This document shows, piece after piece, positions 1-52,483 of a stretch of DNA of 52,483 nucleotides. Origin of the DNA: a virus (Duplodnaviria; Caudoviricetes); the IMG/VR virus record IMGVR_UViG_3300032233_000380, positions 1 to 52,483 of that record; one strand, written 5' to 3'. Below the pieces are notes generated by a model that saw nothing but the letters and a program-made list of their open reading frames with translations, made no database searches and was not told the DNA's origin. Position 1 is the first letter of the stretch. Each line of letters starts with the position of its first letter. The position numbers and the translations under genes were made by a program.

Positions 1-233
1 ATCCAGAGTCTATTGTGACGGCTGGAACATCCTGGCTTGGTGATAATTTTTATTCTGTACTCTTATATGGCGCTCTTATAGAAGCTGCTAATTTTATGAA
101 GACAGATCCCGATACAATGACTATGTATAAAACTCGTTATGACGCAGCAATGACGGATCTAAAACAGTTAGGCGATGCAAAAGAGCGTCAAGATGCCTAC
201 AGAAGTGGACAAGTAAGGTATCCAGTAAGATGA
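1..233 (+). CDS. Virion head-completion/adaptor-like protein, C-terminal part (5' truncated by window)
   Basis: Frame is open from the window edge (PESIVTAGTSWLGDNF...LLYGALIEA...DAYRSG); lies just upstream of tail genes; stop overlaps next ATG (ATGA). Confidence 0.55.
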   Translation, partial: PESIVTAGTSWLGDNFYSVLLYGALIEAANFMKTDPDTMTMYKTRYDAAMTDLKQLGDAKERQDAYRSGQVRYPVR

Positions 234-517
234 TTAGCGTACAAGGAACAAGTGCCTTAGAAGGCATTCAAGTATTTACAAAAGACCACGGTGGATTTAC
301 CCCAAAGGAAATCGCTGAACGGGCATTAGATAAGATTATTCAAGTAGGGGATCAGTCTCATCCCTTGGTTCGGGAGCAAGCAATTGCTTTTAGGAATCAT
401 ATTCGGGAAGTACTAGTCTTTTACATGAATGAAGCGGTAAAATTTGATCGTGTAACACTAGCTCACAAGCTACGGGAAGCTGGTCATCCTGAATTAATTA
501 AACTTTTAGACGAATAG
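230..517 (+). CDS. Hypothetical phage protein (95 aa)
   Basis: ORF coupled to the previous gene via ATGA overlap, AAGG upstream. Confidence 0.7.
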   Translation: MISVQGTSALEGIQVFTKDHGGFTPKEIAERALDKIIQVGDQSHPLVREQAIAFRNHIREVLVFYMNEAVKFDRVTLAHKLREAGHPELIKLLDE

Positions 518-526
518 GAGTCCAAA

Positions 527-964
527 ATGGCTTTTACAGGCAACTTTATGTGTACCAGCTTCAAAGTACAGTTGATGACGGCAACTCACAACTTTACGAC
601 TGGTACTGGTAATACTTTTAAACTAGCAATGTATGACAATAGTGCGTCCTTTACGGCTGCAACTACTGCGTATACGGCAACTAACGAAGTGACGCCTTCT
701 GGATCGTATCTAGCAGGTGGCGGTGCTTTAACCAATGTAACCCCAACTTCTTCGAGTACTACAGCATTTACCGACTTTGTAGACTTGTCGTTTACTTCTG
801 CGACCATTACAGCTTATGGCGCCATGATTTATAACGATTCCGCTGCTGGTGATCCTTCTGTATGTATTCTAGACTTTGGTGGTGCTAAGACCTCGACAAG
901 TGGTACGTTTACCATCGTCTTCCCAACAGCAGACGCAAGTAACGCCATTATCCGCATAGCGTGA
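527..964 (+). CDS. Putative virion structural (tail-associated) protein
   Basis: AGGAG RBS; Thr/Ala/Ser-rich beta-type protein (MAFTGNFMCTSFK...LDFGGAKTSTSGTFTIVFP) typical of phage tail modules. Confidence 0.65.
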   Translation: MAFTGNFMCTSFKVQLMTATHNFTTGTGNTFKLAMYDNSASFTAATTAYTATNEVTPSGSYLAGGGALTNVTPTSSSTTAFTDFVDLSFTSATITAYGAMIYNDSAAGDPSVCILDFGGAKTSTSGTFTIVFPTADASNAIIRIA

Positions 965-971
965 TTAATAA

Positions 972-2000
972 GTGGCAACCTATTCTGGCTGGGGTAGTGG
1001 CGCTTGGGGTAGTGGACCTTGGGGCGAGGACTATACAGATGTAGAAGTCCCGCTAGGGGGCTGGGGCTATGGCGGTTGGGGGCAAAACCCTTGGGGTCAG
1101 AATAGTGGTGGTGTAGTAGCAGCAGGGCAGGTAGGTTCAGTTACTGTACAAACTACACAAGATGCGATAGTAAACGTAACAGGTGTTTCTGGTACGGGGC
1201 AGTTAGGTAGTGCAACGGTTACAGGCTCGGCAGTAGTTAATGTAATTGGAGTAAGCGGCACAGGGCAGATAGAAGGTCCAGCCGTAGACGCTGGATCGGA
1301 TGTTGGTGTAACCAGTGTAAACGGAACAGGACAGGTAGGATCAGTATCAATTTTGGCTGGGGCTGGTGTCTTAGTCACAGGCGTAGCAGGAACGGTATCT
1401 GTAGGAACTGTAACGGTAGCCACAGAGATTGATGTAAACGTAACTGGATTATCAGCAACAGGCAGTGTCGGTAGCGTAACGGTTACGGGAACTGCGGTAT
1501 TTAATGTAACAGGCGTTGTAGGAACAGTAGTACAGGGTTCAGTTTCTGTAGAAGCAGCAGCAAATGCTCCAGTTACGGGACTTCAGGCTACAGGAAGCGT
1601 TGGCAGTGTAACCGTACAAGAGGGTACGGGTGTTAGCGTAACTGGGGTTTCTGGAACGGGTGCGGTAGGCGATGTAACTGTTGCAGCTGGCAGTTCTGTA
1701 AATTTAGTTGGTGTAGAGGCATTTATCACTACACCTAGAGTAGACATAATTACTGGACAAAATATTAGTGTCACAGGATTACAGGCTACAGGCAGTGTTG
1801 GAAGTATTGCGGTAGTCATCGGTGCGGTAGTAAGCGTAACAGGCGTACAGGCAGTTGGACAGGTAGGAAGTGTATTAATTTGGCAGGTAATTGATGATGG
1901 TCAAACACCGAATTGGATCAACATAAATGACTCGCAAACAGGCACTTGGAATGATATTATTGACACACAATCGCCCAATTGGGTTGAGATAGCGGCATAA
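972..2000 (+). CDS. Virion protein with V-T-G-V-x-x-T-G-x-V-G-x-V repeats (fibre/tail-associated)
   Basis: N-terminal WGxGxWG repeats, about a dozen ~19-aa Val/Thr/Gly repeats, Trp-spaced C-terminus. Confidence 0.65.
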   Translation: MATYSGWGSGAWGSGPWGEDYTDVEVPLGGWGYGGWGQNPWGQNSGGVVAAGQVGSVTVQTTQDAIVNVTGVSGTGQLGSATVTGSAVVNVIGVSGTGQIEGPAVDAGSDVGVTSVNGTGQVGSVSILAGAGVLVTGVAGTVSVGTVTVATEIDVNVTGLSATGSVGSVTVTGTAVFNVTGVVGTVVQGSVSVEAAANAPVTGLQATGSVGSVTVQEGTGVSVTGVSGTGAVGDVTVAAGSSVNLVGVEAFITTPRVDIITGQNISVTGLQATGSVGSIAVVIGAVVSVTGVQAVGQVGSVLIWQVIDDGQTPNWININDSQTGTWNDIIDTQSPNWVEIAA

Positions 2001-2010
2001 AGGATAAATT

Positions 2011-3072
2011 ATGGCATCGACTTATTCACCACTAAAAATCGAGCTTATCGGCACAGGCGACCAGTCTGGTACTTGGGGTTCAACAACTAACACCAATTTA
2101 GGTACGGCATTAGAAGAAGCCATCACAGGTTCTGCCGATGTGACCTTTGCAAGCGGTACTGTTACTCTAACCCTCACAGATACCAACGCCAGCCAAACAG
2201 CCCGTAACCTCCGTTTAAACCTAACAGGTACTTCTGGCGGGGCGCAAAACCTTATAGTTCCAGGCATTGAGAAGCTATACCTAGTCAATAACGGCTGTGC
2301 AGACGCTATTACAGTTAAGAACGCAACAGGCACAGGGATTGCTGTTCCAGCTAGTAAATCAATGTTTGTGTTCAATACTGGCTCAAACGTAGTCGATGCG
2401 GTTACTTATCTTAGCTCTTTGACTTTGGGAACAGCCCTACCCGTAGCGTCTGGTGGTACTGGAGTAACTTCTAGCGCAGCAGCGCCTTTTGCTCTTAAGG
2501 GCGCAAACTCTGACATTACTTCGCTGACTGGTTTAACTACTCCTTTATCAGTCAATCAGGGTGGTACAGGAGCAACTACTCTAGCTGGTGCAAACATCCC
2601 AGTCAGAAACGTAGCAAACACATTTACAGGCTTACAGACTTTTGCTGGTACATCTTCTAATGCTGACCTTAAAACTTCTAACATTGTCGAGACCGCTACT
2701 GTTTCAGCTACGGCAGCAACAAGCACAATTAACTATGATGTCACTACTCAGTCGGTTTTGTATTACACAACTGCTGCTAGTGGTCTCTTTACAGTCAACT
2801 TTAGAGGTTCTAGCAGTACTACTTTAAATACGCTTATGCAAGATAATGAGTCAATTTCTGTTACTTTCTTGGTAACTAATGGCTCTACTGCGTATTACAA
2901 CTCTGCGGTAACAATTGATGGAACTTCTGTAACTCCTAAATGGCAAGGTGGAACAGCACCTACTACTGGTAACATAAACTCAACTGACAGCTATACCTAT
3001 GTCATTATAAAAACGGCAACAACGCCATCTCCAACTTACACAGTATTTGCCTCACAAACTAAATTCGCTTAA
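2011..3072 (+). CDS. Tail fibre protein (proximal/anchor)
   Basis: AAGGA RBS; N-terminal GxWGxTTNxNL anchor motif, LPVASGGTG and LSVNQGGTG fibre repeats, C-terminal KWQGGTAPT domain. Confidence 0.7.
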   Translation: MASTYSPLKIELIGTGDQSGTWGSTTNTNLGTALEEAITGSADVTFASGTVTLTLTDTNASQTARNLRLNLTGTSGGAQNLIVPGIEKLYLVNNGCADAITVKNATGTGIAVPASKSMFVFNTGSNVVDAVTYLSSLTLGTALPVASGGTGVTSSAAAPFALKGANSDITSLTGLTTPLSVNQGGTGATTLAGANIPVRNVANTFTGLQTFAGTSSNADLKTSNIVETATVSATAATSTINYDVTTQSVLYYTTAASGLFTVNFRGSSSTTLNTLMQDNESISVTFLVTNGSTAYYNSAVTIDGTSVTPKWQGGTAPTTGNINSTDSYTYVIIKTATTPSPTYTVFASQTKFA

Positions 3073-3083
3073 AGGTCTCATAG

Positions 3084-6000
3084 ATGCCACGCTTATCTAA
3101 AATTGGTGCAGCAGCCCTAGCAGCATTTGGATGGACTTCGGGATCGGCTGCCGTTACTGCAAGTTACCTAGTCGTTGCTGGTGGTGGCGGTGCGTCATGG
3201 GCTGGTGGCGGTGGTGCTGGAGGATATAGAACAGGCTCAATATCGCTTAACCCAACACTTTCATATACGGTAACCGTTGGTGCTGGTGGCGCACAAGCAG
3301 TATCAGGCGTTGGAAATAATGGTTCTGATTCTGTGTTTAGTACCATTACATCTTCTGGTGGTGGTTATGGAAGATACAATGTGTCGGCAGTTTCTGCTGG
3401 CTCTGGTGGCTCTTGAGGGGGCATTGGTGGTCAAGCTGGTACACAAACAGCTGGTTCTGGTAATACTCCATCAACATCTCCATCTCAAGGTAATAATGGT
3501 GGAACTGGCGATGGTAGCGGTGGGGGTGGCGGTGGCGGTGCATTTGATGTTGGTGCTAATGGAGGCTCAACTGGTGGCGCTGGTGGCGCAGGAAGTCCTA
3601 ACTCAATTTCTGGAACATCTGTTACTTATGCAGGTGGCGGTGGTGGAGGTGGTTCTAGTGCAGGTGGCGCTGCTGGCGCTGGTGGCGGTGGAGCAGGTTC
3701 AACTACTGTAGGCACTTCTGGAACTGCTAATAGAGGCGGTGGCGGTGGTGCTGGATGGAATAATAACGGTGGTAACGGTGGCTCAGGCGTAGTCATTATC
3801 TCCTATGTAGGCGCACAACAATTCGGTGGCGGTATCGTCACATCTAGTGGCGGTTCTACTATTCACACATTCAATACATCTGGCACATTAAGCCCATTGT
3901 CCTCGTTGACAGCAAGCTATTTAATCGTAGCTGGTGGTGGCGGTGGTGGAAGTACTGGTGGTGGAGGCGGTGCAGGTGGTTTGCTAACTGGCTCTGGCTT
4001 AACCATTGACACAAATTCTATTTATGTTGTGACTGTTGGTGCTGGTGGAGCAATATCTGGCGGACAAGGAGTTAGTGGTTCAAATTCTTTATTTAGTGCT
4101 TACGCAACTTCTGCCGTAGGTGGTGGTTATGGTGGCGGTTATGGAAACCCCACAGGACTATCTGGCGCAACTGGTGGCTCTGGCGGTGGTGGTGGATATT
4201 GTCAAAGTAGCAGCCCTAGTAGCGGTGGTGCTGGAACTGCTGGTCAAGGAAGTGCTGGCGGTACTGGAACTGTTGGCTCGGCTGGCGGTGGCGGTGGTGC
4301 TAATGCAATTACTGGCGTTGGTGGCAATGCTGCTGGAGGAACTGCTGGTAATGGTGGTAATGGAACCGCATCATCCATATCAGGAACTTCTACTACATAC
4401 GCTGGTGGTGGAGGTGGAGAATCAGAAGGAGGAACTGCTGGTACAGGTGGTAGTGGCGGTGGGGGTAGAGGAGGACTTAGAAGTGGCGCTAATGCCGTAG
4501 CTGGCACAGCTAATACTGGCGGCGGCGGTGGCGGTGGCGATGGTCTTGCAAGTGCTGCTGCTGGCGGTAGCGGTGTAGTAATCATTTCCTATTCAGGTTC
4601 TGTCCAGCTTATGGCTGGCGGTACAGTTACTGTAGCTGGCGGTAATGTAATCCACACATTTACATCAAGCGGATACCTAACCCCAATCGTGTTAGTAAAT
4701 AACTCATTGCGTTTCCGTGCAAGTGCTAATGCTTATTTGAATCGGACTCCTTCTAATGGCAACAAAAGAGTTTTTACTTGGTCAGGATGGATTAAAAGAG
4801 GTATTTTTGGTACACAATCAGAATTATTTGTTGCTGATATAAATTCTGCTTACGCTGGTTTTCATTTTCAATTTAATACTAATAATAAATTATATGTATA
4901 TCAATTAAGTGCAAGTGCAAGTGAATTTTTATTAGTTACTACGGCTGTTTATAGAGACCCATCAGCTTGGTATCATGTAGTTTTAGCTGTAGATACAGAT
5001 AATGCAACAGAAAATAATCGTGTTCGTTTGTATGTAAATGGAACTGAAGTAACCGCTTTTGATTCAAGAACAAATCCAACTACTGGTTTAGATACTTATG
5101 TAAATAATTCATCTTACATAAACTATATTGGAACTGGAAAAACTGCTATTGAAGGTTTCAGGGGGTATTTTGACGGCTACATGGCTGACATCAACTTCAT
5201 TGACGGTCAAGCCCTAACACCAAACAGCTTCGGTACATCTAACGGACTCGGTGTCTGGCAACCTATCCGCTATGGTGGTAGCTACGGTACTAATGGATTC
5301 TATTTGCCGTTTAACTCAGGAACATCTAGTTTTGCTGGTAGCTTTAATGGGTCTAGCCAGTATTTAAACCTTACAGCAAACTCATCTTTACAATTTGGCA
5401 CAGGCGATTTTACTGTTGAGGGATGGTACTATCAAAACGGTACAGTTAGTTTTGGTAATATATTTAGTACAACTCTTTTATATACTACAACTGGAGGGTT
5501 AAGACTTTCTACTGGAAATAGTAATAATACATTCCAAGTTGCAACTGCTGGTAGCTCTTTGATTAATGCTTCCGTGGCATTTTCGGCTAGTCGTTGGAAT
5601 CATTTTGCGATAGTTAGAAGTTCTGGTGTTACAACGCTATATCAAAATGGTGTTTCTGTTGGTAGTGCTTCCGATTCTAATTCTTACACAGCAAACACAT
5701 TTGTAATTGGTTGGGTTGACGGTTCAGGGTCTTCTGCATATTTATTAAATGGATTGTTATCTAATTTCCGTGTGGTTAAAGGTACAGCTGTTTATACAAG
5801 CAACTTTATTCCTTCAACATCGCCATTAACTGCAATTACCAATACCTCTTTATTGACACTACAAAACTCAACAATTATTGATAATTCAACAAACGCATTT
5901 AGCATTACAAATAACGGCACAGTAACTACTGGGCAAACATATCCATGTTCAACAGCAATATTTAACGACCAAAGCCCACAAGGTAACAACTGGACACCTA

Positions 6001-7739
6001 ACAATATCTCTGGTGCATCTGGCTCTACGCTTGATTACATGACCGATGTGCCTACGCTGACAAGTGCTACTGTAGCTAATTATGCTGTTTTGAATCCATT
6101 GCAATTTGCTGGAACAAACGGAAGTAACCCTAGTGATGGTAATTTAACTGTTAATAGTAATGGAAGTGCAAACCCAACAAAAGCATTTAGTTCAACAATA
6201 GCTGCTTCAACTGGAAAGTTTTATGCTGAGTTTACAATTTCATCAGTAAACTACATTCAAATTGCTGCTGCTGATGTAAGCACTTGGGTTTCTACTTATG
6301 GCGGTGGATTGTTATATGGTAGTGGAACTGTGTCTTGGGATTTATCACAGTTTAAGTATTACATTAACTCTACTGGTAGCACCGCAACAGGAATAACTGG
6401 AGCAACTAATGATGTATTGCAAATAGCTTTTGATGCGGATACTAGAAAAGTTTGGTTTGGAAGAAATAATACTTGGAATGCAAGTGGTAATCCCTCTGCT
6501 GGCACAGGAGAAATTGGAACTGTAGCTGGGACAGGTTCGCTGGTATTTGTTGTAAGGTCAGAAAATATGACCACTAATTGCAACTTTGGTCAACGCCCAT
6601 TCGCCTACACCCCACCAACAGACTTTAAAGCACTAAACACATTTAACTTAACTACTCCTGCAATTGGTGCTACTGCATCTACAACAGCGAATAAGTATTT
6701 TGATATAAGTCTTTATACGGGTAATGGCTCTACTCAAAGCATAACTAATGCTGGAAGTTTCCAACCTGATTTTGTTTGGATGAAGTCTAGATCGCCAAAT
6801 GGATATCAGCACGTTTTACAAGACGTTATTCGTGGAACTGGACAAACCAAAAAACTATATTCATCTTTATCTGAAGAAGAAAATGGGGCTAACGCACCTT
6901 TTGGTAATTTAAGTTCTTTTGACTCAAATGGCTTTAGTGTGTCCATTGGTTCAACTAATGCAAATCAAACAAACGCAAGCAGCCAAACTTATGTCGGCTG
7001 GCAGTGGAAAGCCAACGGAGCAGGAGTAACCAACACAGCAGGCTCTATTAACTCTACAGTAAGTTCTAATACAGCAACTGGATTTAGTATTGTTACTTAT
7101 ACAGGTAACGCAACAAGCGGCTCTACAGTTGGTCACGGCTGTCAAGTTGGTGGAGCAGCAACAGCTCCAAATATGATTATTCTTAAATCAAGAAGTCTTT
7201 CAACAAATTGGTATGTTTACAACTCAAATCTAACATCTGCTTCGTATCAGATGTATTTAAACTTACCAAACGGAGAAGATAATTCAGTTACAACAGCGTT
7301 TAATAGCGTTGCTCCAGGAGCTACCACTTTTACCTTGCCTGGTACTGGGTTTGGTTCAAATAACTCTGGTGCAACCTATGTAGCCTACTGCTTTGCACAA
7401 GTCGCTGGATACTCTGCTTTTGGTAAATACACAGGTAATGGTGTCCCTGATGGAACTTTTATCTTTACTGGGTTTAGACCTAAATATATCATGATGAAAT
7501 CTATATCAACAGAAAGTTGGGAAATATTTGATACCTCAAGAAGCCCATACAATCAAGCCGTTGAACTATTGGAAGCAGATTCTGGCGGTTCTGAAAATAC
7601 TGCAAGTACATCTGCAATAGATATTTTGTCAAACGGATTTAAGCAAAGAAACACTAGAGCAGCTACTAATGGCTCAGGAACAACCTACATATACATGGCA
7701 TTTGCCGAAAACCCCTTTAAATACAGCAACGCAAGATAG
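3084..7739 (+). CDS. Large tail fibre/receptor-binding protein (2 Gly-rich domains, 2 ConA/LamG-like domains, SPRY-like region), interrupted by one in-frame TGA at 3414-3416
   Basis: ORFs 3084-3416 and 3897-7739 are in the same frame; translating 3417-3896 by hand gives an open Gly-rich continuation (GGIGGQAGTQTAGSGNTPSTSPSQGNNGG...); LamG-type motifs WYHVVLAVD/LYVNG and WNHFAIVRS/LYQNG. Confidence 0.75.
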
Positions 7740-7747
7740 GAACTAAT

Positions 7748-8176
7748 ATGTTTACTAGACAAGACGAAATCAGACCAGATGACCGCTACTATTATGTAAC
7801 ACAAAACTCAGATGGCTCATATACTGGTGTGCCAAGAGAATTAGAAGACCTTGAAGCCGTTGATGAAAATGGCGACCCCGCTTATGTAAAAGTCTATGAC
7901 GAAGCAACAAAGTCTATGGTTAACACCGCCCAGCGACTTGTAACCAAAGGTCTCAAGTCAAACCATATTGCACAGGTCAAGCACAATACCAACATGACTC
8001 TAGCCCAAACCGATTGGTATGTCATTCGTAAGGCAGAGCGTAATGTTGACATCCCTGCTGGTGTAGCTACTTATCGTGCAGCGGTTATTGCATGGGCTAC
8101 GGCAACAGAGGCATCTATTACAGCAGTAACCACAGTCGAAGAACTTAAAGCAATTAACTTAGGAGTATCTATCTAA
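7748..8176 (+). CDS. Putative tail fibre assembly chaperone
   Basis: Directly follows the fibre; LAQTDWYVIRKAE...YRAAV motif resembles tail-assembly chaperones. Confidence 0.55.
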   Translation: MFTRQDEIRPDDRYYYVTQNSDGSYTGVPRELEDLEAVDENGDPAYVKVYDEATKSMVNTAQRLVTKGLKSNHIAQVKHNTNMTLAQTDWYVIRKAERNVDIPAGVATYRAAVIAWATATEASITAVTTVEELKAINLGVSI

Positions 8177-8541
8177 TGGCACACTTTGCAAAAATTGAAA
8201 ATGGCGTAGTTGTACAAGTCGTTGTAGCTGAAGAGGCTTTTATCGCTACTGGAGCGTTGGGCGACCCAGCAAACTGGGTACAGACCTCTTACAACACCCG
8301 TGGTGGAGTTCACTATAACCAAGACGGCACACCTAGTGGTCGTGAGCCACTGCATAAGAACTATGCTGGTATCGGTTACACATGGGACGGCACAGGCTTT
8401 GCTGCTCCACAACCATACCCAAGCTGGTCAATGAACCAAGATTCTTACCTATGGGAGTCCCCAGTACCGTACCCAAACGATGACAAACGCTACTCGTGGG
8501 ACGAGGCTACAACCTCATGGGTTGAGTTAGAGACAGCATGA
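8176..8541 (+). CDS. Hypothetical tail-fibre-associated protein
   Basis: AGGAG RBS; MAHFAKI...WVQTSYN...KNYAGIGY...PQPYPSW...WDE pattern familiar from aquatic phage fibre modules. Confidence 0.65.
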   Translation: MAHFAKIENGVVVQVVVAEEAFIATGALGDPANWVQTSYNTRGGVHYNQDGTPSGREPLHKNYAGIGYTWDGTGFAAPQPYPSWSMNQDSYLWESPVPYPNDDKRYSWDEATTSWVELETA

Positions 8542-8747
8542 AAGCCGTATACGAAGCTCAACTAGTTGACGGGCAAGTACAGCCTAGACACGAAGTTGAG
8601 ATTGTGTGTGCTGCGTGTGGGTATGACTTAGATACATCTGAGTTAGAGGCAGATACTTGTGCCGATTGCAGTGCGCCTTTGAACCTAAAACAGCATATAT
8701 CTATTCATGCAACTTCAGTCCCAGCCGCTGGCGGAGAGGTATTTTAA
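8538..8747 (+). CDS. Small zinc-ribbon protein
   Basis: CAAC...CADC motif; ATGA overlap with upstream gene. Confidence 0.6.
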   Translation: MKAVYEAQLVDGQVQPRHEVEIVCAACGYDLDTSELEADTCADCSAPLNLKQHISIHATSVPAAGGEVF

Positions 8748-8755
8748 ATTGAATC

Positions 8756-9208
8756 ATGGCAGACGAACTGGGGTTGTCGGCTGGTGCTAAAGGCATTAGT
8801 GAAGGGATAAAAACTGGACGGGAAGCTGGTCGGGAGATTGGCAAAAACATCGAGGAAGTACAGAAGGAAGCAGTAGATGTTGCAAAGCAGCAAGCAAACG
8901 CAAGGATTCGTGAGCGTAGAGAAGCAGAGCTAAAGAAGGAACGGGCGATATTTAAAGCCCTTGAAGAGTACAAACACCGCAAGAAGATAAGCGACGAAGA
9001 GTACAAATTAAGGGTGGACTTTATAAAGCAGCACGGCACCAAAGAGTGGCAGAAGGTGCTAGACATCAAGACCGAGATTGAACGGCTTGAGAAGGAAGAC
9101 AAGAAGTACTTTGATGCCGAGTTGTCAAAGGTTAAATGGGTGCAGTTCTGGTGCTTTTTAGTAGCTGCTTGGATTGCTTATTACATAGTATGGGGGTCTA
9201 AAAGATGA
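8756..9208 (+). CDS. Coiled-coil protein with C-terminal transmembrane helix (lysis-cassette associated)
   Basis: Charged helical body then hydrophobic WVQFWCFLVAAWIAYYIVWG; precedes holin-like gene and endolysin. Confidence 0.6.
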   Translation: MADELGLSAGAKGISEGIKTGREAGREIGKNIEEVQKEAVDVAKQQANARIRERREAELKKERAIFKALEEYKHRKKISDEEYKLRVDFIKQHGTKEWQKVLDIKTEIERLEKEDKKYFDAELSKVKWVQFWCFLVAAWIAYYIVWGSKR

Positions 9209-9687
9209 TTACTTTATTTACAACGTTAATCTCGTTCCTGTCTGGCGGACTACCTAGCCTACTAGGGTTTTTCCAAGACAAATCCGACAAGAGGCATGAG
9301 ATGGAAATGGCTTGTTTGCAAACCGAACGGGAATTAAAACTTATGGAAGCGGGCTATGCTGCTCAAGCCCATGTAGAAGAGATTAAGACCCAGCAGATTG
9401 AGATGCAGACCCAAGCCCAAGAAAGGGCGTCTTTGTATGCTCACGATATCGAGATTGGCAAGGGTGCTTCCCAGTGGGTTGTTAACTCTAGGGCTATGGT
9501 TAGACCAGCCATTACCTACGGTATGTTCATCATGTTTATGTTTGTAGAACTGTTTGGGTTCTGGTTTGCCTTCCATCGGGAAGTGCCATTTGACGTAGCC
9601 CTAAACCTTCTATGGGATGACGAGACCCAGATTATCTGGGCAAGTATTGTTTCTTTCTGGTTCGGAACACAGGCATTTAAGAAGTGA
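9205..9687 (+). CDS. Putative holin (GTA-type 3TM holin-like)
   Basis: Hydrophobic segments, VRPAITY and terminal SFWFG motifs, immediately upstream of endolysin. Confidence 0.6.
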   Translation: MITLFTTLISFLSGGLPSLLGFFQDKSDKRHEMEMACLQTERELKLMEAGYAAQAHVEEIKTQQIEMQTQAQERASLYAHDIEIGKGASQWVVNSRAMVRPAITYGMFIMFMFVELFGFWFAFHREVPFDVALNLLWDDETQIIWASIVSFWFGTQAFKK

Positions 9688-10160
9688 AAGTAAGCGATAA
9701 AGCAACCAAAATGATTAAGCACCATGAGGGCGTCCGTCAGCGTCCCTACCGCTGTCCCGCAAAATTGTGGACGATTGGTGTGGGTCATGTACTCTACCCA
9801 CGGCAGGGTGCTTTAAAGATAGACGAGCGAGATGCCTACCCACTGGAATATAAAGATGACCGTACCTTTTCTATGGAGGAAGTAGATGACATTCTTAGAG
9901 ACGATCTTAATCGCTTTGAGCGAGGTGTTGAACGCTTCTGTCCTGTCAAGCTCACTCAAGGTCAATTCGATGCTCTTGTATCTTTTAGCTTTAATGTTGG
10001 TCTGGGAACACTACAGCGCAGCACCCTCCGTCAGAAGGTTATTCGGGGCGAAATGGAAGAAGCGGCAGAAGAGTTCTTGAAATATACGCTGGCTGGGGGT
10101 AAAGTACTGAAAGGTCTAGTAACCCGCAGGAACGATGAACGTGCCTTATTCTTGAGCTAA
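9684..10160 (+). CDS. Endolysin, GH24 phage lysozyme
   Basis: Catalytic E-x8-C-x5-T (HEGVRQRPYRCPAKLWTIGVGH), QFDALVSFSFNVG, GLVTRRNDE. Confidence 0.92.
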   Translation: MKVSDKATKMIKHHEGVRQRPYRCPAKLWTIGVGHVLYPRQGALKIDERDAYPLEYKDDRTFSMEEVDDILRDDLNRFERGVERFCPVKLTQGQFDALVSFSFNVGLGTLQRSTLRQKVIRGEMEEAAEEFLKYTLAGGKVLKGLVTRRNDERALFLS

Positions 10161-10161
10161 T

Positions 10162-12033
10162 ATGCCACTACAGAAACTACAATTTAAGCCAGGGGTCAAC
10201 CGAGATCAAACCAACTACACCAACGAAGGTGGCTGGTTTCAATGCGATAAAATCCGTTTCCGTTCTGGCTATCCTCAAAAAATAGGCGGTTGGTTACGTT
10301 ACGGCACATTTACCATTATTGGTATTTGCCGTCAAATGTTTAACTGGATTACTACCCAGAGCGATAACTTCCTTGCCATGGGGACTAGCAAAAAGGTCTA
10401 CCTAGAGGCTGGTACTGAGGTCTATGACATTACCCCCTTACAACATACTTCTACGACTTTGGGAGCTGCTGCTGGTCCGTTTACCGCTACGTCAGGATCT
10501 CCTACTCTTACAGTCTCATACTCTACCGATACGGCTTATAACCCAGAAGTAGGTAACTATGTGACATTTACGGGGGCTGCCACTCTAGGTGGAAACATTA
10601 CTGCTTTAGTCCTAAATGCCGAGTTTGGCTATGAGATTCTGACCGTTAATACTAGTGCAAAAACCTACACAATATCCGTTACAGCTACGGCAAACGGGTC
10701 AGACACAGGCAAAGGTGGGGCTACAGTTACAGCCGCATATGATATTGATATTGGTTATGACGTAGATACTTACGGCTACGGTTGGGGCGCTGGTGCTTGG
10801 AGTCGTTTGGGTTGGGGTTCTGGTGCAGTGACTCCTGTTGTTTTACAGCAAAGGGATTGGTTCTTCAATAACTTTGACAACGACTTAGTAATGAATATCC
10901 GTAACGGCCCAATCTATTACTGGGAGCGTTCCGCTGGGGTTACAGCTCGTGCAGCTTTACTATCCGCTACTACTATTAATGGCGTTGCACCAGCAGATGT
11001 ACCAACAGAAGCTACCGAGATTCTGGTATCTCAAAACGACAAGCACCTTATTTGCTTTGGTGCTACCCCATTTGGCGGTGGAGACTTTGACCCCCTATTA
11101 ATTCGTTGGGCTACCCAAGATCAGCCTAACGTCTGGACTCCGTTAGTCACAAATTCAGCAGGATTTATACGACTATCCCGTGGCTCAAAGATTGTTTGTG
11201 CCATAACAACCCGTCAGGAGATCCTAGTCTATACCGAGGGAACGCTTAATTCCTTCCAGTTTTTAGGCACTACAGACGTATTCGGTGTTCAAGAACTTGC
11301 TGATAACATTTCAATTCTTAGCCCAAGAGCCGTAGCTGTAGTTAATAACGTAGCCTACTGGATGGGGAAAGATAAGTTCTATGCGTATTCTGGACGAGTG
11401 GAAACACTTCCATCTACTTTAAGAAACCATGTCTTTACCAACCTCAATTTTGCTCAGGCGGATCAGATTATTTCTGGTACTAATGAAGGCTGGAATGAGG
11501 TTTGGTGGTTCTATCCTACCGCCAATAGTCAGGTTAACGATGCCTATGTGGTCTATAACCACCTAGAAAAGATCTGGTACTACGGCACAATTAACCGCAC
11601 TGCATGGCTTGATTCTCCTGTTAGGGAATACCCTCAAGCGGTTGGCGATAATAAGCTTTATAACCACGAGCTGGGTTCTAATGACGATACCCTGCCATTA
11701 CTTGCCAATATTGCCTCCTCAGACTTTGACCTTGTGGACGGGGATCAGTTCATCCTGACCAAACGGATCATCCCTGATATTAACTTTAGTGGCTCTACGG
11801 CTGCTACCCCAACCGCTACTATGTACATTAAGCCAAGAAACTTTCCTGGCAACGCTTATACCAACACAGAATCCCAAAACGTTATTGAGACCTCCGTAGA
11901 CGTATATACCGAGCAGATCTTCATGCGGGCTAGGGCTAGACAGATGGCTATTGAGATTGCTTCTACAGACTTAAATGTCCAGTGGCAGTTAGGTAGTCCT
12001 AGATTAGACGGTAGACCAGATGGGCGCAGATAA
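10162..12033 (+). CDS. Tail/head stabilisation protein (P22 gp10/nozzle-like)
   Basis: 623-aa beta-rich protein located before internal virion proteins; assignment by size, position and composition. Confidence 0.55.
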   Translation: MPLQKLQFKPGVNRDQTNYTNEGGWFQCDKIRFRSGYPQKIGGWLRYGTFTIIGICRQMFNWITTQSDNFLAMGTSKKVYLEAGTEVYDITPLQHTSTTLGAAAGPFTATSGSPTLTVSYSTDTAYNPEVGNYVTFTGAATLGGNITALVLNAEFGYEILTVNTSAKTYTISVTATANGSDTGKGGATVTAAYDIDIGYDVDTYGYGWGAGAWSRLGWGSGAVTPVVLQQRDWFFNNFDNDLVMNIRNGPIYYWERSAGVTARAALLSATTINGVAPADVPTEATEILVSQNDKHLICFGATPFGGGDFDPLLIRWATQDQPNVWTPLVTNSAGFIRLSRGSKIVCAITTRQEILVYTEGTLNSFQFLGTTDVFGVQELADNISILSPRAVAVVNNVAYWMGKDKFYAYSGRVETLPSTLRNHVFTNLNFAQADQIISGTNEGWNEVWWFYPTANSQVNDAYVVYNHLEKIWYYGTINRTAWLDSPVREYPQAVGDNKLYNHELGSNDDTLPLLANIASSDFDLVDGDQFILTKRIIPDINFSGSTAATPTATMYIKPRNFPGNAYTNTESQNVIETSVDVYTEQIFMRARARQMAIEIASTDLNVQWQLGSPRLDGRPDGRR

Positions 12034-12332
12034 TGGGAATGCAAAAGTTCCGTGCGCCAGCCCTACCGCTTGCGACACCAGAATACGATCAACAGCAGTT
12101 ATCCCAGCTTATTGGGGTTTTAAGGCTTTATTTTGGTCAGTTAGACTCAACCACCCCTTTACAAGTGGACGGAATCAGGCTATTAAATCTACCAACATCA
12201 GGGTACAATTTGCCAGACGGCACTGTATTTCAAGTTGGCGAAGACTTGCGGATTGTTGTACCTTATATTTCTTATCTATTTGGAGTATCAGCCACAGCTA
12301 GTGTGGGGACGGTAACGGTGACTATTGTATGA
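12033..12332 (+). CDS. Hypothetical virion protein (99 aa)
   Basis: TAATG coupling with previous gene; PxLP...EYD N-terminus. Confidence 0.6.
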   Translation: MGMQKFRAPALPLATPEYDQQQLSQLIGVLRLYFGQLDSTTPLQVDGIRLLNLPTSGYNLPDGTVFQVGEDLRIVVPYISYLFGVSATASVGTVTVTIV

Positions 12333-12354
12333 ACTTTAAACCTAAGAGGCTTGT

Positions 12355-14022
12355 ATGGCAGGCTTAAAAACACTCGCTAAAGAACTTCAGAGCAAAGGTC
12401 GCTATGGCGATACAGTCCTTGCCCATATTAATCCTCAAGAAGCAGGCATTCTAAAAGCCTTGGGTGGTTCAGGAACTATTAACCCAGATACGGGTTTACC
12501 CGAATACTTTATAAAGAAAATTACAAGACCTTTTGTAGATGCAGTTAAAACGGTTCAAAACATTCCTGGCATCAAACAAATATCGGATGTATCTACTCAA
12601 GCGTTTAAACCCATTGACCAAGCTTTGGTTGGGTTAGATAAAACCGTAGGTAAAGCAATTCCAGGTGGCTGGGAAACAGTTGGGCAAGTGGCTCTTTCAG
12701 CGATGGGCGCTCCAACGGCACTTCAAGTAGGGTACGGGGCAGCTAGAGGGGGCGGGATGTTACGACCAGGTTCTTCTCTTAAAAAAGCAAATCTCCAAGG
12801 GGCAATTATTGGTGGTGCAACCGCTTACGCTACAGCGGAATTAGGTGAATATATGCGGGGAGCTGCTCCTGGTTCTGAAACTGCATCAAAATCTCTTACT
12901 GACGCAGTGCAAGAAGCAGCAAAAGAACCAATAGGTTATACGCTAGATGCAAGTGGTGATTTAGTTCCCCAATTTGCAGAAAATGTATCTGGAGCATCAG
13001 TAGCTCCACCTCCTCCAGTACCTACACCAACGGTTAATTACCAACCCCCTCCCTTTGATCCAAATTACAATGAATTTGCTGGTCTTAGACAGCCAATTAC
13101 TAGCTCATTAGGTCGTGGTGAATTTGGAGAAGCTCTTAGTACTTTAGGTAAAGATATTAGTGGTGCGGCTGGCTCTGCATTTGACAAGGGAATAGCCAGC
13201 GTTCAAAACCTTGGTACTAACATTCAGGATTTTGGAAAAGCAGCTATCGATCCAGAAACATATACAGGTGCTTTAGATAGAGGCATGACTAATGCAGGAC
13301 AAACTTTTTCTGGTATTAAAAACCTTGTTACTGGACCAGCAACATTAAAAGGAACAACGGCTGCAACGGGTATAAATCCAGTAAATATGGCAGGTATGGC
13401 TCTTTATGGAGAAACAAGCCTTGCTGGTTTAGAGGAACAACGTAAGTTCTTAGAAGAATCCAAACGAGCAAACGCTATTAGCCAAGCCGAATATGACTCA
13501 GCTCTTGGTGAAATTAATCGTCAGCGTGACTATGCCGCTGATGTAGTTAGCAAAAACCCACTTACTATACCCGACATAGACGTTTCAGGATTAGGAACAT
13601 CTCGTTATAAGGGCAGTTCTAGTCTTCTTTATCCTACTTCATCAAAAACTTTATATGCTATGGGCGGTCAGGTAGACGATGAACTAGGTGGTGATTATTC
13701 TGCTATGGGCATGGATCAAGGTAATATGCAAAAGGGTTTATTTGGGATGGGATATGCTGAAGGCGGTACTCCTAGATTCCTATCGGGTGGCGGAGATGGA
13801 ATGAGCGATTCTATTAAAGCTACAATTAATGAAAAACAACCAGCTCGTTTAGCCGATGGAGAGTTTGTAATTCCTGCCGATGTAGTGTCGCACCTTGGTA
13901 ATGGTTCGTCCAAAGCTGGTGCAAAACAGTTATATGCCATGATGGATAGGGTTCGCTCTGCTCGTACAGGTCGCAAATCCCAAGGCAAACAAATCAACCC
14001 ACGCAAATACATGACTGCGTAA
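12355..14022 (+). CDS. Internal virion/DNA ejection protein
   Basis: N-terminal GRYGDTVLAHINPQEA...GGSGTINPDTGLPEY and C-terminal GDGMSDSI...ARLADGEFVIPADVVS motifs; Gly/Ala-rich. Confidence 0.6.
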   Translation: MAGLKTLAKELQSKGRYGDTVLAHINPQEAGILKALGGSGTINPDTGLPEYFIKKITRPFVDAVKTVQNIPGIKQISDVSTQAFKPIDQALVGLDKTVGKAIPGGWETVGQVALSAMGAPTALQVGYGAARGGGMLRPGSSLKKANLQGAIIGGATAYATAELGEYMRGAAPGSETASKSLTDAVQEAAKEPIGYTLDASGDLVPQFAENVSGASVAPPPPVPTPTVNYQPPPFDPNYNEFAGLRQPITSSLGRGEFGEALSTLGKDISGAAGSAFDKGIASVQNLGTNIQDFGKAAIDPETYTGALDRGMTNAGQTFSGIKNLVTGPATLKGTTAATGINPVNMAGMALYGETSLAGLEEQRKFLEESKRANAISQAEYDSALGEINRQRDYAADVVSKNPLTIPDIDVSGLGTSRYKGSSSLLYPTSSKTLYAMGGQVDDELGGDYSAMGMDQGNMQKGLFGMGYAEGGTPRFLSGGGDGMSDSIKATINEKQPARLADGEFVIPADVVSHLGNGSSKAGAKQLYAMMDRVRSARTGRKSQGKQINPRKYMTA

Positions 14023-14032
14023 AGGATAAATT

Positions 14033-14980
14033 ATGGCAACAACTACCTCGATACAAACAGCGCTAACAGACGTCCCAGAGGTCTTACGCCCTTATATTAC
14101 GGGTGCTGGTGGAGTACTTCCTACCGCACAGTCATTTTTTTCTACTCCGTATGCAGACAGATATAAAAATCCTTTAGAAAAAGCTGAGTTATATGGTTCT
14201 TCACGAGTTGCAGGAATGTCACCATTCCAAACAAAATTAGAAACAGGACTAACAGCTCTTAACACTGCTGGAACTCCTGCTCAATTTGGTGCTGGTACAA
14301 CTGCAACTGGATTAGGTTCTGGGGCTACCGCTTTAGGATTAGGTGCTTTGGGTTCAATGCTTGATCCAACTTTAACTAAAGACTATATGTCTCCTTACAC
14401 CCAAAACGTCATTGATGTTAACAAAGAAGAAGCTTTGCGTGACGCCCAAAAAGGATTATTGTCTGGCAATCTTGCCGCAGCTCGTCAGGGAACTTATGGT
14501 GGTGCAAGACAGTTATTAGCTCAAACCGAACAAGAACGTAACCTACAGACCAAGTTAGGCAATATCCAAGCTACTGGTATGCAAAACGCATTTGATGCAG
14601 CGCAAAAAGCTCAATTAGCTCAAGCTGCTGGTTATGGTCAGTTAGGTCAAACATATGGTCAATTAGGTCAGACTTATGGTGCGTTGGGTACGGCTCAACA
14701 AGCAGCAGACATTGATAGGCTGAAAACAATAGGAGCATTTGGTGATCTTGAGCGTGGTATTACTCAACAACAACTTGATGCTAAGTATCAAGATTTAATG
14801 TCGCAGATTAATTTCCCATTAACTGGTGCTGAGACTATGAGTAACTTAGCCCGTGGTGTACCATTAACACAGACTGCAACCTCTGGTTCCCAGACTACGC
14901 CTCCACCTAGTTTTGCAAGCCAATTGGCTGGTATGGGTTTAACAGGATTATCTCTCTACAATATGTTTGGAAACAAATAA
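14033..14980 (+). CDS. Internal virion/DNA transfer (pilot-like) protein
   Basis: AAGGA RBS; Gln/Gly/Ala-rich, GQLGQTY repeats, hydrophobic C-terminal GMGLTGLSL. Confidence 0.6.
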   Translation: MATTTSIQTALTDVPEVLRPYITGAGGVLPTAQSFFSTPYADRYKNPLEKAELYGSSRVAGMSPFQTKLETGLTALNTAGTPAQFGAGTTATGLGSGATALGLGALGSMLDPTLTKDYMSPYTQNVIDVNKEEALRDAQKGLLSGNLAAARQGTYGGARQLLAQTEQERNLQTKLGNIQATGMQNAFDAAQKAQLAQAAGYGQLGQTYGQLGQTYGALGTAQQAADIDRLKTIGAFGDLERGITQQQLDAKYQDLMSQINFPLTGAETMSNLARGVPLTQTATSGSQTTPPPSFASQLAGMGLTGLSLYNMFGNK

Positions 14981-17010
14981 TGAGCATATTAAACGCAATT
15001 AAAGAAGTAAAGCGAGATAACAATAATCTCCAAGATATGGCATTGCTGCCACAAGCTTTAATTATGCAGATGGCTCAGCGTGGCGAGATTCAAAAAGAAT
15101 TAGTGCCTTTAATCATTAGCAAAAAAGCCGAGATGATTGAAGCCGTTGCTAGACAAAAAGCCTTAATGCAAGGCGGGGCGCAACAACCAAGCGTTATGGA
15201 ACAGAAGATGATGGAGATTGCTCAGGCTGAAAACCCTGCTCCAGAACCACAAATGATGCCTCAACCAATGGCGCAGATGCCAGCACAATTACCTGAAGAT
15301 GTAGGTATTGCTCAAAACCCTGTACCTCCTATGCAGATGGCTGGTGGGGGCATTATTGCCTTTGCCCCAGGTGGTGATGTTGACGAGGACGATGACGAAG
15401 ACGAATCATACGAAGACTACTTAGACGAACTTCAGCGCGCTAAGATAGAAAACATGATTCTTAATACTTATCAGGATACTGATGCAGATAGTAGTGGAAT
15501 TGCTTATGCCATGCCATCCATGCCGCAAAGTGCAGCTGCAGGTATTAAAGCTATTACTAAAGAAGAAAAAGGACCAGATGATTTAGTAAAACGTTTACAA
15601 GCCCAGATCATGGCTAAAGAGAGTGGTGGACGGCGCTATGATAAGGAAGGTAATTTACTTACGTCATCTAAAGGTGCATTAGGCGAAATGCAAGTCATGC
15701 CATATACTTCTAGAGATCCAGGCTTTGGCATTAAACCAGCTAGAGATAATAGTCCTGACGAACTACGGCGCGTAGGCGATGAATATGCAGCGGCTATGTA
15801 TAACCGTTATAAAGACCCTAAATTGGCTATGATTGCCTACAACATGGGACCTGGTGCTACTGATAAATGGTTAGCCGCTGGTGCTGATCCACGCAAATTA
15901 CCAAAAGAAACCCAAGGTTATATCCGTGGCGTTAGCTTAGCTGAAGGTGGAAAAGTTAAACGGTATCAGACTGGCGGGTACCGCCCCTTGTCTGCTGAAG
16001 CGGCAAATTTTTTACAACAACAAAAAGATAGAGCTACCCCAACAAAATCTACACAATCTGCTGCAGCAAATAAACTATTAAGACCATCAATGATAGGGTC
16101 AGATGCTAACGTATACCCTGGAATGTCCGACTTAAATTATTACAATGAGTTGGCTGCTGAGCTTGAAAAAGACCCTACATACGAGCCTTACAAGCAAGAA
16201 ATGGAAAAGTTACTAAAACGTAACCCTACTCTTCTAACTGCTAGACAACCTGCTACTAACATTATTGGTCCGCTAGCTAACGTCCAAAGAAAAACGGATA
16301 ATAGCGCCGCACCTGCTGTTAGAGCAAATGTACCCCCGCCAGCAAATTATGTACCTGACGAAGCTGGTAGTCCGTATATAAACGGTATGCCGCCAATTGT
16401 TACTGGCACAGCTCCTGCTAAAGATGCCCCTGCTGAAACCCCTATGTCTGCGACGGATAAACTATTTGCCCAAATGCAAGATGCTTTTACTAAGCGTGAA
16501 GCACGTTTAGAAGCTGCTCGTAAACAAGATCCATGGTTAGCTGGTTTAGCCGCAGGTCTGGGTATGATGGGTGGTACTTCTCCATATGCTTTAACTAATA
16601 TTGGACAAGGTGGAGCGCAAGGTGTAGCACAATATGCCACAACGCAAAAACTACGTGCAGCAGAAGAAGCAGGTCTTGGTAGCTTACAAAACAAAATGTA
16701 TAGCTCTGCTATGTTGGGTGAGTTACGCCGTGACCAAATGGAACAGGCTAAAGCAGGAAAAGAAGCTAAGATGTCCCAAGATTTGCAAATTGCTAAAAAC
16801 GCATTTATAGAAAAGCGTCTAAAGTCTTTGCCGATGGATGAGCAAATGTTAAAAAATTACAGACTTAAAGAATTAGACGGAAAACTTACACCGCAAGAAC
16901 GTAGAAGATTAGAGTTTTACGAAAATGAAAGACGAAACATTGAACTTGAAGCTAATAGGATGTATGCTTCACCAGGCGCAGGGATGAAAATTGTTGGTGT
17001 AAGAGGGTAA
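14980..17010 (+). CDS. Internal virion protein with soluble lytic transglycosylase (SLT) domain
   Basis: SLT motifs KESGG, GALGEMQVMP, AYNMGPG, ETQGY at about 15600-15930. Confidence 0.8.
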   Translation: MSILNAIKEVKRDNNNLQDMALLPQALIMQMAQRGEIQKELVPLIISKKAEMIEAVARQKALMQGGAQQPSVMEQKMMEIAQAENPAPEPQMMPQPMAQMPAQLPEDVGIAQNPVPPMQMAGGGIIAFAPGGDVDEDDDEDESYEDYLDELQRAKIENMILNTYQDTDADSSGIAYAMPSMPQSAAAGIKAITKEEKGPDDLVKRLQAQIMAKESGGRRYDKEGNLLTSSKGALGEMQVMPYTSRDPGFGIKPARDNSPDELRRVGDEYAAAMYNRYKDPKLAMIAYNMGPGATDKWLAAGADPRKLPKETQGYIRGVSLAEGGKVKRYQTGGYRPLSAEAANFLQQQKDRATPTKSTQSAAANKLLRPSMIGSDANVYPGMSDLNYYNELAAELEKDPTYEPYKQEMEKLLKRNPTLLTARQPATNIIGPLANVQRKTDNSAAPAVRANVPPPANYVPDEAGSPYINGMPPIVTGTAPAKDAPAETPMSATDKLFAQMQDAFTKREARLEAARKQDPWLAGLAAGLGMMGGTSPYALTNIGQGGAQGVAQYATTQKLRAAEEAGLGSLQNKMYSSAMLGELRRDQMEQAKAGKEAKMSQDLQIAKNAFIEKRLKSLPMDEQMLKNYRLKELDGKLTPQERRRLEFYENERRNIELEANRMYASPGAGMKIVGVRG

Positions 17011-17016
17011 TAACCC

Positions 17017-20000
17017 ATGCCAATCTATAGTGTTGAGGCGCCTAACGGCAAAATCTATGACGTTGAAGCACCAGAGGGTACTTCAGAAAGAGCCATTTTT
17101 GCCTTTGCCCAACAAGCATATCTTAACGATGCGCCTAAAGAACCCACTCCTGAGTACAAACCTGAACCAGCAACTGGTATCAGTTCATTTATTCCCGCCG
17201 TTAAGCGTGGTGCGCTGGGTCTCCAGTCGCTTGTAGGGGACGTACTACCAGCTATGGCTGGGCGCGTTGGTGAGAAGCTAGGGGTACAGGGTGCAGGCGA
17301 ATACGCTACTAGGCAGATGCAGGAAGCTCAAGAAGCACAGCAATATATACAGCAAATGTATCCGTCAGCTGTACCTAGCTATACAGACATTAAGAGTGGT
17401 GGGGACTTCTTGACCTATGTGGTTGAGTCAGTCGGCGAGTTAATTCCGTCTATCCTACCATCTATCTTTACAGGCGGTGCCGCAGGTGTTGTTGGGCGTG
17501 GCGCAGTCGTAGCGGCTAAGCAAGCGGCAGAAAAAACGGCAGCAGCTGGGGCGGCTAAAGGACTAACCGAGAAAGAAATTAAAGACCTAGCTACTCAGGC
17601 TGGCGTAGATGCAGCTAAAAGAACGGCGCTTAAATACCAAGCGGTGGGCGCAGTGGGTGGCTCAGCTATACAGAACGTACCTGAGGTTTATCAAAATGTT
17701 GCTGAAGAAACAGGCAAAGAAGACCTTGGCGCTGCGCTTCTGTTTGGTGGCTTTAACTCCGTACTAGATGCAATCACCCCTATAGCGTTATTGCGCAAGG
17801 CTAAAGGTATTGGTCTTACCGAGAAAGAACTTATCGGTGCTTGGTACAAACGGGCAGGTAAGGGTGTATTAACAGGCTTTGCGACAGAAGGCGCAACGGA
17901 AGCAGTCCAAGAAATGTCGTCAGCTGCGGCTGAGAAGTTTGTAGACAACAATAAACAGTTCTTTACTGAGAAGAACTTTGAGCGATTCATTAACGCAGGA
18001 CTTAAAGGTGGTATTGGTGGCGGTGCAATTAGCGGAGTGGCTAATATTCCATTCGGGCAGAAACAAACTCCAGCACCTGTAACCCCTACAGAACCTAGCG
18101 CAGTTACACCAGAAGCAGAAGCAGTAGCACCAGCCGCGGCCCCCGCACAAGTAGATTTAACTGCTGATGAAATTATAGCTAAAGCAGAGGGCAAGACTAA
18201 AAAAGCCGAAGAAGAAACGTTTGACGTAAAAGGAGGTAAAAATGTTACTGACGGAACTGACACTACAGGAGGTGGAGTTAGCGCTAAATTACCTAGCGGA
18301 CCCGTTACAAGTGGAGCCGCCGCAGACGCTGCAGCATCTAAGCGATCTGGAATGGCTGACGCTGGAGGTATTACAGAGCAGGCTGGAGCTGGAGAAACAA
18401 AACAGCAGCCTACATTAGACCAAGCTGCAGTAGACCAAGCTGCAGTAGACCAAGCTGCAGTAGACCAAGCTGCAGTAGACCAAGCTGCAGTAGACCAAGC
18501 ACCTGCACCAAAACCTTTTATGGGTGAATCTGCATTTACTTCAGGAACAGAAAGAAGGTTTATCGAACCTAGAGTAACTGAAGAAGATTTATATCCTAAA
18601 GCTATTGCCGCACGGGAAGAACAAAAGTTAAAAGCAGCACAACCTACTGATGAAGAAGTTGTTAAAACTAAGCAATCTGTTAAGAACGTTAAAGAAGCAG
18701 CGACTGATGTAATTGCTGGTAAAACAGCTGATAGATACAATGCTTTAACTCCAGAAGAAAAGGCTATGGTAGATACCGCCGTAGCAAAATATAAATCTTT
18801 GCTGGAGTTTAAAGAAGCTAAGCCTATGCTTCAGCGTAAGAGTAAAGTAATTCCAGGCGTTATCTACACGCCAAAAGAATACAAAAAAATAGTTAAAGCA
18901 GAAAAAGCCGAAGCTAAAGAAGTCGCTGGTAAACCTCCTGTACCTAAGAAGATGTCTCTAATAGAAGAGAGAATGGCTGAGCTTAGGGCTATACCTTCTT
19001 ACGGTTCTGCTAACTTAGAAGCTATAGAGGGATTGCGTGGTGGCACTACGATTGGGCTTATGTCCAACCTAATGCACGGCGATTTGCGTGGTGCTTTGCA
19101 AGAAATAGCTGGTGATACTTCTGGTCAATTTACTAAACTAGATAAGATAGTAGCTAAACGCTTACTAGAGTCAGACACTTTACCTACTCTACGTGTGGTA
19201 ACAACTAGTGAACTTGGCGGCAAATTAGGGCAATACGATGCAGCTACAGATATAGCCTACATTAGTGAAGACGCTATGACTTCACATGTTGTACTGCACG
19301 AAACACTGCACGGATTCACCCTAGCTATTATCAAAGCGCACAAAGATGGTGTTAAGTTTAATCAGGGCGTTGCCAATCTTGAGAAGTTATACAACCACTT
19401 AAAAGAAACTTATCCAGAATTAAAAGACAAGTACGGCATGAAGAACCTTGCAGAGTTTGTCTCTGAGGCTATGTCTAATCCTGAATTCCAAGCGCAATTA
19501 AACGCCCTCCCATACGAGCGTGGCAATATTGTAATTAATGCTTTTGTTGAGTTTGTTAAAGACATCTTAAATTTACTTGGTATTGCTCCAGGTAAAGACT
19601 TCACAGCCTTGGCTTACGCATTAGTGTCTACAGAAAGTATCTTGACTGAAGGTCGTACGTTAGAGGCTACAAACCCACCTCCAGCAACGGCAGCTCTTGC
19701 TCCTGTAGCAGAAGGCAAAGCACCAAAAGAAACTCTAAAGCCTGAATTGCGTGAGTTTAAATCAGCAGATGATTACATATCGTCTATATCTGGGCAGCCA
19801 GAACCAACATCTTCAAAGGTAAGAAAAGCTTTTACTAGTGTAGAAGGTGCTAAAGAGCTAGTAAGATTATTCCAGAATGAACGCTACCCTATTAAAAACT
19901 GGGAAGACTTATTATCTACAGCTAATAAAATGACTTATTCTGGTGATGATACAACTGCTGTATATACCCAGATTTCATTGTCTACTGGACGTGCCGAAGA

Positions 20001-22839
20001 TGAATTCCTTGTCAACATGTATAACCCGTCTAATGAGTTATACAAAACTATTGGTGAGTATGCAAAAGCAAAAAATATAGATGAAGAAACTGCATTAAAA
20101 CAGCTACACGGTATATTTGTTGCGTTGCACGAACAAGAGCGTCGCCACGTTAAATATCTACTAAGCGTACCCCTAACTGCTGAAGCAGCGCAAACACGAG
20201 AAAACATTTTAAAACAAATAAGATCAAATGCTAATTTAAGCAAAGAAACTATTAAAAAACTACGAAGCTATGTAGAAAGCTTAGTAGCTAATAACAGACA
20301 AGAAAAGGGTTACGGCTTTAACGCTGAACCTTCTGACTTTTCTTTAGATGAAAACTCTGACTATTACAACGTAGCAGGTATCCGCCCTGAAATACGGGAA
20401 GAAACTATTGCTAAGTATTACGAGCCAGACAAGGCGCTTATAGACCCAATTAGAGACGCCCTACAGACTGTTCACAAAGCCACTATAGAACTTAATAGAA
20501 AAGCTAACTATTGGTCGCAGCCCGTCAGCAACATCGTAGCTTTTTACGGTTTTGATAACTATGTGCCGTTAAAAGGCAGACCAGATAGAAAAGAAAAAGA
20601 ATCTAAGGTTGATGAGTTACTAGACTTTAGCAGTAAATCTAACGGTAGTGAGTTGCAAGAAAAAGAATCTGCGTTTGATGGTCGTGTGTCCGAGTCTGAA
20701 AACCCACTTCTCCAAACCTTATCTGACGGAGTGCGCTCTGCATTGCGAGCTGGGCGGGGTGGTACATATACTAATCCTGACGGTACAACAGAACAATATG
20801 GTATTACCTTAGCTATTAAAAACGCAATTGACTATAAAGATAAAAATGGAAACCCAGCGCCTTTATTAGAAGGAAAAAAATTAAAAACTGTTCAGTTTGC
20901 AGATCGTTATAAAGTTGCAGATGATGAGGCTCTTACTAGGGGAGAAAATACTTTCTTCCATTACAACCCAGACGGTTCAATAGATATTTATGCTATTTAT
21001 GATCCTAAGATTCGTGAGGCTGTCCGTCGTAGCTATCGTGCATCCCAACCTTTACTTGATGCTTTAAACAATACAACTAGTTTGATGGGACAGTTCCACA
21101 CCCGCTATAACATAGCGTTTGCGCCAATGAACTTTGTTCGTGATACTTTGACCAACGCCTTTACTATGGGTGCTGAGATGGGTGTAGGTACGGTGGGTGC
21201 GGTAGCATCTAAGGTAGCTCAAGGCGGTTTAGCTAGAGCCTTTAAAGTATCTAGGCTGTATAAAAACGGCAAGTTTGATGAAATTGAAAAGATTGCTAAG
21301 ACAGACCCATACGTTAAAGCTATGTACGAATACATCCAGCAGGGTGGAAAAGTATCTTACGTATCGGGTATAGGTGCTAAGAGCCAGTTTGAGCAGATGC
21401 AGAAAACCCTAGGACGCAAGGGCATAGCTACTACCAAAGCTGAAATAGACGGTGTGATTGATATTTGGACTAACATGTTTGAATTTGCTAGCCGTACTGC
21501 AGCGTACCAAGTAGTTAAAGAAAACTACATGAACGGACCCCAGAAGCTATCAGAACGGGAAGCACAGGTTAAAGCAACTGCGTATGTTAAAAACCTAGCT
21601 AACTTTGAGCAAGTGGGTCAGTGGGGTAAGAGTTTAGGCGCAATCTTTATGTTCTTCCGTCCATCTGCTACGGGTGCAGTTAGAGCTATTGAATCCCTTG
21701 TTCCGTTGTTCCGTAATATTGATACAGCTTTGGCTGGGTTGCCAGAAGCAGTGCGTAATGACCCTGAAGCTGTTGCTAAGTTTCGTGAAAACATGATTGC
21801 ACAAAGACGGTCTGCAGCGGCTATGTTTATGTCTTTACTTGGATCAGGATCAGTTATTTATCTAATGGCTTCCATGCTGGCTGAAGATGATGATGAAGGA
21901 AGAAATAAAGTAGCTATAGATGATATGGCTCGTTGGACACGCTACGCACGGTTCCATATTCCAGGCACAGACGTAATATTCCAAATTCCTTGGGGCTTTG
22001 GTCTTGGCGCTTTTGCTTCTGCTGGTGCGCAAATTATGGCTTTTGGGTCAGGAAATAATTCAATAAAAGATACGTTCAATAACATTAAAGACGTTGGGTT
22101 TGATGCATTCCTACCACTCCCAGCATCAAGAATTAATATGTGGGAAAACCCAGCAGCTTGGGCTATGGATAGCGTAACGCCTTCCTTGTTCCGCCCCTTC
22201 TTTGAATATGCAATGAACCTAGATGGTTTAGGCAGAGAGATTTATAACAACCGCCAAACACGCAGTGGTGACGCCTATACAGGTGGGGACAGCATCCCTG
22301 AACTATATAAAGATGCCGCTAAATTGCTTGCAAACATTACAAATGGTGGCATAGATTGGAGTCCAAACACCATGTACTTCTTTGCTAACAACTACGCTGA
22401 TGGTTTGACTCGTCTCATACACAACTCTTACAACATCGGCATGGTAGGTACTATGCAGAAAGATTTCAATCCTAAGACAGATACTTTAGCGTTTGATATG
22501 TTCTTTGGCGCTAAGTCTAACTTTGATGCTCGTGAGTTTTCTAAGATGGAGAACATGATTAAAGACAAAGAGCGTAAGTTAAATATGTTTAAGAATGACC
22601 CAGAGCGTTATATGGATTACATAGCCGAGAATCCATACGACCAAGGGCTTGTAGACATGTACAACAAAGGTGTTAATGGAGATTTAAAGAAAGCACGGGA
22701 GTTGGCTAATAAGTATCGTGCTATGCCTGATCTTACTATTAAAGAACGTAAAGAGTTGCTGGATAACATCAAGGAACAACAGAACTTAATCAAACGGCAT
22801 TTGATTGAAGTCTTTAAAGCCTACGACGAACTTAATTAA
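17017..22839 (+). CDS. Large internal virion protein (1940 aa) with zincin-like HExxH motif and LPD38-like C-terminal region
   Basis: HETLH (19297-19311) followed by EFVSEA; C-terminal IPWGFGLG/G.EIY...YFFANNY resembles polyvalent-protein LPD38; last gene of the late operon. Confidence 0.6.
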   Translation: MPIYSVEAPNGKIYDVEAPEGTSERAIFAFAQQAYLNDAPKEPTPEYKPEPATGISSFIPAVKRGALGLQSLVGDVLPAMAGRVGEKLGVQGAGEYATRQMQEAQEAQQYIQQMYPSAVPSYTDIKSGGDFLTYVVESVGELIPSILPSIFTGGAAGVVGRGAVVAAKQAAEKTAAAGAAKGLTEKEIKDLATQAGVDAAKRTALKYQAVGAVGGSAIQNVPEVYQNVAEETGKEDLGAALLFGGFNSVLDAITPIALLRKAKGIGLTEKELIGAWYKRAGKGVLTGFATEGATEAVQEMSSAAAEKFVDNNKQFFTEKNFERFINAGLKGGIGGGAISGVANIPFGQKQTPAPVTPTEPSAVTPEAEAVAPAAAPAQVDLTADEIIAKAEGKTKKAEEETFDVKGGKNVTDGTDTTGGGVSAKLPSGPVTSGAAADAAASKRSGMADAGGITEQAGAGETKQQPTLDQAAVDQAAVDQAAVDQAAVDQAAVDQAPAPKPFMGESAFTSGTERRFIEPRVTEEDLYPKAIAAREEQKLKAAQPTDEEVVKTKQSVKNVKEAATDVIAGKTADRYNALTPEEKAMVDTAVAKYKSLLEFKEAKPMLQRKSKVIPGVIYTPKEYKKIVKAEKAEAKEVAGKPPVPKKMSLIEERMAELRAIPSYGSANLEAIEGLRGGTTIGLMSNLMHGDLRGALQEIAGDTSGQFTKLDKIVAKRLLESDTLPTLRVVTTSELGGKLGQYDAATDIAYISEDAMTSHVVLHETLHGFTLAIIKAHKDGVKFNQGVANLEKLYNHLKETYPELKDKYGMKNLAEFVSEAMSNPEFQAQLNALPYERGNIVINAFVEFVKDILNLLGIAPGKDFTALAYALVSTESILTEGRTLEATNPPPATAALAPVAEGKAPKETLKPELREFKSADDYISSISGQPEPTSSKVRKAFTSVEGAKELVRLFQNERYPIKNWEDLLSTANKMTYSGDDTTAVYTQISLSTGRAEDEFLVNMYNPSNELYKTIGEYAKAKNIDEETALKQLHGIFVALHEQERRHVKYLLSVPLTAEAAQTRENILKQIRSNANLSKETIKKLRSYVESLVANNRQEKGYGFNAEPSDFSLDENSDYYNVAGIRPEIREETIAKYYEPDKALIDPIRDALQTVHKATIELNRKANYWSQPVSNIVAFYGFDNYVPLKGRPDRKEKESKVDELLDFSSKSNGSELQEKESAFDGRVSESENPLLQTLSDGVRSALRAGRGGTYTNPDGTTEQYGITLAIKNAIDYKDKNGNPAPLLEGKKLKTVQFADRYKVADDEALTRGENTFFHYNPDGSIDIYAIYDPKIREAVRRSYRASQPLLDALNNTTSLMGQFHTRYNIAFAPMNFVRDTLTNAFTMGAEMGVGTVGAVASKVAQGGLARAFKVSRLYKNGKFDEIEKIAKTDPYVKAMYEYIQQGGKVSYVSGIGAKSQFEQMQKTLGRKGIATTKAEIDGVIDIWTNMFEFASRTAAYQVVKENYMNGPQKLSEREAQVKATAYVKNLANFEQVGQWGKSLGAIFMFFRPSATGAVRAIESLVPLFRNIDTALAGLPEAVRNDPEAVAKFRENMIAQRRSAAAMFMSLLGSGSVIYLMASMLAEDDDEGRNKVAIDDMARWTRYARFHIPGTDVIFQIPWGFGLGAFASAGAQIMAFGSGNNSIKDTFNNIKDVGFDAFLPLPASRINMWENPAAWAMDSVTPSLFRPFFEYAMNLDGLGREIYNNRQTRSGDAYTGGDSIPELYKDAAKLLANITNGGIDWSPNTMYFFANNYADGLTRLIHNSYNIGMVGTMQKDFNPKTDTLAFDMFFGAKSNFDAREFSKMENMIKDKERKLNMFKNDPERYMDYIAENPYDQGLVDMYNKGVNGDLKKARELANKYRAMPDLTIKERKELLDNIKEQQNLIKRHLIEVFKAYDELN
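18416..18500 (+). repeat. Perfect 15-bp tandem repeat TAGACCAAGCTGCAG x5 plus a 10-bp partial copy (encodes DQAAV)
   Basis: Read directly from the sequence; no synonymous variation between copies. Confidence 0.97.
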
Positions 22840-23038
22840 CTCGCCATACACGAATACCCATAATACCGTCTTTCATAGCGGCAAAGGCTTTGACTCTTAG
22901 GTTATGCTTTTTAGAGGCTTCAACGGCTGAGTAAATAGCCTCAGCAGATTTTAGAGTGGGGATAAAAAAGCTATCCCCAACCTCCATGCCGTCAAACGGA
23001 AACAACCAGATTGGCTCACTGAATAGATTGTTGCTCAT
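22832..23038 (-). CDS. Small hypothetical, possibly DNA-binding protein
   Basis: FPFDGMEVGDSFFIP...GIRVWR motif common in small phage proteins. Confidence 0.65.
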   Translation of the reverse strand: MSNNLFSEPIWLFPFDGMEVGDSFFIPTLKSAEAIYSAVEASKKHNLRVKAFAAMKDGIMGIRVWRVN

Positions 23039-25925
23039 CAGCTACAGGTATGAGTGGTACAGATTTAAAGAAGTAGCAGTTGACGTTAACGCTATCTGGC
23101 GCACCCTTCCAACCAGACGCTAAACGCTTTTTGTCTTTCTTGTCCAAGACACCTTTCTTCTTCATAACGTGCAGGAAATTCTCCTCACTATACCCATGCT
23201 CAGCTAGCCATTTGGTCATGGTCATTGTAGACACATAGGACATTCCCTCATCCAAGTCAACGCGCACCGCCAGCTTTCTGTGAGGAGAGGGGGTAGAGAT
23301 TACCTTTTCATTAACAATTGCTAACGTAGCGCCTATGTGGTCTAAGAAAAACTCTCCTAATACACTTTCAAAATCAGTATCATTAATTGCATTACCGCCG
23401 TCTTTCTTAGCAAGCATTAAGCTAACCATAACGTCGTATATCCTGTCTAAGTCATAGTTAATTAAACCAGCATCTTTGGCAATTTCTCCGCCTGTCATGC
23501 ATACAGAAACTAAATCCTCATAGTATCTGTTAACTACATCATTACCAAAATCTTTCTTAAAGCGTTTAACCCACACTTCCATTTGTTTTAGTATTCTGTC
23601 TTCGCCCCATAAAAGCATTTGATGTGCATAAATTGGACCAGCATGTCCGTAATTTAAACGGAATGGATCAATAATTTCTTTGCCTTTATCAGGATAATCT
23701 TTAAACAACTGAGGTTTATGCATGAACAATTCAACCATACGGGCAGTCTCACCATAGGGAGTAGCCTTCTTTTTCTTTACGATACCTAGTAACGAATGAT
23801 TTGTGGTGTAAAAACCAATCGTAGACGAAGTTACATCTTGAGAACGCTCAGCCATACTTGTACCTGAGAGCCGCATCTTGGCTTCTCCCTGAGCAATCCT
23901 GTGGATAAACTTACCTACTGCCGTTGGGTCCTTGTCACCCGCTTCGTCAATACCAACTAAGATATTCTTAGAGGTCATAATCCTAGTATGCGCTGCGTTA
24001 TCTGTTGTTTCAAATACGCTTAGCTTTTTAGGATTACCCCAGACAGCCAGCGCACCGTATAGTGAACCAGATTTACCTGACCCTGACTCACCTTCGTAAG
24101 ATAACGAGGCTCCATCAGTAGAAGCAAATTGCATCAAGGGCGCACCAAACCCTGTTAAAAGCCCAAACGCATGCATTTCAAGTCCTGGTTGATCGCTAAA
24201 CTGTTGAGCCGACCATTTCCATTTCTCAAAGCTACCTTTCTTAACCAACGCTTTTGTTACGGTAGCCGCATTAGGAGAAGTAGGAGCATCTTTACCCTCT
24301 GATCCTGTTTCTTTTGTAACCTCAATATTACCTATAACAAATGTTTCATTATCGTCATGCCACCCCATTTGGTTGCGCATAATCTCAGCCGCACCAGAAT
24401 TCTGGAAATACCTTCCCCATTTCATAACATACTCCGATACTTGTTTGGCATAGCTTTGGTTAAAGAATACGCCGTTGCCTGTCAATATTTTTTTACATTC
24501 TTCAGCGGCATACACCGTCTTCATAGAAATCATAAATTCACGGATGCCGTCATTTGGCAGGTGCAAACGCATCATAAGGCACTCACCATCGTTAGGACTA
24601 TAGATACGGCGATAAGCATAAAAGTCATGCTCTGATAGCAATATGGCATCTACATCGTGATACTTCTTAGTCTCTTTATTAAACTTAGCGGGTGGTTGGA
24701 AGTAGATACCCCCATTTATCCCACGGACAAACGGCGCTAAGTATTCTGGGAACTCTGGAACTTTTTTGGAACTCTTCGTCGACCGAATTGATTCCTCAGG
24801 ATTTTTTTCTTCTTCGGTGTGTTCTGGAAGTTGTTCTGGTTCTGGGTCGGGCTTGGCGATGTTGAGGGTTCTGGCAAGCTTAATGGGGTTTCCGAGTTTA
24901 CGGTTGGGGCATCCGTCACAGACACCTGGGTTGCGCGCATCAAAAGTAGCGCAGGTATGCGGACCGCTTTTTTCAACACTTAGTATGGTCTCCAATTTTT
25001 TGTTTACTGTATCAGAATCGTAGCCCACATAGTCTTTAGATACTAGGTGTACCATCTCCTCCTTGTTTTCGCAGTGCGCTGCGATGGTCATAACGCTATG
25101 CCATATGGGTTCTTCTAAATGCTCAGCGTTTTCAAACGCATATTGAATCTGCGCACATCCTTTACCCTCGGCAGTTAGTTCTAGAATCCTAGGAAAACTA
25201 TTGACAAAGTTGTCTAGCTTACGCATCTTCTTGGTTTCTTCGTCCAAACCCTTTGGTATAAGACTTAATACATTGTTGGTTGGGACTTCTATGGGTCCTA
25301 GAAAATCCTTAAAAGCCTCGAAATCATACTGGTGAAACTCAGTATCTATAAACTTAGCTTGTGATGGTGAATCAGTTTTATAGTTCAGAGAGTCAGGCAC
25401 ACGCATAATTCGTGCCGCCTCTGCCATTACCGCTGGGTCTGCGAGCAATCTTTCTAATACATAGTCTTTGAACTTAAGTGCATAGGGCATGTACTGATTA
25501 ATAGGTACTTCTTCGGTCAGTAACCAATACGCATGTATACCTGTGCCTGAGTCAATGCGCACAGGTGGGGGTAGTTCGCTTTCTGTTAAAAATTTATCCA
25601 GCGCTTCAAGCGCATCTTCCTTAGTAGCGTAACCCTTACCACTCTCAGCCTTATCTTCACCAACATCCAAATCAATAAAGAATGAACGAAAGTAGATGCA
25701 ATCATCCTTCTTACGACTGTAACCCTCGAACGTACCCAACGCAACATAAGTGTTCCAACCTTTCTTTTTAAATACTTCAACTTGTTTTAGTAAATCATCA
25801 ATACTCTCGGCAAACTTATTTGTAACTTTGCCTTTGCCAGCCTCACCTTGTTCTATCCCAGTAGCGCAATACACGCCCTGCGTAGCCAATGCTTTCTCAT
25901 AAAATTGTTTTAACATATATGGCAC
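23016..25925 (-). CDS. Primase-helicase (N-terminal primase-like domain plus DUF927-type ATPase/helicase); start may be ATG 25916
   Basis: FFIDLD and DSGTGIHAYW, RIMRVP primase motifs; Cys cluster (CATF...CDGCP); Walker A GESGSGKS; Walker B IGIDE-type (VGIDE). Confidence 0.8.
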   Translation of the reverse strand: MPYMLKQFYEKALATQGVYCATGIEQGEAGKGKVTNKFAESIDDLLKQVEVFKKKGWNTYVALGTFEGYSRKKDDCIYFRSFFIDLDVGEDKAESGKGYATKEDALEALDKFLTESELPPPVRIDSGTGIHAYWLLTEEVPINQYMPYALKFKDYVLERLLADPAVMAEAARIMRVPDSLNYKTDSPSQAKFIDTEFHQYDFEAFKDFLGPIEVPTNNVLSLIPKGLDEETKKMRKLDNFVNSFPRILELTAEGKGCAQIQYAFENAEHLEEPIWHSVMTIAAHCENKEEMVHLVSKDYVGYDSDTVNKKLETILSVEKSGPHTCATFDARNPGVCDGCPNRKLGNPIKLARTLNIAKPDPEPEQLPEHTEEEKNPEESIRSTKSSKKVPEFPEYLAPFVRGINGGIYFQPPAKFNKETKKYHDVDAILLSEHDFYAYRRIYSPNDGECLMMRLHLPNDGIREFMISMKTVYAAEECKKILTGNGVFFNQSYAKQVSEYVMKWGRYFQNSGAAEIMRNQMGWHDDNETFVIGNIEVTKETGSEGKDAPTSPNAATVTKALVKKGSFEKWKWSAQQFSDQPGLEMHAFGLLTGFGAPLMQFASTDGASLSYEGESGSGKSGSLYGALAVWGNPKKLSVFETTDNAAHTRIMTSKNILVGIDEAGDKDPTAVGKFIHRIAQGEAKMRLSGTSMAERSQDVTSSTIGFYTTNHSLLGIVKKKKATPYGETARMVELFMHKPQLFKDYPDKGKEIIDPFRLNYGHAGPIYAHQMLLWGEDRILKQMEVWVKRFKKDFGNDVVNRYYEDLVSVCMTGGEIAKDAGLINYDLDRIYDVMVSLMLAKKDGGNAINDTDFESVLGEFFLDHIGATLAIVNEKVISTPSPHRKLAVRVDLDEGMSYVSTMTMTKWLAEHGYSEENFLHVMKKKGVLDKKDKKRLASGWKGAPDSVNVNCYFFKSVPLIPVADEQQSIQ

Positions 25926-25930
25926 AGTCT

Positions 25931-25952
25931 AAAAAGCCGAGTTTCCTCGGCT
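25931..25952 (-). terminator. Intrinsic terminator-like hairpin just upstream of primase start
   Basis: Minus strand AGCCGAG-GAAA-CTCGGCT with a T-run; second hairpin at 25963-25979. Confidence 0.7.
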
Positions 25953-25979
25953 CGGTTATTGGGTGGGGATATACCCCGC

Positions 25980-26288
25980 TTAGTCTTCTCTAATCATGTC
26001 TTCAATATAGTTTTTTGCTTCTGCTAAATTTCTAGCTGGTAACAATCCAGCTTTTATATCTTTCTCTACTAAACTCATAAAAGCATCAACTAGTTGTATA
26101 CGCTTTGGTCGTATAGGACCGCCACGAAACCAAGTGTGTAGAGCCATCCGTGATATACCGAACACTTTACAGACATGAATAGCAGGTAGATTAGCTTCAA
26201 CACATAGCTTCGCTAACATCTGCCCAGTCGTAACCGCATCAGGCTTACTTAAGGTTAATAAGAACCTATTACTATAGCTTCGTGGCAT
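25980..26288 (-). CDS. HTH DNA-binding protein
   Basis: VCKVFGISRMALHTWFRG helix-turn-helix pattern. Confidence 0.65.
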   Translation of the reverse strand: MPRSYSNRFLLTLSKPDAVTTGQMLAKLCVEANLPAIHVCKVFGISRMALHTWFRGGPIRPKRIQLVDAFMSLVEKDIKAGLLPARNLAEAKNYIEDMIRED

Positions 26289-26296
26289 ACCTAACC

Positions 26297-27151
26297 TTAC
26301 GCTTTCTTAGACCACTTCTTGACGATGTCAGTAACATCGTTGCCTTCAGCCTTAGCTGCTTTAGGCGTACTCTCACGCTTTACTGGCTCAGCAGCCTCTG
26401 GAGCAGCAACTTCCTCTGCGCCACCATCTTGCTGATATACAGTTAGTTTCACCGCATTCTCCGCAATTGCACTCTTGCCCTGTGTTTTGACAACTTCGTA
26501 GTCCTCTTCAGGAACAGCGGCGGATGGTGAGAACAATACTTTGGCGTACTTAGTCTTAGTATCAAACTGCATCTTCGTCACAACGCGCCCTGCGCTAACA
26601 TTGTTTTGAGCGAGCATATTGATATAAGCCTTAAAGGGCCAACGACCACTATCTTCTTTACCAAAAGCCGATGTAGCTGGGATAACCAACTGCATGATGT
26701 CGCCCTTTGGATCGTTAGGAAGAACAACTGCAGTTCTCCAAGACAAACGACACGCAGTACCTGTACCGCCTGTACCTGAACCTTTTGCACTGTTAGGGCA
26801 TTGGTCACAAGTAGAAGCTACTGGGCTTTTAACATCAGCGTCAGGCTTCTTAGAGTCAGACGACCAGCAGGTAGGAGAAACTTTCTCTCCTTCTTTATAC
26901 GCTTCCGCATAGAAAGTACGGCTTGGGTCATGCGCCATCTTCACAAAAATAATGTTCATATGACGGTCTTCAATAGCACCAATCTCTTTGCCGTTAGCCA
27001 TCTTACGGAATACACCGCCAGCGATTGAGATACGCTTGTTACCGCTAGTAGTAGCTACACTACCACCTGCAACGGCTAATGTATCTTCATCCAATCCTGT
27101 TGTAACTAGGGCTGGGTTGCTTTTTAATAAAACTGATAATTCATTACTCAT
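26297..27151 (-). CDS. Putative ssDNA-binding/annealing protein
   Basis: GGAG RBS; PTCWS...CDQCP...C Zn motif, low-complexity C-terminal tail, position in replication module. Confidence 0.5.
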   Translation of the reverse strand: MSNELSVLLKSNPALVTTGLDEDTLAVAGGSVATTSGNKRISIAGGVFRKMANGKEIGAIEDRHMNIIFVKMAHDPSRTFYAEAYKEGEKVSPTCWSSDSKKPDADVKSPVASTCDQCPNSAKGSGTGGTGTACRLSWRTAVVLPNDPKGDIMQLVIPATSAFGKEDSGRWPFKAYINMLAQNNVSAGRVVTKMQFDTKTKYAKVLFSPSAAVPEEDYEVVKTQGKSAIAENAVKLTVYQQDGGAEEVAAPEAAEPVKRESTPKAAKAEGNDVTDIVKKWSKKA

Positions 27152-27175
27152 AATTTAACTCCACTAAATAGACTA

Positions 27176-27574
27176 TTAGGAAACGCTCGTTGGTTTACGC
27201 ACGGTAACGCCAAACTCACGCATAACATTCACACCAGGAGGTAGACCTTCGTCTTGTCTCTCAGTGATGAATTCTTTGAAATTACCCTGATGGATACGGC
27301 GCTCTAGAAGTTCTAAGGCTTGGTGTTCAAGCACATAGTCCCTAAAGTGTTCCCAATCCGTGCAGAAGTAACGTTCGGTTAATTTGCGAATTACAGTACC
27401 TTTATCTGTCTTGATACTTGTCGCATTTGTTTCGTTGCAGATAGATAACAAAGCCTGTTCGAGCTTAGCCATCTCTTCTTTTACTACACCATCTTTTGCT
27501 TCCCATTCATTACGCAAGCGGTCACGCTCGTTTCTTAACGCAATAAATGTTTCTACTAACTGATCGGTATTCAT
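27176..27574 (-). CDS. Hypothetical replication-module protein
   Basis: AGGAG RBS; N-terminal coiled coil, TDWEHF...LLERRI...LPPGVN. Confidence 0.7.
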   Translation of the reverse strand: MNTDQLVETFIALRNERDRLRNEWEAKDGVVKEEMAKLEQALLSICNETNATSIKTDKGTVIRKLTERYFCTDWEHFRDYVLEHQALELLERRIHQGNFKEFITERQDEGLPPGVNVMREFGVTVRKPTSVS

Positions 27575-29148
27575 TTGTTTTCTCCTAGACCGAGTTCTGA
27601 CTTATATAAATCAACTAATTTTTCATGCATATCTACTTTATTTTGCAACACTTCGTACATCTTTCTTTCAACTGGAGAACCTTGTAAATGAACTACTGTC
27701 ATTTTGTTCTTTTGACCTACCCTGTCAATACGAGCAATACATTGTAGGTACGTTTCTACACTAGTAACAGGAGACCAAAATACTACAGTATTCGCAGCTG
27801 TTAGCGTTACTCCATGACTCGCAGCTTGCGGTTGTATTACAAGGATTCTTGGGTTGTCTGATTGTTGAAATCTGTTGATGATTAGACTGCGTTCTTTTGC
27901 AGGTACATCGCCATTGATGACTTCGTTTGTGATTCCCTCCTCTGTTAAGAACTTACAAACTAACTGTATAGTGTGCCTATACGGTACAAAAATAATTAGC
28001 TTGTGTTCTGTTTCTTCGATAACTTCAAGTAGAGCGTTCTTGCGTGGCGTTATATCGAACTCAACTACCTCCCTTTCATCAGTATATACTGCCCCTCCTG
28101 ATAATTGCAATAGCTTATTTAAATTTGTTGCAGCATTTACTGTGGTGATTTGTTCACCCGCCGCTTGAATAAGCATGTTCTTCTTTAAATCATTGTAGTA
28201 GCGAAGCGCTTGTGGTGAGAGTGGTACTTCCCGTGTCTGGTACATTAAATCAGGCAGGTCTAAACACTCGTTTTTTGTGAAGCGAATTGCTGGTTGCAAT
28301 GCATCAAATACTTTTTGCTTTGCGTCATGTTTTGGTATCCATTTAAAACGTGATAGTTGATGCATAACTTTATCTTTCCACACAGTCATTGTGCGTGGCA
28401 CGTTTTGTGGTGATACGAGTTTGGCTATACCAAATGCATCTATTGGCGATTGTGAGGCGGGTGTTCCTGTTAACATCCACAACCTCGTGGTTGGTTTGAT
28501 CAATTTAGCTAATGCTTTCCATCTTTTAGTCGTAACGTTTTTATAAGCGTTTGCTTCATCAACTACTATTAGGTCAAACCCTATTTTTTCTAGTTCATCA
28601 AATACAATGTTTACTCCATCGTAATTTATAACGATAAACTCATAGTCTCCACTAAGAATCTTTTTACGCTTGTCTGGGCTACCATACGCTACAGCAACTC
28701 GTCTATGCATTGCAGTTTTAAAAATGTCTGCTTGCCATGCTGAATACATAATTGACAGAGGACATATCACCAAGACTTTTTTGATATGGTTTTGATTCAT
28801 TAAATAATCAGCAGCCCAAATAACAGATGATGTTTTACCTGTCCCTGCTTCGTTAAAACAGAACGCCCGCATGTTAATGGATAGGAACGCTGAAGTAACT
28901 CTTTGGTGATCGAAAGGCTTATACAGTCCAGGCCAGTTGTAGTTAACACTTATGGGGGAGGGTAGGGGCTTATTAAACTTAACTAGTCTATTAAGTAGAG
29001 TTAGTTCTTCTATACCCCAATAAACCAAAACTTCTGAAAGATTACCCTTGGTCTCTACAAGTTCACTTTTTTCTATATTGTTTATTACGCTTGGCACAAG
29101 GTCTGTTGGGAGCGTAAAGCGAACCGCTGTGTTATCTACTATTTCCAT
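27571..29148 (-). CDS. SNF2-family (SF2) DNA helicase
   Basis: PFDHQ Q-motif, EAGTGKT, VVDEA, LTGTP, HGVTLT, QCIARIDRVGQ. Confidence 0.9.
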   Translation of the reverse strand: MEIVDNTAVRFTLPTDLVPSVINNIEKSELVETKGNLSEVLVYWGIEELTLLNRLVKFNKPLPSPISVNYNWPGLYKPFDHQRVTSAFLSINMRAFCFNEAGTGKTSSVIWAADYLMNQNHIKKVLVICPLSIMYSAWQADIFKTAMHRRVAVAYGSPDKRKKILSGDYEFIVINYDGVNIVFDELEKIGFDLIVVDEANAYKNVTTKRWKALAKLIKPTTRLWMLTGTPASQSPIDAFGIAKLVSPQNVPRTMTVWKDKVMHQLSRFKWIPKHDAKQKVFDALQPAIRFTKNECLDLPDLMYQTREVPLSPQALRYYNDLKKNMLIQAAGEQITTVNAATNLNKLLQLSGGAVYTDEREVVEFDITPRKNALLEVIEETEHKLIIFVPYRHTIQLVCKFLTEEGITNEVINGDVPAKERSLIINRFQQSDNPRILVIQPQAASHGVTLTAANTVVFWSPVTSVETYLQCIARIDRVGQKNKMTVVHLQGSPVERKMYEVLQNKVDMHEKLVDLYKSELGLGENK

Positions 29149-29160
29149 ATTTTCCTTAAC

Positions 29161-29320
29161 TAAGTTAACTAAAACCCCTTACGGGGGTTAGTCGTCTAGC
29201 CCATTACCACTCAAACAGGGAGGTCAAAAGCAGTACGGCTAGCTGACATGGTTTAAGCCTGAGAATCACCAAAGGCGAGCTTGTTTGTTACCCACTCATG
29301 TCTTACGGTAAACAAATACT
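29161..29320 (-). ncRNA. Candidate structured RNA (pseudoknot plus three hairpins) between HNH-like gene and SNF2 helicase
   Basis: Complementary segments 29307-29316/29284-29292, 29297-29302/29245-29250, 29273-29276/29257-29260, 29237-29242/29196-29201, and terminal CCCC-GUAA-GGGG-UUUU; folded by hand only. Confidence 0.55.
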
Positions 29321-29333
29321 TTACACTAAAACT

Positions 29334-29645
29334 TTACTTTTTGCGCTCTTTTTTGCTGGTTTCGGATACCAAATTACCCTTAGAATCCCGCTTAAAAGAC
29401 CTATTTTTAGCAGAAGTGGTGATATACACACCATGTTTATTAGAGCCACCCTTGTCCAGCGCTTTGCGGTGAGCTACATCCTTGCCCTCTCGTGCATCTG
29501 CCTTGCCGTTACCGTTACCATCAGGCATCTTTTTATCTATGCCCCGTCTAGCCCGTTGACGTTCCATACGGTTGTCATGCTCCCCACGGGCCTTTTGTTG
29601 CTGGTATTCCTTTTTATAGGGTCTTGGTTTAGTAACGTAGGGCAT
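29334..29645 (-). CDS. Small HNH-like endonuclease
   Basis: AAGGAG RBS before ATG 29645; GKDVAH...GGSN...SAKNRS beta-beta-alpha-metal-like pattern; very basic. Confidence 0.6.
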   Translation of the reverse strand: MPYVTKPRPYKKEYQQQKARGEHDNRMERQRARRGIDKKMPDGNGNGKADAREGKDVAHRKALDKGGSNKHGVYITTSAKNRSFKRDSKGNLVSETSKKERKK

Positions 29646-30298
29646 TATCTCTCCTTGTGATGTTCGCAAGACCTAACTGGACACCAACCACACAGCCCCG
29701 TAGGGTTTGCTTGCCATACATCATTTTCGTACGAATGGGTCAAACGAGCAAGGTCTGGGGTAAAAGCATCCCAAAGTTCATTCTTTGTATCCCGTACATA
29801 CTCCTCTGTAATAAAACTATTATTCATGACAAACATCAACCCAGCTTTGACGTTACGCACTTCAGGAAAGTGTTCAAAAACCATCAGCGCCATAAGCTTT
29901 AACTGCTTGGGGTCTGCGTATTTATTACTGCCCGTCTTGTAATCAACAATATACGCATCCTCGCCATCCACTACTAGGAAGTCAACTATGCCCCTTACCC
30001 AGCAGTCCTCTGCGCTCCATTTACATGCTTTCTTGTCAAAATTAAGTGCCATACGAAGCTCAGGGTGAAATTCCCCAGGTATTTCTTTAAGGCTGTCCAT
30101 CAGCGGAGCAAATCTCTGATAGTTTTCTGCTAACGGTTCTCCGTCTTTGATATAGTTTTCCAATGCCTTGTGTACTTGGTTTCCGTAAAGAATCTGTTGG
30201 GTCATCTCTTTCTGATAGTTCTTGAGGACCTTAACCTCTTGGTATTGCTTTGGGCAGTTTATGTAATCCTTGAGAGAAGAGAACGACCAAGTAAACAT
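29645..30298 (-). CDS. Cas4-like PD-(D/E)XK exonuclease
   Basis: WSFSSL...CP, GNQVH, GIVD, VDYKTG, QLKLMA, C-terminal CGWCPVRSC Fe-S cysteines. Confidence 0.85.
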   Translation of the reverse strand: MFTWSFSSLKDYINCPKQYQEVKVLKNYQKEMTQQILYGNQVHKALENYIKDGEPLAENYQRFAPLMDSLKEIPGEFHPELRMALNFDKKACKWSAEDCWVRGIVDFLVVDGEDAYIVDYKTGSNKYADPKQLKLMALMVFEHFPEVRNVKAGLMFVMNNSFITEEYVRDTKNELWDAFTPDLARLTHSYENDVWQANPTGLCGWCPVRSCEHHKER

Positions 30299-30519
30299 TA
30301 GCATCTCCCATCCATAAGGTTTTCTACATCCCGTTTTAATCTAGCATTTTCTATCTCTAGCTTTTTTGTTGCCTCAAGCAGTAGTTGCATCTGCTGACGT
30401 AACATTTCTACACGAGTTTCTTGTTCAATAAAGTCCGCTAGGGTTTTAACGCTAGCACCGCTATCCACAATATGTGGAGGGGATGCGTTCTGTCTGTCTT
30501 CGGTAGTCCAAGTGGTCAT
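30298..30519 (-). CDS. Hypothetical coiled-coil protein
   Basis: ORF coupled to neighbours; AAGGA RBS. Confidence 0.6.
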   Translation of the reverse strand: MTTWTTEDRQNASPPHIVDSGASVKTLADFIEQETRVEMLRQQMQLLLEATKKLEIENARLKRDVENLMDGRC

Positions 30520-30740
30520 TTTTTATTCCTTACAATTTTTTTAACAGGTACTTTTTTCTTGGGGGTGTGCTTCTTTAACATCTCTGGACTGACATAAGTT
30601 TTGCTCATTTTGATGGCTTCTTTCATGATTACTGTAAAACCTTCTCCAATCAACCAGTCTTTAGCTTCTTCATCTATCTCAAGAGATACAATCGCACTGC
30701 CGTCAGTTAGTTCTTTAATTAATTTGCATTTAATTTCCAT
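30516..30740 (-). CDS. Hypothetical protein (74 aa)
   Basis: ORF in operon; ELTDGSA motif, basic tail. Confidence 0.6.
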   Translation of the reverse strand: MEIKCKLIKELTDGSAIVSLEIDEEAKDWLIGEGFTVIMKEAIKMSKTYVSPEMLKKHTPKKKVPVKKIVRNKK

Positions 30741-30741
30741 A

Positions 30742-31191
30742 TCAAAACAAGTCCTCTCTTTTTAGTTCATCTATCAATTTAAAGCTTTCTTTAGGAACAA
30801 CCACCACTTCTTCTGTTCTTATTTCACCGTTGCGTTGCATGATTTCAGTAAATGGATATCCTTCAATCGCAAAGTAAAAGAATCCATCATCAAACTCTAC
30901 AAACATAAACGCTAAAATATTTTGAAATGCACACTTACCTCGCATAGTATCAAATTTATCTTTACTAAACTGAAAATCAGGATACTTATCAAAGTCATTA
31001 AACCTACGCCGATACTCCCCAATTGCTATTAACTTATTATCTTTTTTGAACTCCCAATCCCACGGGGAAAAGTTATCCATCGTAAAAATATCTATGTGTA
31101 ATAGGTCTGCTAATCTTTGCCTAGCTTTCTCTTGGTTATCAGTATCTTGGGCAATCTGCCCTTCTTCTTTACGAAATAGACCCTTTTCCAT
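30742..31191 (-). CDS. Putative PD-(D/E)XK-fold nuclease
   Basis: FSPWDW...IGEYRRR resembles a D...E-x-K/R motif; AT-rich; start probably ATG 31191. Confidence 0.4.
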   Translation of the reverse strand: MEKGLFRKEEGQIAQDTDNQEKARQRLADLLHIDIFTMDNFSPWDWEFKKDNKLIAIGEYRRRFNDFDKYPDFQFSKDKFDTMRGKCAFQNILAFMFVEFDDGFFYFAIEGYPFTEIMQRNGEIRTEEVVVVPKESFKLIDELKREDLF

Positions 31192-33053
31192 CAGCATTCT
31201 CCGTAAGATTTTGCTACTTTAGTTTCACAGGCGATAGGAAGCCCTACTGCCCAGGACGGCGCTGCAGACATACATTCCGTCACATAAGAAACTGCTTGCT
31301 CAAGCTCATCTTCAGGCACTACACATACCGCAGCGTCATGCACAGTCAACACTACAGAATATCTTTCCTGAATCTTGAGCATCTGTTCGCCCACAATGCA
31401 TCTCGCCAAGGCTTGAACTACGTTCTCAACTACCGCGCCACCCCATAGAGTGATCTCTCCTCTACGAGACTTATAAGAGTATTGAGGCTTGCCGTTCTGG
31501 ATCTCGACTGTGAGGTTGGGGTATCGGATATAACAACCGCTGGGCAAAAGAATCCCCTCCGAATTGACAGTTAGGCAACGGTGTTGTCCTAAATGATAAG
31601 GCTTTTTGACGCCAGCGAAAATACTTTCTAGCGCATCCTCTGACTCTCGCCACAGACCTACGATGCCATCATTAGTCTGTCTGTATAAATCAACTATTCG
31701 CTTACACTCATCTTCGTCTAATTCTACACCAGGAGGGGTAGTCTTTAGCGTGTGCTGTAATTTGCTTGCGCCAGTCCCATACCCTAGACCGAGGATACAA
31801 GTCTTGCCCACGAACCTCTCAACGGAATTCTCTTTAGTTACTTTCTTACCGTACACCTCGGAGGCAAACAGGCTATATACATCTTGCTTTTCCGCAAAGG
31901 CTTTGACCAAGTCCTCCTGCCCTGCAAGCCAAGCCAGCACCCTAGCTTCAATCTGTGAGGAGTCGGAGTTAATAACTACAAAGCCATCAGGCGCTACGAC
32001 TGCATTCTTGAGCGTCTTCTTTTTGACATCACGGGAGGGGAGATTTTGAAAGTTAACTTTGTCAGAACCAGCCCAACGACCAGTATGAGCGCCATAATAC
32101 TTAAGAGGAATAGGAAGACGACCTTTATTACGCTTGCCAATGTCAATGAAACGCTCAATTCGTGACTCCTCCAATGTAGATTTAGTACCAAGACGCACCG
32201 CACACAGTTGTTGTATGAATGGGTCTTCGTTCTCTGTCAATGCAATAAAACCCTCGTCATTCTTAGCAAGCGCAAAGGTTTCTTTGCCTGTCGTCTTACT
32301 AGTCTTCAATGGTGGTTGAACTCCAAATTCCGTTAGTAGCCCTGCAAATTTCTTGTTACTTGCTAGCTTCTTGCGAACCTCTTCTTCGGTCTCGCACTTT
32401 AGCTTTTCCATCAAGGATTGTAGTAATGCGCTCTTTTCGCTGCGGACTTCGTCTAACCTTTCCATCAGTAAAGCATCGTCTACCTCAAGCACAGGTTTGG
32501 TATACATGCGTAGCGTCATGTCGATTAGCTTTAGTTCGCCCAAGGGAAAATCCTTAGACATAACATCAAATAACTTTTTTGTTAACTCGACATCGTTGAT
32601 GCAATACTGCCCATATTTATTGAGTTCCTCAGAAGTGAAACCAGTTATATACTTGCCTTGTGCCTGTTCGACTTCTGTACCTTTTGCGCCAAGTTTGTAG
32701 CGTTCTACAAGCGCCATCAATGATGCTGAAGAGTCTACCCCATGAAGCGCACGAGCCATGCATAGGGTGTCAAAATAAATGTGGGGGATGATGCCGAACT
32801 TCCACGCAAGGATTGCGCCATCGAACTGCATGTTGTGGCAAAGCACCGCAGAGTTAGCCCAATCGAACGACATCAGGTAAGGTTTTAATTCCTGACAAGT
32901 ACCGCTAACCCATGTTGTCTCTGCATCGTCAATCTTCACTCCAACACCAATCGTGTCAAAGCGCTTGTCCCTAATGTATTCTTCGGTCGTGAGTTTACGC
33001 AAGGAGAAGTCCTTATCGTAATAAGTCTCAAAGTCTAGTGTGATTAGTGGCAT
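31191..33053 (-). CDS. polA: DNA polymerase, family A, with 3'-5' exonuclease domain
   Basis: Exo motifs DFET, HNMQFD, YCINDV; pol motifs HTGRW, NFQNLP, DSSQIEAR (A), RFVGKTCILGLGYG (B), TVHDA (C). Confidence 0.93.
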   Translation of the reverse strand: MPLITLDFETYYDKDFSLRKLTTEEYIRDKRFDTIGVGVKIDDAETTWVSGTCQELKPYLMSFDWANSAVLCHNMQFDGAILAWKFGIIPHIYFDTLCMARALHGVDSSASLMALVERYKLGAKGTEVEQAQGKYITGFTSEELNKYGQYCINDVELTKKLFDVMSKDFPLGELKLIDMTLRMYTKPVLEVDDALLMERLDEVRSEKSALLQSLMEKLKCETEEEVRKKLASNKKFAGLLTEFGVQPPLKTSKTTGKETFALAKNDEGFIALTENEDPFIQQLCAVRLGTKSTLEESRIERFIDIGKRNKGRLPIPLKYYGAHTGRWAGSDKVNFQNLPSRDVKKKTLKNAVVAPDGFVVINSDSSQIEARVLAWLAGQEDLVKAFAEKQDVYSLFASEVYGKKVTKENSVERFVGKTCILGLGYGTGASKLQHTLKTTPPGVELDEDECKRIVDLYRQTNDGIVGLWRESEDALESIFAGVKKPYHLGQHRCLTVNSEGILLPSGCYIRYPNLTVEIQNGKPQYSYKSRRGEITLWGGAVVENVVQALARCIVGEQMLKIQERYSVVLTVHDAAVCVVPEDELEQAVSYVTECMSAAPSWAVGLPIACETKVAKSYGEC

Positions 33054-33076
33054 TAAATAAGATATGAAATAGCTAC

Positions 33077-33110
33077 AAAAAAGGGGAGCGCACCGTTAAG
33101 CGAACTCCCC
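33077..33110 (-). terminator. Intrinsic terminator between DUF3310 gene and DNA polymerase
   Basis: Minus strand GGGGAG...CTCCCC stem followed by a T-run. Confidence 0.7.
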
Positions 33111-33117
33111 AAAAGGA

Positions 33118-33624
33118 CTACTTACTTAGTTTACTGACTTCACGGTTAAGATACCAAAGGGCTTTCTTCAAATCCTCGTCACGACTACCCTTATGGTCGG
33201 CACGAGAAACATACTTGATTACATTACCAAGGTTATAACCAAGAGATTTTGCTTCGACAAAATCAATAGTCTCAATGCCACCCACCTTGTAATGCGCTGG
33301 GTGGTTGACGTTGTCTGAGCTTGGCGAGTTCATTAGTCTTAGACGATCTGTATCCTTTAGTAGTCTTATACGATCTGCCACCGATAAAGACATGACTTCT
33401 TCCTTGATTGAACTCTTAGTTAAAGGTTTATTACTCGTGGAAAAATGTAGTTCATATTGCTTATCTGCTATCGCATTCTTTTTAGCTAAATTAGCTTCAC
33501 CCCTGAGGATATACACATACGATGGTGATATTTTGAACTTCTTAGCCACTTCTGCTGGTTTAGCTGAAGGATTAGCTTGTAAGTAAGCTATAACTTTTTT
33601 GGTTTTTAATGATTTAGTTTTCAT
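33118..33624 (-). CDS. N-terminal HTH plus DUF3310 domain protein
   Basis: PAEVAKKFKISPSYVY HTH; DNVNHPAHY...IETIDF...GNVIKYVSR...EDLKKALWYL. Confidence 0.85.
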   Translation of the reverse strand: MKTKSLKTKKVIAYLQANPSAKPAEVAKKFKISPSYVYILRGEANLAKKNAIADKQYELHFSTSNKPLTKSSIKEEVMSLSVADRIRLLKDTDRLRLMNSPSSDNVNHPAHYKVGGIETIDFVEAKSLGYNLGNVIKYVSRADHKGSRDEDLKKALWYLNREVSKLSK

Positions 33625-33642
33625 TTACTACTCCCTGTTAAA

Positions 33643-33852
33643 TTAAATATAATCGTCTTTGTTAAATTTTGCAATGAATTTTTCCTTAAATTTTTTCATT
33701 GCTCTCTTTTCTATATGACCTACTGTACTTCTATTTACTCCAAGTTCATCTGCCACCTCCTTTTGTGTTTTACTAAAAAGCGTTTTATCAAAGTCTTCAT
33801 CATCTACCTCGACCATCCCTGCAAAAGGTATGGGTTCAAGCCGTTTTGTCAT
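33643..33852 (-). CDS. Sigma-70 region 4-like HTH protein
   Basis: TQKEVADELGVNRSTVGHIEKRAMKK. Confidence 0.75.
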   Translation of the reverse strand: MTKRLEPIPFAGMVEVDDEDFDKTLFSKTQKEVADELGVNRSTVGHIEKRAMKKFKEKFIAKFNKDDYI

Positions 33853-34039
33853 ATTTTTTACCTTTGCGCACAGTTTTAATTCCTATCTCTTGAGGTTTAC
33901 GAGCCTCCACCATTGCGTCTGCCATAGCGTATGACATATACGGTATTTGGTCTATAGGGTAGTCTCCGCTAATAATCCATCCGTTCATAGCTAACCCTGC
34001 AAAGATGTCCCTGAGCATCCCTTCATCTTCTTGTGTCAT
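33836..34039 (-). CDS. Hypothetical phage protein
   Basis: LRDIFAGLAM...SYAMADAM motif; start reassigned to ATG 34039, which overlaps the upstream TGA. Confidence 0.65.
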   Translation of the reverse strand: MTQEDEGMLRDIFAGLAMNGWIISGDYPIDQIPYMSYAMADAMVEARKPQEIGIKTVRKGKKYDKTA

Positions 34040-34134
34040 AAGATACTCGCTAACCAATAACCCAATATTGTGCAAACCATACCGAATAGAACAGATATGA
34101 CAAGCGTAATCGCAATTTTGCTTATATCACTCAT
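34036..34134 (-). CDS. Small membrane peptide (32 aa, not in ORF track)
   Basis: MSDISKIAITLVISVLFGMVCTILGYWLASIL; AAACAGGGAGG RBS at 34144-34154; ATGA coupling to next gene. Confidence 0.6.
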   Translation of the reverse strand: MSDISKIAITLVISVLFGMVCTILGYWLASIL

Positions 34135-34339
34135 TTTTACTCGCCTCCCTGTTTATCCTAAATAAGAAATCATCACGATATTCTGTTGGTGGTACAAAGC
34201 CAAAGCGCTTAAAAGTCTTCATCACATCAGCGCCCATTGTCCAAACAAATTTAGAATCCCTATCAATCGCCATTGATGGCTTTACTTCTTTAGGTTTTTC
34301 TTGAACTGCAATCAATCGTCTAAGTGTTTTACTATGCAT
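34127..34339 (-). CDS. Hypothetical protein (70 aa)
   Basis: AGGAG RBS; DVMKTFKRFGFVPP. Confidence 0.6.
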   Translation of the reverse strand: MHSKTLRRLIAVQEKPKEVKPSMAIDRDSKFVWTMGADVMKTFKRFGFVPPTEYRDDFLFRINREASKNE

Positions 34340-34340
34340 A

Positions 34341-34643
34341 CTATTTCTCCTTTAACCAAGTTTCAATTAACTGTCTTAACTCTGAGACATTCATCTCATT
34401 AATAACTAACGCAAGACCACCCATCATCTTTATCTTAGCAAGATTAAGTTCTTGCAAAGCAGTCGTCTTGCCTTTCCCTGCTTTTGCTTCAATACCAATA
34501 AAGAATCCTTTATAGCAAGCAACAATGTCAGGCGCACCGCTAGAGCCAAAGCCTGTCCCTACTGGCTGAATAAAGTATGCACCCATAGAATCTAAGGTTC
34601 TCTTTATCTTTGTTTTAACTTTTGACTCAGGTGTTACTGCCAT
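34341..34643 (-). CDS. VRR-NUC family nuclease (resolvase-like)
   Basis: PESKVK, GAPDIV, FIGIEAKAGKGKTTALQ. Confidence 0.85.
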   Translation of the reverse strand: MAVTPESKVKTKIKRTLDSMGAYFIQPVGTGFGSSGAPDIVACYKGFFIGIEAKAGKGKTTALQELNLAKIKMMGGLALVINEMNVSELRQLIETWLKEK

Positions 34644-34645
34644 AG

Positions 34646-35014
34646 CTACTCCTTATTTAATACTTCACCAACCATTGAATCCAAATCTTGCCGTTCTATT
34701 ACAACCACAAAGAATGTATCGCTACCTCGCCAACCAGTATCTAACACATCTGAAGAGTAATTATTCATTAGTTCGCATACTCCGAAAGACCTATCGTGGT
34801 CTCTATATAAGTTAACGCTAGATGACGCAAGTATCATTGCCATCTTACCCTTAATACAATCAGGCAAAGTATCAGAAGTAAAAATTCTAACGATACTATT
34901 TCCCAAATAAACATAGTAATCGTCATTGACTTTCCTTAATGGCACACGATAAAGAGACCAGTTATATGGATGCACTAACGGAACTAAGTCGCTTATTTGG
35001 ATATGCATAGCCAC
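34646..35014 (-). CDS. Hypothetical protein (122 aa)
   Basis: GGAG RBS; in operon. Confidence 0.6.
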   Translation of the reverse strand: MAMHIQISDLVPLVHPYNWSLYRVPLRKVNDDYYVYLGNSIVRIFTSDTLPDCIKGKMAMILASSSVNLYRDHDRSFGVCELMNNYSSDVLDTGWRGSDTFFVVVIERQDLDSMVGEVLNKE

Positions 35015-35934
35015 TCCATATCGAAATCGGTGTTGTTGCTGTGATAACCGTAGCTAATACCTAATTCAGGAATGTAGGCATCTCCAAACGGTGCTAAAGA
35101 CTTATCTGCCCAAGGTCTATACTTACTATCAAGATGCACCTTAGTCATAGTCAAGCAAGACAACACATCAGGATACTCCTTCAAAGAACTAACACGCTTG
35201 AATGGACTCTTGTAGCTGAACTTATAAAATTCAACTCCACTAGAATTGCATACCTCACAACCTCCGTCAGCAATTAAATAGTGACCTTTTCTGTCTGCAC
35301 CTACGATATAGCAGTTATCTGTCATTTCATGGATTCCCTGTTTCCTAGTTTCTAACTGTATGTCAACTCTAGTGTAGTCGTCAATAGTCTTTAGGTATAA
35401 ATCCCTACTACTCTGTGATAAGTCGCTGATAGTCTTACCGTTTTGCAACGCTAAAAGTATTTCATGCGCATGGTCTCCATCAAGATTTTGTTTTCTGTCA
35501 ACATCAAACGAAGTCCATATTGGGCGCATCGCCTGATTAATTTTGTCATCAAATTGTTGAATCATTTCTTCTCCCTTAGTGGGTATACTTGCTTTCTTTA
35601 ATGATGTTATCAATGACGATAATTTTTTACTACGATAAGTGTGTCTATCAAAGTCATCAACCCCTCGTTGCTTTGACCGATACGGTGTGTGATAGCAAAA
35701 GTTATCTTCATACACAAACACACGACCGACAGGAAAGCCTTGTACTTCATCGCATAGCATAAAGTTATCTGTATTACCGCCACCGCTACCGAAACGAAAG
35801 TCGCCTGACTTTGCATATACTTTTAAGCCATAGATGTGATTAAGTTCACGAATGAGAGGTAACACTTTGCTTTGCGCTACCTCCTCTTTCACTGAATCAT
35901 CTGCTACTGCATGGAATAAGATATTACTTAACAT
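34993..35934 (-). CDS. Hypothetical protein (313 aa)
   Basis: ACAGGGAG RBS; long ORF, no recognised motif. Confidence 0.75.
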   Translation of the reverse strand: MLSNILFHAVADDSVKEEVAQSKVLPLIRELNHIYGLKVYAKSGDFRFGSGGGNTDNFMLCDEVQGFPVGRVFVYEDNFCYHTPYRSKQRGVDDFDRHTYRSKKLSSLITSLKKASIPTKGEEMIQQFDDKINQAMRPIWTSFDVDRKQNLDGDHAHEILLALQNGKTISDLSQSSRDLYLKTIDDYTRVDIQLETRKQGIHEMTDNCYIVGADRKGHYLIADGGCEVCNSSGVEFYKFSYKSPFKRVSSLKEYPDVLSCLTMTKVHLDSKYRPWADKSLAPFGDAYIPELGISYGYHSNNTDFDMEWLCISK

Positions 35935-35962
35935 ACTACTTCTCCCTGTGTTGAACTACTGA

Positions 35963-36988
35963 TTAACGAACTACATCCACACCGTTTAATACAACTCGTA
36001 AGCCCCACTCACTACCCTTGGTGTTCATGAAAGGAACTTCTACCTCATAGAATGGCTTGTGTGTCTCATACGCCTTCTTAGCCAAGCTAGTTTTGATTCG
36101 AGGTACGAGATTCTTAGGTTCGCATACTTTTGAATACCTGCCGTTTGATGCATAATTCTCAATCGCATATACACTAAAGCCGTTTATACTCAATGCCATT
36201 GCATACACCAATGATGCCTCAAACTCTGAACCGCTTTCGAGTAAATTATCGCCAATTCGCATAGCTTCATCAGACCCAAAGTATTTCCAACTATTGTCAT
36301 TTGGTTTACTAGCATGCTCTTCTAATAAATCTTTGGCTGATACCATCATTGTGTCTGTATCCAAACACTTCAGCATGGCATGGGCAACATCTAGTTTGGC
36401 TTTGTATCCCTCCATCAATACCTTTGCCCTCTTACGGTCAACGACCTTGCGGAATACTTGAATGTTCTGAGACTCGTGTGGTTTAAGAGTTTCTGCATCC
36501 AAGCGCAGACCTTTGAATATTGGCATAGAGACATCTTGCCCATTCGCATGCGCCGTTAAACCGTTGCCACTAAACCGATAGCCATCAAACATATAGCTAT
36601 TTTTTATCCACTCAGACATTTTCTTCCTGTCGCCTTGCCAATAACCATCTAGAGTGAACTCAATCGTATTGTCAGACCGCACAATGGCTAGGACTCTTGG
36701 TTTAGTAATTCTTTCATAGAACGGATAGGGTTCATAGTCTCTGTCTTTTTTACAGACTCGTTTACTTCGTACACCTTTGAGCAAATTATATTTTTGCTCA
36801 GTGATTTCTTTGGTATCCCAATCCTTGCCATAGCAAACATGATATTCAATATCGTTCTCAGTCTCGACTACCTGAAAGAGACTATATGGTTGTCTCCTGT
36901 CGCTATACATAGGAAAGTTCATCGTTCCCCTAAATGGGTCTTGCGTATAAGTTACAAGTTGTAACCCTTCGTATGTCAAATATGGCAT
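35963..36988 (-). CDS. Hypothetical protein (341 aa)
   Basis: AACAGGGAG RBS; long ORF, no recognised motif. Confidence 0.75.
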   Translation of the reverse strand: MPYLTYEGLQLVTYTQDPFRGTMNFPMYSDRRQPYSLFQVVETENDIEYHVCYGKDWDTKEITEQKYNLLKGVRSKRVCKKDRDYEPYPFYERITKPRVLAIVRSDNTIEFTLDGYWQGDRKKMSEWIKNSYMFDGYRFSGNGLTAHANGQDVSMPIFKGLRLDAETLKPHESQNIQVFRKVVDRKRAKVLMEGYKAKLDVAHAMLKCLDTDTMMVSAKDLLEEHASKPNDNSWKYFGSDEAMRIGDNLLESGSEFEASLVYAMALSINGFSVYAIENYASNGRYSKVCEPKNLVPRIKTSLAKKAYETHKPFYEVEVPFMNTKGSEWGLRVVLNGVDVVR

Positions 36989-37014
36989 AGTTTTCTCCCT
37001 GTTAATTAAGATAA

Positions 37015-38307
37015 TTACTGCTCAACCGTAACACAACGACCACCTGCGGGCGGAACAAAGCTAGAGTTCTGTGTAACAAACCACATGGTAGGAGTCGTTA
37101 CTTCCCACTTAGGATTATTCTCCACATAGCCATCGGTAAAGATAACCAAGGCTTCAGCATTGATTGAACTCTTAATTATGTATTCGCTGACACAACCAAC
37201 ATGAGTGCCACCACCGCCTTGGGGTTTGAGCATCTTGGCAATGTCCCCATAGTTACCTTCAAAGATTTGCTCACCATGCACTTTGGTATCCCACCACAAG
37301 ACTCGCACCTTGTCGGGGCTACAAGTTTCACAGATGGATGCCAGTTCTGAGGCAAACTCAGAGATTTGCTCATTGTCAATAGAGCCTGATGTGTCGATAG
37401 CAACTACCAACTCACCCATTGTCTCAGAGTGCATAGATGGCAGATACATATCATTAGCGAGATAAGACTTGTTCATCTTGCGCCATGTGTATTCATCCTT
37501 GCCACGCATCGCTGACTGAACAAACTCACGAAAGACCTCTCGCCAATCCACCTTTGGTTCAAGCAAATCTCCAATGACACGAGGGATAGATGCGCCCATC
37601 CGCCCTGCTAGCATACCGCCCTGCCGTAATGCTTTATCAACCGCATCCTCCAACTTCTTCAACTCCTCGGCAGTCATGTCTTCAATCTCCTTGAACACAT
37701 GGTCATCCATACCCTTGTCCATATTGCGTAGCGCCTCGTCAATGTCAGTCTCGTTTTGGCTTTCATCGTTCGTTGAACTGTTGTTTTGCTGAGGGCATGG
37801 CTGAGGCTGATTACCGTCTTGGTCTGCCTTGTCAAGTTCCTCCTTGCGTTTCTTCAAATACTCGTAGACCTTACGGACTGACCAATTATGAAACATTGGG
37901 TGATACAACCAATTAGGGTTAAGCGTAACCAATGGTTCTTTGTTGTGTCCTACTGTGCCAACAGTATTCTTGATGACATCATTGACAACGAAGTCCATCG
38001 CATAATTAAGCATCTTATGGTCATGGCTTAGGTCTCGGTGTCTTGGTATCTGTTTCAATGCCACATGAAGGTTCTCATGCAACACCACACCTCGCAACTC
38101 CGACTCCAACTTATACTCGGCGATATGTTCCTTGCAATACACCTTGTTCATGCCATCGGTGTAGGCGGTAAACATTCTGCCGTAAGTCTTGGCATCAATG
38201 ACTTCATTTCTACCTGATGCAATAATCTGCGAATACAATGCAGTCATTGGATGTTGCATCAAAGTAATATGCGCTTTCTTCAAGCGTGTTTCTTCTGCGG
38301 TTCTCAT
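37015..38307 (-). CDS. DUF2201-type metallopeptidase plus vWA domain protein
   Basis: TAYTDG, HENLH (HExxH), MIDAS DTSGS, GGGGT, IFTDGY. Confidence 0.85.
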   Translation of the reverse strand: MRTAEETRLKKAHITLMQHPMTALYSQIIASGRNEVIDAKTYGRMFTAYTDGMNKVYCKEHIAEYKLESELRGVVLHENLHVALKQIPRHRDLSHDHKMLNYAMDFVVNDVIKNTVGTVGHNKEPLVTLNPNWLYHPMFHNWSVRKVYEYLKKRKEELDKADQDGNQPQPCPQQNNSSTNDESQNETDIDEALRNMDKGMDDHVFKEIEDMTAEELKKLEDAVDKALRQGGMLAGRMGASIPRVIGDLLEPKVDWREVFREFVQSAMRGKDEYTWRKMNKSYLANDMYLPSMHSETMGELVVAIDTSGSIDNEQISEFASELASICETCSPDKVRVLWWDTKVHGEQIFEGNYGDIAKMLKPQGGGGTHVGCVSEYIIKSSINAEALVIFTDGYVENNPKWEVTTPTMWFVTQNSSFVPPAGGRCVTVEQ

Positions 38308-38335
38308 ACCATTTCTCCCTGTGTTGAACTACTAA

Positions 38336-39415
38336 TTAATCACCAAACAACTCATGGTTAGCTACTGCCCATGTCTTGATTTCCTCGTTGTTACGAGCAA
38401 TCTTAGCTGTGCGTTTAGCCCTCATAATCATCGTAAAGAATATTGCCTGACACTCATCGCTAGCGACTCTCTTCACGAACTTCATGAACTTGGATAGCTC
38501 ATCCTGTGTCTCTAACAAGTCTATCGCCTGAAACATAATCATAAGAAGGGCTGACATATCTTTTGGAACTTCTATGTCGTCTGGCTTCTTCAAGATGTCC
38601 TTGAAGTCAGGTAATTGTTCCTCTAGCGATAAAAACGCTGACATCTGTTTGGCGGCGGATACACCGATTGTCCCTGCAAGAGCAACCATCGTGGCATTCT
38701 CACCGAGGATGTTTTTGTTTTCAACGATGACTGAACTCTTAGCTAACGACCGAGGCGATACGAACTGATTCCCTGCTCTCTTTGGATTAAAGATTACAGT
38801 ATTCTCGTCTTGGTCTCCACTCCGATAAGATGCCAACCAATTAGGGTGCATGGCTACGCAAGAACGAATCGAACGATGGATTCCATTCTCCGATGCCCAC
38901 AACAACCACTCTTTCGGGCTAGGTTTAGCCATCTCAATCTTACACACACGATTCCCTGCGTGGGCAAGCATAGAGTCACCGACACCATCTGTTGCATTAT
39001 TAGATGTTGCAAAGATGATTGACCCCTTGGGTAACGGCACATCACCAACCATTCTTTCTAGCATCATGCGAGTAAAGATAATCTGTAATAGCTTTGGCGC
39101 TTTCATCAACTCGTCAAGGCAGATGACTTTCTTCTTGCCGTTGCCTAGCTTGAACAGACCTGCGACATAGTATTCCAAGGTCTTGGTCTCATGGTTAGGA
39201 ATAACCATACCAATGTCAGACATATCTTTGACAGGACAGTCCACATATATGTAGTCATACTCGGTTGTCCCCAAATCTTCTTCTAGCATATTCAAGAGGC
39301 TAGTCTTACCTACCCCTGGCTCGCTAATGATGACTGGGGTAAGACTCTTACCAATGATAGGAATCGCTTTACGCAATTCGCTGATGGACATAGTTTCTAC
39401 TAGATTAAGTTTCAT
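38336..39415 (-). CDS. MoxR-like AAA+ ATPase
   Basis: Walker A SEPGVGKT, Walker B ICLDE, ATSN sensor I, SPRS sensor II; adjacent to vWA gene. Confidence 0.85.
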   Translation of the reverse strand: MKLNLVETMSISELRKAIPIIGKSLTPVIISEPGVGKTSLLNMLEEDLGTTEYDYIYVDCPVKDMSDIGMVIPNHETKTLEYYVAGLFKLGNGKKKVICLDELMKAPKLLQIIFTRMMLERMVGDVPLPKGSIIFATSNNATDGVGDSMLAHAGNRVCKIEMAKPSPKEWLLWASENGIHRSIRSCVAMHPNWLASYRSGDQDENTVIFNPKRAGNQFVSPRSLAKSSVIVENKNILGENATMVALAGTIGVSAAKQMSAFLSLEEQLPDFKDILKKPDDIEVPKDMSALLMIMFQAIDLLETQDELSKFMKFVKRVASDECQAIFFTMIMRAKRTAKIARNNEEIKTWAVANHELFGD

Positions 39416-39435
39416 TTGATTCTCCCTGTTTAGGT

Positions 39436-40359
39436 TTAGATTGATTGAAATGCACCGAACTTCATTAGAATGTCATCGACACCCTTCTTCACGCTTTCAC
39501 GCACCGCATCGCTTTCTCGAATGTCCTCTGCTGATACACCGCCTAAGACTTTCTCCAACGATACAGACGCTTTAGCTAACTCTTCATCATTCGTGAGATT
39601 GAACGACCTAAAGGTCTCGCACAAGTCCTTAGCCTTATCGACTGTGGTCTCGTATATCTTACGCTTTTTGGTCTTGACTTCTCCATCTGTTGAACTGCTA
39701 ATTTCGTCAACACCGCAACAATGACTAATTGACTCCATGACCTCCATGAACTGATTAGCAATATCAGACATGACCTGTGGAACAATCTCATCATTGACCT
39801 GTTTTTGGTATGTAATTTTTAAGTCTTCAGCCAAGTCCTGCGCTATGGAACAGCGAAAGTCCGACTGTGGAACTTCTGCCACATACAACCTGATACGGAA
39901 CTTGTCCTTGATTTGGTCAACCGATGGATACTCCGAACGGTCAAACATATCCCCTTGCTTGAATGCCATGTTAGAAACAATTTGGGGATATTTAGCCAAG
40001 AACGCATCACGCAACGCAAAGTAAGCCTTCTCATGGTGTTGAAACTCTGTTTTGAACTTTGGCAAATTCACGACAGGCAACAACCGCAATGACCCATTCC
40101 AATCGTAAGTTGACCTACGAAGCCAGTTATAAACGGTCTGTCTATAATTGAGCAGTTGCTTATGGGTGGGGTCGTCAGCTAAGAGATTCTTTACATACCG
40201 CCCTGCTGAATGGTCTGCTTTCTTAGCCGTTGTTACCTCGTTAGAGATAACTCTATCTTGCTTAGTCGCTGACCAAACGCTTACTTCTGCATTGACCAAG
40301 ACTGCCGATGTCGCAAGACTGATGACATGGTTCGGACTGTCTAACTGAATAACACTCAT
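39436..40359 (-). CDS. DUF3150-like protein
   Basis: GAGG RBS; VSVWSATKQD...KNLL...EYPS..QIKDKF...FNLTND pattern of proteins found next to phage MoxR/vWA pairs. Confidence 0.55.
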   Translation of the reverse strand: MSVIQLDSPNHVISLATSAVLVNAEVSVWSATKQDRVISNEVTTAKKADHSAGRYVKNLLADDPTHKQLLNYRQTVYNWLRRSTYDWNGSLRLLPVVNLPKFKTEFQHHEKAYFALRDAFLAKYPQIVSNMAFKQGDMFDRSEYPSVDQIKDKFRIRLYVAEVPQSDFRCSIAQDLAEDLKITYQKQVNDEIVPQVMSDIANQFMEVMESISHCCGVDEISSSTDGEVKTKKRKIYETTVDKAKDLCETFRSFNLTNDEELAKASVSLEKVLGGVSAEDIRESDAVRESVKKGVDDILMKFGAFQSI

Positions 40360-40466
40360 ATTTCACCTCACTAAAGATTAACTTCAATAACTGTTGAACT
40401 GTTATATAACGGTTCGGCTTAACTGCTTACTGATACGACTTAAACATCTTCACTCCCAACAAACAT

Positions 40467-40489
40467 ATTATACCACATACTTTACATAT
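40467..40489 (-). promoter_or_regulatory. Extended -10 promoter (ATATGTAAAGTATGTGGTATAAT), copy 1
   Basis: TGTGGTATAAT; 23 bp identical to 42574-42596; upstream of the DUF3150/MoxR/vWA operon. Confidence 0.75.
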
Positions 40490-40511
40490 GATAATACTTT
40501 ATACATCTTTT

Positions 40512-40976
40512 TTATACATCCCAGTCGAAATGAACTTCACGATGGACTCGTAACCAATCCCAGTCGTATTCACCAAAAAACTCTTCAGTGATGTCATCGG
40601 AGTTCTCGCCCACACGCACAAAGATACCTCCTATATGCTTGTTACCTGCAACCTCACCATTTTTCTCGTCTGTGTTCTCAGCCCAATCTTGGGCTAACTG
40701 CAACAAAGCCATATGGCACTTCACATCCTCGAAGTCCTCGTACCACTTCACATCACTAGCGAAGAAGTTCAGCGCACGGTTCTTCTCATCTATAGTCATA
40801 GCCTCGTCGGATATTGCTGATGGGAACTTAACCTTTGCTTCAGCTAAGAATGTATAGAATGACTTCTTAGCCGACTGTATTTCTTGGTCGCTAGGGAACT
40901 CGCCCCCTTCTGCTTCTTGTGGGCTAGGTAACGCAGTAAACCTTATGGTGTAAGCAACTGTTGAACGATAGCCCAT
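40512..40976 (-). CDS. Hypothetical protein (MGYRSTV...)
   Basis: GAGG RBS before ATG 40976; DVKWYEDF, FVRVGENSDD motifs. Confidence 0.7.
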   Translation of the reverse strand: MGYRSTVAYTIRFTALPSPQEAEGGEFPSDQEIQSAKKSFYTFLAEAKVKFPSAISDEAMTIDEKNRALNFFASDVKWYEDFEDVKCHMALLQLAQDWAENTDEKNGEVAGNKHIGGIFVRVGENSDDITEEFFGEYDWDWLRVHREVHFDWDV

Positions 40977-40977
40977 G

Positions 40978-41274
40978 TTACCCCTCTTGCTCATCTGTTT
41001 TGTTGGGACTGTCTTTTCTCGAAATGCCCTGCTGATTTCTACTTTGAATCGTTCTTTCCGCATTGCGTCTGGCATTGTGGATAACTTCCTCCGTTTCATA
41101 CCTAGCCTCCTCCCACATTACTTGTTCCTGCACTTCACATAGTTCGTTGAACTTATCAGCCATGCCCTGCTTATCGCCACGCTTGTGGGCATCCACCGCC
41201 TCTTTGAGAATCTGTAGTTCTTTTGCCAAAGAAGTCTTATAAAACTCGGTTATGTCTAGGTCTTTCTTGCTCAT
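40978..41274 (-). CDS. Hypothetical protein (98 aa)
   Basis: GGAGG RBS. Confidence 0.6.
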   Translation of the reverse strand: MSKKDLDITEFYKTSLAKELQILKEAVDAHKRGDKQGMADKFNELCEVQEQVMWEEARYETEEVIHNARRNAERTIQSRNQQGISRKDSPNKTDEQEG

Positions 41275-41351
41275 ACCAAACCTCCAATTATGTTAATCAT
41301 GAAAACCATCAGTAAAACAAATAAAACTACAGCCCATGCTTTATCTTCCAT
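41271..41351 (-). CDS. Small membrane peptide (26 aa, not in ORF track)
   Basis: MEDKAWAVVFIVLLMVFMINIIGGLV; AGGAG RBS; ATGA coupling to next gene. Confidence 0.5.
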   Translation of the reverse strand: MEDKAWAVVLFVLLMVFMINIIGGLV

Positions 41352-41457
41352 GAGCTGTTCTCCTAGTAAACCAAGGGATAGTTTTGCGCATTGGCTTATA
41401 CCCCCCTCGGTTCTTCCTACAATACTTGTGGTCTATTCGTGGGTCAATCCATTTCAT
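41341..41457 (-). CDS. Small basic peptide (38 aa, not in ORF track)
   Basis: MKWIDPRIDHKYCRKNRGGYKPMRKTIPWFTRRTAHGR; GGAGG upstream; fills the gap between genes. Confidence 0.4.
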   Translation of the reverse strand: MKWIDPRIDHKYCRKNRGGYKPMRKTIPWFTRRTAHGR

Positions 41458-41460
41458 TTT

Positions 41461-41658
41461 TTATGCCCTCCATGATGCGTCATCAATTATTTGGGCTTCA
41501 TCCTCATCATCTTTTGGTTCACTCCCTGTTGAATACAAACCCCATACATAGTCAAAGAGAATATTAGTTAGCTTTTCGCTATCCTTATATTTCCACCCGT
41601 CATTCGTTATATATAAAAGCAAGGTGTCCAATGCTTTTAGTTCTTCCTTGGTCATCAT
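41461..41658 (-). CDS. Hypothetical protein (65 aa)
   Basis: GGAGG RBS; ATGA coupling. Confidence 0.55.
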   Translation of the reverse strand: MMTKEELKALDTLLLYITNDGWKYKDSEKLTNILFDYVWGLYSTGSEPKDDEDEAQIIDDASWRA

Positions 41659-41873
41659 TTAACTAACCCTCCCTTGTTATTTAATCCTTTCAGGTCAGCC
41701 CTGTCAGTAATCAACATATAGTTTGACTTGTGCATTGGCGCAACGGTTCGCACGACCTTACTCGCTAGGTCATCACCGCATGGCATACAGACTGCATAGC
41801 CAATACGAAACCGAGCCTCGTCATAGGTATCACCACATAGCTTGCACTGTGGGCTAAAAGTCTCATCAATCAT
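41655..41873 (-). CDS. DksA/TraR-type C4 zinc-finger protein
   Basis: AAGGAG RBS before ATG 41873; CKLCGDTYDEARFRIGYAVCMPC. Confidence 0.65.
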   Translation of the reverse strand: MIDETFSPQCKLCGDTYDEARFRIGYAVCMPCGDDLASKVVRTVAPMHKSNYMLITDRADLKGLNNKGGLVK

Positions 41874-42066
41874 GGTTGAACTCCTTATTAGCTTTAACGA
41901 TTTCGCCCGATGCCTCAAACTCTTTCCATGCTTGGCAAGTCGGGCATTGACGGTCATAGTCGGGACACTTCTCACCCCAATACTGAATCATGCCTTCCTC
42001 TGCATCGTCTGCTTCACAGGCTTTCGCCCACTCGTGGTCAAGCCACGCATCTAGCTTAATAGTCAT
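41866..42066 (-). CDS. Small Cys-containing hypothetical protein
   Basis: CAAACAGGGAGGT RBS; CPDY..QCPTC. Confidence 0.65.
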   Translation of the reverse strand: MTIKLDAWLDHEWAKACEADDAEEGMIQYWGEKCPDYDRQCPTCQAWKEFEASGEIVKANKEFNHD

Positions 42067-42260
42067 GACTCACCTCCCTGTTTGCCAAACGACTTCTCGT
42101 ATGCGTCAAGCCACGCATTGAAGTCTTTTTCGTGTTGCGCCCATTCCTCAGCCCTCAGGTTGTCCTGCGCCAAGTCTAGTTCTAACTGCCGTTGATGGAT
42201 TTCCATTTTGGTTAGTTTTTCTTCCCAATACTCGTTGAAGAGTTGTTTAACTCTGCCCAT
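42063..42260 (-). CDS. Hypothetical protein (65 aa)
   Basis: GGAGG RBS; MGRVKQL start. Confidence 0.6.
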   Translation of the reverse strand: MGRVKQLFNEYWEEKLTKMEIHQRQLELDLAQDNLRAEEWAQHEKDFNAWLDAYEKSFGKQGGES

Positions 42261-42262
42261 GA

Positions 42263-42469
42263 TTAAGCCTCCTCTGTCATTGTTGGAATGAATTCGTAGC
42301 CGACCACGAGTAGGGCAAGCAACACATTGACTGTCAGTAACCGCCCACGCTTGAATAGAATCTCCTGTGTGTTTGGGTCACATAAGTCTTGCGCCAAATA
42401 CAGACCCTCGTTAAGGACTGGGTTAAATATCTGAACTTCTACTTCTTCTTGGATTTTTTTAGTATCCAT
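42263..42469 (-). CDS. Hypothetical protein
   Basis: AGGAGG RBS before ATG 42469 (MDTKKIQ...). Confidence 0.6.
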   Translation of the reverse strand: MDTKKIQEEVEVQIFNPVLNEGLYLAQDLCDPNTQEILFKRGRLLTVNVLLALLVVGYEFIPTMTEEA

Positions 42470-42573
42470 AACACCTCCTGTTAAGATTAATTTCAATAGT
42501 CGTTGAACTCTTATTTAAGGAATTGTTCCGACCTCGTAGATTAGCCACTAATTTGTGCGCCTCTCCAGTAATC

Positions 42574-42596
42574 ATTATACCACATACTTTACATAT
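42574..42596 (-). promoter_or_regulatory. Extended -10 promoter (ATATGTAAAGTATGTGGTATAAT), copy 2
   Basis: Identical 23 bp to 40467-40489; upstream of the small-gene cluster. Confidence 0.75.
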
Positions 42597-42659
42597 AATA
42601 GGCTTCTATCTGACTTTTTTAGGAGGGTCTTCTTGCTGATATTAGGCTTTTACCTTGTT

Positions 42660-43060
42660 TTTTGCGGTGTAAGTTATTGATATTCCTCGTGTTCTGATGT
42701 TCTGAGCCTCGTAACTTTACTAATGGAACTGGAACAAGGTTTTTGCGTGGTGATGGGGATTCTGTAAGTCCTTGTTTTATATATATAATATATAATATAT
42801 AATAATAATAATAGGGGGCGAAAAGAGAGTTGTTCCAATGTTCTGACTGTTCTGAGGGGATAGGGGGAAAAGTGATTTTTTGTTTTGCACTCGCAAAATG
42901 CTTCGAACGACCTGACCAATTTTATTTTCACTTTCCCAAACCACATTTCTTGGTCAGAACACTGGAACACTGGAACAAAACACTGTAACTCCTTGATTCT
43001 ACATGGCTTTTCTTGTTCCAGACTTTGTTCCAGCCATGACTTGTTCCAGAACTTGCTCGG
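42660..43060. other. Putative replication origin: AT-only tract, about 12 TGTTC(C/T) iteron-like repeats in both orientations, IHF-like sites
   Basis: A/T-only tract about 42775-42813; repeats at 42690, 42698, 42731, 42831, 42839, 42848, 42956, 42964, 42972, 43014, 43026, 43042; YAA-N4-TTGATW matches at 42670-42682 and 42986-42998. Confidence 0.55.
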
Positions 43061-43186
43061 CAATACATTGTCTACATGATGAGCCACTTCAACACCTGTT
43101 GAACTCTTAAATAAGGAAACGGGCCAACATGGCGCTGTGCGTTGCGTCAGCAAAGAATTCTAAAACTGATGCAAACCCTTGTTCAC

Positions 43187-43258
43187 GCGCGCGAGGACAG
43201 ATAACTGGTTTCATTTTTAGGACAAAAAAAGGGGAGAGAGCCGAAGCCCTCCCCCCTC
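43187..43258 (-). terminator. Terminator (cUUCGg hairpin plus T7) followed by conserved 27-bp box, copy 1
   Basis: GGGGGAGGGC-TTCG-GCTCTCTCCCC-TTTTTTT then TGAAACCAGTTATCTGTCCTCGCGCGC. Confidence 0.75.
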
Positions 43259-43272
43259 AAAAACAATCTAGA

Positions 43273-43959
43273 TTACTTCTTGAATACAGCGTTGAAAGCT
43301 GATATTGCCTTATCTAACTTAGCGACATCAGCGAATTCATCGCCTTTAGCTTTCGCATTTTTGCAACGAGTTTTCATGGTATCGAAAACGCCCTTATCGT
43401 TATAGAGCCATTCCATGAAAGCCAAGTTACCTTTGCGCTGAGTAACTTCACCCTTGCGCTCTTTCAGTATTTTGTTACCCTCCGCTTGAAGCTTTGCGAA
43501 AGTGGTAGTCTCATACTTGTTGCAACGGGTTCTAATATCCGCAACAATCGCATGCAATACAGGATTGTGAGTCTCTTTCAATTTACCTGCTTGTTGCTGA
43601 GTAAAGCTGAAAGCATAATCAACGCCAATATTAACTATCTCGGCATTTTTAGGTAACTCAATACCTTGTAATTGCATGTCGCTAACCTTGAGATACTTAC
43701 CCTCAATAATGCAATACTGAGTGGGTTTATTTAGCTCTGAGTGTTTGCGCTTGTAACCTTGACGAATCGCCAAAGTATCTTCGTCGCTAACATTATCAGG
43801 AAAACCCTTAACCCCTCCATCAAGCGCCCATGTCGCTAATTGCTTGACAGTATGCAACGCACCACCATGCCTATAACCTAAATCAGGCAAGCTAGTAGGT
43901 TGATTAGAGTTAATAACAGCGCCTTGCTCAAGGGCATTTACAAGCTTGGTTTTTGTCAT
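43273..43959 (-). CDS. Early hypothetical protein (228 aa)
   Basis: GGGAGG RBS before ATG 43959; has its own promoter and terminator. Confidence 0.75.
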   Translation of the reverse strand: MTKTKLVNALEQGAVINSNQPTSLPDLGYRHGGALHTVKQLATWALDGGVKGFPDNVSDEDTLAIRQGYKRKHSELNKPTQYCIIEGKYLKVSDMQLQGIELPKNAEIVNIGVDYAFSFTQQQAGKLKETHNPVLHAIVADIRTRCNKYETTTFAKLQAEGNKILKERKGEVTQRKGNLAFMEWLYNDKGVFDTMKTRCKNAKAKGDEFADVAKLDKAISAFNAVFKK

Positions 43960-44022
43960 AAGTGACAAACCTCCCATTTATGCAATGAATGGCAAATTGA
44001 AATTAATTGGCATCACTCAAGG

Positions 44023-44060
44023 CATGACTAAATTATCTCTTATCCCACGCTATTTGTAAA
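44023..44060 (-). promoter_or_regulatory. Sigma-70 early promoter TTTACA-N17-GATAAT followed by TTAGTCATG
   Basis: -35 at 44055-44060, -10 at 44032-44037; downstream 9-mer shared with two other promoters. Confidence 0.75.
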
Positions 44061-44110
44061 GTTCAACAGGCGTTGAACCGCTATATACGGAAGCGCACGC
44101 TCACGCAGAT

Positions 44111-44165
44111 GCGCTCGAGGACAAATAACTGGTATCAAACCCTCCCGCCGAAGCGAGAGGGCTGA
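44111..44165 (-). repeat. Terminator-like hairpin plus conserved box, copy 2
   Basis: TCAGCCCTCTCGC-TTCG-GCGGGAGGG-TTTGATACCAGTTATTTGTCCTCGAGCGC. Confidence 0.85.
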
Positions 44166-44183
44166 AGGTACTACAGGGAATAC

Positions 44184-44645
44184 TTAATCACAAACGATTT
44201 TGTATTCGTTTACGACCTCGGTCTTACTGCCAATTACTACTTTGCGACAAGTAGGACTGTCGCTTTTGACATAAGCGCTAATCGTTATACTGAAACCATC
44301 GAAGTCAAACCGATAGTCACGATTTAATGACTGCGCCCAATCATTAGACGTTGGCTCTCTAGCCCCATCGAGGTTAGATAAATACCACAATCTGCTCACA
44401 AGCCTATCGTCTTTAAACGAATCAAGCTCTTCCAAAGTGACCCGAATATATGGCTCATGTCCATCGACATCAAAGTACAGCGACATCGATTCGGTTGGCT
44501 CTTTGCAGAGTTGTTTAGCAAGTGTGACCATTTTTTTGCGATGAACCCTAGACTTAGCTAGGTTTTTAGCAAGGGAATTACGAAACTCCACTGCTCGTTT
44601 AGTTGCACGGTCAAACTGCTGTACTGCATAGGATTTATTACTCAT
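44184..44645 (-). CDS. Early hypothetical protein (153 aa)
   Basis: AACAGGGAG RBS before ATG 44645; has its own promoter and terminator. Confidence 0.75.
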   Translation of the reverse strand: MSNKSYAVQQFDRATKRAVEFRNSLAKNLAKSRVHRKKMVTLAKQLCKEPTESMSLYFDVDGHEPYIRVTLEELDSFKDDRLVSRLWYLSNLDGAREPTSNDWAQSLNRDYRFDFDGFSITISAYVKSDSPTCRKVVIGSKTEVVNEYKIVCD

Positions 44646-44678
44646 TTGATTCTCCCTGTTAACGGCAGGAATTACTGC

Positions 44679-44716
44679 CATGACTAAATTATGCATTAAA
44701 TGACAGGATATGTCAA
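44679..44716 (-). promoter_or_regulatory. Sigma-70 early promoter TTGACA-N17-CATAAT followed by TTAGTCATG
   Basis: -35 at 44711-44716, -10 at 44688-44693. Confidence 0.85.
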
Positions 44717-44749
44717 GTATTGGGCGTGGTCGGGTGGTGCGCTCACTAC

Positions 44750-44806
44750 GCGCGCGACAACAAATAACTGGTATCAAACCCTCCCGCCGTTAAGCGAGAG
44801 GGCTGA
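44750..44806 (-). repeat. Terminator-like hairpin plus conserved box, copy 3
   Basis: TCAGCCCTCTCGC-TTAACG-GCGGGAGGG-TTTGATACCAGTTATTTGTTGTCGCGCGC. Confidence 0.85.
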
Positions 44807-44808
44807 GT

Positions 44809-45000
44809 TTAACTATTATGTTGATGAGCCTCTGCTTTGTCTGCCCAACTGTCTGCTACACAATCGTCGATCCAACAGTTAGTAGCATCAAACGCAATGC
44901 CCATGGTTTCGCACTCCTCTGTCATATTCTCTATGATTTTGTCTGCTTTACCGCTGTTAGGTTCTACACCTTCAAACTCAAATATAACTATTACTTTCAT
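44809..45000 (-). CDS. Early hypothetical protein (63 aa)
   Basis: AAACAGGGAG RBS; hairpin GGGGATG/CATCCCC at 45022-45040 upstream. Confidence 0.65.
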   Translation of the reverse strand: MKVIVIFEFEGVEPNSGKADKIIENMTEECETMGIAFDATNCWIDDCVADSWADKAEAHQHNS

Positions 45001-45054
45001 TTAAATCTCCCTGTTTAAGATGGGGATGAAGCGCATCCCCTACGCTACTACCTA

Positions 45055-45324
45055 TTACTCGTACAAAATGTAATGTTTACCATCGGCATCTACATGTTCT
45101 GTGTATTTGCCTTGGTCAGTGCGTTCAATCCACACTGCACCAACTACATTAGGAAACCACTCGTTAAAGTATTTCCTTTCATCCATCGACCTACACCACA
45201 CACGCCCCGTACTACTTGGCTTGTGTGGCTCTACTATGTTTTCAATATAGTAGGGGTGATTATTAACATGAACTACATCACCAATCAATACTGGTTGATT
45301 GTTTACCTCATAGACTAACTTCAT
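45055..45324 (-). CDS. Early hypothetical protein (89 aa)
   Basis: AACAGGGAGGT RBS before ATG 45324; PHKPSSTGRV motif. Confidence 0.7.
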   Translation of the reverse strand: MKLVYEVNNQPVLIGDVVHVNNHPYYIENIVEPHKPSSTGRVWCRSMDERKYFNEWFPNVVGAVWIERTDQGKYTEHVDADGKHYILYE

Positions 45325-45337
45325 AATTACCTCCCTG

Positions 45338-45610
45338 TTAAAAGTTGTCATTAAAGAACTTCACTCTGTCACGAGCGTTCCTACATGCTTCACCATCAAA
45401 CACACCTGCTTCACCTGTTGCAAGCAATCGCAAAAATACTTTGCCATCAGGTAATTCTTTTATGTATAAGCCATTCTCACACCACCTATACAATAGAGTG
45501 AGTACGCCATTCTTTACTTCTGTGCCACACTGCTCTGCCCAGTCTGCGCCATCTGCTACCAACTCTCTGCTAGTTACTTCTGCTTCCCATGCTAAGTCTG
45601 CATAACTCAT
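45338..45610 (-). CDS. Early hypothetical protein (90 aa), first gene of the leftward unit
   Basis: AACAGGGAG RBS; directly downstream of a consensus promoter. Confidence 0.7.
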   Translation of the reverse strand: MSYADLAWEAEVTSRELVADGADWAEQCGTEVKNGVLTLLYRWCENGLYIKELPDGKVFLRLLATGEAGVFDGEACRNARDRVKFFNDNF

Positions 45611-45649
45611 ATCAATACTCCCTGTTAATAAGTTGAGCCAATCTCAACC

Positions 45650-45687
45650 CATGACTAAATTGTATCTCTACCCATGGGATATGTCAA
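45650..45687 (-). promoter_or_regulatory. Sigma-70 early promoter TTGACA-N17-TACAAT followed by TTAGTCATG
   Basis: -35 at 45682-45687, -10 at 45659-45664. Confidence 0.88.
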
Positions 45688-45699
45688 GTAACGGGGCGC

Positions 45700-45970
45700 T
45701 ATCCCACCCACCCCCACCCCCCTAAATTGCTCAGATGGTACCTACGCCCCCCATACCCCATAACCTACACAAATAACTCCACGTTTTTCCCAATCACCCC
45801 CCACTTCATCTAAACAACCCTTTACCCACATTTTTAAAATTGGCACCAGGACGTACCTAGCCTTAGCATCACCTAAGATACCCTCCCCCCACATATATTT
45901 ATCTAGTACCCCCCTTAATTAACACTAAAAGACTTTACATATATCTCATTTATAGAAACACCCCCCGTCA
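45700..45970. other. C-run-rich non-coding divergence region (candidate genome terminus/packaging region)
   Basis: Many C4-C7 runs on the + strand; lies between divergent early and late units, directly upstream of terS. Confidence 0.4.
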
Positions 45971-46053
45971 TCTTTTTTCAAGGTACTTGTTTCCTCTAAT
46001 ATTATTTTGTTGTACACTTCGAACATCTAGGGTTTTACGATGACCGAGAATAG

Positions 46054-46614
46054 ATGGAAAATATAATCATTCCTCACATAGAAGAGGACGTACCGCTTCC
46101 AGCCAACGCTACCGAAGCCTTCCCAGAGCTGTCTCCAAAAGAAGAGCTAGATGCACGAGCTAGGACAATTTCGCTCCTTGCCGAGTTAAACAACACCCCA
46201 CTTTCCCCTACTGCTGAACATGTGGCGCAAGCAACAGAAATTGCTACCCAGATGATGAATGACCCCAAGCTTAGACCTGAGTTTAAGAACTATCCTAATG
46301 AGACATTGGCTTATTTGGCGGGTATGGTGTCCCAAATGAACGTGCAGTTAGTCGATGACCTAGCTGAAATGAAGATGTATGTGATCAATAAGCTTCTTTA
46401 TGAGGTAGAACATGCCTCAAATGCCAAAGATCGGCTACGAGCCTTACGGGATTTGGGTGAAGTTGACGGAATTGACGCATTTAAGAAGCGTTCTGAGGTC
46501 ACAATGAAGGTGCAGAGCATCGAAGAGGTCGAAAAAGAGCTATTTGAGACGCTTTCTAGCTTAAAACACAAGGCAATTGACGTAGAAGCTAGAGAAATCA
46601 AGTCTAAAAAATGA
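46054..46614 (+). CDS. terS: Terminase small subunit (putative)
   Basis: Immediately upstream of and overlapping terL; helical, RLRALRDLGE motif. Confidence 0.6.
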   Translation: MENIIIPHIEEDVPLPANATEAFPELSPKEELDARARTISLLAELNNTPLSPTAEHVAQATEIATQMMNDPKLRPEFKNYPNETLAYLAGMVSQMNVQLVDDLAEMKMYVINKLLYEVEHASNAKDRLRALRDLGEVDGIDAFKKRSEVTMKVQSIEEVEKELFETLSSLKHKAIDVEAREIKSKK

Positions 46615-48137
46615 CACTTCAGCGTAAATTAACTAAAGAAGACATCGCAATACTTGAAAAAGCTGTGCCTGGTATGCCGCCAGACAAGAAAAGGCGTACT
46701 TTAAAACTAATTAAGACCTATAAAACCGAAACAGTACAAGAAGATGGCAAGGAAAACTTCCTTGATTTTATTGACCATGTATATCCAGGCTATAAAGTAG
46801 GTGAACACCATGCGAAATTGGCTCGAATCTTTGAAGATATCGCTGCAGGAAAGAAGAAGCGGGTTGTCGTCAACATTGCTCCGCGTCATGGGAAATCCGA
46901 ACTTATCTCCTATCTTGCACCCGCATGGTTTTTGGGTAAGTTCCCTCATAAGAAAGTTATTATGGCTTCGCATACGGCTGATCTTGCTGTCAATTTCGGT
47001 CGTAGAGTACGAAATCTTGTTGGTTCAGAGAGTTATAAAGACATATTTCCAGCGGTAGAACTACAAGCCGACAGTAAATCGGCGTCTAGATGGGGGACTA
47101 ACTACAATGGAGAATATTTTGCTATTGGTGTTGGCGGTGCTTTGGCTGGTCGTGGTGCAGATCTATTTATCATTGATGACCCTCACTCTGAGCAAGACGC
47201 TAAACAGGGTAGAGCTGACGTTTTTCTACCAGCTTGGGAGTGGTTTCAATCTGGTCCTATTCAGCGTCTTATGCCTGGCGGGGCTATTATTGTTGTGATG
47301 ACACGCTGGTCAAAGCTTGATTTGACGGGGCAGATTGTCAATCATATGGTCAAGAATGATGATGCAGAAGATTGGGAGATTGTAGATTTTCCAGCAATTC
47401 TACCTTCAGGTAGACCGCTTTGGCCCGAATTCTGGTCTCTTGAGGAATTATTAGCTAAGAAAACTTCTTTGGATGTGCGGTACTGGAATGCCCAGTATTT
47501 ACAACAACCTACCTCAGAAGAAGGCGCTTTAATTAAGCGGGAGTGGTGGCAGATCTGGGAAAAAGATGACCCGCCCATGTGTGAATTTGTCATTATGTCT
47601 TTAGACGCAGCTCAGGAGGCGAACAATCGTGCGGATTACAATGCGCTCACAACGTGGGGGGTGTTCTTCAACGAAGAAACGAACAATTACAACATCATCC
47701 TTCTCAATTCCATTAAAAAACGGTTGGAGTTCCCAGACCTCAAAAAGCTTGTACTTGAAGAGTATAAGGAGTGGGAACCAGATGCGTTTATGGTTGAAAA
47801 GAAGTCCAATGGGGCGGCTCTCTACCAGGAATTACGGCGCATGGGCGTACCAGTCGGGGAATTCACACCTGGCAAAGGTCAAGACAAAATCTCTCGCGTT
47901 AATGCTGTATCAGATTTGTTTTCGGCAGGGATTGTCTGGGCGCCAGAGCATAGGTGGGCGAAGGAAGTAATTGAGGAGTGCAACGATTTTCCTAGCGGAG
48001 CTAACGACGATTTTGTAGACTCAACAACATTAGCCTTATTACGCTTTAGGCAAGGTGGATTTATTCGTCTGCCCAGTGACGAACCAGAAGATGATTTTTT
48101 ATATAAATACGGCAGACGTAAAGCTGCGTATTACTAA
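46611..48137 (+). CDS. terL: Terminase large subunit
   Basis: Walker A APRHGKS, Walker B FIIDDP, VMTRW motif III, RNase H-like nuclease SLDAA...VEKK...DDFVDS. Confidence 0.95.
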   Translation: MTLQRKLTKEDIAILEKAVPGMPPDKKRRTLKLIKTYKTETVQEDGKENFLDFIDHVYPGYKVGEHHAKLARIFEDIAAGKKKRVVVNIAPRHGKSELISYLAPAWFLGKFPHKKVIMASHTADLAVNFGRRVRNLVGSESYKDIFPAVELQADSKSASRWGTNYNGEYFAIGVGGALAGRGADLFIIDDPHSEQDAKQGRADVFLPAWEWFQSGPIQRLMPGGAIIVVMTRWSKLDLTGQIVNHMVKNDDAEDWEIVDFPAILPSGRPLWPEFWSLEELLAKKTSLDVRYWNAQYLQQPTSEEGALIKREWWQIWEKDDPPMCEFVIMSLDAAQEANNRADYNALTTWGVFFNEETNNYNIILLNSIKKRLEFPDLKKLVLEEYKEWEPDAFMVEKKSNGAALYQELRRMGVPVGEFTPGKGQDKISRVNAVSDLFSAGIVWAPEHRWAKEVIEECNDFPSGANDDFVDSTTLALLRFRQGGFIRLPSDEPEDDFLYKYGRRKAAYY

Positions 48138-48146
48138 GGATAAATT

Positions 48147-50657
48147 ATGTCAATTGAAAAAAGTTTATACCAAGCCCCTGTCGGACTAGACTCTATTGTT
48201 GAAGAAGAGCCTCTTGAGATTGAGATTGTAGACCCAGAATCTGTAACCATCGGCATTGGCGGGATGGAGATTGAGATTGAACCTGCCGAACCTTCAGCAG
48301 AAGATTTTGACGCAAACCTTGCAGAATACATGAGCGAGGGAGACCTTACTGAGATTGCGGGCGATTTACTGGGTGACTTTGACGATGACATTTCGGCTCG
48401 TAAAGATTGGATTCAGACCTATGTAGACGGTCTTGAATTGTTGGGTATGAAGATTGAAGAACGAACAGAACCTTGGGAAGGTGCTTGTGGTGTATACCAC
48501 CCACTGCTTTCTGAGGCACTTGTAAAGTTTCAGTCTGAGACCATTATGGAGACATTCCCAGCCGCTGGTCCAGTTAAGACTGTAATTGTTGGTAAAGAAA
48601 CTCCTGAGATCAAAGACGCGGCTCAACGTGTTCAAGACGACATGAATTATCAGCTAACAGATGTGATGCAAGAATACCGACCTGAGCATGAAAGAATGAT
48701 ATGGGGCTTGGGTTTAGCGGGTAATGCGTTTAAGAAAGTGTATTACGACCCACACATGGAGCGTCAGGTATCCATGTTTATTCCAGCAGAAGACATCGTG
48801 GTTCCATACGGTGCTTCTAACCTACAGAGTTCCCCACGCGTGACCCATGTGATGCGTAAAACGGAGAACGAAGTCAAACGACTTCAGTTCGCAGGGTTCT
48901 ACCGTGATGTAGACCTTGAGACACCCAGTGGGGCTTTAGATGAAGTAGAAAAGAAAATTGCGGAGAAGATGGGCTTTAGAGCCACATCGGACGACCGTTA
49001 CAAACTTTTAGAAATGCACGTAGACCTTGACCTTCCAGGATACGAAGATAAAGAAGACGGAAAAGAGACAGGTATTGCATTACCTTACGTTGTGACGATT
49101 GAAAAAGGTACACAGAAGGTTTTGTCTATCCGCAGAAACTGGAGACCCGAAGATGAAACTAAACAAAAAAGGCAGCACTTTGTACATTATGGCTATGTGC
49201 CTGGCTTTGGTTTTTATTGCTTCGGGCTTATTCATTTGGTCGGCGCTTTTGCTAAGTCGGGTACTTCTCTTATCAGACAACTCGTTGATGCAGGAACCCT
49301 ATCGAATCTGCCAGGTGGCTTTAAGACCCGTGGACTGCGTGTTAAAGGCGACGACACCCCAATAAGCCCAGGAGAGTTCCGTGACGTTGATGTACCAAGC
49401 GGGGCAATCAAAGACAACTTAATGACCTTGCCATACAAGGAACCAAGCCAGGTTTTATATAGCTTACTTGGAACCATTGTTGAAGAAGGCAGACGCTTTG
49501 CATCGGCAGGGGATATGAAGGTTAGTGATATGAGCGCACAGGCTCCTGTGGGGACGACTCTAGCAATTTTGGAGAGAACCCTGAAGGTGATGAGTGCAGT
49601 TCAGTCAAGAATCCACTATTCGATGAAACAAGAGTTGCGGTTATTAAAGGAAATAATCCGTGACTACACACCTGACGAGTACAGCTATGTTCCAGAAGAG
49701 GGTACACCCAGAGCCAAGAAAGCGGACTATGACATGGTGGACGTTATTCCAGTCAGTGATCCTAATGCAGCTACGATGGCGCAGAAGATCGTACAGTACC
49801 AAGCAGTTCTCCAGTTGGCACAAGGGGCGCCGCAGATTTATAACCTGCCGCAGTTACACCGCCAGATGCTCGACGTCCTTGGCATCAGGAATGCGCAAAA
49901 ACTTATCCCGCTACAGGAAGACCAGAAACCGCGTGATCCGATTTCGGAGAACATGGATGCGTTGATTGGCAAACCTCTCAAAGCCTTTGCGTACCAAGAT
50001 CAAGATGCGCATTTAATGTCTCACAATAGCTTCTTGCAAGACCCCATGACACAGCAAATGATTGCTCAAAATCCGATGGGGCAGCAAATTGTAGCGGCAT
50101 TGCAGGCTCATATTGCGGAACATTTTGGCTTTAAATACCGTCAACAGATTGAGCAGCAAATCGGTGGACCCATACCGTACCTCAAGGATGATGAGGAGAC
50201 TCTACCCCAAGAGTACGAAATTCAGTTGTCTAGGTTGGTGGCTCAGGCTTCCCAGCAGTTGTTGGCACAGAATCAGGCTCAAGCTGCGCAACAACAAGCT
50301 CAGCAGCAAATGCAAGATCCGATTATCCAGATGCAGATGCAAGAACTTGAGCTTAAGGCGAAAGAACTTGAACGTAAGATGCAGAAGGATCAGACCGATG
50401 CAGCCCTACGGCAAGAGCAACTTGACATTGACCGTGAGCGAGTAATGATCCAAGGCGAGCTAGAAGGTACTAAGTTAGGTGCCAAGATTTCTAAGGAAAA
50501 AGATGAGCTAGACCGTAAAGAGCAGATAGAAGGTACTAAGATGGGTATTGATATGGCGCATAAAAAAGACCAGATTGATACCCAGAAAGGGCAAATAGCT
50601 GCACAGCTAATAGCGGCTCAGATGAATGCGGCTAAACAGAAAAAGGATAACAAATGA
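48147..50657 (+). CDS. Portal protein (P22-like, with long Gln-rich C-terminal barrel)
   Basis: Follows terL; 836 aa; FKKVYYD, GFGFY.FGLIH motifs; C-terminal coiled coil. Confidence 0.85.
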   Translation: MSIEKSLYQAPVGLDSIVEEEPLEIEIVDPESVTIGIGGMEIEIEPAEPSAEDFDANLAEYMSEGDLTEIAGDLLGDFDDDISARKDWIQTYVDGLELLGMKIEERTEPWEGACGVYHPLLSEALVKFQSETIMETFPAAGPVKTVIVGKETPEIKDAAQRVQDDMNYQLTDVMQEYRPEHERMIWGLGLAGNAFKKVYYDPHMERQVSMFIPAEDIVVPYGASNLQSSPRVTHVMRKTENEVKRLQFAGFYRDVDLETPSGALDEVEKKIAEKMGFRATSDDRYKLLEMHVDLDLPGYEDKEDGKETGIALPYVVTIEKGTQKVLSIRRNWRPEDETKQKRQHFVHYGYVPGFGFYCFGLIHLVGAFAKSGTSLIRQLVDAGTLSNLPGGFKTRGLRVKGDDTPISPGEFRDVDVPSGAIKDNLMTLPYKEPSQVLYSLLGTIVEEGRRFASAGDMKVSDMSAQAPVGTTLAILERTLKVMSAVQSRIHYSMKQELRLLKEIIRDYTPDEYSYVPEEGTPRAKKADYDMVDVIPVSDPNAATMAQKIVQYQAVLQLAQGAPQIYNLPQLHRQMLDVLGIRNAQKLIPLQEDQKPRDPISENMDALIGKPLKAFAYQDQDAHLMSHNSFLQDPMTQQMIAQNPMGQQIVAALQAHIAEHFGFKYRQQIEQQIGGPIPYLKDDEETLPQEYEIQLSRLVAQASQQLLAQNQAQAAQQQAQQQMQDPIIQMQMQELELKAKELERKMQKDQTDAALRQEQLDIDRERVMIQGELEGTKLGAKISKEKDELDRKEQIEGTKMGIDMAHKKDQIDTQKGQIAAQLIAAQMNAAKQKKDNK

Positions 50658-50839
50658 CAGGATTAGAACTTTTAGTTAAACAATTAGACGAAAAGATAGA
50701 GCAATTAAAAGAATCGGTAGTTGTAGGTAATTTAGATCACGTTCAGTATCAAAAACTTTGTGGAGAGATTAGAGGTCTGCTTACCGCAAGGGGTTACGTA
50801 TTAGACCTCAAAGACAAACTGGAGAATACGGATGAGTGA
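50654..50839 (+). CDS. Hypothetical protein (61 aa)
   Basis: AAGGA RBS; YQKLCGEIRGL motif; lies between portal and GroES-like gene. Confidence 0.7.
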   Translation: MTGLELLVKQLDEKIEQLKESVVVGNLDHVQYQKLCGEIRGLLTARGYVLDLKDKLENTDE

Positions 50840-51236
50840 AACGCTAGACTTAAATAAGGCGGTGGATTTGGCGCAGCTGCTTGATAAGTCAAATGAAGAA
50901 AAAGCAACACAACTACCTAAACCTTCTGGATACCGCATTTTATGTGCTATTCCTGAAGTGGAAAAGGAACATGATGGTGGGATTCTAAAAGCAGACGAGA
51001 CCCTACGATATGACGAACTTTTGACAACGGTGTTGTTTGTAGTAGATCTAGGTCTAGATTGCTATAAAGACCCAGCAAGGTTCCCAACGGGAGCTTGGTG
51101 TAAAAAGGGTGATTTTGTCCTTGTAAGACCAAATGCTGGTACTCGACTAGTGATTCATGGACGGGAGTTTCGCATCATCAATGATGATTCCGTAGAAGGT
51201 GTAGTTGACGATCCTCGTGGCATTAAACGTAAATAA
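50832..51236 (+). CDS. groES: GroES/Cpn10-like co-chaperonin
   Basis: PSGYRIL, GGIL mobile loop, KKGDFVL, EFRIINDDSVEGVV. Confidence 0.75.
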   Translation: MSETLDLNKAVDLAQLLDKSNEEKATQLPKPSGYRILCAIPEVEKEHDGGILKADETLRYDELLTTVLFVVDLGLDCYKDPARFPTGAWCKKGDFVLVRPNAGTRLVIHGREFRIINDDSVEGVVDDPRGIKRK

Positions 51237-51248
51237 GGAGTAGACGAT

Positions 51249-52235
51249 ATGGAAAACTATAAGTTTCCCGATGAAATAGATGAAGTAAAAGATGAGGGTA
51301 AACCCGTAGAAGAGGAAGTAGAAGCTAAGGGTAAACCCGAAGAGGAAAAACTTGAAATTGAGATTGAAGACGACACCCCTGTCGAAGATAGAGGACGTAG
51401 AGCTTCAAAACCTGATTTTGTTGAAAAGATTGAAAAAGACGAATTAGACCAATATTCCCAAGAAGCACGAAGCAAAATTGATGCTTTTAGGAAGTTTTAC
51501 CACGATGAGCGTAGAGAAAAAGAAAGGGCGCTGCGGGAGCAACAAGAAGCAGTAACCCTAGCTAAAAACCTTTACGAAGAGATAAAACAGCTTAAAGGCA
51601 GGGTCAATTCTAGTGATGAAGCGGCAGTTAACTCCTTTAAAACGAGTGCTGAGCAAGAACTAGCAATGGCTAAGAAGGAATATAGAGAAGCCTATGATGC
51701 TGGAGATTCGGAAAAATTAGTCGAAGCACAGGATAAATTAACCTCTGCCAAGATGAAAATTGAGAAGGCTTCTAGCTACGCTGAAAATATAAATCAACGA
51801 AGGGCTTTACAAGAGCAAGAAAATGAAGTAAAAATACCTCAACAGACGGAAGCAGCGCCTGTCCGTGACCAAAAAGCTTCGGCTTGGCAAGAGCGTAACT
51901 CTTGGTTTGGTCAAGATGACGAAATGACAAGCCTAGCCTTAGGGCTTCACGAGAAGCTTGTCAAAGAAAACGGACTAGCATATGCGACCACTGACGAGTA
52001 CTACAAGCGCATAGATGAAACTATGCGTAGGCGTTTTCCTGAAAATTTTCAGGATGAAAAAGTTGACGATGAAAAGGTCGCGGCTCGCGTAAAACCGAGT
52101 ACAGTTGTTGCCCCTGCGAGTAGAAGTACCTCTTCGAAGAAGATAAGATTGAATACGTCACAGTTATCTATCGCGAAGAAGTTAGGACTAACCCCAGAGC
52201 AATACGCCCGTGAACTTATGAAAATGGAGGCCTAA
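51249..52235 (+). CDS. Putative capsid scaffolding protein
   Basis: AAGGAG RBS; acidic N-terminus, long coiled coil, WQERNSWFG, C-terminal AKKLGLTPEQYA. Confidence 0.65.
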   Translation: MENYKFPDEIDEVKDEGKPVEEEVEAKGKPEEEKLEIEIEDDTPVEDRGRRASKPDFVEKIEKDELDQYSQEARSKIDAFRKFYHDERREKERALREQQEAVTLAKNLYEEIKQLKGRVNSSDEAAVNSFKTSAEQELAMAKKEYREAYDAGDSEKLVEAQDKLTSAKMKIEKASSYAENINQRRALQEQENEVKIPQQTEAAPVRDQKASAWQERNSWFGQDDEMTSLALGLHEKLVKENGLAYATTDEYYKRIDETMRRRFPENFQDEKVDDEKVAARVKPSTVVAPASRSTSSKKIRLNTSQLSIAKKLGLTPEQYARELMKMEA

Positions 52236-52236
52236 T

Positions 52237-52483
52237 ATGGCTAACAACAGATTGACCCGTGAAGTAGATACCCGTGTAACAAGTGAACGTCCTAAGCAGT
52301 GGGCGCCAGCAGAATTACTCCCTGAGCCAGATAAACAGGCTGGGTATACGTATCGTTGGATTCGTACTTCTACGTTGAATCAGGCTGATCCTCGTAATCT
52401 CTCTGGAAAACTCAGAGAAGGATGCGAGCCTGTGGCGTTGGAAGAACAACCCAAGTTTCAACTGCTAGTTGATCCCAATAGTC
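52237..52483 (+). CDS. Head-module protein, 3' truncated (MANNRLTREVDTR...YRWIR...)
   Basis: GGAGG RBS; frame open to the window end. Confidence 0.65.
   Translation, partial: MANNRLTREVDTRVTSERPKQWAPAELLPEPDKQAGYTYRWIRTSTLNQADPRNLSGKLREGCEPVALEEQPKFQLLVDPNS

What the first reader, a model, noticed from the sequence alone, without database searches (positions are those of the whole stretch)
29161..29320. Candidate trans-acting structured RNA whose loop is the exact antisense of the RBS motif shared by 11 early genes
Seen in sequence: the 185-bp gap between the HNH-like gene and the SNF2 helicase folds on the transcribed (minus) strand into four stems. P1 (29316-29307/29292-29284) has a loop that pairs downstream as a pseudoknot (GACAUG 29302-29297 with CAUGUC 29250-29245, alternatively extended by GAGU/GCUC). 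P2 is GCCU/AGGC. P3 is a long stem (CUAGCC/GGCUAG, continued by UACUGCUU/GAGUGGUA and GAC/GUU) capped by the loop CUCCCU. P4 is CCCC-GUAA-GGGG-UUUU, resembling a terminator. The P3 apex reads ACCUCCCUGUUUG (29224-29212). This complements the early-gene RBSs: 13/13 nt at 42072-42084, 11 nt at 34144 and 45329, 10 nt at 39422 and 45007, 9 nt at 33631, 36995, 44652 and 45618, and 8 nt at 35942 and 38315. It is the only opposite-orientation copy I noticed, and no + strand start codon follows it at RBS distance. Rough chance of a given 9-mer in this gap is about 370/4^9, or 0.001, before allowing for post-hoc selection. Inference: a middle-expressed RNA could switch off the early regulon by pairing to a shared RBS 'address'. 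That would be an RNA-based analogue of T4 RegB, which cuts GGAG in early Shine-Dalgarno sequences.
Basis: partly seen in the sequence, partly recalled or inferred. Interest (0 to 1): 0.9.

Follow-up and report, generated by a model that had tools for sequence, protein, structure and literature searches.

The report
Conserved pseudoknotted phage leader RNA
The gap before this uncultured phage's SNF2 helicase gene encodes a real, widely conserved, apparently undescribed folded RNA that displays a ribosome-like pyrimidine loop, but the idea that this loop is a tailored antisense 'address' for early genes holds only in this phage's close relatives.

Summary
The stems, the pseudoknot and the 8-13 nt complementarity of the P3 apex to 11 early ribosome-binding sites are confirmed.

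The element belongs to a large phage RNA family: 153 IMG/VR loci, 124 of them unique. P1, the pseudoknot and P3 covary strongly in two alignments. There is no Rfam 15 match.

It occurs once per genome in 11 of 11 genomes. It is sense-oriented and usually lies 20-35 nt before the SNF2 start. In a minority it heads polA, primase-helicase or terminase operons instead.

P4 is a conserved CGUAA-loop hairpin and is rarely a terminator. About 30% of members have a near-consensus promoter just upstream. The element is therefore an operon leader; nothing shows a discrete terminated sRNA.

The family-wide apex feature is an exposed pyrimidine tract (UCUCCUU/CCUUUC), which is anti-Shine-Dalgarno-like. 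In 9 other genomes the apex does not track the genome's own RBS motif, including one genome with its own strong extended motif.

The mechanism is unresolved. I rank Shine-Dalgarno pairing in trans first (about 0.3), then RNA-only antitermination, riboswitch and ribozyme.

The scan had already noted this RNA family on other DNA (e1-6213353 and others).

The parts
29171..29320 (-). Whole conserved RNA element (P1 to P4), in the 5' leader of the SNF2 helicase gene
   Evidence: Model R1 hit at 29145-29320, 168.6 bits; it is the only hit in the window. No Rfam match.
29284..29316 (-). P1 hairpin. The family-supported core is 29311-29307 paired with 29292-29288. The 14-nt loop GUAAGACAUGAGUG (29306-29293) has family-conserved GUNAG and AGUG.
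   Evidence: All 5 of 5 P1 pairs change on both sides in both alignments. Loop conservation seen.
29297..29302 (-). Pseudoknot 5' strand, GACAUG, inside the P1 loop
   Evidence: Pairs with 29250-29245. The pseudoknot was not part of the covariance model, yet it is 97% and 100% paired; 4 of 6 and 3 of 6 pairs change on both sides. All 80 pattern hits show 6 of 6 pairs.
29245..29254 (-). J2/3 AAAC followed by the pseudoknot 3' strand CAUGUC (29250-29245)
   Evidence: AAC and the following CAG are nearly invariant. Covariation.
29257..29276 (-). P2, a variable hairpin (GCCU/AGGC)
   Evidence: Drawn by the MFE fold. The equivalent region folds better than shuffles across the family: mean z -1.65, and 91 of 124 have z < -1. 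It was not aligned well enough for pair counts.
29196..29242 (-). P3: outer stem 29242-29237 with 29201-29196, inner stem 29234-29228 with 29212-29206, and the apical loop
   Evidence: Outer stem: 7 of 7 and 6 of 7 pairs change on both sides. The inner stem shows compensatory changes among close relatives (by eye).
29212..29224 (-). P3 apex ACCUCCCUGUUUG; the pyrimidine tract CCUCCCU is 29223-29217
   Evidence: Complementary over 8-13 nt to 11-13 early start regions. The family shows a conserved pyrimidine tract at this position, predicted unpaired.
29174..29195 (-). J3/4 (ACGACUA) and the P4 hairpin ACCCC-CGUAA-GGGGU
   Evidence: 72 of 116 members have CCGRNUNN followed by a stem and a GUAA/GCAA loop. 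The stem varies in a paired way (CCCC/GGGG, CACC/GGUG, CUAC/GUAG, CUCC/GGAG). A T-rich tail follows in only 5-8 of 72.
29146..29157 (-). SNF2 Shine-Dalgarno AAGGA (29157-29153) and start codon (29148-29146)
   Evidence: ORF 27571-29148 has SNF2-rel_dom and Helicase_C domains. Its start region pairs poorly with the P3 interior.
33631..45626 (-). Early-gene arm carrying the (A)ACAGGGAG RBS motif. Sites are at 33631, 34145, 35942, 36995, 38315, 39422, 42074, 44652, 45007, 45331 and 45618; a further copy at 41522 is not clearly an RBS.

Best explanation
SHOWN: The gap encodes one member of a large, phage-restricted family of roughly 130-150-nt pseudoknotted RNAs.
- The fold is a P1 hairpin whose loop pairs with the strand just before P3, a variable P2, a long P3, and a P4 hairpin with a CGUAA loop.
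- The RNA is transcribed in the sense direction.
- It lies at the head of an operon. Here and in most relatives that is the SNF2 helicase operon.

INFERRED: The element's working surface is the exposed pyrimidine tract at the P3 apex. The family consensus is about UCUCCUUUC, which from recall matches the 3' tail of 16S rRNA that reads Shine-Dalgarno sequences.

MECHANISM (inferred; about 0.3 on its own): The tract pairs with purine-rich Shine-Dalgarno regions of other messages and occludes them. It does not prefer the start region of the gene right behind it. In the window's clade the tract has drifted to CCUCCCUGUU. The phage's early genes carry the matching extended RBS AACAGGGAG, so the leader made with the replication/SNF2 transcript could dampen early-gene translation. 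The pseudoknotted scaffold would provide stability, processing or a protein partner.

The 'address' is a clade-specific refinement. It is not the family's defining property.
For: Structure:
- SNF2-anchored set: 96.9% of cells paired, 18 of 22 pairs change on both sides, 0 of 500 shuffles reach this, and slid controls give at most 6 such pairs.
- Independent pattern-found set of 83 distinct sequences: 94.6% paired; the pseudoknot is 100% paired, with CG 41/UA 41 and GC 46/AU 36 at two positions.
- G-U pairs at one pseudoknot position (73 of 82) make the fold strand-specific.

Family and placement:
- The model hits 38 of 58 SNF2 loci plus the window.
- The degenerate pattern finds 119 or more stretches in IMG/VR.
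- There are only 2 hits, both on short MAG contigs, in 185,579 species genomes.
- There is one copy per genome in 11 of 11 genomes.

Tract:
- CUCC occurs in 67% of 116 P3 interiors against 18% in shuffles. A pyrimidine run of 7 or more occurs in 77% against 30%.
- Mean unpaired probability is 0.72 for the tract against 0.45 for the rest of P3.

Window clade:
- 8-13 nt matches to 11 early RBSs.
- The six best pairing partners of 67 gene starts are all motif-bearing early genes.
- The motif and the apex co-occur in G006, G011, G012 and G013.

Not a cis anti-SD:
- The own start region ranks 46/67, 14/31, 11/38, 42/48, 19/84, 48/67, 10/90, 27/68 and 52/60.
- Own-versus-cross duplex energy is -7.49 against -8.15 kcal/mol.
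Against: - Outside the clade, the apex shows no excess complementarity to its own genome's start regions. G008's own extended RBS motif is not mirrored.
- A 5-7-nt generic anti-SD match is weak for a trans regulator.
- A conserved pseudoknot, conserved junction bases and a conserved P4 loop are more than an antisense RNA needs. They point to a macromolecular or small-molecule partner.
- No terminator follows P4 in more than 85% of members, so a free small RNA would need processing.
- The RNA is made 1:1 with an mRNA.
- The tract is absent or altered in some members. L007/L008 have CAUCCCUG, L011 has CCUCA, and several have only CCUUUCG.
- No expression data bear on this. Only assembled contigs from RNA libraries were available.
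- The resemblance to the 16S tail is recalled and was not tested, because the host is unknown.
Confidence: 0.3

Rival explanations
1. Cis-acting RNA-only antitermination or anti-Rho leader, working like HK022 put, B. subtilis EAR or E. coli RARE. The folded nascent leader would modify RNA polymerase, or trap Rho, so that transcription runs through the long operon behind it. The pyrimidine tract would be a protein-contact surface, and its match to early RBSs would be incidental.
For: - The element is always sense-oriented at the head of an operon.
- It is portable between unrelated operons: SNF2 in 68 of 80 loci, and polA, primase-helicase, terminase with tRNA-Met, or unknown genes in 7 of 80.
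- It is independent of the small basic ORF, which is absent upstream in those 7 loci.
- 36 of 124 members have a 9-11 of 12 sigma-70 promoter ending 2-45 nt before P1, against 5 control windows.
- P4 is not a terminator.
- The complex conserved scaffold fits a machine-binding RNA.
- put, EAR and RARE are described as structured antitermination RNAs in PMC8632103 (passages read).
Against: - There is no excess of intrinsic terminators downstream in the window (10 found against 9.5 in shuffles, one on the minus strand). Rho sites cannot be predicted here.
- No Rfam family matched, at gathering score on the window or at E<=10 or E<=1 on the element region and 12 member loci.
- The idea does not explain why the tract is specifically anti-SD-like (CUCC in 67%). 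It also does not explain why the window clade's altered tract matches its altered RBS motif.
Confidence: 0.25
2. Ligand-sensing riboswitch. The pseudoknotted core would bind a small molecule such as a nucleotide-related or infection-state signal, and would tune expression of the operon behind it.
For: - Multi-helix fold with a pseudoknot.
- Highly conserved unpaired bases in the P1 loop, J2/3, the P3 internal loop (GACAG) and J3/4.
- Fixed 5'-UTR position 20-35 nt before a start codon.
- In the L030 clade, a terminator-like hairpin with U5 lies inside P3, which could be an alternative fold.
Against: - No consistent expression platform: P4 is not a terminator, and the downstream SD is not a preferred partner of the apex.
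- Downstream genes share no metabolic logic: helicase, polymerase, terminase, tRNA.
- No match to any known riboswitch class in Rfam.
Confidence: 0.12
3. Self-cleaving ribozyme or dedicated RNase-processing site that separates the upstream message from the SNF2 operon message, or sets its 5' end.
For: - Conserved core bases together with a pseudoknot.
- Gene-context independence.
- Phage-only distribution.
- Intercistronic position in about 70% of members that lack a recognisable promoter.
Against: - No hit to any ribozyme family in Rfam, even at E<=10 on the element region.
- In about 30% of members the element starts the transcript, so cleavage would remove almost nothing.
Confidence: 0.08
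4. Decoy that mimics the 16S rRNA 3' tail for a protein, for example a host toxin or nuclease that attacks the anti-SD, or a ribosomal or initiation factor. It would not be an RNA-RNA regulator.
For: - The tract consensus UCUCCUUUC resembles the 16S tail (recalled).
- It is exposed on a stable scaffold.
- A toxin that removes the 16S anti-SD exists (PMC12274833; search listing only).
Against: - The window clade's tract departs from the 16S-like consensus, yet it stays conserved and matches the phage's own RBS motif instead.
- The host and its 16S sequence are unknown.
Confidence: 0.07
5. Guide or partner RNA of the adjacent small basic 'HNH-like' protein, in the manner of HEARO/IscB.
For: A homologue of the small ORF ends 11-85 nt upstream of the element in 72 of 80 pattern-found loci.
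Against: - The ORF has no Pfam HNH hit at E<=10, and its only PHROG match is of unknown function.
- The RNA occurs without the ORF upstream in 7 of 80 loci.
- L013, L014 and L017 have the ORF and SNF2 but lack the RNA.
- No HEARO hit.
Confidence: 0.03

Closest known systems
c4 antisense RNA of phages P1/P7 (Rfam RF01695; listed in PMC2864571, passage read; mechanism recalled)
   Same: It is a phage RNA embedded in the leader of an operon. Its exposed loops are complementary to ribosome-binding regions, and it represses translation by occlusion.
   Different: - c4 targets the RBS of the gene just downstream in its own operon. Here the own downstream start region is a poor partner.
- The fold is different, with no pseudoknot of this kind.
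- There is no covariance-model hit.
Anti-SD-loop small RNAs: the alphaproteobacterial 'cuckoo' family with CCUCCUCCC loops (PMC4615179, passages read)
   Same: A conserved, exposed anti-Shine-Dalgarno-like pyrimidine motif sits in a hairpin loop while the stems covary freely. The presumed action is RBS occlusion.
   Different: - Cuckoo RNAs are 2-4 simple adjacent hairpins that each carry the motif, and they are chromosomal trans-encoded sRNAs.
- This element has one tract on a pseudoknotted four-helix scaffold.
- It lies in an mRNA leader and is restricted to phages.
RNA-only antitermination elements: HK022 put, B. subtilis EAR, E. coli RARE (PMC8632103, passages read)
   Same: These are structured, promoter-proximal or intra-operon RNAs that act irrespective of the downstream genes' identity. 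put is also phage-encoded.
   Different: - No sequence or model similarity was found.
- put is a ~65-nt double hairpin without this pseudoknot.
- No downstream terminators were identified here.
- Function was not tested.
T4 RegB endoribonuclease
   Same: Functional analogy only: it shuts off early messages through their GGAG Shine-Dalgarno sequences.
   Different: RegB is a protein nuclease. Nothing here shows cleavage or early shut-off.
T4 gene 32 leader pseudoknot and the unnamed phage candidates of PMC10690425 (passage read)
   Same: A pseudoknotted leader sits directly upstream of a phage replication gene. That survey reports thousands of unnamed phage RNA candidates from metagenomes.
   Different: - The gene 32 leader is an autoregulatory protein-binding site tied to one gene, whereas this element moves between operons.
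- I could not see that paper's supplementary tables, so this family may already be among its unnamed candidates.

Membership tests
Any Rfam 15 family | Covariance-model match at or near the gathering score | tested here: not met
   - 0 hits in the window at gathering score.
- Only a 12-nt chance CRISPR-DR36 hit at E=3.3 on the P4 hairpin (29175-29186) in 29050-29450.
- In 12 diverse member loci no hit overlaps the element at E<=1.
c4 antisense RNA (RF01695) | Loops complementary to the RBS region of the next gene in the same operon | tested here: not met
   The own SNF2 start region pairs at -8.5 kcal/mol, rank 46 of 67. Ranks are mediocre in 9 genomes.
c4 antisense RNA (RF01695) | Match to the family model | tested here: not met
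Cuckoo / anti-SD-loop sRNAs | 2-4 adjacent hairpins, each with a CCUCCUCCC loop (PMC4615179) | tested here: not met
   There is one pyrimidine tract, with consensus UCUCCUU/CCUUUC, on a pseudoknotted scaffold.
Cuckoo / anti-SD-loop sRNAs | Exposed anti-SD-like motif conserved while stems vary | tested here: met
put/EAR/RARE-type antitermination RNA | Sense-oriented, promoter-proximal or intra-operon position, independent of downstream gene identity | tested here: met
put/EAR/RARE-type antitermination RNA | Causes read-through of downstream terminators | not testable with these tools
   The only available indication is that intrinsic-terminator-like sites downstream are not in excess.
Riboswitch | Conserved aptamer joined to an expression platform (terminator or SD-sequestering helix) | tested here: inconclusive
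   A complex conserved core is present. P4 is rarely terminator-like (5-8 of 72), and there is no preferred apex-SD pairing.
Riboswitch | Ligand binding | not testable with these tools
   No assay is available here.
HEARO / IscB omega-RNA | RNA obligatorily linked to an HNH(+RuvC) nuclease gene; match to the family model | tested here: not met
   - No Pfam HNH hit for the 111-aa ORF.
- The RNA occurs without the ORF, and the ORF without the RNA.
- No model hit.
Intrinsic terminator (for P4) | GC-rich stem followed by a U-run, conserved across relatives | tested here: not met
   - The window has a 4-5 bp stem followed by UUUU, and the scan does not call it.
- Only 5 of 72 (>=4 T in 6) or 8 of 72 (>=5 T in 8) relatives have a T-rich tail.
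   - Excess is seen only for G000 and G006 (7 genes with >=9 nt).
- The other 9 genomes give 0-2, the same as off-diagonal comparisons.
- G008's own motif is not mirrored.

The most novel reading that the evidence does not exclude
A phage-wide class of leader RNAs displays a mimic of the 16S rRNA anti-Shine-Dalgarno tail on a pseudoknotted scaffold and uses it to occlude Shine-Dalgarno sequences in trans. That would be RNA-based reprogramming of translation during infection. Individual lineages could retune it: in this clade the tract and the phage's early-gene RBS 'address' (AACAGGGAG) would have co-evolved, so that the replication-stage leader switches off the early regulon. It would be an RNA counterpart of T4 RegB.
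Probability: 0.15. Interest if true: 0.85.

Novelty: new variant of a known kind. Interest (0 to 1): 0.6.

Why it matters
If the family is truly undescribed, it is a widespread structured phage RNA with unusually clean covariation: at least 153 loci in IMG/VR, and none in Rfam 15. It has a pseudoknot and an exposed ribosome-like pyrimidine tract.

Few phage leader RNAs have known mechanisms. This one is portable between replication and packaging operons, so it probably acts on a general machine such as the ribosome and Shine-Dalgarno sites, RNA polymerase or Rho.

The window's clade offers a rare natural experiment. There the tract and a phage-specific RBS motif match over 9-13 nt, which makes the question 'does a phage use an RNA to silence its own early genes?' directly testable with reporters and compensatory mutations.

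Tried and rejected
Searches and tests that gave nothing or were negative:
- Nucleotide search of the 4-kb region against GenBank phages found no match. Relatives came only from IMG/VR.
- Single-sequence folding energy is not significant (z -1.0).
- Cis anti-SD model, in which the apex sequesters the SNF2 Shine-Dalgarno: rejected as a specific interaction.
  - Own pairs are no stronger than cross pairs (-7.49 against -8.15 kcal/mol; 99.9% of permutations are at least as stable).
  - Own start regions rank mid-table in 9 genomes. In that call the own-start windows for G004 and G007 were mis-set, and I do not count them.
- I looked for a conserved orthologous target of the apex across 11 genomes and found none.
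- I looked for complementarity of the whole 160-nt element, not just P3, to start regions. The result was the same as for P3 alone.

Sequencing runs:
- Only assembled contigs were on hand. One contig each from two RNA libraries (X3 28623-29510, X6 29039-29356) crosses the element-SNF2 junction.
- Contigs cannot show ends, strand or level, so I draw nothing from this. I also draw nothing from parts without cover, or from the small-share runs listed.

Other points:
- Host identification failed. The strict pattern scan of 185,579 species genomes gave only two short MAG contigs, which are probably binned phage fragments.
- I considered a boxA/NusB-like reading of the pyrimidine tract from memory and dropped it, because the order of bases does not match.
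- A P2-loop match to G008's RBS spacer (6 nt) was dropped as within chance.
- My own ORF caller is crude: longest ORFs with SD-weighted starts. It biases start windows toward SD-containing ones. The cross-genome matrices use the same caller for all genomes.
- In one search some P3 interiors were cut short by my automatic stem finder, so the 67% for CUCC is a lower bound.
- The recount from the table is 39 full-length hits (the window plus 38 loci), 2 partial and 2 spurious.
- Supplementary tables of PMC10690425 were closed. The family may be among its unnamed candidates.
Full report
THE OBSERVATION

- P1: 29316-29307 with 29292-29284.
- A P1-loop segment, GACAUG (29302-29297), complementary to CAUGUC (29250-29245).
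- P2: GCCU/AGGC.
- A long P3 capped by ACCUCCCUGUUUG (29224-29212).
- P4: CCCC-GUAA-GGGG-UUUU.

The RBS motif AACAGGGAG occurs exactly 11 times in the window. Shuffles give 0.39 on average, and 0 of 100 reach 11. Ten copies are on the minus strand between 33.6 and 45.6 kb. The single plus-strand copy is the P3 apex. Nine of the ten minus-strand copies sit 5-10 nt before an ATG.

Two labels need correction:
- The 'HNH-like' ORF has no Pfam hit even at E<=10, and its only PHROG match is of unknown function.
- P4 does not meet the terminator scan's criteria.

Folding energy alone is unremarkable (z = -1.0).

IS THE RNA REAL?

The window is an IMG/VR virus record about 83% complete. It has no close relative in GenBank phages.

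Searching IMG/VR with the SNF2 protein gave 58 loci spanning 97% down to 38% protein identity. In 38 of them the stretch directly before the SNF2 start is homologous to the gap. The 20 loci without a full element break down as follows:
- Two keep only the J3/4-P4 hairpin (L014, L017).
- One is cut inside the gene (L052).
- The others have a short promoter-like spacer instead.

On the model-guided alignment, 96.9% of cells are standard pairs and 18 of 22 pairs change on both sides. No shuffle of 500 reaches these values, and sliding the partners by 1-3 columns leaves at most 6 such pairs. The pseudoknot was not part of the covariance model. Even so, it is 97% paired and 4 of its 6 pairs covary.

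A second, independent sampling used a degenerate pattern for the P1 loop plus the pseudoknot 3' strand.
- All 80 listed loci have 6 of 6 pseudoknot pairs, spread over many different pseudoknot sequences. The purine/pyrimidine pattern guarantees only about three pairs in four at the variable positions.
- On 83 distinct sequences from that set, 94.6% of cells pair. The pseudoknot is 100% paired, with CG 41/UA 41 and GC 46/AU 36 at two positions.
- Frequent G-U pairs (73 of 82 at one position) make the fold specific to the gene-sense strand.

Other structural points:
- P2 is a variable hairpin (mean z -1.65 over 124 sequences).
- P4 is a 5-6-bp stem whose sequence varies in a paired way under a conserved CGUAA loop, preceded by a conserved CCGAYU junction.

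In total the regular expression finds the element in 153 fetched loci, 124 of them unique. No Rfam 15 family matches the window or 12 diverse members. The structural half of the finding is therefore confirmed, and the RNA appears to be undescribed. I could not open the supplementary candidate lists of PMC10690425.

WHERE IT SITS

- There is one copy per genome in 11 of 11 fetched genomes.
- It is essentially phage-only. A strict three-part pattern found only two short MAG contigs among 185,579 species genomes.
- In 68 of the 80 pattern-found loci an SNF2 homologue starts downstream: 57 within 67-201 nt of the pseudoknot and 11 at 324-660 nt.
- A homologue of the small basic ORF ends 11-85 nt upstream in 72 of 80.
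- In 7 of 80 loci the element heads other operons and lacks the small ORF upstream:
  - a small ORF followed by DNA polymerase A (L130, L137);
  - a primase-helicase operon (L094);
  - tRNA-Met followed by small and large terminase (L098, L145);
  - an unknown 297-aa gene (L128, L142).
- Conversely, L013, L014 and L017 have the small ORF and SNF2 without the RNA.

The element is thus a separable module. It is not tied to the 'HNH-like' protein, contrary to the companion note e1-6349505. It is also not an SNF2-specific operator.

Two further observations place it in a leader:
- 36 of 124 unique members have a 9-11 of 12 sigma-70-type promoter ending 2-45 nt before P1, against 5 hits in control windows 300 nt further upstream. 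In L030 the tool places TTGACA-16-CATAAT so that transcription would begin at P1.
- Only 5-8 of 72 P4 hairpins are followed by a T-rich run. The distance from the P3 end to the next start codon clusters at 43-56 nt.

The element is therefore the 5' leader of an operon, or an intercistronic leader. Nothing here shows a stand-alone terminated small RNA. The window's UUUU after P4 is a peculiarity of its sub-clade.

THE APEX

Across 116 P3 interiors the conserved feature is a pyrimidine tract:
- CUCC is present in 67%, against 18% in shuffles.
- A run of 7 or more pyrimidines is present in 77%, against 30%.
- The commonest 6-7-mers are UCUCCU, UUCUCC, CUCCUU and CCUUUC.

From memory this is nearly the 16S rRNA 3' tail (CCUCCUUUCU). 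I could not test that, because the host is unknown. The tract is predicted to be mostly unpaired (0.72 against 0.45 for the rest of P3).

I fetched ten further genomes. For each I called genes crudely but uniformly. I then counted start regions with perfect complementarity of 7, 8 or 9 nt or more to each genome's P3 interior, in an all-against-all matrix. I repeated this with the whole element.

- Only the window (G000) and its 95%-identical relative G006 stand out: 7 genes with 9 nt or more.
- The other nine genomes give 0-2 on the diagonal, the same as off-diagonal.
- AACAGGGAG is absent from those nine.
- G008 has its own striking extended motif, TGGAGAATGCA-ATG, on at least 10 early genes. 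Its apex (GUCUCCUCUG) matches only UCUCC. That is a second natural test, and it is negative.

Within the window's clade the association holds:
- G012 has 7 sense copies and 1 antisense copy of ACAGGGAG.
- G013 has 10 sense copies and 1 antisense copy.
- G011 (85% SNF2 identity) has 3 sense copies in the 8.6 kb available, with an apex changed by one base (CAUCCCUGUU).
- The loop CCUCCCUGUU is invariant among six close relatives while the stem beneath it shows compensatory changes.

Given a conserved CUCC, five further matching bases have a chance of roughly one in a thousand. However, this is a single evolutionary event that was noticed after the fact.

CIS OR TRANS?

The apex does not prefer the start region of the gene behind it:
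- Own pairs average -7.49 kcal/mol and cross pairs -8.15.
- Own start regions rank 46/67, 14/31, 11/38, 42/48, 19/84, 48/67, 10/90, 27/68 and 52/60.

In the window the six best partners of 67 are all motif-bearing early genes (-17.5 to -25.4 kcal/mol), against -8.5 for SNF2. No orthologous target recurs across genomes. There is no excess of intrinsic terminators downstream. RNA libraries offered only assembled contigs, which say nothing about ends or level.

WHAT IT MOST LIKELY DOES

Shown:
- A conserved, pseudoknotted, sense-strand leader RNA.
- An exposed anti-SD-like tract.
- Portability between operons.

Inferred: the tract is the working surface.

I rank the mechanisms as follows:
1. Pairing of the tract with Shine-Dalgarno regions of other messages, about 0.30. 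The full co-evolved 'address' version stands at about 0.15.
2. RNA-only antitermination or anti-Rho action in cis, like put, EAR or RARE, about 0.25 (PMC8632103, passages read).
3. Riboswitch, about 0.12.
4. Ribozyme or processing site, about 0.08.
5. Protein decoy that mimics the 16S tail, about 0.07.
6. Partner RNA of the small basic protein, about 0.03.

The scaffold is more complex than an antisense RNA needs, which keeps the machine-binding rivals alive. The specific anti-SD character of the tract, and the matched drift of tract and RBS motif in this clade, keep the pairing model slightly ahead.

COMPARISON WITH KNOWN SYSTEMS

The element works most like phage c4 RNA or the anti-SD-loop 'cuckoo' sRNAs (PMC4615179), or alternatively like put/EAR leaders. 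It is a member of none of them. There are no model hits, the architecture differs, and the c4-defining pairing with the next gene's RBS was tested and not met.

EARLIER NOTES OF THIS SCAN

The same kind of RNA had been noted on other phage DNA: e1-6259180, e1-6230113 and e1-6284645. One follow-up (e1-6213353) had concluded that it is a new pseudoknotted leader RNA, not tied to the small HNH-like gene, that sometimes sits before other replication genes or tRNAs. My independent checks agree on all three points. I could not confirm sequence identity with those windows.

VERDICT

- The RNA is real, widespread and apparently undescribed.
- The tailored-address mechanism is a clade-specific possibility, not the family's rule.

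Noticed in passing
G008 (contig of L058), oriented coordinates 18052-31404; loci L081-L083: At least 10 early genes of this distant relative carry their own extended start-region motif, TGGAGAATGCA, directly before ATG.
   Followed up: partly
L014:2961-2980 and L017:2572-2591: These relatives keep only the J3/4-P4 hairpin (CGACUAGCCCCCGUAAGGGG) between the small basic ORF and SNF2. The rest of the RNA is absent, so P4 can persist alone.
   Followed up: no
L098:3129-3203 (-), and L098/L145 downstream ORFs: In two loci the element precedes a tRNA-Met gene (L098) and an Sf6-like small terminase plus large terminase. That is a late packaging operon, not a replication operon.
   Followed up: partly
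window 29334-29669 (-): The 'HNH-like' small basic ORF has no Pfam match at E<=10. Its only hit is PHROG 4590, of unknown function (E=8e-4). The HNH label rests on an H...GGSN...N pattern seen by eye.
   Followed up: partly
L030:2939-2957 (+): In the L030/L034 clade a terminator-like hairpin followed by U5 lies inside P3 and includes part of the pyrimidine tract. It could be an alternative fold.
   Followed up: no
G010 (contig of L034), gene start 11.7 kb upstream of the element: One early start region (of a 104-aa ORF) pairs with that genome's P3 interior at -37.8 kcal/mol, 4.8 sd beyond the genome mean. It is an isolated outlier.
   Followed up: no
L105:73-142 (-): A sub-threshold match to the int-alpA RNA family (RF02996; 31.3 bits against a gathering score of 35.8; E=0.015) lies elsewhere in a relative's contig, not at the element.
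   Followed up: no
The next ATG is 11 nt downstream, so it may or may not serve as an RBS.
   Followed up: no
P2 loops of many family members (e.g. L015, L018, L019, L032, L046): The otherwise variable P2 hairpin often carries UUGCA(G) in its loop. This possible second conserved single-stranded motif was seen by eye only.
   Followed up: no
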